A stretch of 63,449 nucleotides of DNA, filler included, from Gemmatimonadota bacterium (GCA_003697105.1; 7 parts of 7 records of this genome joined end to end with filler, not necessarily neighbours in it); one strand, 5' to 3'; shown: positions 1 to 63,449, counted from the whole stretch's first letter. Notes: generated by a model not told the origin, from the sequence alone. Translations and numbers: made by a program.

Positions 1-48
1 ACCGGTGCCAATCCAGCCAATTTTAGAAGTTGAAGTGAGTTGGTGCAT
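1..48 (-). CDS. Partial (5' end only) NAD(P)-dependent oxidoreductase, beta-hydroxyacid dehydrogenase family
   Basis: Reverse strand reads AGGAG RBS then MHQLTSTSKIGWIGTG, a Rossmann IGWIGxG start; runs off the window edge. Confidence 0.6.
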   Translation of the reverse strand, partial: MHQLTSTSKIGWIGTG

Positions 49-379
49 CGTAATGCTCCTTCCAAAAAATATTTAAGACAAAAATGAGTTAATTTATAGA
101 CGGCATCCCATCTGGTAAAACAACCGCTCTATCACTGAAAGAATAAAACGTGAATAAATGATACTCATAGCAAGAGCGTAACATCCCTAAAGACAATGTC
201 ACCAGTATAAATAAAAAAATTCAACGGGGCAACTACCCAATGTGGGGTATAAATTAGAGTCGGTAAACAATATGTCCGCCAAATTTTCGGATTTGAAAGA
301 TTTATCTAGCGGTAACATGTTGAAAATAAAACTGTTACGGAACTTAACCACCTTAATTTCAAGATATTGGTAAAAAAGG

Positions 380-423
380 TTGACAAACTCAATTTTATAT
401 TTATATTTCGCCATATAACGAAA
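380..423 (+). promoter_or_regulatory. sigma70 promoter and probable ArsR operator of the ars operon
   Basis: TTGACA at 380-385 with TATATT downstream, overlapping the imperfect palindrome TTTCG-N8-CGAAA just upstream of arsR. Confidence 0.7.
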
Positions 424-437
424 CAAAGAGGTAACCC

Positions 438-779
438 ATGCGGCACATAACAAAACTTTTTAAAGCCCTTTCCGACCCCAATCGGTTGCGGATTTTAAAG
501 ATGCTGGAGACAAAACCCCTTTGTGTGTGCGAGATCACAACGGTGTTGAATCTGGCACCATCGACGGTTTCCAAACATCTTTCCATCTTGCGAGATACCG
601 GCTTGATTACCGATGAGAAAGACGGAAAATGGGTGAACTATTCTCTGACAACCAACCCCACCGATGCCTATGTGGCGGAAATACTGCCATTGATCCGCCA
701 TTGGCTGAATGAGGATGACACCATCCGGCAAGATCGATCCCACGCGGCTGGCGCAGACCGCATGATGATTTGTTGCTAA
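438..779 (+). CDS. arsR: ArsR/SmtB family metalloregulatory repressor
   Basis: FKALSDPNRLRIL...LCVCEI...VSKHL...GKWVNY signature, C-terminal CC, first gene of the ars cluster. Confidence 0.93.
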   Translation: MRHITKLFKALSDPNRLRILKMLETKPLCVCEITTVLNLAPSTVSKHLSILRDTGLITDEKDGKWVNYSLTTNPTDAYVAEILPLIRHWLNEDDTIRQDRSHAAGADRMMICC

Positions 780-795
780 TTTTTTTATCTTTTCA

Positions 796-822
796 TTTCG
801 TTATATGGCGAAATATAAATAT
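796..822. repeat. 27-bp perfect inverted copy of 397-423 (second ArsR operator-like site)
   Basis: TTTCGTTATATGGCGAAATATAAATAT is the exact reverse complement of ATATTTATATTTCGCCATATAACGAAA at 397-423. Confidence 0.85.
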
Positions 823-852
823 GTTATGGGTACGTTGAGGAGGGATTTTCTC

Positions 853-1641
853 ATGCCGAATTCGGTTCAACTCAAGCAGATTGTCAAAGAAAAATATGCC
901 CGCATTGCCGCTACATCCACCTCCTGCGGTTGCGGTTGCAGTGCTTCCGATAGCGATCCTCTTAATATGAGTGAAGATTACTCGCATCTGGAAGGCTACA
1001 CCATAGATGCCGATTTAGGCTTAGGGTGCGGCATACCGGCTAAATTTGCCAATATCAACACGGGTGATGTGGTTCTCGATCTCGGCTCAGGGGCAGGTAA
1101 TGATGTCTTTGTGGCGCGAGCACTTGTTGGCGAAGCTGGATATGTCATTGGTATAGATATGACCCCTGAGATGATCGATAAAGCGAATCGACATAATACC
1201 AAGTTGGGATACCAAAATGTGGTGTTCCGGCTAGGGGATATTGAAAACCTGCCGGTAGAAGACAACCGTGTGGATGTGATAATTAGCAACTGTGTGCTAA
1301 ACCTCGTTCCAAATAAGCGCCGCGCTTTTGCCGAAATGTTCCGGGTGCTAAAACCGGGGGGTCATTTTTGTGTATCCGATATTGTCACATCGGGTGACCT
1401 GCCGCCCCGCTTAAAAAAAAGCGCGGAAATGTACGCCGGTTGTGTCGCGGGTGCGGTTCAAAAAGAGGTGTACCAGCAACTGATAACGGAAGCGGGTTTC
1501 ACTCAGGTAGAGATCAAAGAAGAACGCCGTATCCCCCTCGACCCGGGTATGTTAAAGGAACTTTTGACCGGTCCAGAGCTTCTTGATTTTCAACACGGGA
1601 AAAACGGCATTTACAGCATCACCGTGTACGGAATGAAATGA
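853..1641 (+). CDS. arsM: Arsenite S-adenosylmethionine methyltransferase
   Basis: LGLGCG, VLDLGSGAG, ISNCVLNL and AGCVAGA motifs; ATG 853 follows GAGGAGG RBS. Confidence 0.92.
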   Translation: MPNSVQLKQIVKEKYARIAATSTSCGCGCSASDSDPLNMSEDYSHLEGYTIDADLGLGCGIPAKFANINTGDVVLDLGSGAGNDVFVARALVGEAGYVIGIDMTPEMIDKANRHNTKLGYQNVVFRLGDIENLPVEDNRVDVIISNCVLNLVPNKRRAFAEMFRVLKPGGHFCVSDIVTSGDLPPRLKKSAEMYAGCVAGAVQKEVYQQLITEAGFTQVEIKEERRIPLDPGMLKELLTGPELLDFQHGKNGIYSITVYGMK

Positions 1642-1730
1642 GAAGAAAATCAACTCCGTGCTAAGAAGCCCATGGGGGGACTCGGCGTATTTTAAGTCAC
1701 GTGTGTTCGGATAAATGGGAGACGGTACCG

Positions 1731-3032
1731 ATGGATTGGAAAGACGAAATAAAGCCTCTTTTTTGGCTACTGGTAATTTTCGGTCTGGCGTATTTCATGC
1801 CGGTCGGGCAGAATCGCTTTGATCAAGCAATTTTGGAAGCCTTTGCGTTAACCAAATGGTACGCTCGTGAGCATGTTCTACTCTGTTTAGTCCCCGCATT
1901 TTTTATTGCCGGGGTGATTTCTGTGTTTGTCAGTCAAGCCGCGGTCATCAAGTATTTTGGGGCAGGCACAAAAAAGTGGCTCTCGTATGCGGTTGCCTCG
2001 ATTTCAGGGACGGTATTAGCGGTCTGTTCGTGTACCATTTTACCGCTGTTTGCCGGGATTTATAAACGGGGCGCTGGGATTGGTCCTGCCACCGCTTTTT
2101 TGTATTCCGGACCGGCGATCAACATTTTGGCGATCATCCTCACCGCGCGAATTTTGGGCGCAGAGTTAGGTATTGCCCGTGTAGTGGGTGCGGTATTGTT
2201 CAGCGTGATTATCGGCTTATTGATGCACTTGATCTACCTCAAAGAAGAGCAAACGAAAGCCGCTTTACAAGCCACCATGCCCGAACCGGAAGAATCACGC
2301 CCGCTATGGCAGACCACGTTCCACTTTTTTGTGCTGGTGGCGATTTTGGTGTTCGCCAACTGGGGTAAGCCCGCCAGTGAAAGCGGCTTATGGGCATTTC
2401 TCTACCAGAATAAGTGGAGCATCACGGCGGGGTTTAGCCTCTTGCTGATGTTCTCGCTGACATTTATTCTGCGGATCAACGGGTTACACGTAATTTTGGG
2501 AGGAATCCCTGTCATTATTGGGGTGATGTTGTACCCGCAGCAGCCATTGATTCCGTTTGTGATGGGGACAATCAGTCTCAGCGTGCTGTTATCAATCCAT
2601 GAAGGTGAACCGGCGGAATGGATGGACGCTACATGGGGATATACCAAGCAGATTATGCCGTTACTGGCGGCAGGTGTGCTAGCCGCCGGATTTTTGCTGG
2701 GTTCACCGGAAGGCGGGCAAGGTGTTATTCCTAATGAATGGGTAGCGAATTTGGTCGGGGGAAACTCTTTTTTTGCTAACTTTTTTGCCTCAATCGTTGG
2801 GGCATTTATGTATTTCGCCACGCTAACGGAAGTACCGATTGTGCAAGGGTTGATTAATAGTGGGATGGGCAAAGGTCCGGCGCTGGCGTTGTTACTGGCG
2901 GGCCCGGCACTCTCTCTGCCCAACATGTTAGTCATTCGTAGCGTGATCGGTACGCAAAAAACAATCATTTTTGTCACGTTGGTGGTGGTCATGGCAACGA
3001 TTAGTGGAATGGCTTTTGGCGCCTTTAGCTAA
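1731..3032 (+). CDS. ArsP/DUF318-family permease
   Basis: AREHVLLCLVPAFFIAG, LAVCSCTILPLF and MYFATLTEVP motifs; multiple TM segments; ars context. Confidence 0.85.
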   Translation: MDWKDEIKPLFWLLVIFGLAYFMPVGQNRFDQAILEAFALTKWYAREHVLLCLVPAFFIAGVISVFVSQAAVIKYFGAGTKKWLSYAVASISGTVLAVCSCTILPLFAGIYKRGAGIGPATAFLYSGPAINILAIILTARILGAELGIARVVGAVLFSVIIGLLMHLIYLKEEQTKAALQATMPEPEESRPLWQTTFHFFVLVAILVFANWGKPASESGLWAFLYQNKWSITAGFSLLLMFSLTFILRINGLHVILGGIPVIIGVMLYPQQPLIPFVMGTISLSVLLSIHEGEPAEWMDATWGYTKQIMPLLAAGVLAAGFLLGSPEGGQGVIPNEWVANLVGGNSFFANFFASIVGAFMYFATLTEVPIVQGLINSGMGKGPALALLLAGPALSLPNMLVIRSVIGTQKTIIFVTLVVVMATISGMAFGAFS

Positions 3033-3056
3033 TCGACCTGAATAGGAGGTGTTAGC

Positions 3057-3812
3057 ATGTTATATCCCCTAATTTTTGCTATCATTTTCATCGCTTCATT
3101 TTTATTCGCCATGCTGGGATTGGGTGGCGGCATGGTCTATGTGCCTGTGCTCAAATGGGCCGGATTTTCGGTCAAGGAAGTTGCCATTCCACTGGGTTTA
3201 CTGCTCAATGGTCTCAACACCTTGCTGGCTCTGATCCCCTTTGCCCGCAAGAAGTTAGTGGACTGGAAAGGCGGTTCGGCCATGGCAATAGCAGCTTTGG
3301 TCTGTGCCCCAATTGGCGCTTATACCGCGCAATTTGTACCGGTTAAGCAATTGCTGATTCTGTTTTCCATCGCTGTGCTCGTTGCCGCCTTTCGGATGCT
3401 TCTTTTTTCCCGCAACCCGGAGCCGGAGGCGATGATGTCACTGGCCAAAAGGTCGGCTATCGGCGCCGGCGTGGGCGCTCTGGCCGGGTTTGCCGGCGGA
3501 CTGCTGGGCATCGGCGGCGGCTTCATCATCGCCCCGATCCTGATGTGGATGGGCTACAAGACTAAAAAAGCGGCGGCGACAACGGCGTATGTGGTAACGT
3601 TCTCGTCTTTTTCCGGCTACCTGGGCCACATGGCGGAAGGTCATTTCAACTGGCCGCTGACCATCGGCGTGGTCATTGCGGTCATCGCCGGCTCGCAGTT
3701 GGGCGGCTCGTTTATGTCCACCAAAGCGAATCCCAAATGGGTGAAGCGAATTTACGCGGTCGTGCTGCTGGCGATTGCGATCAAACTCATATGGGGTGTT
3801 ATTGCATCCTGA
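3057..3812 (+). CDS. Sulfite exporter TauE/SafE (TSUP) family membrane protein
   Basis: Repeated GLGGG/GIGGG motifs in a ~250-aa multi-TM protein. Confidence 0.85.
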   Translation: MLYPLIFAIIFIASFLFAMLGLGGGMVYVPVLKWAGFSVKEVAIPLGLLLNGLNTLLALIPFARKKLVDWKGGSAMAIAALVCAPIGAYTAQFVPVKQLLILFSIAVLVAAFRMLLFSRNPEPEAMMSLAKRSAIGAGVGALAGFAGGLLGIGGGFIIAPILMWMGYKTKKAAATTAYVVTFSSFSGYLGHMAEGHFNWPLTIGVVIAVIAGSQLGGSFMSTKANPKWVKRIYAVVLLAIAIKLIWGVIAS

Positions 3813-3864
3813 TTATCAGCATCTCACCAAAATTTAAAAACCTTCAACATAAGGAGAAGTAGAA

Positions 3865-4467
3865 ATGATGAATCCAGAAGACTGGCTCGAATTCGGACAG
3901 AAATTTCACGGGCACAAATGCCCGGCCATGCCGATGGGTCTGCGGGTCGCGGCGGCGGCCATGAATGCCCTCGGTGTTGAACGCACCGGTGACAGCGCTA
4001 TCCTGGCCCTGCTGGATCTGGGCGAAGACCACTGCGCCACCTGTTTTGCTGACGGCGTGCAGGTCATCAGCGGCTGCACGATGGGCAAGGGCAACATCAA
4101 AAAGACGCACAAGGGCAAGTGGGCGTTGACCCTAATCGACAAGAAGACGAAAAAGGCCGTGCGGGTGACACCCAAAGCTGAGGCCATGCTGGCCAACAAG
4201 AAAACCTCGTTCTTCAAAGACTACCGGGAAAAAGGCGTGCCGCCCACCAAAGTGCCGGACGATGTGGTGCAGCCGCTGGTGGAAAAGGTCATGGGTGCCC
4301 CGGACGACATGCTTTTAAATATCTCTGAAGTTTTTGACGTTGATTACCAGGATCCGCCGCATAGCTTTGCCAGTTTTGTCTGCGAGGAATGCGGCGAAAT
4401 GGTGGTGGAACAATACGGCCGGATCAAGGGCGACCATAAAGTGTGTATCGACTGCGCAGCAAAATAG
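3865..4467 (+). CDS. FmdE family protein with C-terminal zinc finger
   Basis: FHGHKCP, CFADGVQVISGCTMGKGN, C-terminal CEECGE...CIDC. Confidence 0.88.
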   Translation: MMNPEDWLEFGQKFHGHKCPAMPMGLRVAAAAMNALGVERTGDSAILALLDLGEDHCATCFADGVQVISGCTMGKGNIKKTHKGKWALTLIDKKTKKAVRVTPKAEAMLANKKTSFFKDYREKGVPPTKVPDDVVQPLVEKVMGAPDDMLLNISEVFDVDYQDPPHSFASFVCEECGEMVVEQYGRIKGDHKVCIDCAAK

Positions 4468-4480
4468 ATTTATTACCCAA

Positions 4481-4509
4481 CCCTGTCAGCGTTTAAAACG
4501 CTGACAGGG
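4481..4509. repeat. REP-like intergenic palindrome
   Basis: CCCTGTCAGCGTT-TAA-AACGCTGACAGGG perfect stem between co-directional genes, no U-tract. Confidence 0.6.
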
Positions 4510-4528
4510 ATATAAAAAGGAAAATGCC

Positions 4529-5440
4529 ATGAGCCACAATCCTCATCACCATACGCCGGTATCGGGTTGGCGGCTGCTGGTCACCATGCTGCTTAATTTC
4601 GCTATCACCATTGCAGAGATTATCGGCGGGATCATGTCCGGCAGTCTGTCACTGATTTCGGACGCGCTGCACAATTTCAGCGACGGCCTGTCCATCGTTA
4701 TCAGCTATGCTGCCCTGCGTCTGGCCGGGCGACCGTTTTCCCAACGCCATACCTTTGGGTTAAAGCGGGCGGAAATATTTGCGGCGGTCATCAACGCTAC
4801 CGTGCTGGTGATGATTTCGTTGTATCTGTTTTACGAGGCCGTCCTGCGATGGCTTCACCCGGAGCCGGTGCATGGTCAGTTAATGACGATTGTGGCTCTC
4901 ATCGGGCTGACTGCCAACGTGGTCGGCGTTCTCCTGCTGAAAAAGGATTCGGCGGGCAGCCTTAACATCAAATCAGCTTATTTGCATCTGCTCAGCGACG
5001 CGGTGTCTTCGGTCGGGGTCATCCTGGGCGGTTTGGCGATTTATTGGTGGGATGTTTTTTGGCTGGACCCGCTGTTGACGATCCTGATTGGGGTGTATAT
5101 CATCAAAGAGAGTTTGGCGATTCTGCGGGAGGCTTTTCATGTGCTGATGGAAGGCGCCCCTCTGCATATCACGCTGGAAAAGGTAAAAACGGCTGTCGAA
5201 GCACTGAAAGACGTCAACGATATTCACCATGTGCATGCGTGGACTGTTGGCGAAAATGACGCTCATTTAGAAGCCCACATCAATATTGTGGACATGCCGG
5301 TGAGCGAAACGACCGTTCTGCGGCAAAGAATTAGCTCGATCCTGCATGATCAATTTGGCATTGAACATGTCACCCTGCAATTTGAATGTAACCAATGCCC
5401 GAATGTGGGATTGATCCATTCGGGTCATCATCATTCTTAA
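4529..5440 (+). CDS. Cation diffusion facilitator (CzcD/ZitB-like Zn/Co/Cd exporter)
   Basis: SLSLISDALHNFSD, AYLHLLSD, His-rich termini, DIHHVHAW. Confidence 0.92.
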   Translation: MSHNPHHHTPVSGWRLLVTMLLNFAITIAEIIGGIMSGSLSLISDALHNFSDGLSIVISYAALRLAGRPFSQRHTFGLKRAEIFAAVINATVLVMISLYLFYEAVLRWLHPEPVHGQLMTIVALIGLTANVVGVLLLKKDSAGSLNIKSAYLHLLSDAVSSVGVILGGLAIYWWDVFWLDPLLTILIGVYIIKESLAILREAFHVLMEGAPLHITLEKVKTAVEALKDVNDIHHVHAWTVGENDAHLEAHINIVDMPVSETTVLRQRISSILHDQFGIEHVTLQFECNQCPNVGLIHSGHHHS

Positions 5441-5463
5441 CTCGTTAAAAAAGGAGTCTGACA

Positions 5464-5700
5464 ATGGAAGTCAAAATCCTGGGCACGGGCTGCCCCAAAT
5501 GCCAAAAACTAGCTCAAATGGTCACCGACGTGGCCAAGAAGAACAACATCACCATCGACATGGAAAAAGTTACCGAGATTGACGACATCATGGCCTACAA
5601 TATCATGATGACGCCGGGTCTGGTGATCAATGGCGAAGTGAAAAGCGCGGGCAAACTGCCCAAAAACGACCAAATCCTGACCTGGCTCAAGGAGGGGTAA
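5464..5700 (+). CDS. Small redox-active disulfide protein (thioredoxin_3 / MTH895-like)
   Basis: ILGTGCPKC and MTPGLVING motifs. Confidence 0.88.
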   Translation: MEVKILGTGCPKCQKLAQMVTDVAKKNNITIDMEKVTEIDDIMAYNIMMTPGLVINGEVKSAGKLPKNDQILTWLKEG

Positions 5701-6201
5701 ATGTATCGTTATATTTCAGCCTTTTTGATGCTGTTGCTTGTTTTCGGTTTAGCCTGTAGCCAGACCGACCACACTGAATCACAACAGAAAGTGGATACGG
5801 CCCAACCATCAACGGTCAAGGAAGCCGTTTCCGAAGCGCCGGTAACTCAATCCGACACGACCGCCGTTGTTGACAGCACGGGCGCGGCAGTAACTAAAAC
5901 CATCGCAATGATCACCTTCATCGAACTCGGATCGGTGAATTGCATACCGTGCAAAAAAATGCAGCCGGTGATGAAATCCATCGAGAAAAAGTATGCCGGT
6001 CAGGTGGAAGTGATTTTTTACGATGTTTGGAAGGAGCCGGAACGGGGAAAAGAATTTGGCATTAAGATGATTCCAACCCAGGTATTTTTGGATCCGGAAG
6101 GTACGGAACTCTTGCGGCATCAGGGATTCTTCCCGGAAGAACAGATTGATGAATTTTTGCAATCCAAAGGCTTAAAAGTCGTGGAGGTACCTTCCACATG
6201 A
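5701..6201 (+). CDS. Exported/lipoprotein thioredoxin-family protein
   Basis: Signal peptide ending LAC; ELGSVNCIPCKKM; IPTQVF cis-Pro loop. Confidence 0.85.
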   Translation: MYRYISAFLMLLLVFGLACSQTDHTESQQKVDTAQPSTVKEAVSEAPVTQSDTTAVVDSTGAAVTKTIAMITFIELGSVNCIPCKKMQPVMKSIEKKYAGQVEVIFYDVWKEPERGKEFGIKMIPTQVFLDPEGTELLRHQGFFPEEQIDEFLQSKGLKVVEVPST

Positions 6202-6899
6202 TTATGGACTGGTTTTCTCGGCTGACCCTAGCGATGGAGGGCAGTTTTGGTTTGGCGTGGGTTGCCGCATTTATCTGGGGCATATTGAGCATTTTGCTCA
6301 GCCCTTGCCACCTGTCGAGTATCCCATTGGTGATTGGCTTTATCAATACACAAGGCAAGATCACGCTCAAGCGCACCTTCACCTTATCGCTGATGTTTTC
6401 CATCGGGATTTTAATTACCATTGCCGGCATCGGCGTGATCACGGCGTTGATGGGACGAATGCTGGGTGATATTGGGCGCTGGGGCAACATCGTGGTTGCA
6501 GGTGTCTTTTTTGTGATAGGTTTGTATTTGTTGGATGTTATAAAATTGGAGTGGAGTAGTTTTGCTCCTACCACCACCCAGTTACGCGGTATTCCGGCGG
6601 CGGTTGTTCTGGGTTTGCTCTTCGGGGTCGGCTTGGGTCCTTGTACCTTTGCCTACATGGCACCGGTGTTGGGTGTGGTGTTTCAACTCGCTTCTACGGA
6701 GATTATCAAAGCCATCTTGTTATTATTTGCTTTTGGTATTGGACACTGTGCGGTGATCGTCCTGGCTGGGACATTAACAAAATGGGTACAATCTTATCTG
6801 AATTGGTCGGAAGAATCTACGGTAACCATCTGGATCAAGCGCATTTGCGGCATACTGGTGATATTCGGAGGCGTATATCTGATTTATACCACAAGTTAA
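6198..6899 (+). CDS. ccdA: CcdA/DsbD-type transmembrane electron transporter
   Basis: LSPCHLSSIP and LGPCTFAYMAP conserved PC motifs, about six TM segments. Confidence 0.82.
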   Translation: MIMDWFSRLTLAMEGSFGLAWVAAFIWGILSILLSPCHLSSIPLVIGFINTQGKITLKRTFTLSLMFSIGILITIAGIGVITALMGRMLGDIGRWGNIVVAGVFFVIGLYLLDVIKLEWSSFAPTTTQLRGIPAAVVLGLLFGVGLGPCTFAYMAPVLGVVFQLASTEIIKAILLLFAFGIGHCAVIVLAGTLTKWVQSYLNWSEESTVTIWIKRICGILVIFGGVYLIYTTS

Positions 6900-6911
6900 A
6901 TGAGGTGAACG

Positions 6912-7580
6912 ATGACACGGATACTAATGTTATGGATAGGGTTGTTGGGGAGCGTCACGTTAGGTTTCGCGACGGAATCCCCCCTAATCCCTTTGCGGGA
7001 TCAATTGGGACAGATTCAAGTCTCATTAGCTATGAACAAGATACCGGAAAAACATCAAATCCTAACACTAAGCACGTATATTGACCAATTAACGGCGGAT
7101 GATCTATCACAATGGGCGGTATGTGATCATCCCAAGTCCGAATTAGATGCGTTTCAAACGGTATTTGAGTCATTTCGCGAGATGTACCAGACGCACTCTT
7201 CGGCAGATACGCTTTTAAGTGCATTTAAACCGGTCACTCAATCCTATAACCGTTTATTTGGGCGCCATTTGCATAATCAGATCAAAACGGCCGAAAAACC
7301 GAAAATTATCCTCTTTTCGACCTCCGTTTCGTGCGAATGTACGCTGAAAGCGGCGGCTGAAAATGAGGTAGCCGTCCAGAAATTTTACCAAGATTATCCC
7401 CACATTGCCGATTATGTCATTATTGATGCCTTTTATGAAACAGCATTACGCGATACCTACCAAATCCATTTTTTACCGGTGGCGGTTGTTTTAGATCGTG
7501 ACGGGACCGAAATGGAACGATATGTTGTGGAAGATTTTTTGTATCCAGAACTTGAAGTCTTACTCACATCCACCCCATAA
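6912..7580 (+). CDS. Secreted hypothetical protein with C-terminal thioredoxin-like fold
   Basis: Signal peptide; IILFSTSVSCECT and YQIHFLPVAVVLDRDGTEMER resemble a Trx fold. Confidence 0.5.
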   Translation: MTRILMLWIGLLGSVTLGFATESPLIPLRDQLGQIQVSLAMNKIPEKHQILTLSTYIDQLTADDLSQWAVCDHPKSELDAFQTVFESFREMYQTHSSADTLLSAFKPVTQSYNRLFGRHLHNQIKTAEKPKIILFSTSVSCECTLKAAAENEVAVQKFYQDYPHIADYVIIDAFYETALRDTYQIHFLPVAVVLDRDGTEMERYVVEDFLYPELEVLLTSTP

Positions 7581-7597
7581 TCAGAGAGGTTTAAAAC

Positions 7598-8044
7598 ATG
7601 ATAGAACCCCCCTTGCGCATCCTTATTTTGTGTACGGGCAATTCGTGCCGTAGCCAGATGGCAGAGGGATTTTTACGCTCATTTGATAACCGGTTAGCTG
7701 TTTTTTCCGCGGGCACCGCTCCCGCCGTGCGGGTTCACCCCAAAGCGGTGCAAGTGATGCAGGAAGCCGGGATCGATTTGAGTAAACACTATCCCAAAAC
7801 GGTCAATTCGTTTATCGATCAGGCATTTGATTATGTGATCACGGTTTGCGGGCATGCGCAGGAGACTTGCCCAGTGTTTACCGGACAGGTCAAACAGCGG
7901 TTACACATCGGATTTGATGATCCGGCAACAGCGACCGGTACTGAAGAAGAAATATTGGCGGTTTTCCGCCGGGTTCGGGATGAAATTCAAGATCAATTTT
8001 TCCATTTTTATACAAACCATATCACATCCAAAAAGGGAAGTTGA
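7598..8044 (+). CDS. arsC: Thioredoxin-coupled arsenate reductase (LMW-PTP family)
   Basis: [14 protein letters not shown]-loop; [11 protein letters not shown] resolving cysteines; DDP motif. Confidence 0.93.
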
Positions 8045-8045
8045 G

Positions 8046-9110
8046 ATGAGTGCATTAACAAAAAAGCTATCCATTGTCGACCGGTATCTCACGTTATGGA
8101 TTTTCCTGACAATGTTTGTGGCGGTTAGCATTGGCTATTTTGTGCCCGCCATTGCTCAGTTTTGGGACACCTTTAAGGTCGGCACGACGAACATTCCGAT
8201 TGCTATCGGTTTAATCTTGATGATGTATCCACCCCTTGCCAAAGTGAAGTACGAGGAATTACCGGTGGTGTTTCGCAATGTTCGCTTGTTGGTCTTATCA
8301 CTGATTCAAAACTGGATTGTTGGACCCTTTGTCATGTTCTTTCTGGCAATTCTCTTTCTGCCGGACAAACCGGAAATGATGGTCGGGGTGATTCTAGTGG
8401 GATTAGCCCGGTGCATTGCCATGGTGCTGGTATGGAACGATCTGGCAAAAGGCGATAGCGAGCTTGCGGCGGGATTGGTCGCTTTTAACGCCATTTTTCA
8501 GGTCTTCTTGTACTCGGTTTATGCCTATATCTTCATTACGGTGTTGCCGCCGTTGTTTGGCTTAAAAGGTGCCATCGTGAAAGTTTCCATTGGTGAGATT
8601 GCCATAACGGTCTTAATTTATCTGGGTATCCCGTTCGTTGCTGGGATGCTCACCCGCGCGATTCTGGTGAACGTGAAAGATAAGGATTGGTATCACCAGC
8701 AATTTATTCCCAAATTATCCCTAGTTACTCCGGTGGCATTGCTGTTTACGATCTTTGTCATGTTTTCCCTGAAGGGTGACTCCATTGTCAAGCTCCCGTT
8801 AGATGTGATTCGAGTCGCCATTCCCTATACGGCTTATTTTGCGGTGATGTTTTTTATAACCTTTTTTGCCGCGAAAAAGATTGGCGCCAACTATGCGCAA
8901 ACCACTACCGTTTCCTTCACGGCGGGTAGTAACGATTTTGAGCTGGCGATTGCCGTTGCCGTGGCAGTTTTTGGCATTAACTCTCCGGCGGCATTTGCCA
9001 CAGTCATTGGACCGTTGGTTGAAGTGCCCGTACTGATTATGCTGGTCAATGTGGCGCTTTGGTTTCAGCGGAAATGGGTTGGCGGCACAAATACCACCAA
9101 CACACACTAA
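8046..9110 (+). CDS. acr3: ACR3 family arsenite efflux transporter
   Basis: [41 protein letters not shown] and GPLVEVP motifs; start at MSALTKK. Confidence 0.95.
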
Positions 9111-9136
9111 CCCCGAACCTACCAGCGACCTTTTCC

Positions 9137-9185
9137 AGTGGAACGGCAATCCGATCTTACATTAAAACGGGGTTGCCGTTCCACT
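9137..9185. repeat. Long intergenic hairpin (terminator or REP-like)
   Basis: AGTGGAACGGCAA...TTGCCGTTCCACT 13-bp stem after acr3. Confidence 0.55.
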
Positions 9186-9281
9186 TGCGATTTCCTCAGA
9201 TTTCCATTTGACAATTTTTCCCTCTCTGTGATATGCTCCGCAATCATCTTCATCATTAAATTTTCAGGAAAGGAGCAGTGT

Positions 9282-10727
9282 ATGAATCCTACATTAATCG
9301 GGTTTATCCTTTATTTGGTGTTGATGGTTGGCGTCGGGTTATGGACATATACCCGCACTAAAACGCATGAAGACTTTTTGCTAGGTGGGCGGAGACTGAA
9401 CCCGTGGGTGATTGCCTTTTCGGAGCGGGCATCCGGGGAGTCCGCTTGGTTGCTGTTGGGTTTACCGGGCGCAGCGCTGGCGGTGGGTCTGGGCGAAACA
9501 TGGACGGTGATTGGTTGTGTCGCGGGGATCATTATCTCATGGATATTCATCGCGCAGGGTCTCCGTGCCGATAGCGAAAAATACAACGTCCTCACTCTAC
9601 CGGAATATTTTGCCCAAAAATTTGGCAAAGAGAACGAGATCGCGTTGCGCGTGATCCCCACCCTGATTATCCTCTTTTTTTACACGTTTTACATTGCGGC
9701 ACAGTTTAGCGGCGCGGGTAAAGCGCTCAATGTCACATTTGGTATTCCGGTCGAAATGGGGATGGTTATTGGAGCAGTGATCATTGTGACCTACACTCTG
9801 ATGGGCGGCTTTGCCGCGGTTGCCTTCACAGATGTGGTACAAGCGGTTTTGATGCTGGGAACGGTTGTCATTTTGCCCATTATTGGATTTGTAACATTGC
9901 AGGAGGCGCACGGTTCGATAACAGAAGCGCTTTGTGCCACAAATGCAACGCTCTGTTCTTGGACGTCCGGCGTGAGTGGTTGGGCGGCGGTCGCCGTGGT
10001 CATCGGGGGGTTGAGCTGGGGTTTCGGATATATGGGACAACCTCACCTTATCATCCGTTACTTAGCCATGCGCACACCGGAAGATGCGAAATTTGCCCGC
10101 CCGATTGCCTTTGCGTGGGCGATACCGGCATTTACCGGTGCATTTCTCATCGGATTTGTGGGTGTCGGATTATATGGCACAGAACAGTTCGCTGCCGATC
10201 CTGAGCAAATCATGCCTTACATGGCAACCCATCTCCTGCCGGCATGGCTCGCCGGTATTTTCATCTCCGGTGCAATTGCGGCAATGATGTCCACAGCGGA
10301 TTCCCAAATTTTGGTGATGACCTCCGCCATTACCGAAGATATTTACAACCGTCTCTTGGGCAAAACACCTACCCAATCCCAGTTGGTGTTGATTTCCCGT
10401 ATTGCCACCTTATTAATTGGGGTGTTTGCGTTTATACTTGCCTATTTTAGTCAGGAGTTGGTTTTCCAACTGGTCAGTTATGCTTGGTCGGGGTTGGGTG
10501 CCTCGTTTGGTCCCATTATCCTCTTCTCGCTTTTTTGGAAAAAATTGACCCGCGAAGGGGTTCTGGCCGGTATGCTGGTGGGGTCGATCTCTACCGTGCT
10601 TTGGCGCAATATCGCCGATCTCCAAGCCATGGTCACCGAGCGATTTGCCAGTTTTGTGCTGGCAGTGATCGCGATATGGGTGGTTTCTCTACTGACTCAG
10701 AAAAACTCGAATAAGAGTAAGGCTTGA
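9282..10727 (+). CDS. putP: Sodium/proline symporter (SSS family)
   Basis: ESAWLLLGLPG, YTLMGGF, GYMGQPH and AAMMSTADSQ motifs; AGGAG RBS before ATG 9282. Confidence 0.85.
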   Translation: MNPTLIGFILYLVLMVGVGLWTYTRTKTHEDFLLGGRRLNPWVIAFSERASGESAWLLLGLPGAALAVGLGETWTVIGCVAGIIISWIFIAQGLRADSEKYNVLTLPEYFAQKFGKENEIALRVIPTLIILFFYTFYIAAQFSGAGKALNVTFGIPVEMGMVIGAVIIVTYTLMGGFAAVAFTDVVQAVLMLGTVVILPIIGFVTLQEAHGSITEALCATNATLCSWTSGVSGWAAVAVVIGGLSWGFGYMGQPHLIIRYLAMRTPEDAKFARPIAFAWAIPAFTGAFLIGFVGVGLYGTEQFAADPEQIMPYMATHLLPAWLAGIFISGAIAAMMSTADSQILVMTSAITEDIYNRLLGKTPTQSQLVLISRIATLLIGVFAFILAYFSQELVFQLVSYAWSGLGASFGPIILFSLFWKKLTREGVLAGMLVGSISTVLWRNIADLQAMVTERFASFVLAVIAIWVVSLLTQKNSNKSKA

Positions 10728-10827
10728 CAACCCCGCACAAAAGGTGTATTTAACTCCCGCAATTGGGTATCCCTGCCATACTGGTGGGGATTTTTTCGTG
10801 AATGGATTCAAGTTTTAGGAAGCAACC

Positions 10828-11219
10828 ATGTCTATCTTTTATCCAGAACCGCATCAAAAGGTGTTACTGCTGGAAAATATTCATCCCCGGGCGGCAACAG
10901 CGTTTGAAGCCGCCGGTTATCACGTCCAACAATTGGCACATAGCCTTTCCCCATCGGAATTGATAGATCAGGTATCCGATGTTTCGATTTTAGGGATTCG
11001 CTCGAAAACAAAAATTACGACGGATATTCTCGATCACGCGCCGCAGTTGAAGGCAATTGGTGCGTTTTGTATTGGTACGGATCAGATCGATTTAATGGCC
11101 GCGATGCAAAAGGGAGTTTGTGTCTTCAATGCCCCGTATAGTAGTACGCGCAGTGTGGTGGAATTGACCCTCGCAGAAATGATCTGTCTATTGCGGGGTG
11201 CCTTTGACCGCAGTATGAA
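10828..11219 (+). CDS. serA: D-3-phosphoglycerate dehydrogenase, truncated by contig end
   Basis: VLLLENIHP, LGIRSKT, IGAFCIGTDQIDL, VFNAPYSSTRSVVEL. Confidence 0.9.
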
Positions 11220-11319
11220 NNNNNNNNNNNNNNNNNNNNNNNNNNNNNNNNNNNNNNNNNNNNTTAATTAATTAANNNNNNNNNNNNNNNNNNNNNNNNN
11301 NNNNNNNNNNNNNNNNNNN
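11220..11319. other. Artificial contig linker
   Basis: N-run containing TTAATTAATTAA (stops in six frames); identical linkers at 20420-20519, 29281-29380, 38326-38425, 56277-56376 and 60841-60940. Confidence 0.98.
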
Positions 11320-12219
11320 ATTCGAGGTGTAGCGTCACCGGTACAAGTGGGGAATATGTGGCTTTTCTTTCTGACCGTTTATTCCAACGAGGTGGTGGGT
11401 GAGATGATTCATTTTCAAACCTACGTATACGCCTTTGATGCGGTGGTACCGGTCATTGAGACTATCGAATTTGAGGCAAATCAGGTTATTGGGTCACCCA
11501 CTGACCCCTTTGAATGGCACGCGGTCTATGTTCATTTACGTTTACCGGATCAATTTACCATTGTTGCTGAAAATGATCGAGTTCAGGAGGAATGTTTTGA
11601 GGTATGTGTGACCGATCCCTACTTCACGGTAGAAGGGTTTGAGATTCTCAATACTCCCGTGACGGTTTATTTCTTGGAAGCAGGGGGGGTTCGGATGGAT
11701 GTACCGGATTTTATTCAGGTGGATTATCCTTCCACTTTTCAGGAGTGTGCTTCCGTCTGTTTTCAGTTGAATGCGGGAGATTCACGGTTGCCGGATGACG
11801 GTGTTGTTACGCTCTCTGGAAATGTGGAATTTCGTAGCGAAAATGTTGACTCGGCGGGTGTTTCTGCGCCACTGGCGGTACATGTGCTACCGGATGTAGC
11901 CGGATCTACTTTGATTTTACTGGGCGATTTGGATGATCTAGAACTGATTGATTTGTGGCCCGTGGGTGACTTTAGCCGGGATGATTGTGTGGATGGGTTC
12001 GATTTGCTGACGATGTTGTTTGCCTACAACTCGGAGCCGGGTGATGTCAATTGGAATCCGGTATGTGATGTTGCGTTAACTGGCTATAGCAACCGATTAG
12101 GGCACGATGGGCGTATCGATTTTTATGATTTATTACGTTTTGCGGTCTATTACGGGCAGGGGGATTGTGGGCGCGCCTATTTTCCGCCAGTACCACTGGA
12201 CGGAGCCGATTCTGAATAA
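11320..12219 (+). CDS. 3' part of a surface/secreted protein with C-terminal dockerin-like double EF-hand domain
   Basis: Open from contig start; GDFSRDDCVDGFDL...NWNPVCDV...DGRIDFYDL. Confidence 0.7.
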   Translation: MRGVASPVQVGNMWLFFLTVYSNEVVGEMIHFQTYVYAFDAVVPVIETIEFEANQVIGSPTDPFEWHAVYVHLRLPDQFTIVAENDRVQEECFEVCVTDPYFTVEGFEILNTPVTVYFLEAGGVRMDVPDFIQVDYPSTFQECASVCFQLNAGDSRLPDDGVVTLSGNVEFRSENVDSAGVSAPLAVHVLPDVAGSTLILLGDLDDLELIDLWPVGDFSRDDCVDGFDLLTMLFAYNSEPGDVNWNPVCDVALTGYSNRLGHDGRIDFYDLLRFAVYYGQGDCGRAYFPPVPLDGADSE

Positions 12220-12494
12220 CACTGATTTCCATGCTGTAACCGGCATTCTGTACCCTAAAAACCGTAACGTATGAGGGTGTAAGGTGTTACTGTGGTGGGA
12301 CAAAGGGATCCTCCTTCCCCTCCGTGAGGTTCCCTTACCCACCACTCCCGTACCCCCCCTTACGGGTATTGAGTTGTAACGTTTTCCGGCGATTGAAATC
12401 GAGGTTACATATGGCGTAGCCTCTGGTTTCAAGGTGTCAAAACGCCGTGCTTGTGTTCTGAATTACTGTTCACTGCTTACGGCTTATCACCCAT

Positions 12495-14624
12495 TTACCG
12501 CTCTGTCCACGCCATGATTTCGTAATTGCGGTGGTCTTCTTCGGGCTCAATTTGCATCCGTATGACGGCTTCAATCCGGCGTACTGCCCGGCTTTTTTGT
12601 CCGGTCACTTCGGCTTCAATAATACAACGGGGCAAATCCATGTTTTTGAGGGTATATGCGAGCAAATATTGTGAGTCGAGTTTGGTGGGCACGTCGGAGG
12701 AGAGGGCACCAGAACCGGCGATCATCTCTACGTAGCCATCTCCATCTAAGTCATGAAGAGCGACTCCGCCATAAAAGGAAGGGGCGGATTCCTCCTCAAA
12801 GGCGATCCGCAAATAGGTGCCTAACATGGTGCCACTGGTATAATCAAAGTCAAGCACGACAAGATGGGATGCGGTATTAAAGAGTGTTCCGTAAACCATT
12901 TCCAATTCCGGGTCATTATCCAAATTACGGAAGTTGATAGGACCGGTAATTGATTCTCCAACGGGTTCGGTCATGCTATAGACTTCCACATAGGCACCGA
13001 CACCCGTGATCAGATTGATATTATCCACGGCAGTGGAGGTTTCCCACGGCTCCCAGTCGAGCGCATCTCCGGCAGTTCCACCGGCAAATGCGTCATCATA
13101 GCTGATGTGAAAGGCTTTGATCTCTCCATTTGCCTCCACGATGATTTCTGGAATGCTATCGGTATCCATATCGATATTGAAAACCTCAATAGGGAGGGTC
13201 ATGCACGGGTCTTGTGTGGTAGTGTTGACCGGAATCCGCACATCATTGATGGTAATCGTCATATCGTTACGCCCTTGATCATCAAGGACCACCAGATAGC
13301 CATCAGTTGATCCGAAAATGACTTCTTTATCGCCATCCAGTTCGTTGTTAGCATCAATATCAACATCGGCAACGGAGGGTTGGGGGTTGTAAAAGGCGGT
13401 TTTGGGTAGAAAGTGGTCGTCATCCGTAAAATCACCGCTGGCGTTTTTGTTTTCCATTCCTACCGGATAGCGCCACCGTTCCTGCCAAGTGTTGTCATAT
13501 TCATCAAAACAGAAGATAAAATAGCCATTACTGGCGATAATCTCATTGGCGTGATCTGCTCCGACCCGTGAGCCCCCGTTGACATCGGCAAACACCGGAC
13601 GGCTATGGGCATAACCGATATAGCTAACGCCAGAATCATCCGTAAACTTGGGGATTTGTACTTGATCGATTACCGTACCGTCATCTTCCAAAATGACAAG
13701 CTCTGCCGCCGTTGCTGTTAAAGCGATAAATGCCACTTCGCGGTTGGGTTCATCAAGGGGAACCCATTCCCGGTTGACCGGATCGTATCCCCACTCGTCA
13801 CTATCAATCTCACCGGTAGTGGGTTCGGCGTAGTAGCCGTTCAGGTTGTAATCAACGCTACCGGAACCGGCGTATGTCCAATTTTGGCTGCCATCGGGGG
13901 CAAAGCAATAGAGCGTATTGCCACCTACCACCAGCAATTCTACAGTGCCATCATTATCTAAATCTTCAACCACTATTCCGCCGTAGATTTCACCGATGGC
14001 GCTGGCAAAAACCGGTTGTGATGGGTGCGGCTCCAATTGGTAGCGCACCATTGTTTTGCCGTAATTATTTTGATATTCGGCCAACTGGTAAATGTAGCGG
14101 TAAATATTACCCTGATCGGTGGCAACTAGCACATCCATTTCACCGTCATCATCTAAATCCAATACCACGGGTTGACCCCAGATGTTATCTTCACCCATTT
14201 CTACCAGCGAAACATAAGGCGATTTATCGTCAATCGGGTTACTGGCGGGGATGTACTTAGTGGGGATGCGATAGATTGATAGCTCCACATCAAAATTTTC
14301 GGCGGAACCGGAACTATCAATGAGAGTGTAAGTGGTATCGATGCGCCCGCCGTTGATCATGACCTGTTCGTAGGTGTCCGGGTAACCATCCGGCGGGTTG
14401 TCACTATCTACGCCGTGCAAAAATTCATAAACGTAATCATCCAGAATGGTTTCGGTCTGATAAAATGCCCGCACCCCGACGGATTCAATGAAACTGCTCT
14501 CCGGCTCTATCCCGGACATGATCAAAAATGCCGTGCCGAGCAGGGACATAATGACCAGTGCCATCAAAACAATGATAAACGCGGAACCGTTTTGTTGATT
14601 TAGATGATCCATGATCCAGACCAT
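12495..14624 (-). CDS. PilX/GspK-like minor pilin fused to FG-GAP/VCBS beta-propeller repeats
   Basis: QQNG|SAFIIVLM prepilin site lacking E5; repeated DLDDDGEMD, DLDNDGTVE and DLDGDGYVE motifs. Confidence 0.8.
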   Translation of the reverse strand: MVWIMDHLNQQNGSAFIIVLMALVIMSLLGTAFLIMSGIEPESSFIESVGVRAFYQTETILDDYVYEFLHGVDSDNPPDGYPDTYEQVMINGGRIDTTYTLIDSSGSAENFDVELSIYRIPTKYIPASNPIDDKSPYVSLVEMGEDNIWGQPVVLDLDDDGEMDVLVATDQGNIYRYIYQLAEYQNNYGKTMVRYQLEPHPSQPVFASAIGEIYGGIVVEDLDNDGTVELLVVGGNTLYCFAPDGSQNWTYAGSGSVDYNLNGYYAEPTTGEIDSDEWGYDPVNREWVPLDEPNREVAFIALTATAAELVILEDDGTVIDQVQIPKFTDDSGVSYIGYAHSRPVFADVNGGSRVGADHANEIIASNGYFIFCFDEYDNTWQERWRYPVGMENKNASGDFTDDDHFLPKTAFYNPQPSVADVDIDANNELDGDKEVIFGSTDGYLVVLDDQGRNDMTITINDVRIPVNTTTQDPCMTLPIEVFNIDMDTDSIPEIIVEANGEIKAFHISYDDAFAGGTAGDALDWEPWETSTAVDNINLITGVGAYVEVYSMTEPVGESITGPINFRNLDNDPELEMVYGTLFNTASHLVVLDFDYTSGTMLGTYLRIAFEEESAPSFYGGVALHDLDGDGYVEMIAGSGALSSDVPTKLDSQYLLAYTLKNMDLPRCIIEAEVTGQKSRAVRRIEAVIRMQIEPEEDHRNYEIMAWTER

Positions 14625-14628
14625 ATGA

Positions 14629-17600
14629 TTAGGGTTGGCATGTTTTATTACCTCTGTTATTCACACAATTTCCGCTACAGCATTCGTTATTGTTTTTGCA
14701 GGGGTCTCCGTTTGCCACACAACTGGCGGCGTCATTGTCCACGATGGTAATGGTGGCGGTTGAGGGTGAACCGACGGTATAACCGGTTCCGGCGTCCAGT
14801 TGTAAAACAACGGTCTCGTCACCTTCATCATCGGCATCATCATTAACCGAAATGGTAAGGGTTGTGGTTAGGTCTCCTGCCAGAATAGTGGCGAAGCCGG
14901 TCACCGTAAAATCAGACCCTTCCGTGGCGGTTGAACTACCGCTATTGAAACTGTAACCGATTGTTAAATTTGAGGTGGGCGCGCAGGACGCGGTAATGCG
15001 CATAGACCCGTCGGTGGCAGGCTCTGCACCGTTGGTTAAAGCGGAAAGTGTCACAATAATCGCACAATCATCGCTTTCGATGGTGACCATGTCTGAACTG
15101 GCAGAGGGATTCACATTGTAATCTGGCGTATCAACCAGCGCTAAGGTGAGGGTTTCATTTGCTTCTTCATCACTGTCATCTAACGCGGAAATCACGATAA
15201 CCAGCGAATCCACGCCGGAGATGTTGTAAGTATTGGTATTGAGATGATCCAGAGTATAACCGGTACCATTGATGGTAGCACTATAATCACTAAATTGTAC
15301 CAGACCGGCCGAGGCGAGAGCATCAAAATCGACATAGCTTGGTGTGCCGTTTGTCCAGCGGATGATAAACGTCCCGGATGTTGGTCCGGCTTCGGTGGCG
15401 ATGGGATCGGTGGCTTCGATACTGACGAGCGGGTCGGTGGCGTCATTATCCACAATAGTGACGGTGGCGGAAGCCGGTGTGCCGATTTCATACCCCGTGC
15501 CGGCGGCTAACTTCAATGTTACCACTTCATTGCCTTCATCCAGTGTATCATGATTCGGGGTGATCGGGATTGTTGCGGAAGCACTCCCTGCTGGAATGGT
15601 TACGCTAGTACCAATGTTGGTATAATCGATCCCCGTGGTTGCTGTATTGCTGGCAGAATTATCAATGGTAAAATTAACCGGAAGCGGGTCGGTTGCGGTA
15701 CAAACCGTTCGGGTCACGGTAAACAGTCCGACGGTTTCATCGCCACTGGTACCGTCGGTGGGTTCGGCGGCATTTGCGGTGGCGGCGATGGTGACAACAC
15801 AGTCGTTATCACCGATGGTCAGCGTGGCGGAAGATGAACCGCCACCTAAATCATAGTCATTTCCAGAATCGATCAGGGTGAGAATCACCGTTTCATCCCC
15901 TTCGCCAAGGGCATCATCAATGACCGAAACCGGAATTGTGACGGATGAACTGCCGGAACTCATGCTCACGCTGCCGGATAGTGCCGTATAATCAGACCCA
16001 TTTGTGGCACTGCCGGAAACGGTATAAGTGACACTAATTGTATTTCGTAACAGGCAACTGCCGCTGGTGCGAACGGTGAATACGCCGTTGTCAGGTCCGG
16101 TTTCGCTGGCGTTGCCATCAGTGACTTCTACGTAGATATCGGGTCGGGGTTGGGGGCATTGTGTTCCGCCGCCGCCACTACTGCCGCCACCGCCGCTGCT
16201 ACCGCACGTGCCCGGACAACTGGGATTTTCGATCACGACGACTTCATCTACACAAATTCCGCCGGAACCACTTTGACCGGGGTCGAATCCAAAGCGCCCC
16301 CAGCCGAGGCTGGCAATCGCGTCATAATCGCTGATATTGGCGGACTTGACATTATCTTTGTGGAAAAACCAATCGCACCGGTCATCCGGTAGAGATTCGC
16401 CATTTTCGCGCCAGATATGCCCGTAAATACGGTTGGAATCTGCACAGACGGTGACCGCCATGTTGCCCCATTCCCCGGTACTAAAATAGCCGTTAGACGC
16501 ATTGCTACTCAAAGAGGCTTTGTAGTTACTGCCATTCACGCGACCTTCCAGTGCTAACCCGCTATTTCCTTGATAAGACATTCGGGCCCAGTTGTTTTCA
16601 TCCTGATACCAAAAGGTGAGCGCCGTTTGCGGGGCGGAGCCGCCATCCAACCCTTTCCATTTGAAATTCATCATAATGGTGTAATCGGTGTTGGTATTGG
16701 CATCAAAGGAGCTGGAGTCTCCCCAGACGGTCTGCAAGCCGCTACCATGATAACACCGGAAATAGGAATTTCCTTCGGCACAAATGGGTTTTCCATCCAG
16801 ACCTAAAGGATAGGTGACACCGGTAATGGGGTCGGTACAACAACTGCTGGGGTCGCAACTGGAATCATCACAATCAACGCAGTCATAGGTAATTTCCCAT
16901 TCAGCACCTTTATCATCCCAGTTGGATTCATCGACAAAATTGTCATAGGCTAAACTGGGTAGATTGTCCCACTGGCAGCCGCCCAAACAACTGGTTGTAT
17001 CGGCTTCATAGGCGGTTTCACAATCGATGTACGCTTGGCGGGAGACCATTGATGATCTGCCGGTGGTATCGACCACCCGCACCACCAGTTGGCCATCCAT
17101 AGCGGCGCAACAGAAGCCGAAATAATCATAGGGGTCAAAATCCAATTGGCTGCCGATATAGTACACTTCGGCACTATCAATCGTGCCTGTTTCGCCGCCA
17201 AAATCGTAAGACCCTTTTCCTTGTAAATCGCTGATATATGCACTCAAATCGACGGTATCTCCCGCGGCACTTACCCAATAGACTTCAATGCTGTCAATGC
17301 CGGCATCTTCATCATACAAGTTCAGGGTCATACTGTATGGGGTACCACAATAGAGTGTATCGGCGGTATTACCGAGGCTATCAAGGGGAGTAATATCGGG
17401 GACGGGGTCTCCTTCTGCCATGCCTAAAATGATCGTGGGGGCCGGGGGTTCTTCCCAGTTGAGGGTTTGGCGCAACCGGATATCGGTTGAAAGTTTCCAT
17501 GTGCGCGGGTTCTCTCCGCTATCGGTGGGGTCTTCCTTCAGTTCCAATGTCACGTGTACGCGCCGGATGTTCACCCGATCTTCCAGAGAAATGGGTAACG

Positions 17601-18102
17601 CCAGCGAATCACCGCGGATATCGTAGTAGGTAAAGGCAAGTGTTTTCACATTTTCGACCAAGGCGGTGGCATTGGGATACGTCCGGCTACCCTCCTCCGT
17701 GATGGTAAAATCTTCCCGAAACAGGGTATCATTTCGGACAAAATAGCGGATATGTTCCCCCACATCATTAAAATCGGCATCCCCGTAGCGGTAGGTGGAA
17801 TCATTCGCCACATTTTTGGAACTCAGGTCGGACATGAATTCAAGGGTATTGTAGTCGGTGGTAATGAAGGGGGTAATCAGGGTGCCCTCCGGACCCGTGC
17901 CGGCTTCGCGGAGTTCCCGAACCAGTAAATCGAGCATTGCCCGGGCATTTTGCTGGGTTTCGATCTTTAGCTGACCCCGGTTGTATGTTTCTTCGCTCGT
18001 GGTGGCGATCATTAAGATCACCCCAATCACCATGGCGATGATGGTAGCGGCAATGATGAGTTCCACAAGTGAAAATCCCCGGCGAGAGCGTGACACTGGC
18101 AT
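14629..18102 (-). CDS. Giant PilW-like minor pilin with Cys-rich region, Calx-beta repeats and cystine-knot-like C-terminus
   Basis: RRG|FSLVELII class III signal; LLVRELREAG; four Calx-beta-like repeats (ATNGSDY...IDDALGEGDETVILTL); terminal CVANGDPCKNNNECCSGNCVNNRGNKTC. Confidence 0.85.
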   Translation of the reverse strand: MPVSRSRRGFSLVELIIAATIIAMVIGVILMIATTSEETYNRGQLKIETQQNARAMLDLLVRELREAGTGPEGTLITPFITTDYNTLEFMSDLSSKNVANDSTYRYGDADFNDVGEHIRYFVRNDTLFREDFTITEEGSRTYPNATALVENVKTLAFTYYDIRGDSLALPISLEDRVNIRRVHVTLELKEDPTDSGENPRTWKLSTDIRLRQTLNWEEPPAPTIILGMAEGDPVPDITPLDSLGNTADTLYCGTPYSMTLNLYDEDAGIDSIEVYWVSAAGDTVDLSAYISDLQGKGSYDFGGETGTIDSAEVYYIGSQLDFDPYDYFGFCCAAMDGQLVVRVVDTTGRSSMVSRQAYIDCETAYEADTTSCLGGCQWDNLPSLAYDNFVDESNWDDKGAEWEITYDCVDCDDSSCDPSSCCTDPITGVTYPLGLDGKPICAEGNSYFRCYHGSGLQTVWGDSSSFDANTNTDYTIMMNFKWKGLDGGSAPQTALTFWYQDENNWARMSYQGNSGLALEGRVNGSNYKASLSSNASNGYFSTGEWGNMAVTVCADSNRIYGHIWRENGESLPDDRCDWFFHKDNVKSANISDYDAIASLGWGRFGFDPGQSGSGGICVDEVVVIENPSCPGTCGSSGGGGSSGGGGTQCPQPRPDIYVEVTDGNASETGPDNGVFTVRTSGSCLLRNTISVTYTVSGSATNGSDYTALSGSVSMSSGSSSVTIPVSVIDDALGEGDETVILTLIDSGNDYDLGGGSSSATLTIGDNDCVVTIAATANAAEPTDGTSGDETVGLFTVTRTVCTATDPLPVNFTIDNSASNTATTGIDYTNIGTSVTIPAGSASATIPITPNHDTLDEGNEVVTLKLAAGTGYEIGTPASATVTIVDNDATDPLVSIEATDPIATEAGPTSGTFIIRWTNGTPSYVDFDALASAGLVQFSDYSATINGTGYTLDHLNTNTYNISGVDSLVIVISALDDSDEEANETLTLALVDTPDYNVNPSASSDMVTIESDDCAIIVTLSALTNGAEPATDGSMRITASCAPTSNLTIGYSFNSGSSTATEGSDFTVTGFATILAGDLTTTLTISVNDDADDEGDETVVLQLDAGTGYTVGSPSTATITIVDNDAASCVANGDPCKNNNECCSGNCVNNRGNKTCQP

Positions 18103-18147
18103 GACTCATATTCCTCATAAATGATAAAATTGTGCCCGAGTGAGGGG

Positions 18148-18591
18148 TTATTGGCGTCGTTTTGTGGATTCGATCCGGTAAGTGCGGTCTCCATTCCGTC
18201 CGCGCCATTCAATCCAGACGGTTAGCCCTTTAACAATGATGGTGTTATCCTCTTCGGCGTATTTTTCATCGGTGATCGTCCAATAACGGGTGGCGTAGCG
18301 ATCTATCACGGTTTGATCATCAATGGCGACGGTATCGGAATACGTGCCGGCAGTTAAAGCCGGATCGACGTAAATAGAATCTCCTGAGGCATAAAACGGT
18401 AGGGCTTTAAGTTCTTCCATTTTATCCTGTGCGAGGATGGTGGCGCGGGTTTGCCGTTTGCCGTAATCGATCTCGGTTGTGCCGCGGATAAACATATTAA
18501 AGATCGCGATCAAGCCAAACGCGAAGATGGCGATCGCGATCACAATTTCGATCAATGAAAATCCTGCCGATTTTGCATTCATCCGTGACAT
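18148..18591 (-). CDS. PilV-like type IV minor pilin
   Basis: SAG|FSLIEIVIA; ATILAQDKMEELK. Confidence 0.85.
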   Translation of the reverse strand: MSRMNAKSAGFSLIEIVIAIAIFAFGLIAIFNMFIRGTTEIDYGKRQTRATILAQDKMEELKALPFYASGDSIYVDPALTAGTYSDTVAIDDQTVIDRYATRYWTITDEKYAEEDNTIIVKGLTVWIEWRGRNGDRTYRIESTKRRQ

Positions 18592-18594
18592 GGT

Positions 18595-19107
18595 TTAGCG
18601 CTCTTCTTTGGCAATTTTGGGAAAGCCGGCAATACTCACACTGATGTACTTTTTACGAGGGGTATTGGGCAAGCTCACTTCAATCATATTTTGAATCGAA
18701 CTCGGTTCGGCATATCCTCTATTATTGAACACGACAAATGTATCCGCATAAGAAACACGAACGGTCGGGGGTAGATAGAGCAGATATTCACCTGCACCCC
18801 GATTACCGGCATCATCATGACCGATAGCTTGGACGGGTTCCCATTCCGCATTATCGTTCAGCCGCTCCATGTAGTAGCCATTTTCATACTCGCCAAAATT
18901 AAGACGGTAAGGGCGATGTTCCCGCGTTGCCCGTTGTTTTGCCTGATGCAGATGGGTAATGATTTGCTCCGCCGCCGCATCCAGCCGCTGGGTTTGCAAT
19001 CGTTTTAAGTATGTGGGTGAACCAATGGCAATCATAATACCCAAAATCGCAATGACGACGACCAATTCGATCATGGAAAATCCGTTTTGATGTTGATCAC
19101 GTTTCAT
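18595..19107 (-). CDS. FimT/GspH-like type IV minor pilin
   Basis: QNG|FSMIELVVVIAILGI; RLDAAAEQI...AKQRA; VVFNNRG. Confidence 0.85.
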   Translation of the reverse strand: MKRDQHQNGFSMIELVVVIAILGIMIAIGSPTYLKRLQTQRLDAAAEQIITHLHQAKQRATREHRPYRLNFGEYENGYYMERLNDNAEWEPVQAIGHDDAGNRGAGEYLLYLPPTVRVSYADTFVVFNNRGYAEPSSIQNMIEVSLPNTPRKKYISVSIAGFPKIAKEER

Positions 19108-19141
19108 GAAAATCACCCTTTCTGGTATTGGACGTTTAGGG

Positions 19142-19477
19142 TTAGGCTAACGAAAGGCTCGGGAGTTTCGTTTTATCTGAAGACACGGCTAAAACATACT
19201 GAAATACGCCAGCTTCGCACTCCACTACGGAATATAACGGGGAGGTTTGCCAGCGGTGGCGGATTTCTTCATCGCGGACATCAATGAAAAATTTGGTTGT
19301 CTTGATGTTGGCTGCTGATCGGTGATGCATCACTTGCCGCTTAATACCATAAAGCCGCTTTTCTTTGATCCATCGCCGGACGGTGGGGACTGATTTTTGA
19401 CTGAATTTAGCATAGATGTCAACCGGCATAAATATCATTTTCGTGGTATGAGCGAAGATAATTTCTGTCTCCTTCAT
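19142..19477 (-). CDS. Small protein with excisionase/MerR-like HTH
   Basis: VDIYAKFSQKSVPTVRRWIKEKRL resembles HTH_17/Xis; AAAGGA RBS; fills the gap between pilin genes. Confidence 0.5.
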   Translation of the reverse strand: MKETEIIFAHTTKMIFMPVDIYAKFSQKSVPTVRRWIKEKRLYGIKRQVMHHRSAANIKTTKFFIDVRDEEIRHRWQTSPLYSVVECEAGVFQYVLAVSSDKTKLPSLSLA

Positions 19478-19501
19478 GGGTATAATCCTTTTACGTGGGG
19501 T

Positions 19502-20086
19502 CTAGGTTCCCAATTGGTAATACGTTCGATACGTTCGTAGCCGGTATTCCCGCAGGTTGTGTCTGCCTTGCCATTCCACGACTACTTCAATTTCCAGCGG
19601 CGGGATGGTGCCATCTTCGGGGCAGGGACCTAAGGGGTCGCCATGTCTCACGTGGGCTGGTAGGGCGTTCCGGCTGACGGAGAGGGTCAACCGTTTTTCC
19701 CCGTTATGTCCCGGTGGCTCATGGCAAATCGTGATCTTTTTGCCATCATTTTCAAACGGTCCCCCTTGGATCGTCCAGTGGCGCACGTATGGCACCGGAT
19801 CGGTTTCTGGATTGCCATCTTCATCGATATAAACCGTATCCTGATGGGCGCCATGGTCTAAGAGGCAGTGTTCCTGAAGCAGGCGTTCACCGGTGAACGG
19901 TTCCGTTTTGAGCTTTTCCATCAAGTCACTGGCCAGGTACGTTGCCCGGCTCTGGCGGGCGGCAAAATCGATCTCGGAGTAACTATTGGTGAACATACTC
20001 AAGAGCATAATTAGAGCAAAAGAAAGCAATGAAGCGGCAATCACAACTTCAACCAAGCTGAATCCATTTTGTTTTTGCGGTTTCAT
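19502..20086 (-). CDS. Second PilV-like minor pilin with inserted Cys/His mini-domain
   Basis: QNG|FSLVEVVIA; ATYLASDLMEKLK; GGAGG RBS. Confidence 0.85.
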   Translation of the reverse strand: MKPQKQNGFSLVEVVIAASLLSFALIMLLSMFTNSYSEIDFAARQSRATYLASDLMEKLKTEPFTGERLLQEHCLLDHGAHQDTVYIDEDGNPETDPVPYVRHWTIQGGPFENDGKKITICHEPPGHNGEKRLTLSVSRNALPAHVRHGDPLGPCPEDGTIPPLEIEVVVEWQGRHNLREYRLRTYRTYYQLGT

Positions 20087-20147
20087 GAAGCCTCCATAGT
20101 ATTGAATATTATCGGGTATATCTGTTAGCGGGCTTGTGTTTTTTAAT

Positions 20148-20163
20148 AGCTAAAAGTATGCCT
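20148..20163 (-). promoter_or_regulatory. Putative sigma54 (-24/-12) promoter of the pilin operon
   Basis: Minus strand AGGCATACTTTTAGCT has GG-N10-GC spacing about 60 nt upstream of the first pilin gene. Confidence 0.4.
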
Positions 20164-20520
20164 AAATATATAACATTAAAAAAACCAGTATGTTACAGTA
20201 AAACATACTGGTTTTAAAAATGGTTTTGGTGGTTTTTATACACCGTTCTGCTATTGGTCGTTTTTATGATTTTGCTATTTTCAGGTAACTCCTTTTTAAT
20301 CAGTCTGTTACGTTGGTGTCATTTGACGCCATATTTTTTACACCACGGTTTCTATGATTTTTCAACGGGATGGATTGGATTCAGGTTGTATTTTTGTACT
20401 TTTTGCCAGAAATTTTTCCNNNNNNNNNNNNNNNNNNNNNNNNNNNNNNNNNNNNNNNNNNNNTTAATTAATTAANNNNNNNNNNNNNNNNNNNNNNNNN
20501 NNNNNNNNNNNNNNNNNNNA

Positions 20521-21318
20521 ACCCTCACCATTACCAGCGATGACGATGATGAAAGCACGGTGACGATCCCCCTCACCGGCGTGGCGATCCCGCTCATCCC
20601 AGAGATTGAGGTCAGCCCGCTAATGGGTAACTTTGGAACGATTTTTGTGGATGAAACCTCCACGGTGACGTTTACCCTAAGCAATTTAGGCAACACACCA
20701 TTGCATGTCGGTGGGCAGGTGATTAGCGGCACCAATGCCGATGAATTTTCAATTATCGATGGTGCGGGTTCGGTAGTCATAGAGGCTGGTGAACAGCACG
20801 TCACCACAGTTCAATTTGCGCCGGTAAGTGCCGGTAGTAAACTGGCAACATTGACCATTAGCAGTGACGATCCGGATAATCCAACGGTAGATATTATTTT
20901 GATAGGTACTGGAGTGCAGTTGATTGTCGATGATCAGGTTCACATCCAACCGGCAAATTGGGATTTTGGACAGGTATTAGTTGGCGGATCCGCGGTCTCA
21001 GCATTTGCCGTAACGAATACCGGCACAGAGCCGGTAACCATTTTGAGCCAATCGTTTGTGGGCAGTCAGGCGAATCAATTTAGCGTACTCAATGGGGGGT
21101 CATTTTCGTTGGATCCGGGTGAGCTACGCTTGATAACCGTTCAATTTTCACCGCTGAGTGTGGGGACAAAAACGGCAACCCTATTGGTGACAACGACTGA
21201 CGGTTCTTCGGCAACGGCATTTTTGCAGGGTACGGGACAAAATCCATTTGATGTGAACGGTGATGGTCAAGTTGATATTGATGATGTGCAAAGTGTGATT
21301 CAGCATTGGAGCGAGTGA
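20521..21318 (+). CDS. 3' part of a secreted protein with tandem ASH/choice-of-anchor D Ig-like domains and a short dockerin-like tail
   Basis: Repeats of FG.V.VG...F.VTNTG...VQF.P.S.G.K.ATL; ends FDVNGDGQVDIDDV; open from contig start. Confidence 0.75.
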   Translation, partial: TLTITSDDDDESTVTIPLTGVAIPLIPEIEVSPLMGNFGTIFVDETSTVTFTLSNLGNTPLHVGGQVISGTNADEFSIIDGAGSVVIEAGEQHVTTVQFAPVSAGSKLATLTISSDDPDNPTVDIILIGTGVQLIVDDQVHIQPANWDFGQVLVGGSAVSAFAVTNTGTEPVTILSQSFVGSQANQFSVLNGGSFSLDPGELRLITVQFSPLSVGTKTATLLVTTTDGSSATAFLQGTGQNPFDVNGDGQVDIDDVQSVIQHWSE

Positions 21319-21339
21319 TACGGAGGAACATAAACCGGT

Positions 21340-21371
21340 AAACCCGTAGGGTATTAATACCCTACGGGTTT
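21340..21371. terminator. Hairpin/terminator between convergent genes
   Basis: AAACCCGTAGGGTATT-AATACCCTACGGGTTT followed by a T-rich tract. Confidence 0.7.
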
Positions 21372-21449
21372 TATTTTTTATTAACCATCCAGATATGTTT
21401 TCGCGTGGATTAGATAACGTGCCAAGTGACCTATTGGCTGGAAGTCTCA

Positions 21450-22508
21450 TCACTCCAGAATTGCGGGAAATACAAATTGATTGAGAATCCGTTGCATCTG
21501 AGCAAATTCGCCCTCCTTCTGGCGGGCGGTAGAGACGATTACCATTTGGTAGCACGGTACGATGATGATAAATTGACCCTGATAGCCATGCGCATACGGC
21601 ATCAGTGTATCTTCCCGCGTGGCATCAAACGGAAATAACCACCAGTGATAACCGTAACAGCGCCCATCCTCAAGGCAATGATACGGTTGGAATGACGCCT
21701 TCAACCATGCTTCCGGCAAAATACGAACACCTTGCCACACGCCCCCGTTTAGCACCAATTGCCCGATAACCGCCATATCGCGCGGGCGCAGATTCAGACC
21801 CCAAGCGGCGTTGTTGATCTCGTGCGGTCCCATCTCCCAGGCGAATGTAGTAATCCCCAGCGGGGTAAACAACCGCTGTTGGGCATAATCTGCCGCACAT
21901 TGTCCGGTTAGATAGTGGAGGACTCCTGCTAAAAGCATCGAATTGCCGCTGTTGTAGGTAAAGACCTGCCCCGGCTCGTCGGAGACCGGCAAATTCAGGG
22001 TAAATTGCACCCAATCCTCACTATTGATCAAGCGCATAATGGGGTTATGGGGCGTGCCGTAATCCGCGGTCCATTCGTCCCATTGGAAACCGGCTGACAT
22101 GGTCAGTACATTTTGTAGCGTGATTTTGGATTTCCAACGGTTCAAATTCCCAATGGCATGTTCCGAAGGAAGTAAGTCCAACAGCGGTTGATCCAGAGAT
22201 TCCAGTAACCCTTCCGCCTGAGCAATGCCGGCTAACAGAGCGGTGATGCTTTTGGTGACCGAATACACAATATGCAGGTCATCTGCGGTAAACCCATGAA
22301 AATATTGCTCATATACTAAATCGCCGTGGTGGACGATCAACAAGCTATGGATTTCACCAAAATCACCTTGATCGAGTTTAGTAGTCAACTGGTTGAGGAT
22401 TTCAGGATCAAGCTGGTGGCGGGTTGGAGAAATGAGTTGCCAATCTGCGGCAAAAAGAGGGTTCGCAAAAATAAAAATCAGAAAAATAGCATATCGAAGT
22501 GGGTTCAT
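21450..22508 (-). CDS. Secreted serine hydrolase, beta-lactamase/AmpC-like superfamily
   Basis: SVTK nucleophile motif, FTYNSG, AHGYQGQ, signal peptide. Confidence 0.88.
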   Translation of the reverse strand: MNPLRYAIFLIFIFANPLFAADWQLISPTRHQLDPEILNQLTTKLDQGDFGEIHSLLIVHHGDLVYEQYFHGFTADDLHIVYSVTKSITALLAGIAQAEGLLESLDQPLLDLLPSEHAIGNLNRWKSKITLQNVLTMSAGFQWDEWTADYGTPHNPIMRLINSEDWVQFTLNLPVSDEPGQVFTYNSGNSMLLAGVLHYLTGQCAADYAQQRLFTPLGITTFAWEMGPHEINNAAWGLNLRPRDMAVIGQLVLNGGVWQGVRILPEAWLKASFQPYHCLEDGRCYGYHWWLFPFDATREDTLMPYAHGYQGQFIIIVPCYQMVIVSTARQKEGEFAQMQRILNQFVFPAILE

Positions 22509-22534
22509 GCGCAGAAGGTCAATCTACGGTGGGG

Positions 22535-24526
<1,992 letters not shown>

Positions 24527-24554
24527 TTACACATACTGAATTGAGGGTGAATCT

Positions 24555-25679
24555 TTAACGGGTCAACAAGGTGATGTCATCCCCATTGCGATATAGGGAC
24601 GGCAGAAGATAGACATCTCCCTTCTGCCGGAGGTGGTCCAAAAGGTGATTGATGGTCAATCCCTGTGTTAGCTGCTGGTAAAAGGCTTCAAAAAATGTCA
24701 TCTTGGCGGAATTTCGTAGCGCATAAGGTATGGCAATGACGGCGGGGACACCGGCACTGATCAACCGTGAACCAATGCAACCAAACGGTTCATTGACGGG
24801 TTCAACCCGTTGGGGAGTTGTGAGGATCGTCAATGCCACTCGGTGGCGGTAGAGCATTTGCCCCAGCAATTTTGCCGAAAGCCGGTGACTAGAACCATCG
24901 CGTTTTTCCAGCACAACATACGCCATCCGTACCGGATCGATCACCATGCCTTTAAGAATTTGGTCGCGGTAGGCATGGTACGGATGATGATTTTCAATAA
25001 TGCTACCTTCCCGATCATCCCGGTCATAATAGCCCGGACCATCAAAATGAAAAATGTCAACCGCGGGTAAATTCCGGTTATCCAGCCGGTCAACCAGTGC
25101 CTCAAACGTAGGGGATTCCAATATTTCCACCGTAAGACCCGGTCGTGAAAGAGTCTCCTTAAAAGTAGTCAGATTGAGCGGCATTTCTGGATACGGTACA
25201 TCGTGGGGACGGCTCATCATTACCAGCACATGGCGAGTTGAGCGGCGGGGAATATAAAATGCTTTTTGGTCGGGGGTAAGACCTACGTAGGCCCGCTGGA
25301 TCGAAATCGGGGGAGTTTGTTGGGCTAAAAACGTATCATTTGCCGTTAGATCGGTCAAGAGTTCCCAAGGCAAGCTTAAAATTTCCGGGTGATCGGAAGC
25401 AATTATCAGCCGGCGGTCTTCGGTTGGGGTTTTAAGAAAGTGTAAAAAGAGGTCGTGGGCGGTGGATTCCAAAAAAACGGACTGAGCTAAACGGGTGCCC
25501 CACTGGACAAGTTGGTTGGTATCAAACGGAGGGGATGCCGTGAAAAATTGGTACATCGCCCGTTTTTCGTCCACAGGAAAGGGGTCGGTAAATCCTAAAC
25601 TCACCGGGGATTGGTGGGAACCAGCACGGAGAATAACCTGCGTGGGTTCAGGAAACGTTAATCGGAATTCCAAACTCAT
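24555..25679 (-). CDS. Stand-alone CHAT (caspase-like) domain protein, apparently catalytically inactive
   Basis: ILSLPWELL, VLVMMSRP, PTFEAL, GVPAVIAI, FFEAFYQQL; HFDGHG motif reads HFDGPG and the LNAC motif reads LTTP. Confidence 0.75.
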   Translation of the reverse strand: MSLEFRLTFPEPTQVILRAGSHQSPVSLGFTDPFPVDEKRAMYQFFTASPPFDTNQLVQWGTRLAQSVFLESTAHDLFLHFLKTPTEDRRLIIASDHPEILSLPWELLTDLTANDTFLAQQTPPISIQRAYVGLTPDQKAFYIPRRSTRHVLVMMSRPHDVPYPEMPLNLTTFKETLSRPGLTVEILESPTFEALVDRLDNRNLPAVDIFHFDGPGYYDRDDREGSIIENHHPYHAYRDQILKGMVIDPVRMAYVVLEKRDGSSHRLSAKLLGQMLYRHRVALTILTTPQRVEPVNEPFGCIGSRLISAGVPAVIAIPYALRNSAKMTFFEAFYQQLTQGLTINHLLDHLRQKGDVYLLPSLYRNGDDITLLTR

Positions 25680-25691
25680 AATGACTCCACG

Positions 25692-26609
25692 TTAGATGGC
25701 GATAATTTTTGCCACGTGTTCATCTAATTTGGTCATGGACATTCCCCCGGTGGATTCCATACCCAGTACCCGTTGTTGGTAATATTTGGATTTTGCAAAA
25801 AGTTGTAGGGCTTTGACTCGCTTGGGTAGAAATGGGTGTGTTTGTGTCAGTTCGGCAAATTTACCGATGGTTCCGCGCAGTTCGTCCAACTGTTTCAGAT
25901 ACTCATCCACATTGACCTGCTCATATAAATTTTGCGAACCCAATGCTAATTTGACTAAAGTACGCGTTGCGATAGTCTCATCTTGAGCGCAAATAAGACC
26001 GGCACGATCAGCGGTAATTTCAGACTTCCGGATCCAGTCCAGTAACATCATGCGTAGGGGTTGCGCCAACCACGCTATCAGCATTGCCGCTCCAGAAGCA
26101 AGAAACTGTGCGACGGTATGATACAGGACATGCCCGTTAGCAATATGCCCGCACTCATGTCCAATGACGCTTTTAAGCTCTTCCCGGCTGAGATGATCCA
26201 CCGTTGCCGAATGGATGATGATGATCGAATCATCTTCCAACCCCAACGTCATGGCATTTAGATACGGGTTTTGAATGACATACATGGGGGGCAGTACCAG
26301 ATGCAGTTCTTCGGCACATTCCATCCCGATTTGGTACAAATTAGAGAATTGCCGGGGAGTCACCTTTACGGCGTGTCCGAGAAGTTCCCCGCGCCAACTC
26401 TCCTTCCAGAAGCGAACGAGGGCGGAAATCGTAAGATTCAGGGGCTTAAGCCGTTGGAGGGTACGGAGGGCATCTTGATCAGGGCGGTACACATAGTCAC
26501 CGGAGGGCGCATCCTGCTGCTTCTGATGGCGATACGTCGAAAAGTCATCCGGTGTGCCGGTATTCGCTTTCATTTCTCGAACATAATTATTGAAGCTGAG
26601 ATCAACCAT
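25692..26609 (-). CDS. M48 family zinc metallopeptidase
   Basis: VIGHECGH, SEITADRAG, THP..KRV. Confidence 0.9.
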   Translation of the reverse strand: MVDLSFNNYVREMKANTGTPDDFSTYRHQKQQDAPSGDYVYRPDQDALRTLQRLKPLNLTISALVRFWKESWRGELLGHAVKVTPRQFSNLYQIGMECAEELHLVLPPMYVIQNPYLNAMTLGLEDDSIIIIHSATVDHLSREELKSVIGHECGHIANGHVLYHTVAQFLASGAAMLIAWLAQPLRMMLLDWIRKSEITADRAGLICAQDETIATRTLVKLALGSQNLYEQVNVDEYLKQLDELRGTIGKFAELTQTHPFLPKRVKALQLFAKSKYYQQRVLGMESTGGMSMTKLDEHVAKIIAI

Positions 26610-26680
26610 AACACCAACCCCTGCTAATATAGAAAAATCCCACTGGTCTTCGTGGGATTTTGCATTTCTTGGAATTAGGA

Positions 26681-26757
<77 letters not shown>

Positions 26758-26872
26758 ACCACGCAATAAGTGGAGCAGAATCTACAGTGATTTTAGCATT
26801 TTGTCAACAGAAAAAACAGGGGTAAAACCTCTTCGCCGTCCGGTCGGGGGGGGGGGGAGAATTAAAGTTTTC

Positions 26873-26901
26873 TTGACTTTCTCCAAAATGCCCGCTATAC
26901 T
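26873..26901 (+). promoter_or_regulatory. sigma70 promoter of the PilB-like gene
   Basis: TTGACT-N17-TATACT; the divergent tRNA promoter TTGACA-N17-TAGATT lies at about 26779-26807 on the minus strand. Confidence 0.65.
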
Positions 26902-26954
26902 CTAAATTATTCGCTATTTTCATGGTTACATTAGTTGGGGAAAGGACAGCGCTG

Positions 26955-29063
26955 ATGGCTTCGACACAAGGACGTTTAGGGAGTCAACTGATCCAGCAAG
27001 GCTTGATCACGGAAGAGCAACTCTCCAAAGCATTGCTCACCCAAAAAGCATTGGGCATTCAACGGGGAGTTGTCAAACCTCTCGGTGAAATTTTGATTGA
27101 CCTACAGCTGGTCACCGAGGCAGATTTGCTCACAGTCTTAGGCGCACAATTAAATGTCCCCTATATCGATGTGGACAAATATGATATCGATATAGAGACC
27201 CTAGCGACCGTGCCTGAAAAAATCGCCCGCGAAAAAAAGGTGATCCCCATTTCGCGGATTGAGTCCACCTTGACATTGGCAATGGCAACCCCATCGGATT
27301 TATCAACCATTGATGAAATCGAATTTTTGTCGGGATGCGAAGTGATTCCAGTACTGGGAAGTCGTCATTCGATTATGCGGGCAATTGAGCGTTCCTACCC
27401 ACGATTGGCTGAAATGAAATCCAAACAAGCCGCAATGCCTAAACCCCAAACCACTGACCGGCGAAAGAAAAAACCCTCGGCGAAAGAATCCGGCGAACCT
27501 GCACCCTTTGAAGGGTTGAGCGATGAAGACCTTGGCTTTGGCACCGGCAAACCCGTTTCGGCAGAAGCCCGCAGCCAACTTGATCTTGATGGAAGTTACC
27601 AAAAAAGCCTAAAAGCCCGGCAACAAGAAGAAGATAAACGAGATTACACCGCGGACGTGGATGACTTTCTCGATTCGATTCAGGGAGATCAAGATGAAGG
27701 TGTTCCTGAAAACTACGAATATGTCTCCCTAGACCAAATTTTTGATAACGTACCGGCATCATCCCAAATGGGCGCGGCCAGCACCCCTTCAGAAGAAGAC
27801 AACAGTATCAATGTCGGCACAGTCCGGGTGGAAGATGAACCGGTGCACGGCTTTCCGGACAATGATGATATTGCACCCCCACCGCCACAAACAGCTCACA
27901 CTCCCCGTTCCGTTGAAATCGCCTCCGATGACTCTGTTATCCATGATCTGATTAAAGAAGCATTGGAGAAACGCGCTTCCCTGATTTATCTGGAATTTGA
28001 CAGCCACGGCTCGTGGGTGCGTTATCGAATTGGGAGTCAGATAATAGAAGCCTCCATGTTGGATAGCGATACATCAAATTCCATAATGGTTACCTTAAAA
28101 CGACTGGGTAAGATCGACCTTTACGAGACGCGAAAACCACAAAGTGGAATTGGTATTGTGGAAATTGACGGAAATCGCCTGCAATTGCTCATCGGTTCCA
28201 TGCCAACCATCACTGGCGAGAGTATGATGGTGCGGATTTTGGGTCAAAAGGAACATACGAGCCTGACACAACTCGGCATGAATTCCAAAGTGTTACAGCA
28301 GTTGCGCCATGTACTCCACCAACCCTACGGTACCATCCTCTTAGTCGGACCCGCTGGCAGTGGCAAAACCGCCACCACTTATGGTATAATTAGTGAATTT
28401 GATCACGCGAAGAAAAAGATTGTGGACATCCAAACAACCATTGATCGCTACATCCCAACCATCAATCAGGTGCAAGTCTTTCCGAATGAAGGGATTTCCT
28501 ATGCCTCTGTGCTCCAATCGGTGGCACACCACCAGCCGGATGTGGTTGTTTTGGGGGAAATGGCAGATTTGGAAACTACAGAAGCCATTTTGCGGATCGG
28601 ACTTAGCTCCGTTGTGGTTACACCGTACATCTCTACCGCCGCGTACCAAGCCATCAATGGGCTGAAAAGTATCGGTTTAGATGCCATGCTGTTGGGCACC
28701 TCCTTACGCGGGATTTTAAATCAGCGCCTCGTTCGTAAAATATGCCAAAAATGCAAGACCGGCTATAAACCCCCTGACGATATTGCCGAAAAAATCAAAG
28801 CCAGTGTGCGAATTAAAGAAGTGATCTTTTACAAAGGAAAAGGGTGCGAAACGTGCCAACAAAGTGGATTCGAGGGTGAGTTGATGATTTACGAATTTGC
28901 TCCGGTCACCACGGAATTGCGTACCCGCATCCTGACAAACACCCTGCCGGAATTACTGGAAAAAGCCATTGCAAATGCCCGTATCCGTAGCCTGAAACAA
29001 GATGCACTCGAAAAAGTATTGAAGGGATTAACCACCTTTGAAGAAATGACCCGAGTGATTTGA
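26955..29063 (+). CDS. GspE/PilB family ATPase with N-terminal MshEN domain (degenerate Asp/His boxes)
   Basis: RLGSQLIQQGLITEEQL..AL..Q; Walker A GPAGSGKT; PDVVVLGEM; QRLVRKICQKC...GCETC. Confidence 0.88.
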   Translation: MASTQGRLGSQLIQQGLITEEQLSKALLTQKALGIQRGVVKPLGEILIDLQLVTEADLLTVLGAQLNVPYIDVDKYDIDIETLATVPEKIAREKKVIPISRIESTLTLAMATPSDLSTIDEIEFLSGCEVIPVLGSRHSIMRAIERSYPRLAEMKSKQAAMPKPQTTDRRKKKPSAKESGEPAPFEGLSDEDLGFGTGKPVSAEARSQLDLDGSYQKSLKARQQEEDKRDYTADVDDFLDSIQGDQDEGVPENYEYVSLDQIFDNVPASSQMGAASTPSEEDNSINVGTVRVEDEPVHGFPDNDDIAPPPPQTAHTPRSVEIASDDSVIHDLIKEALEKRASLIYLEFDSHGSWVRYRIGSQIIEASMLDSDTSNSIMVTLKRLGKIDLYETRKPQSGIGIVEIDGNRLQLLIGSMPTITGESMMVRILGQKEHTSLTQLGMNSKVLQQLRHVLHQPYGTILLVGPAGSGKTATTYGIISEFDHAKKKIVDIQTTIDRYIPTINQVQVFPNEGISYASVLQSVAHHQPDVVVLGEMADLETTEAILRIGLSSVVVTPYISTAAYQAINGLKSIGLDAMLLGTSLRGILNQRLVRKICQKCKTGYKPPDDIAEKIKASVRIKEVIFYKGKGCETCQQSGFEGELMIYEFAPVTTELRTRILTNTLPELLEKAIANARIRSLKQDALEKVLKGLTTFEEMTRVI

Positions 29064-29137
29064 GTTTGATAAGTTTGGGAGTTTTACGAGTTTGGGAGTT
29101 CGAGCCATTCGTAAATGCGAAACCCCCACCATAATGC

Positions 29138-29280
29138 GGATTCGGTAGGATACCCCCCGTAGAGACGTTGCAGTGCAACGTCTCTACGGATATCGCCCAT
29201 CACCATCCCCAAAAATTTTGCCAGCGCCTCCAAACCGCGTGGAAAACCGGCACGCTTATCTGGATTCGGTAGGATACCCC
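29138..29280. repeat. REP-type palindrome cluster at contig end
   Basis: GTAGAGACGTTGCAGTGCAACGTCTCTAC at 29159-29187; preceding GGATTCGGTAGGATACCCC (29138-29156) repeats at 29262-29280. Confidence 0.7.
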
Positions 29281-29380
29281 NNNNNNNNNNNNNNNNNNNN
29301 NNNNNNNNNNNNNNNNNNNNNNNNTTAATTAATTAANNNNNNNNNNNNNNNNNNNNNNNNNNNNNNNNNNNNNNNNNNNN

Positions 29381-29479
29381 CCTCTTGCTAATTTGGTTAG
29401 TATGAAAAGGGTTATCCCATTATTTAACACAAAAATACCGACCTAAAAAGAAAATTCTCACAGGTCAGGTGATAAGACA
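29381..29479 (-). mobile_element. End of a multicopy insertion sequence
   Basis: 29383-29479 is identical to 56377-56473; both are contig starts; reverse strand begins TGTCTTATCACC and ends in an RBS-like AGAGG. Confidence 0.75.
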
Positions 29480-29483
29480 CACT

Positions 29484-29517
29484 ATGAGCCATTGGGAGGC
29501 ATTCACCAATGGCTCAT
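29484..29517 (-). terminator. Hairpin downstream of the PhzF gene
   Basis: ATGAGCCATTGG-N10-CCAATGGCTCAT. Confidence 0.6.
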
Positions 29518-29522
29518 TTAAC

Positions 29523-30317
29523 TCAAAACCGGTTGATTACTCTTTCAGCATACAGCCGGGCATAGCCACTTAATTTAACCCGTTTTCCGGCGTTTTCACA
29601 CCATATTTCCCCTCCGCGTGCAGAAAGCTGGCGAGCGTACAACTTGTGGTTCCGAAAACGCTTTGCCCAATATGGGGTCAAGATGCAATGTGCCGATCCG
29701 GTAACCGCATCTTCTTTGTACCGTTCTTGGGGCAAAAAGTAGCGCGAGACAAAATCAGCCGTATCTCCCGGTGCCGTGACAATCACATTTGCCGGGTCGA
29801 TCCGGCGTAAAATATCAAAATTCGGGACTAATTGGCGAACCTCGGCTTCAGTATCAAATATTGCGAGATAGGTGCCGGTGGTCGCTTGCCAAATCTGGCG
29901 GGGAATATCGCCTAAACCGGTAATAAGTGCCCCGGGAAAGGTCTCGCACTCCCGTGCCGGAATCGCCGGTAGATGGATCATCACCCGCCCATCGTCCGTT
30001 CGAGATGCCATAATGACGTCTCCGGCGGTGCTTTTAAATTTGAGTACCACCTCTGCCGGCTGGCGTTGGAACATCACGTGTGCCACTGCCAGCGTACCAT
30101 GCCCGCACAAAAAAATCTCTTTGAGCGGGCTAAACCAACGAATTTCCACAGCCTCAGCGGTTTGAACCGCAAAGACCGTCACCGGTAGATAATGCTCTGC
30201 CGCCATCTGTTGCAATAGAGATTCCGGTAACCACGTTTCAAGCAGACAAACGCCCGCCGGATTCCCCGCAAATACCTTTGAAGTAAATGTATCAATGTGA
30301 TAAAATGGTATCGTCAT
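29523..30317 (-). CDS. PhzF family isomerase/epimerase-like protein
   Basis: IDTFTSKVFAGNPAGV, EIFLCGHGTLA, EDAVTGSAHC. Confidence 0.9.
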   Translation of the reverse strand: MTIPFYHIDTFTSKVFAGNPAGVCLLETWLPESLLQQMAAEHYLPVTVFAVQTAEAVEIRWFSPLKEIFLCGHGTLAVAHVMFQRQPAEVVLKFKSTAGDVIMASRTDDGRVMIHLPAIPARECETFPGALITGLGDIPRQIWQATTGTYLAIFDTEAEVRQLVPNFDILRRIDPANVIVTAPGDTADFVSRYFLPQERYKEDAVTGSAHCILTPYWAKRFRNHKLYARQLSARGGEIWCENAGKRVKLSGYARLYAERVINRF

Positions 30318-30375
30318 GGCGTTGTGATTGATGGTGTCTGGTTGGCGGTACGTCTCGAAACGAATTTTCGCTACA

Positions 30376-32391
30376 TTATCGCTTCAACAGATTTTTTAAG
30401 GCGTTACGAACCTCTTTCATATTCGGATACCGGTCTCCGCGGTCTAGTTTGACACAGGTTAGAATGATGTGGTCCAGTGTTCGTAATACTTCGGAATTGG
30501 CGTCGCTTTCTGTCTGTAAGAGTGGATCCAAATAGAGATGGTCATAGTTGATTTGCTCTGCTGTGTAGTATTGTACTAATTCGCTTTCCCGGGCGAAGAG
30601 CCGCCGTCCGGTGACAATCTCGTAAAACACAACCCCAAATGAGAAGAGATCGGAGCGAGGGTCTATTTTTTCACCGCGATGTTGTTCCGGGGACATATAA
30701 ATACCCGTCCCAACACGTTGTCCAACCGCCGTGACGGTGGAGCCGGCGATGTGCGCCACCCCAAAATCCGTAATTTTCACTTCTCCCCGGCTATTTACCA
30801 TAATATTGGCGGGTTTCAAATCGCGGTGGATAATTTCTTGCTGGTGCACTTCATACAAGGCATCGGCAACGCATGTCATAATGCGGATAGCCTCCGTAAG
30901 TTTCAGCCGTCCCCGTTCTTTCAAGGAGGGTCCATCCACATATTCCATGATAATACTTCGGCGTACTTCATCAAGGTCATAAATTTTGACAATATTGGGA
31001 TGATTCAATCCCGCCGCCGCTTTAGCTTCGGAAAAGAACCGGACGATTGCCCCAGAATCTTGGTCTTGTGCCGGAAGTAACTCCTTGATTGCGACCGTGC
31101 GAGCCAGCCGAGTATCGTGTGCTTTGTAAACCACCCCCATACCCCCCCGTCCGAGCTCTTCCAAAATCTGAAAACGGGGGGTTGCGGTGCCTTCATCCTC
31201 AGGAGCGTTAGATGAGGTGCGGGAGCTAACAAAGTTCTGAAATACACTGGAAAAAATCCGCTCGCCTTCCAAATATCCTTTGCGGTTCAAACTTTTGATG
31301 ATATGCTGTTCCGAACGGGTGATCTCCTCGGCATGTACCAGCTTAATCAGTACTTTTTTTTCGGCATTATCCAGATGTTGCCAAATGTACTCAAAATGAG
31401 CCTGCGTGCTGGTTTCAAAGGCGTCTTGTAGCTCCTTAAAATCCGACTCCATGGTTTGACTGGCATCTCGACGGTGTTCAAACAACTGGTAGCAGGCAAT
31501 TTGTAAAAAAAACGGGTGCAAGCCGGCTAACTGGCGAACAAACTGAACTTCTGCACAGGTCAGATCAATGCCATTTTTTTGGAATGGTTCGCGGATCAGC
31601 ATGAGAGCTTCGTTTTCCGAGAAGGGTTCCAGCACAATTGAGGAAAAAATATTGAAAAAAGGTGAACCGATAATCTCATCCATTGCCACACTTTGTAAAT
31701 CGCGGGCAGAACTCGTGATATAAGCAACCTTAAAGTTATTGGCAATCCCCCTCAAGAAGGCAAAAAAGTCTAAATTAAAGCTCCGGTTGCGTGTGACCAA
31801 ATCAAACTCATCAAAAAAGAAGATTAGAACTTTGTCTTTATAGCGTTCAATTTTACGCACGAAGCCATCATAATCGGCACTGGTAATTTGGTTGGAGTGT
31901 CCCACAAAGGTGGATGTTGATCCGGGCTCCTCCGGGGGATGTTCCGAGTTAGGAAAGGGACCCACCAACAACCGTTTCACTTTGCTCAAAAAGCTTTCCG
32001 GTGCTGCGGGCGTACCGGTTTCCTTATTTTTAGCGGCAAGTTGTGCTTCTTCGTGGGTTAATTTTTCCGAGAGCAACATCAGAAATTCTTTGGGCGAGAG
32101 TTGCCCATAAATGGAAAAATCAACCGAGATAAATAGGTAGTTTTCCCAATCATCCAAATAGGTTTTGCGAACATCTGGGTGATAAATATAGTGCATCAGA
32201 GAGGATTTACCGATCCGTCTATCGCCGACAATCGAAACGGATTGCGGTCTGCCGGGGGTACTAATACGTTCGTAAATTTTGCGGATGATCTTTTTCCGCC
32301 CGTAAAAATCGGCGGGGTTTTCTATTTTCGCGCGGTTCGTATACGGATTTTGTCTCATATCAGATGAATTTAGCCATACGGTTAATGTCAA
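30376..32391 (-). CDS. STAND-type AAA ATPase fused to a C-terminal Hanks Ser/Thr protein kinase
   Basis: NPY...FYGR, GDRRIGKSS, FFFDEFD, GLHPFFLQ; then LGRGGMGVVY, VAIK, HRDLKPAN, DFG, YMSPEQ. Confidence 0.9.
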   Translation of the reverse strand: MTLTVWLNSSDMRQNPYTNRAKIENPADFYGRKKIIRKIYERISTPGRPQSVSIVGDRRIGKSSLMHYIYHPDVRKTYLDDWENYLFISVDFSIYGQLSPKEFLMLLSEKLTHEEAQLAAKNKETGTPAAPESFLSKVKRLLVGPFPNSEHPPEEPGSTSTFVGHSNQITSADYDGFVRKIERYKDKVLIFFFDEFDLVTRNRSFNLDFFAFLRGIANNFKVAYITSSARDLQSVAMDEIIGSPFFNIFSSIVLEPFSENEALMLIREPFQKNGIDLTCAEVQFVRQLAGLHPFFLQIACYQLFEHRRDASQTMESDFKELQDAFETSTQAHFEYIWQHLDNAEKKVLIKLVHAEEITRSEQHIIKSLNRKGYLEGERIFSSVFQNFVSSRTSSNAPEDEGTATPRFQILEELGRGGMGVVYKAHDTRLARTVAIKELLPAQDQDSGAIVRFFSEAKAAAGLNHPNIVKIYDLDEVRRSIIMEYVDGPSLKERGRLKLTEAIRIMTCVADALYEVHQQEIIHRDLKPANIMVNSRGEVKITDFGVAHIAGSTVTAVGQRVGTGIYMSPEQHRGEKIDPRSDLFSFGVVFYEIVTGRRLFARESELVQYYTAEQINYDHLYLDPLLQTESDANSEVLRTLDHIILTCVKLDRGDRYPNMKEVRNALKNLLKR

Positions 32392-32466
32392 GTAGCAGTG
32401 GTAACGGGTAAAAAGGCGTTTTTAAGTGCGGTATCGCACCCGCGATTCGTCGGGATCAAATTGGAA

Positions 32467-35400
32467 TCAAGTCAGGAAAGAACTCGAATGTGTGCCCTCT
32501 TCTCGTAGGGTTTTCCAAATAGAATGTTCTTCCCGAACCCATCGCCGGATTAAATTGATTTGGAAGCGGTACGTTTCCGGCGGGGATTCCTTCCTGATTA
32601 TATCTTTTTTTAGCAATAAATCAAGAGTTTTCGCAACCGATTGTGGCTGAACCTGTAACCCATTGAATTGGTGAGCATTTTCGATGACCGCTCGACTTTG
32701 GAAGGACGCGGTATCCGATTCCACCAACTCGCAAATGAGCGAGAGATTGAGGCGATCTTCTGATTCAAATTCTTCATTCCACAGATAAATTAAATGGGGT
32801 GGCGGGTTCTTGATCAATTCTTCTACAGCTTCATCCACATCCTCTATTTCGACCACACTGCGATGCTCATCGTTTAAGATGGTGATTAAATTCCGGCAAA
32901 TACATTGGATAAAATACGGATGCCCGGCGGCCAGCTCGTAGATGCGGCGGATGGAATCCTCTTCGTATATGACACTGCCTTGTACGGGGCGGGTGATCAG
33001 TTGCACGGATTCATCATAATTGAGCAAACCGATCTTTCGATAGCGCGCCACATTGAACATTTCCGGTAAATACTGCTCTTTCAAGGATTCCAACATCTGG
33101 GAGCCCACAAAAATGAAGGTCAGATAGCTCCGTTGTTCCATCAAGTGCCGAAAATAGCGGTAAATATCGGTGCTAAGGTTATCCTGATGGACTTTACGAC
33201 TGAGCAACTCGTACTCATCAAAAAGCAGAATGAGGGAGCGTTCCCCAATAACTTCAGCCACATCATCCAAAAAGGTATTGTACAAGGCATACGGGTTTTG
33301 AGAGCGGTCATCAAAGTTATAGGTTTGCATAACCATTTTTCGCAGGGAAATTGTGGGACCCACCGTGGTTTGGTAGCGGATAAACGGGTTACCCATTTCA
33401 TCGGGGTCCACCTTCGCAATGGCTTTTTCAATCCGGCGGACGAGCCGTTCGTGTTCCAAGGGTTTTTCGATCACTTTGCTGGGATGCGGCTTGACCAACG
33501 GGGGTTTTTCCGGGTTGACCAGATATAAGAGGGGGATATTGGAGAGTTTCGGGAAGTCATCTAGCAGGTCGATAAGTTGCTGCACCAAGTCCTGATCACT
33601 TTCCAAATCCATGATGATCAGCAGGGGGCGTTCTTTTTGGGCAAGCGCCGTCATTTCCGCTAAATTTTCGGCGGCTAAGACTTCAAATTTTTCCACGCGT
33701 AGCGCCACCGACACGAGCCGGATAGTGGGGTGATCTTGGCTTAACATCAAAACTTTGCGGTAACGGTGGACAGATGGCAATTCAATGGATTCCAATTGTT
33801 CGGCAATGTTAATGCTAATTTTTTTGAAGAAATCGTGTGTATCCACATCTGCCATTTCTTGCATGTCCACAATCACCGGAATAAATTGTTCTCCTAACTC
33901 ACCATTTCGGATTTGGTAAAGGGTGCTGGTTTTACCGACCCGGCGTTCGCCGTAGAGTACCAGCGCAACATCATGCCGACGTGACTCAAGTTCCGCTTGA
34001 ATAAACTGGAATACATCTTCTCGCCCGAAAAACATCGTTTTATCTTTGATCGGGTTACCGGTGATGTACATGTTGGTGATTTTGGTCTCTTGGGATCGTT
34101 CACCAAACAGGTCGATTTGTCCCACAATTTGGCGGTACAACTGGTCAATCCGTTCCTGTATCCGATCTTCATAGATGGAACGCTGTAGCAAGAATTGCCG
34201 GAGGGGTAAAATGGCTATGGGGTGCGAGCCGCTGAGAAACGTATAAATTTGGTTTTGTACCTCTTGAGGGATCGCGCCATCCGTGACCAAAAACGCAATT
34301 CGGGTATTGTATGCCGCTTCTTCTGCCGGATGTGTGATCCGGTGGCGTAATTGCAAAATGGTATCCAGGGTTAATTTTTGGTTCGTCAAGCAGGTGACCA
34401 ACGCATGGTTGAATTTCGCATATTCATGGGTTTCGGGGAAGGTTAGGCGTATGTCTGCGCTGGAGAGCCGTTCTACGTGGGCACCCAAACCTTGGAAGAA
34501 ACGGCGGGTCACCTCGACCAGTTCTTCAATCCGAAACGCTTCTTCCATCGCGAGGGTGATTTTAGCGATTACATCTTTATCGGTGGCTTGTAACAATGCT
34601 TTTTCAAAAATCGCAATAGACCGCTTATCGTATTTTTTGGTAATGGCATATACTTCTGCCAAACCCATTAAGGCAACGGCATTTTCAGGTTGTTCTTTCA
34701 AAGCCAGTTGGTAGAGTTCCTCAGCACGATCGTAATTGCCTTGAATAAAGGCATTATGTGCCCGTTCCACATTGAGCATTTGTTGCCGTTCATGCAGGGT
34801 ACGTCCCAACCAGACCGTCAAGATAATCCCCAGAACGATGACCCCGAGGGCAATGGAAAGTGATATCCGGTTCCGCTCCTGGATCCGCTGTTGCTGGATT
34901 TGGGTACGGGTAAATTGCAGTTCCATCTGTGCCATCTCAAACAGCGGGCTGTGATCGATCACACGTTCCAGTAAGGTTTCCGCCGCTTGCCAGTGGGCAT
35001 TATCCATTGCGGTGGATGCTTGCTGATACAAAGAATCCATCTGCTCAATTTTATCCGCCAGCGAATCCATCGGGGACAGCAGGTTGCGCAATTGGCGTTT
35101 TGCCACGGCATAGCGCCCGCGCATAACGTTAATTTGTATCAGAATGCGCCGGGCGTCATCATTATGGCGTTGCCGTTGCAGAGCGTTTTCAGCGGCTTCG
35201 GCGGCACGGTCATAATCTTGGGTTTTAAAATATGCCTGTGCTAACAAAGTGTAAATGTTTGCCAACTTCTCCGGTTTTAAGCGGCCGGTATCCGCTTGAT
35301 TGAGATACAATTCCAGAGTCAGGATAGTTTCCGAATAATGTTCCAACTGAAAATGGGTCCATGCCAGCCAGTAACTGGCGATATAATGAGGTATCAAGGG

Positions 35401-35712
35401 GAACTCGCTTTTATCTTGCATCAATTTCAGCGCGTGCTCCAAATGGGCTAATGCCGACGGGTATTCACCGAGTTGTGCCAAACAACGCCCCAGATGGCTA
35501 ATGTAAACCTCGTCATTACTCGCCAATTCAACAGCCCGTTGGTAATAAGGTAAAGCACCCGCCAAATCACCGTTGGTATATGCGGCATAGCCCTGTTGCC
35601 AGGCATCAAAGGCGGGATCGCCACCGCCATAGACCGGCAAAGCGGTACACCACAGCCACACGCCAATAAAGTAAAGACCCCAATGAAAGGGTTTGAATGG
35701 GATTGGCATCAC
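32467..35712 (-). CDS. Membrane-anchored TPR protein with cytoplasmic STAND-type ATPase containing a receiver-like insertion
   Basis: Signal peptide, TPRs, one TM (ISLSIALGVIVLGIILTVWLG), YITGNPI...FFGRE, GERRVGKTS, LLFDEYE, AGHPYFIQ, C-terminal wHTH-like region. Confidence 0.82.
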   Translation of the reverse strand: MMPIPFKPFHWGLYFIGVWLWCTALPVYGGGDPAFDAWQQGYAAYTNGDLAGALPYYQRAVELASNDEVYISHLGRCLAQLGEYPSALAHLEHALKLMQDKSEFPLIPHYIASYWLAWTHFQLEHYSETILTLELYLNQADTGRLKPEKLANIYTLLAQAYFKTQDYDRAAEAAENALQRQRHNDDARRILIQINVMRGRYAVAKRQLRNLLSPMDSLADKIEQMDSLYQQASTAMDNAHWQAAETLLERVIDHSPLFEMAQMELQFTRTQIQQQRIQERNRISLSIALGVIVLGIILTVWLGRTLHERQQMLNVERAHNAFIQGNYDRAEELYQLALKEQPENAVALMGLAEVYAITKKYDKRSIAIFEKALLQATDKDVIAKITLAMEEAFRIEELVEVTRRFFQGLGAHVERLSSADIRLTFPETHEYAKFNHALVTCLTNQKLTLDTILQLRHRITHPAEEAAYNTRIAFLVTDGAIPQEVQNQIYTFLSGSHPIAILPLRQFLLQRSIYEDRIQERIDQLYRQIVGQIDLFGERSQETKITNMYITGNPIKDKTMFFGREDVFQFIQAELESRRHDVALVLYGERRVGKTSTLYQIRNGELGEQFIPVIVDMQEMADVDTHDFFKKISINIAEQLESIELPSVHRYRKVLMLSQDHPTIRLVSVALRVEKFEVLAAENLAEMTALAQKERPLLIIMDLESDQDLVQQLIDLLDDFPKLSNIPLLYLVNPEKPPLVKPHPSKVIEKPLEHERLVRRIEKAIAKVDPDEMGNPFIRYQTTVGPTISLRKMVMQTYNFDDRSQNPYALYNTFLDDVAEVIGERSLILLFDEYELLSRKVHQDNLSTDIYRYFRHLMEQRSYLTFIFVGSQMLESLKEQYLPEMFNVARYRKIGLLNYDESVQLITRPVQGSVIYEEDSIRRIYELAAGHPYFIQCICRNLITILNDEHRSVVEIEDVDEAVEELIKNPPPHLIYLWNEEFESEDRLNLSLICELVESDTASFQSRAVIENAHQFNGLQVQPQSVAKTLDLLLKKDIIRKESPPETYRFQINLIRRWVREEHSIWKTLREEGTHSSSFLT

Positions 35713-35739
35713 TATGTTGCCTCCTACCCGCGGATTCCC

Positions 35740-38196
35740 CTATTCTGCCATCTTTTTGATTTGGTCTTGAATATCATCACGGAGTTGGCGGGCTTCCGGG
35801 GTGTTTTGGTAATCCAAAGCTTGCTGGATGAGACGGAGTGCCTCCGGCATATTCCCCTGTTGAAACGCGGATCGAGCATTGGTATAGGATTCTTGATACC
35901 GAATCCAGTTTCGCGCGTTTTGGGCACGCTGTTCCAACACGGGTTTGACCTCGGCGGAGGCATAGGTTTTCGCGGTTTCAAAGGCATGAATTGCCGCCTC
36001 CCAATCACCATCAATCACATGTGCGTCACCTAAACTGGTCCATGCCGTGACCAATTTGGCACGAACTTCTTCGGCATTAGGACGAAGGTTCAGAGCGTTT
36101 TCCAAGGCGTCAATACTGCCTTCCCAATCGTTATCGGTAAGCTTTTCCAATGCGGTTTGGTAGTATTGTTCAAACGCTTTGGCTTTGCGTTCTTCTTTTT
36201 GGGCATTCAAGTAGGTATGTCGCCACGAGTCATACAGGGCGATATCCGTGCTGAGGACCCGCCGAATCCGATTTTTCGCGGGCGGGCGTGGACGCTGGGG
36301 GGGCGTAAACTTCACGGCGAAGTACTTCGCACGGGCATCTTTGGTGAAGAGGATGTCCGGGTTTTGGCGGTATAATTCCAAACCGGTCGTCCACGCCTCA
36401 AAAAAGCCATCCTGATCGATCTTTCTTAAAGCTAGGGGTATCCAAAGGTGGTTATCCCGTTCGATAAATTCAAAGCGCGTCACCAGATACGGAGGGATCT
36501 CCTGCAATTTTCGGTCAGACGGTACACCGCTATCAAACATGACTAACAATTCATCGGGGAACGCGAGAATTGCGGTGTTGATTTGGTGGTTTTCCAGCAA
36601 GGTGACCACCAAAGTCGTGATGTCATCAAAATCGCCGGTTGGTGGCGACTCTGACAAGAGTTCGAGGGGATATTTGACGATGTTCCGTTGGAGTACTTTG
36701 GCATGGCGGTAGGGGATTTCGGGGTCGGGTTGGTACGCCAATCCGGTCGCTTGCAAGGTGCAGTAGATTTGCATGGCGGTGATGATATTTTCCGGCAAAT
36801 CAATAATCAGGTCGTCACTAAGAATCAACTGGACATAGGAATTAATCCACTCGTGGGTGGGGGTGATGAAGTGGGCAAGGCGTTCTTCGCTCTCCCACAG
36901 GCATTTGCCACGACGATAAATGGTAAATTCGGTCTCGTAGGTGGTGGGTAAATAGGATTGGTTTGCATACGAGATGGTGATCTGAACCGGTTGTTTCCGA
37001 TCCGCTTCCAATTGAATAACATCTTCGGGAAGGGGGACTTTCACTACTTCTGAGGTCACCCGGCGCGGCTCAATCGATTTTCGTTCTTGCGAGATATACG
37101 GCACCATCATGGTGCCATCCAGATTGATCGGGACTTGGGTTTCAATAATACACTCAATGGTTTCGTTGGCTTCGTTTTCGAGTTCTAACATTGCCACCGG
37201 TTGATTATTGGCATATTGGGAGGCGTACACATCGGTGATATGCATATTCCGAATGCGGATTGAAGCGGGTATCCCAGAAAGTGTCAGGGACAAAAAATGG
37301 GTTCCGGGCAGTGTCGGCGGGCTTTCATAGGTATAGTCCACCCGGATCATTTCAAAAGGTTGGATGAGCCGGAACGGCAATTTCAGGCTGGTTCCAAATG
37401 CTTGTGTCGGGGCTTCATCATTGTGGCGCTCCAGCCGCAGACCGGCTCTTAGCCCGAGCACATCAAACAGATAAACCTCACCACCCATTGCCACGTAATC
37501 ACTCCATTCCAACGTCACCAAGGGATCGGAAAGACGAACACCGTACCACGACCGCGAATTGAAAAGGGTGTAACTGGCACCATAGTGCATCAATTGGGGC
37601 AAATAGATGTCTTCGTGATCAAGTCCCGAATATTTGACTTCAGAATCTGTTAAGTCCTCCCAAACGACTCCCAGCCGTAACCGCTCATTGTAGTTGTACA
37701 TCAAGCCCACATCAATACCATCACCGGTGGATTCGCCCTGCTTCACACCGTCCCAATCCATCTGTTGAAAAATGCTCTTAAAACTAATACCCACACTCAA
37801 ACCGCCGTATAGCGCTACGGCTAGCGAGGCATACAACCGTCCATCCTGAAATACCAGTTCCTTGTCATCATAGCCGTAGGTATAAAAATTAAAGCCGAGC
37901 ATAGAATGACGCCAAAAGGGGAATGCCAGTGCCAAATTTAGATTTTCAATACCGGCACCGAATCGATTATCTGTGTACGTACTGGTAAGTTGTCCGGTAC
38001 TTAAATCCGCCAACCCGGCGGGATTCCAATAAATAGCATTGGCATCATTCGAGACGGCGACATATGCTCCCCCCAGCCCAATCGGGCGGGCGCCCATCGG
38101 TACCTGCTGCCGGTTCAGGGCAAAGCTAGGCAACGAAAAGCCTGTGATGCCCAAAAGGAGGACCCACAAAACGAAACATTGTGAAAATCGCGTCAT
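35740..38196 (-). CDS. PorV/PorQ-like outer-membrane beta-barrel fused to a transglutaminase-like region and TPRs
   Basis: GARPIGLGGAYVAVSNDANAIYWNPAGLA; amphipathic beta strands; YQPDP...KYPLELL...GDFDD; C-terminal TPR helices. Confidence 0.75.
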   Translation of the reverse strand: MTRFSQCFVLWVLLLGITGFSLPSFALNRQQVPMGARPIGLGGAYVAVSNDANAIYWNPAGLADLSTGQLTSTYTDNRFGAGIENLNLALAFPFWRHSMLGFNFYTYGYDDKELVFQDGRLYASLAVALYGGLSVGISFKSIFQQMDWDGVKQGESTGDGIDVGLMYNYNERLRLGVVWEDLTDSEVKYSGLDHEDIYLPQLMHYGASYTLFNSRSWYGVRLSDPLVTLEWSDYVAMGGEVYLFDVLGLRAGLRLERHNDEAPTQAFGTSLKLPFRLIQPFEMIRVDYTYESPPTLPGTHFLSLTLSGIPASIRIRNMHITDVYASQYANNQPVAMLELENEANETIECIIETQVPINLDGTMMVPYISQERKSIEPRRVTSEVVKVPLPEDVIQLEADRKQPVQITISYANQSYLPTTYETEFTIYRRGKCLWESEERLAHFITPTHEWINSYVQLILSDDLIIDLPENIITAMQIYCTLQATGLAYQPDPEIPYRHAKVLQRNIVKYPLELLSESPPTGDFDDITTLVVTLLENHQINTAILAFPDELLVMFDSGVPSDRKLQEIPPYLVTRFEFIERDNHLWIPLALRKIDQDGFFEAWTTGLELYRQNPDILFTKDARAKYFAVKFTPPQRPRPPAKNRIRRVLSTDIALYDSWRHTYLNAQKEERKAKAFEQYYQTALEKLTDNDWEGSIDALENALNLRPNAEEVRAKLVTAWTSLGDAHVIDGDWEAAIHAFETAKTYASAEVKPVLEQRAQNARNWIRYQESYTNARSAFQQGNMPEALRLIQQALDYQNTPEARQLRDDIQDQIKKMAE

Positions 38197-38862
38197 GCGC
38201 TAGAGTAAATCCCACAAGAGAAAAAGAGACAAGGAATAGATCGGATAGAGAGTAATAATAATCGATCCAGCAGTATTCCGAAAGATCAAATTCTGAAGTC
38301 TCCGCAGAAGTTTTTCGCTGAATACNNNNNNNNNNNNNNNNNNNNNNNNNNNNNNNNNNNNNNNNNNNNTTAATTAATTAANNNNNNNNNNNNNNNNNNN
38401 NNNNNNNNNNNNNNNNNNNNNNNNNAACCATTCAAATAGTGTGATAATTGCATGATAGCTCCTTTCAGTAAAGTGAGCAATAATCAAACTATTTGATTCA
38501 ATTTTATTCAAGTGCAGATTTCTGTGGAGACTTCAGAGTGATATATTAATCCATCCACGGTGCGCAACCCCGCTAACCGGAACTACGTTGGCGAAGACAT
38601 GCTTTAACATGAGGCGAATCTCCGGCAATAGTTGAAAACCTCACATGTTTCCGCTTATTCCCCATGATTACCCCGTTTTCAGTGCTGAAAACGGGGTTTT
38701 CGTTTTCGGAGTCGATAACGACGCTATCGCCGCTTTGTCTGGTTCCGAATTCGTTGCTCCGGGCAATCATGGAACAAAAGTCTTGACGGTTTACCTGAGA
38801 AGAGTTATTATCATAATTAGATAATTTTTTAATTAACTAACTATAGTATCGCGAAACAGCTC

Positions 38863-39150
38863 ATGCACAAATTATTCAAAGCGCTGGATGACCCCACTCG
38901 GCGAGAAATTCTAAATTTACTCAAGGAAAAAGACCGCACCGCTGGTGAGATAGCAAAACAGTTTAATATGACCAAGCCAAGTATTTCCTATCACTTAGAT
39001 TTGCTGAAGCAGGCAGAAGTGGTGATTGCGGTCAAAGAGGGTCAATTTGTAAAATATTCGCTCAACACCACAGTGTTGGCGGAAATTATCCAGTGGTTAA
39101 TGAGTCTAAAAAACGCTACCCCGGAAGGAGATATTCATGAAAGTGAGTGA
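38863..39150 (+). CDS. sdpR: SdpR-like ArsR family autorepressor
   Basis: FKALDDPTRREIL...TAGEIA..FNMTKPSISYHL...KEGQFVKYSLNTTV; overlaps an SdpI gene. Confidence 0.82.
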   Translation: MHKLFKALDDPTRREILNLLKEKDRTAGEIAKQFNMTKPSISYHLDLLKQAEVVIAVKEGQFVKYSLNTTVLAEIIQWLMSLKNATPEGDIHESE

Positions 39151-39796
39151 ATTTATCAAAAAGGAAGTGCTAATTTGGCTGGTTATGGCGGTCCCGTTTG
39201 TCGTGTTGGGGCTTGTCTGGGAGAAGTTGCCGGAACAAGTCCCCTTGCATTGGAATTTTCGGGGCGAGGTGGATCGCTACGGTGGGAAAATCTCCCTGCT
39301 CAAGATGGCACTGATAAACATCGGGGTGTACGTATTGATGCTGGTTCTACCCAAAATTGATCCGCGCCGCCGCAATTACAACCTTTTTGAGCGCCCGTAT
39401 CACATCATCCGCCTGCTGATTCACCTGCTCCTATCGGCATTACTGATCGCCAGTGTGGTGATTGCGCTTGGCTACCCGCTCCACATGCCGACGGTGGTCC
39501 AACTGATCATTGTGGGCGTGTTTTTGGCGTTGGGCAATTATCTGGGCAACATCCGCCCCAATTATTTTGTGGGGATTCGCACCCCGTGGACGCTGGAAAA
39601 TGAGGAAGTCTGGAAGAAAACGCACCGAGTAGCCGCGATGCTGTGGGTTTTTAGTTCGGTGATGATGCTGGGGTTGCGGGTCTTCGTCGGGCACGACCTG
39701 TTTAGTTACCTTTTCATCGGTTATATGGTGCTGATCGTACTCGTACCGGTGATTTACTCTTACGCCATCTATCCTAAAGGTGAAACCAGCGCTTAA
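39137..39796 (+). CDS. sdpI: SdpI family immunity membrane protein (DUF1648 + SdpI)
   Basis: LPEQVPLHWNFRGEVDRY; PNYFVGIRTPWTLENEEVWKKTHR. Confidence 0.88.
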   Translation: MKVSEFIKKEVLIWLVMAVPFVVLGLVWEKLPEQVPLHWNFRGEVDRYGGKISLLKMALINIGVYVLMLVLPKIDPRRRNYNLFERPYHIIRLLIHLLLSALLIASVVIALGYPLHMPTVVQLIIVGVFLALGNYLGNIRPNYFVGIRTPWTLENEEVWKKTHRVAAMLWVFSSVMMLGLRVFVGHDLFSYLFIGYMVLIVLVPVIYSYAIYPKGETSA

Positions 39797-41612
39797 TCAG
39801 CACCAACGGTTGGTTTCGTAGCCGTTGAATGACGCGCCGGTTATGGAAAATATCGGCAAAATGGGGTTTTAAGCGGAGCAATTGCCCGATATACCGCCCA
39901 TTTTCCCATAAAATCTGGGGAAAATAGCGCACCCACATCAGGATGGTCCAATTTTTAAGGATCAATATCCACCGCTGTTTTGCAGATGTGGCAAGTTCTG
40001 GAAGTGTGGCACATCTGGCTTTTGCGCGGGGAGCTAGCACCGCCTCCCAACCGGTTAATCGTGCCCGGAATGCCAGATCAACCTCATCGATCTCACCTTC
40101 AAATTGCGGGTCAAACCCACCTAATTGATATAGCATATCGGTACGGTAGAGTGCCACCACTTTAAGGGGGGCAAAAATCGGACGCAGTTCCGAAGGTTGC
40201 TTCTCCGAATGTTCAGGGGATTGGATGTTGAAAACCGGCGTACCCCCCTTGGAAATCAACCACCCAACAATCTCTTGCGGATCGAAAATCAACCGCGCCC
40301 CCACCATCCCAATCCGGTTATCAAATTGAGCAACCGTCACTAATTCAGCGATAAAATCCGGCGGAATTTCCAGACCGGTATTCAACAGCAAGGTGAAATG
40401 TCCGAGTGACAGATTTTCCAGATGTTGAATTCCGGCAAGGTCTGCATCCACAAGAACGTCAATATTTTGATACGTTTGTTGCTGTAAAATGTGTATTTGG
40501 GTGTCAATGTCATCTGGGTCACCCCACAAAATCACGCTAACTTTCGGGTTTTCCGGAAGGTCGGCGGATTGTGCCCCGTGTAACAGCAACATCGTGCGGC
40601 GTTCATCTTCCCCCCGGTCAATTAGTTTCTGAATGTCGGCGGCAGAGACACGCTTTTTACGCTGAATATGCCAGCGTTTCAGCAGAGTCGGCGGCAGATG
40701 AACTATCGCCGAGAGCACCCCTCGCACAAATTGCCAACCATAGCCGGTTTTCAGGAAGTGAAACCCCGCGCTGGTGAGGATGCCATCCAACACAATCGCC
40801 GGAAAGTGGCGAACCAACAGCGGTAACGGGTAATTTTTAAGGATGGTATAAAGTTTATTGCGAGCAATCCAAAAGGTTTTGCGCGGGGTCTCCAGCAGGA
40901 GTGGATTGTTGTATTTTGCCAGATGGTCAAGGTCCACTTCCGCCGCCGTCACGCCCTCCATGTGGTAGATAATCGAATTTGGCACATACAGGCATTTATA
41001 ACCCGCCAATTGCGCCCGAAAACTCCAATCCACATCTTCCAAATAGGCAAAATAGGCATCATCAAAAAGACCGATCTCATCAAAAATGGTTTTGCGATAC
41101 ACTGCCGCTCCACCGCAAGCGCCAAACACCTCCTGTTCCTCTTGGAAATACGGTGTCAATTTGCGCCCAAAACCACGCTTAAACGGGTTGCCACTACTGC
41201 TGATCATATCGCCGGCGCCATTGATGATCTCCCGTTGCCAATAGTCCAGCATTAAGCAGGCAATAAACCCGACATCCGGCCGCCGCCGGAAGGCATCCAT
41301 CGCGGCAGTGAGCCAATCTGGATGGGCTTCGGTGTCGTTATTCAGCAGGGCGATAAATTCCCCTGTTGCCGTTTGAATGCCGGCATTGACTGCACCGGTA
41401 AATCCCCGATTTTGGCTAAGTTTGACAAGTGTAACCGTTGGAAATTCGGATTGAACAAATGGGATAGAATCATCCGTCGAGCCATTATCCACAACAATGA
41501 TTTCCACATGAGGATACGTGAGATGTTGTAAGGAAGGGAGGCAAATTTGGAGTAAGTGGCGACCGTTCCAATTTGGGATCACAACGGAGACACGGGGTAG
41601 CATGGTATTCAT
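39774..41612 (-). CDS. Two-domain GT2 family glycosyltransferase (start uncertain, may extend to 41705)
   Basis: VSVVIPNWNG, VVDNGSTD, LLNNDT, YLEDVDW; second, degenerate GT2 domain with DEVDLAFRA. Confidence 0.87.
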   Translation of the reverse strand: MNTMLPRVSVVIPNWNGRHLLQICLPSLQHLTYPHVEIIVVDNGSTDDSIPFVQSEFPTVTLVKLSQNRGFTGAVNAGIQTATGEFIALLNNDTEAHPDWLTAAMDAFRRRPDVGFIACLMLDYWQREIINGAGDMISSSGNPFKRGFGRKLTPYFQEEQEVFGACGGAAVYRKTIFDEIGLFDDAYFAYLEDVDWSFRAQLAGYKCLYVPNSIIYHMEGVTAAEVDLDHLAKYNNPLLLETPRKTFWIARNKLYTILKNYPLPLLVRHFPAIVLDGILTSAGFHFLKTGYGWQFVRGVLSAIVHLPPTLLKRWHIQRKKRVSAADIQKLIDRGEDERRTMLLLHGAQSADLPENPKVSVILWGDPDDIDTQIHILQQQTYQNIDVLVDADLAGIQHLENLSLGHFTLLLNTGLEIPPDFIAELVTVAQFDNRIGMVGARLIFDPQEIVGWLISKGGTPVFNIQSPEHSEKQPSELRPIFAPLKVVALYRTDMLYQLGGFDPQFEGEIDEVDLAFRARLTGWEAVLAPRAKARCATLPELATSAKQRWILILKNWTILMWVRYFPQILWENGRYIGQLLRLKPHFADIFHNRRVIQRLRNQPLVLIKRWFHL

Positions 41613-41722
41613 TGTGGCAACATCAAAAAATAAAGACGAGGATAGTTCATCCTCGTCAAATTCAAAGGCATCCGGTAGTTGCGGGGAACCTAAAACACGC
41701 CCCACAATAGCCTAAACCGGCA

Positions 41723-41905
41723 TTATTCTTTATGCGTGGAAATACCAAACGGGAGATAAGCGGGGCACCACTTGAAGATAGCGGTCAAAATCGGAACAAT
41801 CCCGATAACCCCCCACCAAGAGTGAAAATAGAATCCGATTGCCAGAATCACAACGCCAACAACTAGCCGAATCACGCGGTCAAGTGTCCCGATATTATGC
41901 TTCAT
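41723..41905 (-). CDS. DUF2892 (YgaP-like) small membrane protein
   Basis: NIGTLDRVIR...WCPAYLPFGIST; AGGAGG RBS. Confidence 0.88.
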   Translation of the reverse strand: MKHNIGTLDRVIRLVVGVVILAIGFYFHSWWGVIGIVPILTAIFKWCPAYLPFGISTHKE

Positions 41906-41998
41906 AGACCAAACCTCCTTCCTTACGGTACGTGAATATGTTGTTAAACAACCCGGCTACCCCCCCTAAAATTAAAGAGATTGGGGCGGCATAAATTT

Positions 41999-42472
41999 TT
42001 AGTAACTCTCTTGCACCGGATAGCCTTTTACCTGAATCTTATAATAATCAGCTGTTTCGTTTGGGGCAACTACTTTTTCGTAGGTGGTCTGTTTGGGTCC
42101 CAGAGATACCGGGTTCCAACCAATCGGGCGTTCGACGGGAACGCCGTCACGGGTGAAAAACTGCACCCGGTATTCGCCATTGACCGGGTCTTCTTCATCG
42201 GTATTAACAAATGTTAGTGAAAGTTCGAGGTAATTCTGGGCAGTTAAGGACTCTGTGACGCGCCGCAGTTGCAATGCTCCTACGTTATCTTCTTCTACCA
42301 TGACCATAATTCCGCGTTCACCACTATCTTCCGAGGCAGGCTCCACCTGTACCGGAATTCTTCCCTGACGGTCGGGAATCGTCGTTTCGATCACTACGGG
42401 ATGGGGTGTTGTTCCACAGCCAATCAGGTAGGTTGTTACCAACAGTAAGGCTAGCACGTATTGAATACGCAT
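41999..42472 (-). CDS. YcfL/DUF1425-like lipoprotein
   Basis: LIGC lipobox; EYRVQFFTRDG...W; lies in the COG3014-LpoB cluster. Confidence 0.6.
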   Translation of the reverse strand: MRIQYVLALLLVTTYLIGCGTTPHPVVIETTIPDRQGRIPVQVEPASEDSGERGIMVMVEEDNVGALQLRRVTESLTAQNYLELSLTFVNTDEEDPVNGEYRVQFFTRDGVPVERPIGWNPVSLGPKQTTYEKVVAPNETADYYKIQVKGYPVQESY

Positions 42473-42560
42473 GACTCGATCTCCTTCATCTAAAATGACA
42501 AGAACAATTCTGCTTGGATAATAAAGGGACGGCTCTCATTTGGCGACTTGCACAGAAGGT

Positions 42561-43865
42561 TCAACGGAAAGTACGGTAGCGTAAGAACCGTTTCTGTCCC
42601 GCCTCTACCCGAACACCGGTATATTGAAATTGCTCGATAGTGAAACCACTACTACCCATAATATCTAGGGTGACGGTGTAGGTGCCCGGCGGCACCAGCA
42701 ACCGGGCTACTTGAATATTATCCGGTAACGTCAGCCAACTACGGGTATCCGCAGCTTCGGTAGCAACACTGAAGATATTAAAGAGACATCCGGCAGTTTC
42801 GCCGTATTCTTTCTCGATCTGTTTCTGGATACCGTACTTGAGCGTCGCACGTGTCACCGCTTTGGTGGTGATACGCAAGCGTCGGTCTTCCAAATTTTTG
42901 ACCGCAATATCGGCGACATCTTGAACTTTTTCCGTATAGACCGATTTACCCCCTACCGAAAGCCGGGCGGATTGGGTTCGCGGCGGTCGTTTGATATAAT
43001 AAGGAAACGCAACCGTGATTTGATCATCGATTTTATCCTCAATCCGAAGATTTACAACATCCTGCCCCTTATACGGCACCATTCCATTATCCCAAATCAG
43101 GATAATTTCACCGTTTTCGGCATAGCGCTCTTGCGGAATGTAGGTTAGATTTGGAAAGGCTGACGCGTAGGTATCGTACTCTGTCTGAAATCCAAGCGCT
43201 TTGGATGTTCGGAGTAAATCTTTTTTGAGTTGGGTAGGTGCTGGGAGAGCATAAAATGTTTGGTAATCGGACTGGTAGGTCTCATAAGCATTCCGGTAGG
43301 CAATAAACGCATCATTGATATCGCCCTCCGCTTCATAAATCATACCCATTAAATAGAGCACAAAGGCATCCGATTTATACCGGTTTTTGGTTTCGTATTT
43401 TTCATTGAGTTCACCCAATTTCAGGTTTACCCGGCGGGCTTCCACTAGAGCACCATCCAAATCATTTAACATCAAGTAGTTAAGTGCCATATAATAGTGA
43501 ATCATCACCTGTTCAAAATCTTCACCGCGGTAAGGGTGCGCTAAATCATTGATCATATAGGTCATGGCTTCCCGGCTAATACTTTTTGCGTACAATTCAT
43601 CGATGCGCTCCAACGCCCGCTCGAAGAATTGGTTGCTTTCCTCGTATTTCCCGCGTAAATGGCTGACCATACCCCGGTCTAAGTAATATAGCAAAATGTC
43701 CTTATCACTATATGCCGCCTGACTTCGCGTTAAAAGCGTATCCGCTTGCGCCAGATCACCGCGCAAGAAGGTATCTTGAATCGCAATCGTCTTTTGATAG
43801 TGAGTGGCGCAACCGGAGAAGACAAAGCTGAAGATGGATAAAAGTAATAAGTGGCTTATTTTCAT
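42561..43865 (-). CDS. COG3014 family TPR lipoprotein
   Basis: FSGC lipobox; YRGEDFEQVMIHYYMALNY...ALVEARR; ADTRSWLTLP. Confidence 0.82.
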   Translation of the reverse strand: MKISHLLLLSIFSFVFSGCATHYQKTIAIQDTFLRGDLAQADTLLTRSQAAYSDKDILLYYLDRGMVSHLRGKYEESNQFFERALERIDELYAKSISREAMTYMINDLAHPYRGEDFEQVMIHYYMALNYLMLNDLDGALVEARRVNLKLGELNEKYETKNRYKSDAFVLYLMGMIYEAEGDINDAFIAYRNAYETYQSDYQTFYALPAPTQLKKDLLRTSKALGFQTEYDTYASAFPNLTYIPQERYAENGEIILIWDNGMVPYKGQDVVNLRIEDKIDDQITVAFPYYIKRPPRTQSARLSVGGKSVYTEKVQDVADIAVKNLEDRRLRITTKAVTRATLKYGIQKQIEKEYGETAGCLFNIFSVATEAADTRSWLTLPDNIQVARLLVPPGTYTVTLDIMGSSGFTIEQFQYTGVRVEAGQKRFLRYRTFR

Positions 43866-43904
43866 GGACGTATCGGGTTGAATGTAAAATAGATATGTGG
43901 TATT

Positions 43905-43938
43905 AGACCCTTCGGATGTTTAAACATCGGAAGGGTCT
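43905..43938. repeat. REP-like intergenic palindrome
   Basis: AGACCCTTCGGATGTT-TA-AACATCGGAAGGGTCT with one mismatch. Confidence 0.55.
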
Positions 43939-43963
43939 CTAGGAGATCACAAACCGAGGGCAA

Positions 43964-44560
43964 TCACAATTTGAATTTACGGCCCTGTTGGATTAATTTT
44001 TTCAATTTTTTATCCCCGATCCAGACCTTGCGATTGGTTTCCAAATCGCTTAGTTCCAGATCGATTTGATAAAATACAACTTGCTGTTTGCCCTCCTGAT
44101 CGACAATCGACTGGATCGTGCCGCTCAGCATAAAATCCGCCCCGGTTTCTTGTTTCCAGCGGGCGCGGGTTTCTTCGGAGGCAAACTCTTGCTGGTCGGC
44201 GCGTTCTTGACGGATGTCATCGCGCATGGCGCCACTTTGCACCATTTCCACCAGACCGGAATTGATCAACGCCCGCTCAATCTCATTGATAAATGTATCG
44301 ATCGCAATGTGTTCGTGGCTCCGGTTGCGGATATTCCCCACAATAATGACCGGTTGTCGGGCATTTTCGGTGGTGAACGTCGCCAACCACGGGTGATTTA
44401 GCGCATCGGCGATCATTTCTTCCGCAACTAAGCGAGAATCGGTGTCATTCCATTTCCCGCTGAGGTCGGTGACACTCTGCGGGTCAAGGCGGGTCACATC
44501 TGTGCGGGCACACCCGGAGACCCACACCACCAGCAACATCCAAATATGAATACGCAACAT
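43964..44560 (-). CDS. LpoB-family lipoprotein (penicillin-binding protein activator-like), paralog 2
   Basis: VSGC lipobox; DLSGKWNDTDSRLVAEEMI; GADFMLSGTI. Confidence 0.8.
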   Translation of the reverse strand: MLRIHIWMLLVVWVSGCARTDVTRLDPQSVTDLSGKWNDTDSRLVAEEMIADALNHPWLATFTTENARQPVIIVGNIRNRSHEHIAIDTFINEIERALINSGLVEMVQSGAMRDDIRQERADQQEFASEETRARWKQETGADFMLSGTIQSIVDQEGKQQVVFYQIDLELSDLETNRKVWIGDKKLKKLIQQGRKFKL

Positions 44561-44626
44561 GGCTCAAACCCATTATAAATACGAACAGCGGAGGTATTCT
44601 CCGCCGCTCACTCATAAAAACAGAGA

Positions 44627-45214
44627 CTAATCAATTAACTTTTTAATTTTTTTATTACCAATCCAGACCTTTTGGTTGGTTTCCATGTTCGTCAGTTCCA
44701 GATCGACCTGATAGAACATCACTTTGCGATTACCGCTGGCGTCTTCGATGGCATTGATCGTGCCGCTCAACATAAAATCCGCACCGGTTTCTTGCTTCCA
44801 GCGGGCGCGGGTTTCTTCGGAGGCAAACTCTTGCTGGTCGGCGCGTTCTTTACGGATATCATCACGCATGGCGCCGCTTTGCACCATTTCCACCAGACCG
44901 GAATTGATAAAGGCGCGTTCTAAATCTTTAATAAATGTATCTTCGCTGATATGTTCCCGAGTTTTGTTGTACACATTGCCCACAATCACGACCGGCTCCC
45001 GGTTATGTTGCGTTTTGAATTTGGTCAACCACGGGCGGGAGAGCGCATCGGCGATCATTTCTTCCGCAACTAAGCGAGAATCGGTGTCATTCCATTTTCC
45101 ACTCAGGTCTGTCACCATCGTCGGGTCCAGCCGGGTCACTTGTTTACCACCGCTACAACTCACCAAAAGCACTGCACCGACGATCCATACCAAGGCAAAT
45201 TTAATATTTTTCAT
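44627..45214 (-). CDS. LpoB-family lipoprotein, paralog 1
   Basis: LVSC lipobox; same motifs as 43964-44560. Confidence 0.8.
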   Translation of the reverse strand: MKNIKFALVWIVGAVLLVSCSGGKQVTRLDPTMVTDLSGKWNDTDSRLVAEEMIADALSRPWLTKFKTQHNREPVVIVGNVYNKTREHISEDTFIKDLERAFINSGLVEMVQSGAMRDDIRKERADQQEFASEETRARWKQETGADFMLSGTINAIEDASGNRKVMFYQVDLELTNMETNQKVWIGNKKIKKLID

Positions 45215-45279
45215 GTCATATACTCCTTTTATCTAAAATGTATTGTGGTGATAAGAATGTCATGAGTTGCTATAAACTG

Positions 45280-45954
45280 TTAAGTGATTTGGATGATGTC
45301 CATCACACGGAAAGCTTCACTATATTCGTATGCATCCGTTTGCTGGGAAAGCCATTCCCGGACAAATTGTTCTACCCGGGCAAAATCCGCAAATTGAGAT
45401 TCATGGTACGCCAGCCACTCCAATTTTTGGTCGATGAGTGCCGTAATATCCTCAAAGTAGTTCGGTTTATTGGTACCATAAAAATAAATTTGGCTCACCC
45501 GGTGCGGTTCGCCGGGGTACATAAACTTATTTTTAGCGGCAAAACAGGCATCAAACACAGCTTCTGCCGTAATGCGATGATCCCGATGAAACAGATTGAT
45601 GTTATCAAAATCCTGATTGGCGGGGTCGAATGTAAACACCTTTTCTGGCTTATACTCTTTGATCACACTCACCAGTTGATGCCGCAGTGCTTCGGTGTAT
45701 TCCAAAAACCCATCCGTATGTTCCAGAAAGACCACCTCACTCAGCCCCATTGCCTGTGCCACGCGCATCTGTTCTTTTTTCCGTTGGGAGATGCGTTCAT
45801 GGCGTGGAATGGATATATCTTTACACCCATTTTCACCATTTGTGACAATGACGAAGACCGCCTGATAGCCTTGCAATATTAATTTACGGATCGTACCGGT
45901 AGCGCCAAATTCCAAATCATCCGGATGCGCCCCAAAAGCAACAATCGTTTTCAT
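45280..45954 (-). CDS. PIG-L/LmbE family deacetylase
   Basis: AHPDDLEFG, VTNGENG, HRDH. Confidence 0.9.
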   Translation of the reverse strand: MKTIVAFGAHPDDLEFGATGTIRKLILQGYQAVFVIVTNGENGCKDISIPRHERISQRKKEQMRVAQAMGLSEVVFLEHTDGFLEYTEALRHQLVSVIKEYKPEKVFTFDPANQDFDNINLFHRDHRITAEAVFDACFAAKNKFMYPGEPHRVSQIYFYGTNKPNYFEDITALIDQKLEWLAYHESQFADFARVEQFVREWLSQQTDAYEYSEAFRVMDIIQIT

Positions 45955-46140
45955 TTAACGTCTCCTCTTTATAACGGGGTCAGATAGACTTGAGATATAG
46001 CACAAAGCCGGGGACGGGTCAATACCAAATCGCTCCCATTGAATGCCCCGTTCCCGATCATTTTCCTTGAATTTAGCCCCAATTTGTGGTAGTCTGACAA
46101 CATCTAACCTCATTTTTATTCATCTGGTTTAGGAGGACCT

Positions 46141-48546
46141 TTGATGAAACGGACACTCATTTTTATTAGTTTTAGTCTCATGTTTGCCCTGAGTTCTCTC
46201 ACACACGGGCAGAGTATCGCCCAGTGGGACACCGATTTTGGTCGATTTCGGGCAGAATTGCGGGAAGATTTAGTCCCGATCACAGTCAATAATTTTATCG
46301 GTTTAGCCAACGAAAATTTTTATGATGGGCTGATCTTTCATCGCGTGGTGGCTGGTTTTGTCATTCAAGATGGAGACCCCACCGGCACGGGTGAAGGTGG
46401 CTCGGGGGTCACGATTCCGTTGGAAATTCACCCAGAGATGCGCCATGACCGGGCAGGCACACTTGGTATGGCACGCGGTTCAGACCCCAATAGCGCCAGT
46501 TCGCAGTATTATTTTACATTATCACGCCAATCGGGGCTAGATGATAACTATGCCGTCTTTGGACATGTGATTCAAGGGCTGGATGTGGTCTTGGCGATTG
46601 GAGAAGTACCGGTTGATGAAAATGATCGCCCTTTGGAAGATGTGGTAATCGATAGCGTTCGTATCTTGGGAGTGGTATTCCCACACTTTGAACTCACCCA
46701 GACCCAAATCAGTGACCATCCCGATGATTCAGATGGTGACGGTGTGCTCAATCCGTTGGATGCCGGCCAACTTCGGGTCGAAGTGAAAAATTGGCTGGGA
46801 TGGAACAACGCGACACAAGTCATCGGACGGTTGATTGTGGAGGATGATCGGATCGCGGTCACCCAAGATTCCGTTGCATTTGGGACGATTGCCCCCGGAG
46901 ATTCCACCGATAATTTCAACCAACCGTTTGAATTTGAAGTCCTTTCGGAAGCGGTGTTTAGTACAGAAGCAACGCTCCGGTTCGAGGCAAATCCAGATTC
47001 CACCTATCCCTTTTGGGTGGAGTTCCCCATCACCATTGAGGTATCCCTGAACCAAGCCGGTTGGCCCCTGAACGATGCCCGTTCAACCTCCTCGGCGCTC
47101 GTACTCGATCTGGATGAGGACGGCACTAACGAAGCCATTTTTGCCGATGATGACGGGTACGTCCATGCCTACCGGGCAGACGGGCAAAGTGAGTTACCGG
47201 GCTTTCCGGTACCGATGGGAGCACCCATTACAGCGGCCGTAGCGGCGTATGACATCAATGATGACGGTAAGCCGGAACTGGTCGCCGGTAGCCGGAACAA
47301 CCTTTTACGGGTAATCGATTTTCAGGGGCAAACGGTGTTTGAATATCAAGCGGGGGCGGCATTTTGGGCGAATCCAATGGTAGCGGACGTGAACGAAGAC
47401 AACGTGCCGGAGGTGATCGCCATCGCGCGAAATTCAGAAGTGCTGGTATTCAACCCGGATGGCTCCACTTTCGGGGATTTTCCGGTAAGTACAACCGGAG
47501 CGACCGTCGGTTCGCCCGCATTGGCAGACCTAGACGGTGACGGTTATCAGGATATTATCTTTCTCTCGTCAACCCTGAACGCGATTTCCACCGCCACCGG
47601 AGAAAATCTAGCGGGATTTCCGGTGGCTGTCGGCGGTGCCTCTTTAAATGGTCCCGCGGTTGCCGATGTAGATCAAGATAGCTATCCTGAAATTTTGCTC
47701 GGCTTGACCAGTGGCGACGTGGTAGTCATCAATCATGATGGCACGGAGATGCTCCGCTACACCACCAGTGGCCCGATCAATGCCTCCGTTGTGGCGGCAG
47801 ATGTCAATCAGGATGCCCAAATTGAACTCATTACGATCACCAATAACGGCGATTTATTCGTGATCGACTCCCGCGGGAATGATCTTCCCGGCTTTCCGCG
47901 CGCAATGGGTGGCATGTCGCAATCCACACCGGTATTAGCCGATTTGAATGGAAACGGCACGGTTGATCTGATCTTCGGGACAAATGACGGTCTGCTCCAT
48001 GTGTTGGACATCAACGGCGAGGAGGTCTCTCCATTCCCAATTTCTGTTGGCGGCACACTCTGGATGACCAGCCCTGCCATTGCCGACTTGGATGGCGATC
48101 ACGATCTGGAAATTCTCCTACCGGGGGACGATAATTACACCGCCATTGATGTCAAAACCGGCGGGCGAGTGGTCTTACCTTTCTTTAAGGCAAACCCGGG
48201 ACGTACCGGGCAGTTGGCGGATACCTACACGAATGCTCCGGCGGGCAAACCGGCGGTACATGTCGTGGAGCATACGTTTTTGGAACGTAATTACCCCAAT
48301 CCGTTTAACCCGAAAACAACCATCCGGTATGGATTGGCAACACCGGCATCCGTCCGGATGGATATTTATGACATCAGCGGAAAATTTGTCCGAACCCTCG
48401 TCCACAACCACCAAGATGCCGGATTCTATCAGGTTCAATGGGATGGGCGCAACCAATCCGGTAAAGCACTAAGTTCCGGGCTTTATTTATACCGCTTGCA
48501 GGCAGATACATTCGTGGATATAAAGCCAATGATTTTGCTCCGGTAA
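46141..48546 (+). CDS. Secreted cyclophilin-type PPIase fused to FG-GAP repeats and a FlgD-Ig/T9SS-type C-terminal domain
   Basis: Signal peptide; FYDGLIFHRVVAGFVIQDGDP, GTLGMAR, YAVFGHV; DLDEDG repeats; NYPNPFNPKTTI...WDGRNQSG..LSSGLY. Confidence 0.88.
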   Translation: MMKRTLIFISFSLMFALSSLTHGQSIAQWDTDFGRFRAELREDLVPITVNNFIGLANENFYDGLIFHRVVAGFVIQDGDPTGTGEGGSGVTIPLEIHPEMRHDRAGTLGMARGSDPNSASSQYYFTLSRQSGLDDNYAVFGHVIQGLDVVLAIGEVPVDENDRPLEDVVIDSVRILGVVFPHFELTQTQISDHPDDSDGDGVLNPLDAGQLRVEVKNWLGWNNATQVIGRLIVEDDRIAVTQDSVAFGTIAPGDSTDNFNQPFEFEVLSEAVFSTEATLRFEANPDSTYPFWVEFPITIEVSLNQAGWPLNDARSTSSALVLDLDEDGTNEAIFADDDGYVHAYRADGQSELPGFPVPMGAPITAAVAAYDINDDGKPELVAGSRNNLLRVIDFQGQTVFEYQAGAAFWANPMVADVNEDNVPEVIAIARNSEVLVFNPDGSTFGDFPVSTTGATVGSPALADLDGDGYQDIIFLSSTLNAISTATGENLAGFPVAVGGASLNGPAVADVDQDSYPEILLGLTSGDVVVINHDGTEMLRYTTSGPINASVVAADVNQDAQIELITITNNGDLFVIDSRGNDLPGFPRAMGGMSQSTPVLADLNGNGTVDLIFGTNDGLLHVLDINGEEVSPFPISVGGTLWMTSPAIADLDGDHDLEILLPGDDNYTAIDVKTGGRVVLPFFKANPGRTGQLADTYTNAPAGKPAVHVVEHTFLERNYPNPFNPKTTIRYGLATPASVRMDIYDISGKFVRTLVHNHQDAGFYQVQWDGRNQSGKALSSGLYLYRLQADTFVDIKPMILLR

Positions 48547-48587
48547 GCCGTCTAAAACCGGTATAAGATAGATGTAAACCCCTGCGC

Positions 48588-48624
48588 GTAGGCTTGCCAA
48601 ATCGTTGATATTTGGCAAGCCTAC
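48588..48624. repeat. GTAG-type REP-like palindrome
   Basis: GTAGGCTTGCCAAAT-N7-ATTTGGCAAGCCTAC. Confidence 0.6.
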
Positions 48625-48740
48625 ATTCCTCCCCAAACCAAAGCCGCTAAAAACCTCTTGTCAAATCCTCACCCGAACATTACTCTTCAACGGATTAACA
48701 ATAACAGATACTCTTACACCATTTTTAGGTATGCGGTGAA

Positions 48741-49604
48741 ATGCCCCGTTGTTTTTTTGTCTCCGATCTACATGGTCAAGCGCATCGTTACCAGCAACTT
48801 TTCCGGCGAATCGAAATAGACCGGCCGGAGGCTGTCTTTATGGGCGGCGATTTGTTTCCCTCGGGTTTGATTCCCACCCAATCGTTCGATCCGGGACATA
48901 CAGATTTTGTTTCCGATGTACTAATTCAAGAATTTCGCCGGTTGCAAGACCGGCTTGGGGCAGATTACCCGCATGTGTTTCTCATTTTGGGCAATGATGA
49001 TGAGCGATTTGAGGAAGCATCCATTTTAGCCGGAGCGACCGAGGGAATCTGGACGTACATCCATAACCGCCATATTTCGTGGCAAGGGTACGACATTTAC
49101 GGCTATGCGTACATCCCCCCCACACCTTTTATGCTGAAAGATTGGGAACGGTACGATGTATCCCGTTTTGTGGATCCGGGTTGTATCTCCCCAGAAGAGG
49201 GTTGGCATACCGTACCGGTTTCCGAGCGGGAATTGCGCTATACCACCATCGCCGAAGACCTGAAAACGTTAGTCAAAACAGACGACCTTTCGCGGGCAAT
49301 CATGCTATTTCATGCTCCACCCTACCAAACGTATCTGGATCGGGCGGCGTTGGATGGAAAACAGATTGATCATGTTCCGTTGGATGTACATGTGGGGAGT
49401 ATCGCTATTCAGCGGTTTATTATGGAGCGGCAACCCCGGTTGACCTTGCACGGTCACATCCATGAATCCGCCCGATTGACCGGGCACTGGTGCCAACAAA
49501 TTGGTAAAACGTGGTGTGCAACTGCCGCACATGACGGCAAAGAACTGGCATTGGTCATCTTTGAGGCCGACCAACCCGACAAAATGACACGAGAATTGCT
49601 TTAA
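48741..49604 (+). CDS. Metallophosphoesterase (calcineurin-like)
   Basis: SDLHG, GGDL, LGNDD, HAPP, HGHIHE. Confidence 0.88.
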   Translation: MPRCFFVSDLHGQAHRYQQLFRRIEIDRPEAVFMGGDLFPSGLIPTQSFDPGHTDFVSDVLIQEFRRLQDRLGADYPHVFLILGNDDERFEEASILAGATEGIWTYIHNRHISWQGYDIYGYAYIPPTPFMLKDWERYDVSRFVDPGCISPEEGWHTVPVSERELRYTTIAEDLKTLVKTDDLSRAIMLFHAPPYQTYLDRAALDGKQIDHVPLDVHVGSIAIQRFIMERQPRLTLHGHIHESARLTGHWCQQIGKTWCATAAHDGKELALVIFEADQPDKMTRELL

Positions 49605-49646
49605 ACCCCCAAGACCGATTCACTTTCATGGTAATCACGGCGAATC

Positions 49647-51422
49647 ATGGCAAAAATTCCCTCAACCCTCATTGATCAAATCCGAGCCCAATCGGATATT
49701 GTGGAAGTTATTGGACAGTATGTTACGCTCAAAAAAGCAGGGCGAAACTATAAAGGATTGTGCCCCTTTCACACCGAAAAAACACCCTCTTTTACGGTCA
49801 GCCCCGACAAAGAGATGTTTTACTGTTTTGGATGCAATACCGGTGGGAATGTCTTTTCGTTTTTGATGCAACATGAGAAGATCGGCTTCACGGACGCCGC
49901 TAAAATCTTGGCAGAGCGGGCAGGGATCACCATTCCCAGTGAGGTATGGCAGGATAAAAGACCCCGCGATGATATGGAAGCCTTGCACGAGGCAAATGCG
50001 TTTGCGGCGCGCTTTTATCATCATCAGTTGGTGGAAACCGCGACCGGCTTAAAAGCCCGGGAATATCTGGGCAAAACACGGGGTTTCAACGAGCACACTT
50101 GGGAGATATTCCAATTAGGTTATGCCCCAGAATCTTGGGATATTCTCCTTAAAAATGCCCAGAAAGCCGGATTTTCGATCCCCATTTTAGAAAAAGCCGG
50201 TTTGATCAAAAAGAGTGAAAAAGGGACGTATTATGATGCCTTTCGGGGTCGCATCATGTTCCCGATTATGCATTCCAACGGGCGCGTCATTGGATTCGGC
50301 GGGCGAATTCTAACCGGCGAGGGTCCCAAATACATCAACACGCCGGAAACTCCAGTCTATAGCAAGCGCCAGAGTTTATACGGGTTAGCCCAATCCAAAT
50401 CTGCCATTGCCGGGAGTAAGCAAGTGATTCTGGTGGAAGGTTACGCGGACGTGATCAGCCTCTATCAGGCAGGAGTCACCAACGTTGCCGCTCCGCTGGG
50501 AACCGCATTTACAGCGGAACAAGCGCGGATTCTGCGGCGTTTAGCCGATCAATGTGTGTTACTGTTCGATTCGGATGTAGCTGGGGAGAACGCCACCCAA
50601 CGCGGCATCGATATTTTACTGGCGGCGGGGTTGGAAGTTCGGGTCGCCCGAATCTTGGATGGCAAAGACCCGGACGAATTTGTGCGTAAGTACCACAAAA
50701 AAGGTATAGATACCCTCTTGACAAATGCTAAAAACGTTTTAGATTATATGGTCGAACATGCGGACACCCGTTCTGCCGAGGCAAAAGCACGCTCCATTGA
50801 ACAGATTCTACACACCTTGGCGCAAATCCCGGACGAAATCCGGATCAGTTTGTACCTATCTCAACTTTCATCCCATTTTGATATTGCAAAAGAAAAGTTG
50901 ATGTCCGCCATTCGGGCGAAGGATAAAACCATCCGGCGGCAGTTGTTGGCTTCCCACCGGCGAACCAGCCAACCCCGGGCGGCATCAATTCCCCCTGCAG
51001 AACTTAAATTGCTGGCGCTTATGCTCACCAACGCAGAACTTTTTGATCAAACCTTCGAACATCTCTACCTGGATGACTTTTCCTCCCCCCAAGTCAAACG
51101 AGTTATTGAACTGGTCTATAAATATCAAGATTGGTCTGCGCCAGAGATCGATCTGCACACCATCCTCAATGAAGAAGCAAACCCTCACTTAAACAGCTTT
51201 CTTTCCAAACTGATCCTACAACAGCAACAAATTGTGGACCCTGAGAAAACCTACATAGATTGTATTCAACAGATTAAAATCCGTCGAATCAACCGGGATT
51301 TAGCCGAATTGCGGCAACAGATGAGTCACTGTACAGATGAACATCAATTGGCTCAACTAAATGCGGATTACAAAGCCTTGAACCTGAAAAAACAGGAAAT
51401 CCGTCAAACTATTATATCTTAA
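49647..51422 (+). CDS. dnaG: DNA primase
   Basis: CPFHTEKTPSF...CFGC zinc finger; KYINTPET; VEGYADV; DSDVAG; KDPDE. Confidence 0.97.
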   Translation: MAKIPSTLIDQIRAQSDIVEVIGQYVTLKKAGRNYKGLCPFHTEKTPSFTVSPDKEMFYCFGCNTGGNVFSFLMQHEKIGFTDAAKILAERAGITIPSEVWQDKRPRDDMEALHEANAFAARFYHHQLVETATGLKAREYLGKTRGFNEHTWEIFQLGYAPESWDILLKNAQKAGFSIPILEKAGLIKKSEKGTYYDAFRGRIMFPIMHSNGRVIGFGGRILTGEGPKYINTPETPVYSKRQSLYGLAQSKSAIAGSKQVILVEGYADVISLYQAGVTNVAAPLGTAFTAEQARILRRLADQCVLLFDSDVAGENATQRGIDILLAAGLEVRVARILDGKDPDEFVRKYHKKGIDTLLTNAKNVLDYMVEHADTRSAEAKARSIEQILHTLAQIPDEIRISLYLSQLSSHFDIAKEKLMSAIRAKDKTIRRQLLASHRRTSQPRAASIPPAELKLLALMLTNAELFDQTFEHLYLDDFSSPQVKRVIELVYKYQDWSAPEIDLHTILNEEANPHLNSFLSKLILQQQQIVDPEKTYIDCIQQIKIRRINRDLAELRQQMSHCTDEHQLAQLNADYKALNLKKQEIRQTIIS

Positions 51423-51497
51423 AGGAGGCAAGGTCATTACAATGTTGCTTCCATGCGCTCGTTTAATCATTCAATCGATCTTGGGAAGGGAGAGAGA

Positions 51498-53249
51498 ATG
51501 GAGACTCCAATTCAGGAATGTTTAGAAGCGATCATCACGGATGCCAAAAATGCGGGGAAAATCTCATACGATGAGATCAATAACCGCCTTCCAGAAATGC
51601 CTCCGGAAGAATACGTGGGTCACATGGAACACCTGATGACGCAGTTGTTTAAGTTTGAAGTAAAATTGATCGATGAGGAAGCATTACCTCCCGAACTGCG
51701 CAAATTTAATGGCAAAAACGGCAAACACCCTAGCAGTAAACGGAATAAACAGGCAAAGAAAACACCCCCAGAACGGTACCAAGCGCGGTGTGATGACCCC
51801 ATCCGAATGTATCTCAAAGAGATGGGACGGGTGCCGTTATTGACCCGGGAAGGGGAAATTGAGCTATCCCAGCGGATTGAAGAGGGGCAACAGCAGATTA
51901 AACATCTGGTGTTTCAATCATTGACCTCGATTAAAGACCTCAAATTAATCCGCAAACGCTTGCAAGCGGGGTCTGCCAAAATTGAACGCATTATGCAGTT
52001 AGATTGTGAAATGGCGCCCAATACCATCAGCCAAAAAGAAAAACAAGAAGCGTATGAACGGTTTGACCTGCTGGTTGAAACCGGTGAGATGCTGCAACAG
52101 CTACACAGCCTTAAACGAGCTAAAGCCGCCGATATCCAACAAGTAAAACAACAATTTAAGGCACAATTGGATACGATTGATCTACAACCCCGCGTTATTA
52201 ACCGGTTGATCAAAAAACTCAATGAGTTACTCACACTGTGGGAAGACACAAAAGCGGAAATTAAAGATGTCGAAGCAAAAGTGGGATTGTCCCAAAATCG
52301 AATCTTAACATACACCAAAGAGTTACGCCGGGCGGAGAATGACGAACTTACGATTGAAGCAATTGAAGAAAAATGCGGTTGTAGCCGGTATGTGCTGGCG
52401 GAGGGCGCCAATGAAATCAAAGAAATCCGGTCTCGGCTGCGCTTTTTTGAGAAAGAATCGGGATTGACCCATACCAAACTGAGTGAATTGGTTGCCGAAA
52501 TTTCCCGTTGCGAACAGCAAGTGGAACGGGCAAAAAAAGAGATGATCGAAGCCAACGTCCGGCTGGTGATTAGTATTGCCAAACGTTATACCAATCGCGG
52601 CTTGGAATTTCTGGATTTGATTCAAGAAGGCAACAGCGGCTTGATGCGTGCGGTGGAAAAATTTGACTACAAAAAAGGCTATAAATTCAGTACGTATGCC
52701 ACGTGGTGGATCCGCCAAGCCATTACCCGAGCCATCGCGGATCAATCCCGAACGATCCGCGTGCCCGTACACATGATCGAAGCGATCAATAAAGTCGTTA
52801 AAACATCACGAAAATTGTTGCAGGAATATGGACGGGACCCCTCACCGGAAGAAATTGCCGCCTATCTGGAACTACCCGTGGAAAAGGTCAAAAGTGTGCT
52901 TTCTGTCGCGCAAGAACCCATCTCGCTGGATAAACCGATTGGCGAAGATGAAGAAAGTCATTTGGCAGATTTCATTGAGGACGAACGCGTGGTTTCCCCA
53001 GCACATGCCGCCGCCTTTGCCATGCTTCGGGAGCGAATGGAAAAAATATTGGGTACCTTGACAAAGCGTGAAGAGCGGGTCATCCGGTTGCGATTTGGCA
53101 TCGGTGACGGGTGCCCCCGAACTTTAGAAGAAGTCGGAAATATCTTTAATGTCACGCGGGAACGTGTTCGGCAAATTGAGGCAAAAGCGCTACGAAAACT
53201 CCGCCACCCCAGCCGCAGCCGAAAATTACAAGGATATATTGAAATTTAA
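51498..53249 (+). CDS. rpoD: Primary RNA polymerase sigma factor
   Basis: [45 protein letters not shown]...RERVRQIE; follows dnaG. Confidence 0.97.
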
Positions 53250-53277
53250 AACTGTGGCGTTCCTCCCCAATATTAAA

Positions 53278-53313
53278 ATCCCCCCTCTTTTCCAACCACA
53301 AAAGAGGGGGGAT
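53278..53313. terminator. Hairpin downstream of rpoD
   Basis: ATCCCCCCTCTTTT-N8-AAAAGAGGGGGGAT. Confidence 0.6.
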
Positions 53314-53500
53314 AACGATAATATTACCGGAATTGCGCATTGGTGGATACATGAGCTAGAAACTACCATCCAACCTGTTTTGGAGGAATTAGTACGTCTC
53401 AATCTCATCTCCACCAATGGAGATTATTCTTTTATCACTTCCCACCAACTTTTCCGCATACCCGATTACCTTAATCTATTGGGGCATTACTCAGAACCCA

Positions 53501-55174
53501 CTATGGCACAAGGTATTGCCGGCGATACCAATTCGTCCGATCATCTTTATACACCCGCTCATCTGTCCAACCTCGCAAAATAAACTCTGGCATAAAAACG
53601 GTCGCCGGTTTCGGGCTCAGATGAAGCATCACACCGGATCGAGCACCGTAGAAATCCGCGACAAATCCCCATTCAATACCGGCTGGGTCTAACCCTAGCG
53701 CATACAATTGGTAATCAGCCTGATTTTTGTACGCCAATGCTTTTAACAACGCCACATACGTACGGCTTAAACGAGCGGTATCCGTATATCCACGCGAAAA
53801 ATCATCCAACGGCATCAAAAATTCGTTTATTTCAGGCTCTACTTTACGAAATACGTCTGGAAAACGGCTTAACCGCTGGCGGACATACCACGGGCGATTT
53901 TGAAACAGTTGGAGGTCAACCATCACTACTTCGGGACGGCGGCGCTCAATCCGTTGTTGGTAGAGTAACGGGGAATAGGCGTCCCACACACGAGTGAGTA
54001 CTATTGATTTCTGTGGGGCGGAGCGCAGCAAATTCAATCCAAAATCGTACGCAAAATAATAACGATGCATATCACATGTTCGGAAATTTAGAAACAATGG
54101 AATCAAAAATAAACAGATTGAACTGGCGGTAATCAGCCGCTTGACCCACATACGGGAGGTCACTTGCTGGAGATGTTGAGTCACCCACTGGATGGCAAAC
54201 CCGATCCCAAAAATCAACACGATAAACGACGGCAAATAATAGGGATCAATATCAGGGATACTGTAATTGAGGGTATAGCCGACATCAAAAACCAGTAATA
54301 CCAATAAAAAGACCGTAAATTTACGCTGTTCGAAAAATCCGATACCCAACCCAAGCAGTGCCAACAATAACAATGCTATCGAAAATTGGTGGCCTACCAA
54401 TTGAAGATACTCACCAAACCGGGCGATAAGTGCTTCCAAATTCTCGGAAAACATCCACACTTGATATTGTTTACCGGAGATATGATCCAACAAGCGGCGA
54501 AGCGTAACGGGATCACCCCAGTTCAAAAAGGGGTCTTGTCCTGCCCGGAGGGGCAAATATAGATAAAGCGATAATCCCAACCCAAACAGGATAATGCCTG
54601 ACCCAATCCATTTTAAGTTATGTAACAACCCTCGCCGCCGGTAAAATAGGAGATATAAGACCGCCGGCACCGAAAAAATAATGCTTAAATGATTGGTAAA
54701 AGCAAGACCGTATAAAAATGAAAACAAAAGAAAAAATCGACCTTCACCGGTTCGGTCAAACTGGCGTAAAAGCATCATCAACCCAATAAGGAAAACCGCT
54801 GTTAGGATGTAAACTTCATTCGCCACAGCCTGTTGCCAGTATGTCCGGGAAAAGGCGAGAATCAGAGCGGTTGCGAACGCGGAAAACGTACAGTTTAAGA
54901 TGCTCCGCACCAGTACAAAAAACAACAGTACCCCAATAGTTGCTAGGATTGCAGAAAGGAGATTGAGGCGATACGCCACGCTACCCAGTGGAATCACGGA
55001 AAACAGTCGTCCCACCAACGTATACAAGGGATAACCTGTGGGATGGGCAACACCTAACTCCGCACAGACGGTTGCCAGTTCCCCACTATCAATCATTGTA
55101 ATTGTAGGAGCAAGGGTAAACAGATAACCGGAAAAAACCACCAGAAAAAGTATAATTGGAGCAAAATACCGCAT
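53501..55174 (-). CDS. DUF2723 membrane protein (GT-C-like, TMEM260-like)
   Basis: TLAPTITMIDSGEL...LGVAHPTGYPLY; QAVANEVY; LYLPLRA...NWGDP. Confidence 0.85.
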   Translation of the reverse strand: MRYFAPIILFLVVFSGYLFTLAPTITMIDSGELATVCAELGVAHPTGYPLYTLVGRLFSVIPLGSVAYRLNLLSAILATIGVLLFFVLVRSILNCTFSAFATALILAFSRTYWQQAVANEVYILTAVFLIGLMMLLRQFDRTGEGRFFLLFSFLYGLAFTNHLSIIFSVPAVLYLLFYRRRGLLHNLKWIGSGIILFGLGLSLYLYLPLRAGQDPFLNWGDPVTLRRLLDHISGKQYQVWMFSENLEALIARFGEYLQLVGHQFSIALLLLALLGLGIGFFEQRKFTVFLLVLLVFDVGYTLNYSIPDIDPYYLPSFIVLIFGIGFAIQWVTQHLQQVTSRMWVKRLITASSICLFLIPLFLNFRTCDMHRYYFAYDFGLNLLRSAPQKSIVLTRVWDAYSPLLYQQRIERRRPEVVMVDLQLFQNRPWYVRQRLSRFPDVFRKVEPEINEFLMPLDDFSRGYTDTARLSRTYVALLKALAYKNQADYQLYALGLDPAGIEWGFVADFYGARSGVMLHLSPKPATVFMPEFILRGWTDERVYKDDRTNWYRRQYLVP

Positions 55175-55260
55175 GATCGAACATTGATCTTTAGCATGGA
55201 AAAAGATATATTACAGAACATTCGCGCCAGATAATACATGAAATTCAATGTGAAGGCAAT

Positions 55261-55941
55261 ATGAATATTCCTACCATTCTAGCAGAGGTATTCCTTTTTC
55301 AATCCCTCTCTACAGAACAATGCCAAACCCTTGCCACCCATTGCCACATCCAAACCTACAAAAAAGGGGCACATCTTTTTTCGGAGGGTGATCCGGGAAA
55401 AGCTTTTTATCTAATTGTGTCTGGACGGGTCAAAATATACCGGATATCCCCGGACGGCATGGAGCACACCATACAAATTGTTGGGAAACAGGAAATTGTG
55501 GCAGAAGTTGTCATCTCGGAATTCCAAACTTACCCCGCAAATTGTGAAGCCTTAGAGCACACCACCGCCTTGGAGATACCCACGCACCACTTCCGCCAGT
55601 TTATTCTGGCGGAACCAGAAATCGCCCTGAAAATGATGAGCGCTTATGCCCATCGCGTACGTCATTTACTCGCCGTTATAGAAGATTTAACGTTTCGGGA
55701 TGTCAAAGCTCGCTTAGCACGGTATATCTTACAACATTGCCACTCCAACAATTGTAGCCAAGACCAAATTTGCCAGTTACACTATTCCAAAAAAGAATTG
55801 GCGGCACTGCTGGGCACCATTCCTGAAACCCTCTCCCGAACCCTGCAAAAATTCAAAGAAATGGGCCTTATTGAAGTCGATAACCGGGCAATTATTATCA
55901 AGGATATAAACCAATTACAAGCGCTGGCGGAACCATTCTAA
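55261..55941 (+). CDS. Crp/Fnr family transcriptional regulator
   Basis: LFSEGD...SGRVKIY cNMP-binding domain; ELAALLGTIPETLSRTL HTH. Confidence 0.93.
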   Translation: MNIPTILAEVFLFQSLSTEQCQTLATHCHIQTYKKGAHLFSEGDPGKAFYLIVSGRVKIYRISPDGMEHTIQIVGKQEIVAEVVISEFQTYPANCEALEHTTALEIPTHHFRQFILAEPEIALKMMSAYAHRVRHLLAVIEDLTFRDVKARLARYILQHCHSNNCSQDQICQLHYSKKELAALLGTIPETLSRTLQKFKEMGLIEVDNRAIIIKDINQLQALAEPF

Positions 55942-56132
55942 AACAGGGCATTCACGCCCTACTGGTGCGTTACCCATGGAGTAATGATGACACCGGTACC
56001 CGATCATTTAAACCGGTAAGAGTTTGATAATATTAAGGTTACCGGCATAGGTCATGTTGGTAACGGATTTGCTATTTCATCCCATGTTCACTTATAATAT
56101 TAGGGTAGCTCATCTGGAAAGGATAGTATCGT

Positions 56133-56276
56133 ATGTATATTTTAGAAAAAATCAAAGCCCCCGGTGCCCATCTTTGGGTTGGAGGCTCCGAAACGGATTT
56201 AAGTTCGTTGATTTTCTCCTTTGCCGGAATATTGGATACCGCCAATGCAGAACATATTTTTATTGAAAACCGGCAT
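56133..56276 (+). CDS. Hypothetical protein, truncated by contig end
   Basis: ORF with GAAAGGA RBS running into the linker; no recognisable motif. Confidence 0.35.
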
Positions 56277-56376
56277 NNNNNNNNNNNNNNNNNNNNNNNN
56301 NNNNNNNNNNNNNNNNNNNNTTAATTAATTAANNNNNNNNNNNNNNNNNNNNNNNNNNNNNNNNNNNNNNNNNNNN

Positions 56377-56473
56377 TCTTGCTAATTTGGTTAGTATGAA
56401 AAGGGTTATCCCATTATTTAACACAAAAATACCGACCTAAAAAGAAAATTCTCACAGGTCAGGTGATAAGACA
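56377..56473 (-). mobile_element. End of the same multicopy IS as at 29383-29479, inserted in intI
   Basis: 97-bp exact repeat; the junction falls directly before intI codons TVQELLGH. Confidence 0.75.
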
Positions 56474-56589
56474 GTACCGTGCAGGAATTACTCGGGCATA
56501 AAAATGTCAAGACCACCATGATCTATACCCATGTGATGAATAAAGGCGGGTTAGGGGTGCAGAGCCCGCTGGATTTCCCGGTAAAATAA
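56474..56589 (+). pseudogene. intI: 3' fragment of an integron integrase, interrupted by an IS
   Basis: Frame from 56476 reads [37 protein letters not shown], the IntI box II with catalytic Tyr and the characteristic SPLD tail. Confidence 0.88.
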
Positions 56590-56593
56590 GAAC

Positions 56594-56622
56594 TTGACCC
56601 CTTCCGGCTTTCCACGTATAAT
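56594..56622 (+). promoter_or_regulatory. sigma70 promoter upstream of the propeller-SpoIIE gene
   Basis: TTGACC followed at consensus-like spacing by TATAAT. Confidence 0.5.
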
Positions 56623-56838
56623 CCGACCATGATATTCCTCATTCAATTATGTCATTCCACAGAGGTATATAACTACGCAGTCCATTCCGTTCTTCGCGGT
56701 TCTATTGAAGATTAGGGTGCCGGTCGCGAGATAAAGGCTCCGGTGGCGGATCGATGTTATTTCAAGCCTAATAGGTGGTCAGGAAGCAAGCGTCTAGGCG
56801 GGTTACACCTAATTTTTTGATGGGCATCCCGTAAATTT

Positions 56839-59800
56839 ATGTTCAAGGTACCTATGAAACAAATCCTGGTGTTCTTGCTCTTCTGGACGATGATCCCGCC
56901 GCTTTTTGCCGGATCACTCCGGTTCAATCCGATTTCCGTTGGTGACGGGCTATCCCACAGTACGGTCTATTCGATGTGGCAAGACCAACAAGGGTTTATG
57001 TGGATCGGGACCCAAGATGGTTTGAACAAATACGATGGCTATGGTTTTACGATTTATCGCTACGACCCGTTGGACTCCACCTCGTTAGCCAGCAGTAATA
57101 TCAGTTCCTTGACCCAAACGACTGATGGTATGATCTGGATCGGGTCTTGGGGCGCGGGGTTGGTTGAATTCGACCCCTACCGCGAGGTCTCCCGGGCATA
57201 CCGGCACGACCCGAACGATCCGGCAAGCCTCAGTAATAACCGTGCTCAAGTGGTTTTTACGGATCGCAACGGCACCATTTGGGTCGGTACGGCGGGTGGG
57301 GGGCTTAATCGTTTTCAACGGGATTCTGGCACGTTCGTCCGGTATCTACATGACCCGGCAGATTCACTCAGCCTGAGCCATAACCGCATCTGGTCTATCG
57401 ATGAAGACCCGGCGGGCAATCTCTGGATTGGTACAGATGATGGTTTAAACCGCTTTGACCCCCAAACAGAGACCTTCCAGACATTTAAGCATGACCCCGC
57501 GCAGCCCCAAAGTTTGAGCCATAGCCGTATCCGCACGCTCAAGGTGGTTTCCGAAACCGAAATATGGGTGGGGACCCAAGCCGGGCTGAATCGCTTTAAT
57601 CCACTTAGTGGCATCGCCACTCACTACCGCCACCAACCGGATGACCCAAATAGCCTCAGTGGAGACGTGATTACGGCGCTCTACCCCCACCATGCTTCCG
57701 GTACGGTGTGGGTGGGTACCACCAATAATGGACTCAACCGGTTAGACCCCCAAACCGGCAGGGTGTCTCGCTATCAAAATGACCCGCGCGATCCGCACAG
57801 CCTGAGCCATAACAATGTACGGGCGATTTACGAAGACCGTGCTGGCATGTTCTGGGTGGCGACTCGGCGCGGTGGTGTCAACACCTTTCGCTTAGTACCG
57901 GAGCGATTTCAAACCTGGCAACATGATCCGCTCAACCCCAATAGCCTGAGCGACGATATTATCTGGTCTATTTATGAAGATCGAGAGGGTATCCTCTGGA
58001 TTGGCACCGGCGACGGGGGTCTAAACCGCTGGGACCGGAAACACCAGCAATTTACCCATTACCAACACGACCCGGCAGACCCTACGACCCTCAACCAAAA
58101 CGATGTACGCGCCATTTTCGAGGACCGCTTCGGCGCCTTGTGGATCGGTACAGATGATGGCGGTTTGAATCGCTTAGACCGCCAGCGTGGCACCTTTACC
58201 CATTATGAACCGAATCCAGACCAACCCGGGTCCCTTTCCAACAAAGATGTCACCTGCATTTACGAGGACCAATTCGGTCTGCTGTGGATCGGTACGGATG
58301 GTGGCGGGCTAAATCGCTGGGATCGCGCCACCAATACCTTTATTCATTACCGCCACGACCCACGAAACCCCCACAGTTTAAGCGATGATCTGGTCTGGTT
58401 AATCTATGAAACCATGTCCGGTGATCTCTGGATCGGCACTGGGGATGGTCTCAACCGGTTAGACCGTGAAACCGGCACCTTTGAGGTTTTCCACCAACGG
58501 CAGGAAACCCCGCAACCCTCCCCGCTGTATCTCATCAATGACAACATCCGCGCCATGTACGAAGCACCGGATGGCGTCCTCTGGATTGGCACCTCCGGGG
58601 GCGGTCTGCATCAGTGGGATCGTACCCGCCAAAAGACACAATATTACACCACCAATGATGGCTTACCTAGCAATGTGATTAACAGCATCTTACCGGATGA
58701 AAATGGCAATCTCTGGCTGAGTACCAATCAAGGTTTGTCCCAATTTGACCCGCTCGCGGAATCGTTCCGCAATTTTGATGTTCACGATGGGCTGCAAAGC
58801 AATGTGTTCAATCCGGGAGCCGGTCTCAAAACCCGGCAGGGGACGTTATTTTTTGGAGGGATTCACGGCTTAAATGAGTTTGATGCCAAAAACATTCATA
58901 ACAATTCATACATCCCGCCGGTCGTTATCACCTCGATCAAACGCTTCGATCAGGAATTACCGGTAGAACCGCCCTTGCCGCTGGCAAACCAAATTCGTCT
59001 GCCGTTTCATCACAACTTTTTTTCGTTGGAATTTGCCGGATTGAACTTTATCCAATCCGCAAAAAACCGGTATGTGTACCGGTTGGAAGGATTTGATGTC
59101 AATTGGGTGCGGGCAGGCACGCGGCGCTACGCCAATTATACCAATGTACCCCCCGGAACATATCATTTTCGGGTGCGTGCCGCCAACAATGACGGCGTAT
59201 GGAATACGGAAGGGGCGTCTCTGACCATCCTCATTGACCCCCCGTTTTGGCAGACTTGGTGGTTTTATTATTTGGAAGGTATCGTCGGCATCATGGTGCT
59301 CAGCCTCGTGATTTGGAGTGTCTCACGCTATACCCAAAATCGATTTGAGAATAACCGGCGGAGTCAAGAACTCTCCTACGCCCGCCAAGTGCAATTTTCC
59401 ATGCTCCCCAAATCGGATTTATATCACGAGACAGTTGAAGTGGTGGGGAAAATGATTACCGCAACCGAGGTCGGCGGGGATTACTACGATTTTATCGAAC
59501 TGGAAGATGACCAATATTGCCTTGCTCTGGGAGATGCCGCCGGACACGGCGCCGCCTCAGGACTGTTAGTGGGAATGACCAAAGTCTCGGTCATTCAAGC
59601 AATTAAAACCCGGAAAAGACATATCACCTTAGAACACTTTATGGAGCAATTCAACGCCGCCTTAAAAGCCTCCAATTTACAACGCGGCATGTGCATGAGC
59701 CTCCTTTTAGCCGTGATAGACACCCGCCACCGGCGATTGAAGGTCGCCTCCAGCGGAATGCCCTACCCATACTACTACCGTAAAGCAGAAGACCGCTTGT

Positions 59801-60105
59801 TACCCTTGACCATTAAAGGACCACCGCTCGGGCTGTTAACAAATATTCAGGTACAAAGCCGCACAATCCTGCTAGAACCGGGAGATTTTGTGATTTTCCT
59901 AACCGATGGCTTCATGGAGCGTCTGAACCTGCAAGGCCATATTTGGACGCATGAAGCCGTTGAAAAAGCACTGCACCACATCTGCCGGGGAGAAACCAGC
60001 GCCGCCAACGTCGCCCAACGGCTGGTTGATGCCTGTAACCAATTTGCCAATGGACGCGAACCAGAAGACGATTTGACCGCGGTGGTGCTATACGTAAAGT
60101 CCTAA
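56839..60105 (+). CDS. Membrane sensor: Reg_prop beta-propellers + Y_Y_Y + TM + SpoIIE (PP2C) phosphatase
   Basis: Many SLS.N....IYEDR.G.LWIGT..GGLNR repeats; YVYRLEGFD...YTNVPPGTY; VGGDYYDF, GDAAGHG, TDG, DDLT. Confidence 0.92.
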   Translation: MFKVPMKQILVFLLFWTMIPPLFAGSLRFNPISVGDGLSHSTVYSMWQDQQGFMWIGTQDGLNKYDGYGFTIYRYDPLDSTSLASSNISSLTQTTDGMIWIGSWGAGLVEFDPYREVSRAYRHDPNDPASLSNNRAQVVFTDRNGTIWVGTAGGGLNRFQRDSGTFVRYLHDPADSLSLSHNRIWSIDEDPAGNLWIGTDDGLNRFDPQTETFQTFKHDPAQPQSLSHSRIRTLKVVSETEIWVGTQAGLNRFNPLSGIATHYRHQPDDPNSLSGDVITALYPHHASGTVWVGTTNNGLNRLDPQTGRVSRYQNDPRDPHSLSHNNVRAIYEDRAGMFWVATRRGGVNTFRLVPERFQTWQHDPLNPNSLSDDIIWSIYEDREGILWIGTGDGGLNRWDRKHQQFTHYQHDPADPTTLNQNDVRAIFEDRFGALWIGTDDGGLNRLDRQRGTFTHYEPNPDQPGSLSNKDVTCIYEDQFGLLWIGTDGGGLNRWDRATNTFIHYRHDPRNPHSLSDDLVWLIYETMSGDLWIGTGDGLNRLDRETGTFEVFHQRQETPQPSPLYLINDNIRAMYEAPDGVLWIGTSGGGLHQWDRTRQKTQYYTTNDGLPSNVINSILPDENGNLWLSTNQGLSQFDPLAESFRNFDVHDGLQSNVFNPGAGLKTRQGTLFFGGIHGLNEFDAKNIHNNSYIPPVVITSIKRFDQELPVEPPLPLANQIRLPFHHNFFSLEFAGLNFIQSAKNRYVYRLEGFDVNWVRAGTRRYANYTNVPPGTYHFRVRAANNDGVWNTEGASLTILIDPPFWQTWWFYYLEGIVGIMVLSLVIWSVSRYTQNRFENNRRSQELSYARQVQFSMLPKSDLYHETVEVVGKMITATEVGGDYYDFIELEDDQYCLALGDAAGHGAASGLLVGMTKVSVIQAIKTRKRHITLEHFMEQFNAALKASNLQRGMCMSLLLAVIDTRHRRLKVASSGMPYPYYYRKAEDRLLPLTIKGPPLGLLTNIQVQSRTILLEPGDFVIFLTDGFMERLNLQGHIWTHEAVEKALHHICRGETSAANVAQRLVDACNQFANGREPEDDLTAVVLYVKS

Positions 60106-60154
60106 GAAAACAGACGTTCCCGTAGGACTCCGTATTCATAAGTAAGCGTGTTGC

Positions 60155-60712
60155 CTACCGGAAAAGGCGGTCCACAATAATAGAGACCGCACTCCGCACC
60201 GAAAGATGATTATATCCCGTACCGGTATCGACCGGCTCCAAAACATAATCTGCCTGTTGCACAAACTCGGGGGGCATCCCCCACGCTTTACCAAACAGGA
60301 GGACAACCGGTTGGTGACTCTCAAGGAGATGAGTCACTTCCGCAAACGTGATGGTTTGCGGATAGCGTTTGGCACTGGTGGCAATAATCAGCGGTGTTTT
60401 GCCTCGTTCCGCCACTACTTCATGAATAATTTCGGGCACACCGGCGGCAACGCGCGTTTTGGAAAAAACCCGGTTCCGCTTTACATCCTGTTCGCGAGCA
60501 CTACCATGCCGGAGCAAATGGCGCGCAAACTCACGCTGTGACGCCAGTGGGTTGACAATGTAAAACGCTTGTAACGGGTAGGTGAGCGATACCCGAGACA
60601 TATCAAAAAAGTCAAAATACTCGACCGTTGCCGTTATAATATCCCCATGCCGATTCACCGCCGGATAGTGCATCAGAGCTAAATAGAGGGGTTTAAGGGG
60701 TTGAGAATACAT
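60155..60712 (-). CDS. SPOUT-class RNA methyltransferase
   Basis: LYLALMHYP; LLFGKAWG...ADYVLEPV...YNHLSVRSAVSIIVDRL. Confidence 0.82.
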   Translation of the reverse strand: MYSQPLKPLYLALMHYPAVNRHGDIITATVEYFDFFDMSRVSLTYPLQAFYIVNPLASQREFARHLLRHGSAREQDVKRNRVFSKTRVAAGVPEIIHEVVAERGKTPLIIATSAKRYPQTITFAEVTHLLESHQPVVLLFGKAWGMPPEFVQQADYVLEPVDTGTGYNHLSVRSAVSIIVDRLFR

Positions 60713-60940
60713 TAGAACCTCATATGAAATCCGCAGATACGATCAATACCTTCGCCAAAAGTGACCTTTTAGGCTGTATGAATAGCGCCAATTCCGGCGA
60801 GATGGTTTTTGATTTGTTGAATTAAAATTGGGTGAGCCAANNNNNNNNNNNNNNNNNNNNNNNNNNNNNNNNNNNNNNNNNNNNTTAATTAATTAANNNN
60901 NNNNNNNNNNNNNNNNNNNNNNNNNNNNNNNNNNNNNNNN

Positions 60941-61438
60941 ATGCGAATCGGTGTGATCTCAGACACCCATGATCATGTGGTCAATATCCGCAAGGCAATG
61001 CACATTTTTAAGCAGGAACGGGTTGAACGGATTTTGCATTGCGGGGATCATATTGCCCCGTTTTGTGTGCCCCTCTATGCGACCGCCGGTATTCCCATCA
61101 TCGCGATTTACGGTAACAATGATGGAGAACGGCACGGATTACTGCTTCAATTTCAGGAATTGGAAAATGCGACACTCCACCAATTTCGCCCGCACGGCTT
61201 GGAACTGGGCGGGCGCAAAATTTTGATGATGCACGAAGGCAATTTTTTGGAAGATTTTATCCACTGCGGGGAATATGACCTGATCTTATACGGGCATGAC
61301 CATCAAAAGTGTATCCGGCAGGAGAAAAACTGTCTGATTATCAATCCGGGTGAAGCCTGCGGCTATTTGACCCAAACAGCAACGGTCGCTATTGTGGATT
61401 TGTCGCAGATGGTGGCGGAGTTTAAGGTGATCTATTAG
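60941..61438 (+). CDS. YfcE/MJ0936 family metallophosphoesterase
   Basis: ISDTHD, HCGD, GNND, YGHDH, INPGE. Confidence 0.9.
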   Translation: MRIGVISDTHDHVVNIRKAMHIFKQERVERILHCGDHIAPFCVPLYATAGIPIIAIYGNNDGERHGLLLQFQELENATLHQFRPHGLELGGRKILMMHEGNFLEDFIHCGEYDLILYGHDHQKCIRQEKNCLIINPGEACGYLTQTATVAIVDLSQMVAEFKVIY

Positions 61439-61458
61439 CCTGTTCCGCTACCCACTAT

Positions 61459-61532
61459 CCATAACAAGTGCGTAAGAATAAAGCCCACATTGAACAGATT
61501 CAATGACGTCGAACGACCTGCACTTGTTATGC
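61459..61532 (-). mobile_element. attC-like site, last in the array
   Basis: Minus strand GCATAACAAGTGC...GCACTTGTTATGG with an internal hairpin, just after the stop of 61536-61802. Confidence 0.7.
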
Positions 61533-61535
61533 CGC

Positions 61536-61802
61536 CTATGGGCTTGAATGCCGACCTTTCTTAATAACCGAGCTTACAATATTGTGTGCCTCAACGAGAT
61601 ATTCGTTAAAATCAGAGATGTTTTTGTGTGTAATCCCAATCTGGTATTCTACGCCCCCACGATGCTGGTGACTCAAGTACATATTTCTTTTTACTTCATT
61701 GTTGGACAGCACCCAGTAAAGTATCTTATCCGCCCATACGCCAATGAGAACAAAAACGTCGCCTATATCACGCTTCAACTGAAGGAGCAACTGTTCCTGC
61801 AA
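61536..61802 (-). CDS. Gene-cassette hypothetical protein (possibly 5'-truncated)
   Basis: ORF between attC-like sites; cassette start GTTATGCCGC is complementary to its end GCGGCATAAC. Confidence 0.55.
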   Translation of the reverse strand: MQEQLLLQLKRDIGDVFVLIGVWADKILYWVLSNNEVKRNMYLSHQHRGGVEYQIGITHKNISDFNEYLVEAHNIVSSVIKKGRHSSP

Positions 61803-61833
61803 TTATTGAATGATGTGGCAATACATTTTAGCG

Positions 61834-61902
61834 GCATAACTTTTTATCGATAAGCAGGAAGTAGCTCAGCGGGACGCCGTCTGCGGCATGTTGTTGTTAG
61901 GG
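61834..61902 (-). mobile_element. Degenerate or hybrid attC site
   Basis: Minus strand CCCTAACAA (overlapping the MTase stop) ... AAAAAGTTATGC; the arms pair poorly. Confidence 0.6.
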
Positions 61903-62568
61903 TACAGGCTTTTCGACGATGAATACGAGAAAAGGCCACAGTGGAACTCCGATTTTCTTTGAAAACAGGACCTTTCCACCAGCAATCTTCAATACCGAGA
62001 GAACCTCAACCGATCTGCACCCCATCGAAAGCCGAGGGAAACGCCACGCCCAATCCTCAACGCGAGCCGCAAGCCACTTTGCAATCGGGTTCTTGGGTTC
62101 TGTTGAATGCGCAACGCCAATCTTGCCTCCCGGCTTGGTCACACGATAAAGCTCTAACGCTCCTTTCCTCGGATCGTAGAGGGAACACATACTGTAGGTT
62201 GAAAGGACAACGTCAAATTCATCGTTGGCGAAGGGCAAATGAACGATATCACCGGTTATAAAGTGGACCTTATCCTCCAATCCCGCTTCAATGACCTTTT
62301 GCCGTGCTACGGTAAGCATGGCATCACTGAGATCAAACAGAGTGACCTTGCCATCCGGGCCGACTTTTTTCGCGGCCAATAGCCCGGTTGCCCCGGTACC
62401 CGACCCGCAATCCAATACCTTGTCACCGGCGCTTACCAACTTATCCACAAGTAGCTTTCTGCCCCTTTGGTCGGCTCCCACCGTGATAAGTCCATGCTGG
62501 AAATCATACCTTAGCGCGATGCTTGCGTAAATGTCTTTTAGTTCCTTTACTTCAAGGGGTTGGCGCAC
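61897..62568 (-). CDS. Class I SAM-dependent methyltransferase (UbiE/COQ5-like), gene cassette
   Basis: VLDCGSGTG, FDLSDAML, GDIVHLPF, RVTKPGG; GGAGG RBS just after the attC R' box. Confidence 0.88.
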   Translation of the reverse strand: MRQPLEVKELKDIYASIALRYDFQHGLITVGADQRGRKLLVDKLVSAGDKVLDCGSGTGATGLLAAKKVGPDGKVTLFDLSDAMLTVARQKVIEAGLEDKVHFITGDIVHLPFANDEFDVVLSTYSMCSLYDPRKGALELYRVTKPGGKIGVAHSTEPKNPIAKWLAARVEDWAWRFPRLSMGCRSVEVLSVLKIAGGKVLFSKKIGVPLWPFLVFIVEKPVP

Positions 62569-62589
62569 TCGATTCCTCCTCTCGTTGGA

Positions 62590-62683
62590 ACCTAACAGCG
62601 CAAATCACCGGCAGACAAAAGCTACGTCGCTCGTTCCTCACTCTGCATCTTTTGTCTGTCCAAGTGCATTTGTCTTGTTAGGC
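62590..62683 (-). mobile_element. Canonical attC recombination site
   Basis: Minus strand R'' GCCTAAC-N5-L'' AAATGCAC ... L' GTGATTT-N5-R' GTTAGGT, one extra base in L'', inner stem CAGACAAAAG/CTTTTGTCTG. Confidence 0.9.
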
Positions 62684-62714
62684 GCTTTTTGTCTCGTTTC
62701 TATTTTTATGCAAT

Positions 62715-63194
62715 TCAACTGGTCTTTGCTTTGTAGTGACGCCAAATTGTGAACGGGGGTACCACGATAAATCCTGACCCAACAACCCATAGAAGCAATG
62801 GCACAAACCACAGTTCGGCAAATGTATTAATAACAACATGTTCTGGATTTTTCGGATCATAAATCACCTCAATCCGATCTCCACCATCACATATGCTCTG
62901 CAACACATCTGTATTATCTATTTTCCCTTCAACAACAAATGTCTCACCAGTTCTCGTTTTAAACTGAACGATGGGAACAACAAACATATCTTTCATATTT
63001 GACGCACTAGTACCACGCTGTTCGTAGCGAAGAAGAACGCCCTCAGTCTTCAAACCTTGTTTTCTGACTGACTGAATATCATTGTAAAAATATGTACCAA
63101 AATAGACCGATACGATACCAACCATCATAAATATTACGGCAGCTAATACCGCTATGAGAATCTCACTACCATGTTGTTCTGATTGTTTCATCAA
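62715..63194 (-). CDS. DUF3592-like two-TM membrane protein, gene cassette
   Basis: TM...TEGVLLRY...PIVQFKT..GE...GDRIEVIYDPKNP...TM; followed by an attC. Confidence 0.75.
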   Translation of the reverse strand: MMKQSEQHGSEILIAVLAAVIFMMVGIVSVYFGTYFYNDIQSVRKQGLKTEGVLLRYEQRGTSASNMKDMFVVPIVQFKTRTGETFVVEGKIDNTDVLQSICDGGDRIEVIYDPKNPEHVVINTFAELWFVPLLLWVVGSGFIVVPPFTIWRHYKAKTS

Positions 63195-63378
63195 ATGCCC
63201 TGTCGCTTTTTATACACACCCAGCGAGGTCTATGTTATCGAGTGAAGTGTTCCGTCCGTTATAGTGGCGGTTACGTCACCGTTTGACACAAACGCTCCAC
63301 CCTTGACCGACCCATGGTATCCGATTTTTATTGAGGTGTCAACCCAATTTTCCCTCAATCTGAAAGGAGTCCATTGTT

Positions 63379-63449
63379 ATGAATCTGAAATCGTATGATC
63401 AACTGGCAGACAAACGTCATCAGCTGTCTGGTTTTTACATTGTCGGAAT
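63379..63449 (+). mobile_element. 5' end of a probable IS110-family transposase
   Basis: AAAGGAG RBS; MNLKSYDQLADKRHQLSGFYIVG(I) fits the start of the DEDD RuvC-like motif (IVGID); only 23 full codons are visible. Confidence 0.45.

Follow-up and report, generated by a model that had tools for sequence, protein, structure and literature searches.

The window analysed here, a stretch of 63,449 nt from the genome of a hot-spring bacterium of the Gemmatimonadota (GCA_003697105.1), consists of several contigs joined by artificial linkers, so that apparent flanking genes in it are not true neighbours. The four genes described below occupy one complete contig (Table 1), bounded by linkers of the form N44-TTAATTAATTAA-N44 at positions 29281-29380 and 38326-38425. 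ORF calling returned four ORFs, all on the minus strand, whose bounds coincided exactly with those of the original prediction, which had described four closely spaced, co-directional genes at 29523-38196. The intergenic gaps were 27 nt (genes 1 and 2), about 108 nt (genes 2 and 3) and 58 nt (genes 3 and 4), with no break in GC content across the four genes. No phage or mobile-element genes were visible on the contig, which carries just these four. Logan contigs of two runs (X1 and X2) that belong to a single study spanned positions 29452-38325 plus 3,926 nt more on the gene 1 side, and bridged the gaps between genes 1 and 2 and between genes 2 and 3; the gap between genes 3 and 4 was bridged as well, in X2 by means of a second contig of 2238 nt. 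The contig in the window terminates 142 nt past gene 4 and 129 nt ahead of gene 1, so the window does not show where the operon stops on either side or which genes flank it.

Table 1. Coordinates of the four-gene contig, its ORFs and the regions assigned within each product.
Feature	Position	Strand	Details
Complete contig holding all four genes	29381..38325	.	8,945 nt
Gene 1, outer-membrane PorV/PorQ-like protein with long C-terminal tail	35740..38196	-	818 aa
Gene 1 residues 30-305, PorV/PorQ-like beta-barrel region	37282..38109	-	NF033709 profile match
Gene 1 residues ~311-427, Ig-like beta-sandwich	36916..37266	-	AF2 model; VIA Z up to 12.6, model residues 7-123
Gene 1 residues ~434-634, transglutaminase/LapG-like cysteine-protease fold	36295..36897	-	AF2, Foldseek, VIA
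Gene 1 residues ~664-818, TPR region	35743..36207	-	TPR_2 E 9.8e-9; TPR_16, TPR_12
Gene 2, bitopic membrane "receptor-type" STAND NTPase	32467..35712	-	1081 aa
Gene 2 residues ~10-274, hydrophobic signal-like stretch, then TPRs	34891..35685	-	putatively periplasmic
Gene 2 residues 283-301, single strong TM helix	34810..34866	-	Kyte-Doolittle 19-residue mean 2.53; within AF2 long helix 278-323
Gene 2 residues 310-380, TPRs	34573..34785	-	TPR_16 317-373, E 5e-20 for whole protein; putatively cytoplasmic
Gene 2 residues 385-546, domain first called "REase-like"	34075..34560	-	three remote homologues
Gene 2 residues 547-646, STAND NTPase, first half	33775..34074	-	Walker A GERRVGKTS; sequence, AF2
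Gene 2 residues 647-799, receiver (REC)-like insert separating Walker A from Walker B	33316..33774	-	sub-threshold profile matches
Gene 2 residues 800-1081, STAND NTPase, second half	32470..33315	-	Walker B LLFDEYE, GHPYF motif, helical/winged-helix tail
Gene 3 ORF	30376..32391	-	671 aa
Gene 3 residues 1-400, nSTAND2 NTPase	31192..32391	-	PF20702; Walker A GDRRIGKSS, Walker B FFFDEFD
Gene 3 residues 401-671, Hanks-type Ser/Thr kinase	30379..31191	-	Pkinase E 1.8e-49
Gene 4, PhzF-family isomerase-like protein	29523..30317	-	264 aa

The product of gene 1 begins with a hydrophobic signal-like segment (residues 9-27), followed by the barrel region, which aligned to positions 7-323 of the 326 in the PorV_fam profile NF033709 (E 9.7e-21) with a score of 74.7 bits, below the curated cut-off of 90, so that the threshold of the PorV/PorQ family was not reached; one homologue (P0078) carries the NCBI name PorV/PorQ family protein. 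The AF2 model of the tail (pLDDT 87.5) contained a transglutaminase-like fold. Foldseek placed transglutaminase 2 at ranks 1 and 2 (E 4.2e-5), with a TM-score of only 0.20, and VIA aligned 3kd4_B (Z 9.3, 131 residues aligned) and LapG 4fgo (Z 8.5, 137 residues, rmsd 3.4); these moderate scores support a papain-like transglutaminase core fold for the central domain. The domains originally proposed for gene 1, a PorV/PorQ-like barrel, a transglutaminase-like region and TPRs, were thus recovered, the first with a score under the cut-off, the second by AF2, Foldseek and VIA, and the C-terminal TPRs by profile. The Ig-like domain is an addition to that list.

Homologues of gene 1 retained a Cys-His-Asp set, the Cys of a GDCDD motif and the His being present in all 17 (12/12 from genomes and 5/5 from databases). 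In the window copy, Phe replaces the Cys (GDFDD) and Glu replaces the His; judging by the loss of these two residues, its protease-like domain is catalytically dead, which could be a sign of decay and not of a new function. Its 818-codon frame is intact and retains every part, from the barrel and the Ig-like domain to the transglutaminase-like fold and the TPRs.

Gene 2 has the Walker A and Walker B motifs, the helical/winged-helix module and the profile match of a STAND P-loop NTPase, and we assign it to this class. AAA_14 scored 28.0 bits against a cut-off of 27, with ATPase_2, AAA_16 and nSTAND6 under their cut-offs, homologues carrying AAA_22/nSTAND1 were matched at E 2e-78, and AF2 modelled the P-loop module with pLDDT 85-98. 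A search of 5.8 billion proteins for relatives of full-length gene 2 returned none except its own copy. The N-terminal hydrophobic stretch (residues 13-27) is weak, with a 19-residue mean of 1.26 and a 15-residue mean of 1.71, and TPRs were located at residues 38-260 and 310-380. Profiles, hydropathy and AF2 together bore out the predicted order of signal-like segment, TPRs, one TM helix, further TPRs and STAND ATPase. The exception was the "REase-like region" (residues 385-546), for which no match was found in Pfam or NCBIfam, no PDB sequence match below E 0.89 and no lead in the ESM Atlas; AF2 was unreliable there, with a pLDDT below 50, a value range that it also gave for the receiver-like insert. 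Two of the three remote homologues of this domain carry it directly ahead of a STAND NTPase.

The receiver-like insert, about 153 aa long and located inside the NTPase, is an addition to the original prediction and was absent from 73 of the 73 homologues examined. All its REC matches fall under the curated thresholds, including those to PF00072 (E 9.6e-4; 19.7 bits, cut-off 30.2) and to NF045717 (E 2.9e-6, profile positions 3-116 of 117). Among 26 PDB sequence matches, 22 were named response regulators or fusions and one was a de novo protein, with a best E of 0.0095. In the alignment with this de novo protein (9xzo), the Asp in IIMDLES is aligned with that in LILTDINM, and EKPL with TKPF; we take this Asp to be the phospho-acceptor and the Lys of EKPL to be the conserved receiver Lys. 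Neither the first acidic pair nor the Thr/Ser of the receiver pocket is retained.

The nearest homologues of gene 2 (P0006-P0008) share its layout, with a signal-like segment, a large N-terminal region, one TM helix and a STAND, and among the 53 gene-2-type ORFs not cut by a contig edge, at least one TM segment was predicted in 44 and at least five in 34. The gene 2 clade is membrane-bound and made up mostly of membrane proteins. From the TM helix and the layout of the family, the N-terminus of gene 2 would be periplasmic and its STAND cytoplasmic, and the topology originally put forward fits this family. The charges beside the TM helix leave the orientation undecided, and a TPR plus TM unit 27% identical to that of gene 2 was found on the cytoplasmic side of the membrane at loci L150 and L151, which counts against periplasmic TPRs.

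Gene 3 matched the nSTAND2 family PF20702 with 128.5 bits (cut-off 24) and Pkinase with 169 bits (cut-off 31.7), in agreement with its earlier description as a second STAND ATPase fused to an intact Ser/Thr kinase. All the kinase motifs are readable (glycine loop GRGGMG, VAIK, HRDLKPAN, DFG, SPE), and by this complete catalytic set the kinase is intact. The protein has no sensor domain of its own. Its true start is probably the ATG at 32358, because the database copy (P0101) is 660 aa long. Gene 4, which had been named PhzF, matched PF02567 with 140.6 bits (cut-off 27) and TIGR00654 with 81.9 bits (cut-off 76.2), so the name holds. However, the linkage between PhzF and the STANDs that had been assumed was not found elsewhere: PhzF was absent from 80 of 80 STAND loci, and from all 160 related loci when the 80 fetched with gene 1 are included. 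PhzF is probably a passenger.

A search of metagenome loci for the association of genes 2 and 3 gave a different picture, and one in line with the STAND-STAND pairing of the original prediction and with the neighbourhood check that it had suggested. A gene-3-type nSTAND2 gene on the same strand as the gene-2-type STAND and at most 2.5 kb from it was present in 44 of 80 loci, and four further loci (L107, L112, L113 and L133) were found to be paired on inspection; the control, 80 loci fetched with gene 1, contained neither gene-2-type nor gene-3-type STANDs in any case. In 30 of the remaining 32 loci a contig end was no more than 900 nt away from the gene, on one side or on both, no A ORF was called in L153, and L125 is the sole assessable unpaired locus among the 80. 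The 79 loci with an A gene fell into 60 clusters at 90% identity, 35 of them including a paired locus. Genes 2 and 3 are thus one instance of a conserved two-gene module that recurs in many uncultivated bacteria.

Within this module, the output is variable. An nSTAND2 plus kinase protein adjoins the membrane STAND in 16 loci, and the domains found in the 43 gene-3-type partners included Pkinase (13), CHAT (7), TIR (4), Trans_reg_C (4) and cyclase (3), with wHTH, caspase and EAD7 among the outputs of partners elsewhere. In locus L110, up to four gene-3-type proteins flank one membrane STAND, as expected of one sensor feeding several effectors. Across 36 gene-2-type proteins the Walker A G/K and Walker B D-E residues did not vary, and across the 43 gene-3-type proteins their conservation was at least 90%; by these motifs, both NTPases look active. 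The STANDs of genes 2 and 3 aligned with each other in BLASTP over 191 residues (E 1e-7, 23% identity) and, on this similarity, are paralogous, which fits a mixed ring such as that proposed for a published two-gene nSTAND2 operon (PMC8195603).

Gene 1 was found in other surroundings. A beta-propeller gene lay upstream of its homologue in 13 of 14 loci, coding for a product with a FlgD_ig/Por_Secre_tail C-terminal domain, and an inner-membrane CHASE2 receptor gene lay downstream of the homologue in 12 of the 14, the position that gene 2 has here. The cassette in relatives thus comprises a surface beta-propeller with a T9SS-type C-terminal domain, the PorV-protease-TPR protein, a small TPR protein and the CHASE2 receptor, whose cytoplasmic outputs vary (CHAT, SpoIIE or sigma-54). 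In the window, the contig stops 129 nt upstream of gene 1, short of where such a beta-propeller gene would lie. No STAND was detected near the gene 1 homologues (0/14 loci), nor any gene 1 homologue near the STAND pairs (0/80 loci), so the arrangement of genes 1, 2 and 3 is known from this organism only, in two samples of one study, and the proposed gene 1-STAND linkage has no counterpart in either set. The CHASE2 receptor that follows the gene 1 homologues gives indirect support for an envelope link.

The view that no described system has such an architecture was too strong. [quoted passage not shown] As in that system, genes 2 and 3 are adjacent STANDs of related families, one of them, the nSTAND2 protein, with a variable effector. 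The present pair differs from it in that both P-loops are intact, with motifs conserved across the 36 and 43 relatives, and in that the effector on the nSTAND2 partner is a kinase, replaced in relatives by CHAT, TIR, cyclase or wHTH, neither GT4 nor HEPN being among the 25 families matched by the 43 gene-3-type partners. In addition, the gene-2-type partner is a membrane protein, and the nSTAND2 model was matched by no more than 4 of the 36 gene-2-type proteins.

Searches against PADLOC-DB 2.0, which covers Avs, bNACHT and others, returned no family for gene 2, and for gene 3 all 25 matches listed, of 34, were on the kinase domain (residues 386-670) and none on the STAND. In plant sensor/helper NLR pairs and in bacterial Avs and bNACHT, a STAND acts as the sensor and, by oligomerising, switches on another STAND or an attached effector. 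Genes 2 and 3 would share this logic but, unlike those cytosolic proteins, gene 2 would span the membrane and expose an extracytoplasmic domain.

For gene 1, the closest parallels are with T9SS shuttle proteins and with the Lap system. Its N-terminal 300 residues match the PorV/PorQ profile end to end, and the gene upstream of its relatives encodes a FlgD_ig/Por_Secre_tail protein, the type of cargo that PorV binds; in the excerpts of papers matching PorV and PorQ, the terms "transglutaminase-like" and "CHASE2" did not occur. Gene 1 departs from PorV in its sub-cut-off score and in its 500-residue tail with the Ig-like, protease-like and TPR parts, which PorV lacks. In the Lap adhesin system, the inner-membrane receptor LapD controls LapG, a transglutaminase-like cysteine protease of the periplasm. 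The gene 1 central domain resembles LapG in the structural alignment given above and in the Cys-His-Asp set kept by its homologues, which are encoded between the gene for a surface protein and that for an inner-membrane receptor, the same logic of surface protein, periplasmic protease and receptor. Unlike LapG, the domain is fused to an outer-membrane barrel and, in the window copy, is devoid of the Cys and the His, and the receptor is a CHASE2 protein (relatives) or a STAND (window) instead of LapD.

Taken as a whole, the data lead us to favour, with fair though not strong confidence, a two-protein STAND signalling module formed by genes 2 and 3, with gene 1 as the likeliest periplasmic input and PhzF as a passenger. 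Gene 2 would be an inner-membrane receptor-type STAND, with its first ~280 residues and their TPRs outside the cytoplasm and its NTPase inside, and gene 3 a soluble paralogous STAND carrying the Ser/Thr kinase. Binding of a protein ligand to the periplasmic TPRs of gene 2 would free the NTP-dependent oligomerisation of its cytoplasmic STAND, with which the STAND of gene 3 would co-assemble; the clustered kinase domains would then trans-phosphorylate, become active and phosphorylate targets, in either regulation or defence. The receiver-like insert may act as an additional gate on this switch. That gene 1 provides the periplasmic input has roughly even chances, its candidacy coming from the 27-nt gap to gene 2, a junction bridged in the assemblies of two runs, and from the CHASE2 receptor that follows its homologues in 12 of 14 loci.

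Gene 1 may, on the other hand, be functionally unrelated to the STAND pair, as the remnant of a cassette whose receptor was displaced by a mobile STAND pair and whose Cys/His loss is decay, a tentative reading to which we give appreciable weight, short of an even chance. It would account for the conservation of the cassette in relatives, with the beta-propeller upstream in 13 and CHASE2 downstream in 12 of the 14 loci, for the mutual absence of gene 1 and STANDs from each other's loci and for the loss of both catalytic residues in the window copy only, and the published two-gene STAND operon is described as mobile (PMC8195603). It accounts less well for a frame in which all four domains are preserved, for the position of gene 1 close to gene 2 on the same strand and for the uniform GC content; moreover, the putatively periplasmic TPRs of gene 2 sit where relatives have a secreted TPR protein and then a membrane receptor. 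The complete model of the original prediction, where all four genes including PhzF make up a dedicated trans-envelope operon with outer-membrane TPRs contacting inner-membrane TPRs, is improbable: the genes are co-directional, tightly spaced and on one contig in the assemblies of two runs, but PhzF is missing from 160 of 160 related loci, the link with gene 1 is unique to this organism, and the contig ends close to the outer genes on both sides.

A two-protein STAND module is also compatible with a role in conflict, anti-phage or programmed-death, in place of housekeeping signalling; an invader or damage to the envelope would be sensed by the membrane STAND, and the effector would be the kinase. 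We consider this role rather unlikely. The CHAT, TIR, caspase and EAD7 domains of nSTAND2 partners elsewhere are typical of conflict systems (PMC8195603 and PMC7159879), but the same clade has the classical signalling outputs SpoIIE, cyclase, sigma-54 activator and wHTH. The kinase models of PD-T4-6 (E 2.8e-73) and mad6, both defence systems, match the gene 3 kinase; such matches are generic to Hanks kinases, and no PADLOC model matches either STAND. The NCBIfam model DS8_antiphage gave a weak match on the P-loop of gene 2 (E 1.6e-5; 22.9 bits, cut-off 790). The absence of visible phage or mobile-element genes speaks against such a role, though on a contig of four genes in all.

In conclusion, the STAND pair of genes 2 and 3 is a variant of known two-gene STAND systems, here uniquely preceded by an outer-membrane protein. 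A trans-envelope link between gene 1 and the STAND pair is plausible and, if true, would mean that a signal is relayed from the cell envelope to the cytoplasm.

The four genes that the original prediction had placed in one co-directional series coincide with four minus-strand ORFs, separated by gaps of 27 nt (genes 1 and 2), about 108 nt (genes 2 and 3, assuming the gene 3 ATG at 32358, the start used in its 660-aa database copy P0101), and 58 nt (genes 3 and 4). Six linkers of the form N44-TTAATTAATTAA-N44 were found in the window, against 0.03 expected by chance; the window is a concatenation of seven contigs, and gene order across the linkers is not biological. The cluster occupies one entire contig (29381–38325; 8,945 nt), and its apparent flanks (T2SS ATPase, ArsR/SdpI, CHAT, and M48 genes) are uninformative because they belong to other contigs. 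A reading with divergent and convergent neighbours was dropped, with contig ends lying close to both outer genes. Assembled contigs of two sequencing runs from one hot-spring study also covered the cluster, one of 12,800 nt in run X1 (29452–38325) and two in run X2 (10,430 nt, 31822–38325; 2,238 nt, 29452–31689), and the cluster is therefore not an assembly chimera. As X1 may be the source of the window, only X2 represents a second look, from the same study; a further run, X3, covered a small share of the stretch only. The 12,800 and 10,430 nt contigs run 3,926 nt past the end of gene 1, a JGI contig of 13,024 nt has been recorded as well, and all assemblies stop just after the PhzF gene in a branching stretch (29415–29481) of high depth (about 72x versus about 23x) with several alternative continuations, which is probably a short repeat common to several places or organisms. 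The promoter and terminator scan gave consensus matches only, with terminators at chance level (11 found versus 10.6 expected).

Positions of the cluster genes and of the other features discussed (window coordinates unless a metagenome locus is named)
Feature	Position	Strand	Description
Gene 1 (P0001)	35740–38196	−	ORF, 818 aa
Gene 2 (P0002)	32467–35712	−	ORF, 1081 aa
Gene 3 (P0003)	30376–32391	−	ORF, 671 aa
Gene 4 (P0004)	29523–30317	−	ORF, 264 aa
Receiver-like insert	33316–33774	−	gene 2 residues 647–799, between Walker A and Walker B of the STAND
Artificial linkers	11220–11319, 20420–20519, 29281–29380, 38326–38425, 56277–56376, 60841–60940		
Gene 1-type cassette	L001:6342–15121, L006:6774–15349, L003:547–10361		11 more loci within L001–L014

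Conservation of the whole operon was seen in part: genes of the gene 2 and gene 3 types recur as a pair, but gene 1 and PhzF are not linked to the STANDs. Scanning metagenomes with the gene 2 STAND yielded 80 loci, and in 44 of them a gene-3-type nSTAND2 gene was found within 2.5 kb on the same strand, the two genes usually overlapping or standing a few bases apart, with the partner located downstream or, in kinase forms, upstream. Four further loci (L107, L112, L113, L133) are paired when tblastn rows or cut-off kinase fragments are counted. Among the 32 unpaired loci, 30 have a contig end no more than 900 nt from the gene on one or both sides, and a single locus (L125) had both sides visible without a partner. 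The 79 loci with a gene-2-type ORF (none was called in L153) form 60 clusters at 90% identity, 35 of which hold a paired locus. As a control, neither STAND type was detected in any of the 80 loci fetched with gene 1 (L001–L080), where the sole gene 3 matches were to the kinase domain, in four loci. The STAND pair is well supported.

Walker motifs are kept in both STAND clades. At least one TM segment was predicted in 44 of the 53 gene-2-clade ORFs not cut by a contig edge, and at least five in 34; on these predictions, the clade is overwhelmingly membrane-bound. The outputs carried by 43 nSTAND2 partners included Pkinase (13), CHAT (7), TIR (4), Trans_reg_C (4), and cyclase (3) domains, as well as caspase and EAD7. 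Up to four partners flank one membrane STAND, as in L110, where they are a bare nSTAND2 protein and nSTAND2 fusions to CHAT, wHTH, and cyclase domains. Arrays of one polytopic membrane STAND with three or four nSTAND2 genes were observed at L110:6487–16449 and in L098, L099, L105, L108, and L140. Of the 68 Pfam families listed, none of the 25 most frequent corresponded to the N-terminal domain of the membrane STANDs, which has 5–9 TM segments. In addition, a single protein at L147:5349–8120 combines EAD7, nSTAND2, Ser/Thr kinase, and TIR domains, and its gene adjoins those for a membrane STAND, an nSTAND2-wHTH protein, and a kinase-TPR protein.

In the window copy of this pair, analysis of gene 2 upheld the TPRs (residues 38–260 and 310–380), the single transmembrane segment (a very hydrophobic helix at 283–301, besides a short hydrophobic N-terminal stretch at 13–27), and the C-terminal STAND NTPase (Walker A GERRVGKTS, Walker B LLFDEYE) of the predicted layout, but not its REase-like region. 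The latter segment (385–546) had no match in Pfam, NCBIfam, PDB sequences (best E 0.89), or the ESM Atlas (best 0.79, no family), and its AF2 model had a pLDDT under 50; a search of 1.84 billion representatives returned only three remote relatives, two of them with a STAND NTPase directly after the domain. With one TM helix between the first TPR block and an ATPase that has to be in the cytoplasm, this block should be periplasmic. The closest relatives, P0006–P0008, back this placing with an agreeing layout (a signal-like segment, 450–600 residues, one TM helix, and then the STAND), with the caveat that a 27% identical TPR and TM unit is found on the STAND side of the membrane in loci L150/L151. 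Among 5.8 billion proteins, full-length gene 2 had no relative except its own copy, and the remaining matches were confined to the STAND (about 25% of the query).

The STAND of gene 2 also harbours an insert across which the alignments of its nearest homologues jump, and which is absent from all 73 homologous ORFs in which both NTPase halves were located, their spacer being of −3 to 25 residues. Matches of the insert to receiver models were weak, consistent, and over the full length of the models (PF00072, E 9.6e-4; DivK-like NF045717, E 2.9e-6, over 3–116 of 117; PhoB, E 2.5e-4), and 22 of its 26 PDB sequence matches (best E 0.0095) were response regulators or fusions of one. Alignment with 9xzo places the Asp of the insert's IIMDLES under the Asp of LILTDINM and a Lys-Pro under that of TKPF, the Asp and Lys being presumably the phospho-acceptor and the conserved lysine. 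The remaining pocket residues are not kept, and the AF2 model of the insert had a pLDDT under 50. From these matches, a divergent receiver domain is probable, not proven. STAND NTPases with an inserted receiver domain were not described in the literature searched by text, and we know of no precedent for a receiver-like domain between the Walker A and Walker B motifs of such an NTPase.

Gene 3 indeed encodes a STAND fused to an intact Ser/Thr kinase, with an nSTAND2 module (128.5 bits) and, after it, a Hanks kinase (169 bits) in which every catalytic motif is present, and with no repeat or other sensor domain; the PADLOC matches listed were all to the kinase domain. Its nSTAND2 module belongs to a very large family (695 matches among 8,000 candidates scored), whose members carry fusions with kinase, SpoIIE, cyclase, or sigma-54 activator domains, and the STANDs of genes 2 and 3 are distant paralogues (E 1e-7). 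The assignment of gene 4 to PhzF agrees with its match to the PhzF-family profile.

In the gene 1 protein, a hydrophobic signal-like segment is followed by residues 30–305, which align along the whole PorV/PorQ family profile (E 9.7e-21), with a score of 74.7 bits, under the curated cut-off of 90; TPRs are located at the C-terminus, and full-length homologues showed 25–30% identity (P0077–P0081), one of them named as a PorV/PorQ family protein of a KSB1 bacterium. The model of residues 305–665, built with 12 homologues, was confident (pLDDT 87.5, pTM 0.86) and revealed an Ig-like sandwich (VIA Z up to 12.6) and an alpha/beta domain similar to the putative protease 3kd4_B (VIA Z 9.3, 131 aligned) and to the transglutaminase-like protease LapG (4fgo; VIA Z 8.5, 137 aligned), while the first-ranked Foldseek match of the model was transglutaminase 2 (E 4.2e-5, low TM-score). 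The transglutaminase-like region originally proposed is therefore present in these models, but its catalytic residues have been lost: the GDCDD motif and a downstream His are kept in all 12 genome homologues and all five database homologues, whereas the window copy has GDFDD and a Glu, and is thus a pseudo-enzyme.

Elsewhere, gene 1 homologues belong to a different cassette, with the order beta-propeller gene, PorV-protease-TPR gene (barrel, Ig-like domain, LapG-like Cys-His-Asp protease, and TPRs), in many cases a gene for a small secreted TPR protein, and a CHASE2 receptor gene. In 13 of 14 loci with full-length homologues, the upstream gene codes for a beta-propeller protein (Reg_prop or FG-GAP) that terminates in FlgD_ig/Por_Secre_tail, and an inner-membrane CHASE2 receptor, with a varying cytoplasmic output (CHAT, SpoIIE, or a sigma-54 AAA+ activator), is encoded downstream in 12 of the 14, L011 ending at a contig edge and L007 being without a receptor; excluding L004 (genome G005, flagged unpublished), the counts are 12/13 and 11/13. 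The hosts are KSB1, Zixibacteria, Eisenbacteria, and related MAGs, and the RpoD of the window reaches no more than 49% identity to that of any of five genomes with gene 1 homologues (the 49% value from G005). The arrangement resembles the logic of Lap adhesin release, no description of a PorV-protease/CHASE2 cassette was found in the literature searched by text, and it has the appearance of an envelope system of FCB-group candidate phyla that is as yet undescribed. No match to P0002 or to the STAND of P0003 was detected in the 14 loci, nor to P0001 or P0004 in the 80 STAND loci, which does not fit a single dedicated operon of all four genes.

Other contigs of the window encode a stand-alone CHAT protein (374 aa) directly downstream of an M48 peptidase gene (24555–26609), the CHAT part of which resembles the CHAT output of the cassette CHASE2 receptors, a cyclophilin-FG-GAP protein with a Por_Secre_tail/FlgD_ig C-terminal domain (46141–48546), and a Reg_prop-Y_Y_Y-SpoIIE receptor (56839–60105). 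Also present are a protein of 1157 aa that has Calx-beta domains and, at its N-terminus, a pilin-type methylation motif (14629–18102) and two tandem genes for LpoB-like lipoproteins (43964–45214), adjoining those of a TPR protein and a DUF1425-like protein.

In print, the closest description, in the available parts of PMC8195603, is a mobile two-gene operon in which both proteins are nSTAND2-family STAND NTPases, predicted to form a toroidal hetero-multimer, and one partner is inactive and carries GT4 or HEPN. Compared with that operon as presented there, both STANDs of the window look active, the effector repertoire of the window-type pair differs, and one of its partners is a membrane protein. 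Pairs of a membrane STAND with nSTAND2 effectors were not described in the literature searched by text, although the source data of Figure 6 in PMC8195603 may list such cases. Partners with CHAT, TIR, caspase, or EAD7 domains suggest a conflict system like those surveyed by the Aravind group, as outlined in the accessible parts of PMC8195603 and PMC7159879; those with SpoIIE, cyclase, sigma-54, or wHTH domains speak for signalling.

What is established is the inventory of parts, the conservation of the pairing, and the membrane-bound nature of the sensor clade; on balance, we favour genes 2 and 3 as a STAND module with kinase output. In such a module, the TPRs of gene 2, if periplasmic as its predicted topology suggests, would bind a ligand, NTP would drive co-assembly of the two STANDs, and the kinase would be activated by proximity. 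Within this explanation, coupling to gene 1, which would give the latter a role in signalling, could go either way. The sole comparative argument for it is positional equivalence: the slot after gene 1 holds gene 2 in place of the CHASE2 receptor, and gene 2, like the usual occupant, would sit in the inner membrane and combine a protein-binding domain in the periplasm with a switch in the cytoplasm. Since only 129 nt of contig precede gene 1, the lack of an upstream gene does not count against coupling. The small secreted TPR proteins of the cassette gave no P0002 match in L001–L080 (E 1e-5), and complex prediction of gene 1 residues 305–818 with gene 2 residues 29–282, run without controls, gave a score of 0.00 in each of its two runs, which counts neither for nor against an interaction.

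A whole-envelope relay of the "receptor-NLR plus helper-NLR" type, converting an outer cue into Ser/Thr phosphorylation inside, with the pair as a widespread undescribed class, seems to us rather unlikely. In such a relay, the outer-membrane PorV-like pseudo-protease would hand a surface or cargo signal via periplasmic TPRs to the transmembrane STAND, the built-in receiver domain would gate its NTPase, and the STAND would nucleate a mixed ring with the sensor-less nSTAND2-kinase. This envelope-spanning three-gene reading rests on one organism. Taken more broadly, pairs of a membrane STAND and an nSTAND2 effector would form a widespread and undescribed class, serving transmembrane STAND-based signalling or immunity among uncultivated bacteria.

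To our knowledge, all bacterial STAND or NLR-like proteins examined to date detect their triggers within the cell. With a STAND clade that resides in the membrane and often bears large extracytoplasmic domains, NLR-type switching would also cover extracytoplasmic signals, and the membrane STAND, almost always encoded next to a sensor-less nSTAND2 output carrier, would together with it be the prokaryotic equivalent of a sensor/helper NLR pair. The two twists unique to the window, the receiver-like domain inside the NTPase and the outer-membrane partner gene, make these hypotheses testable.
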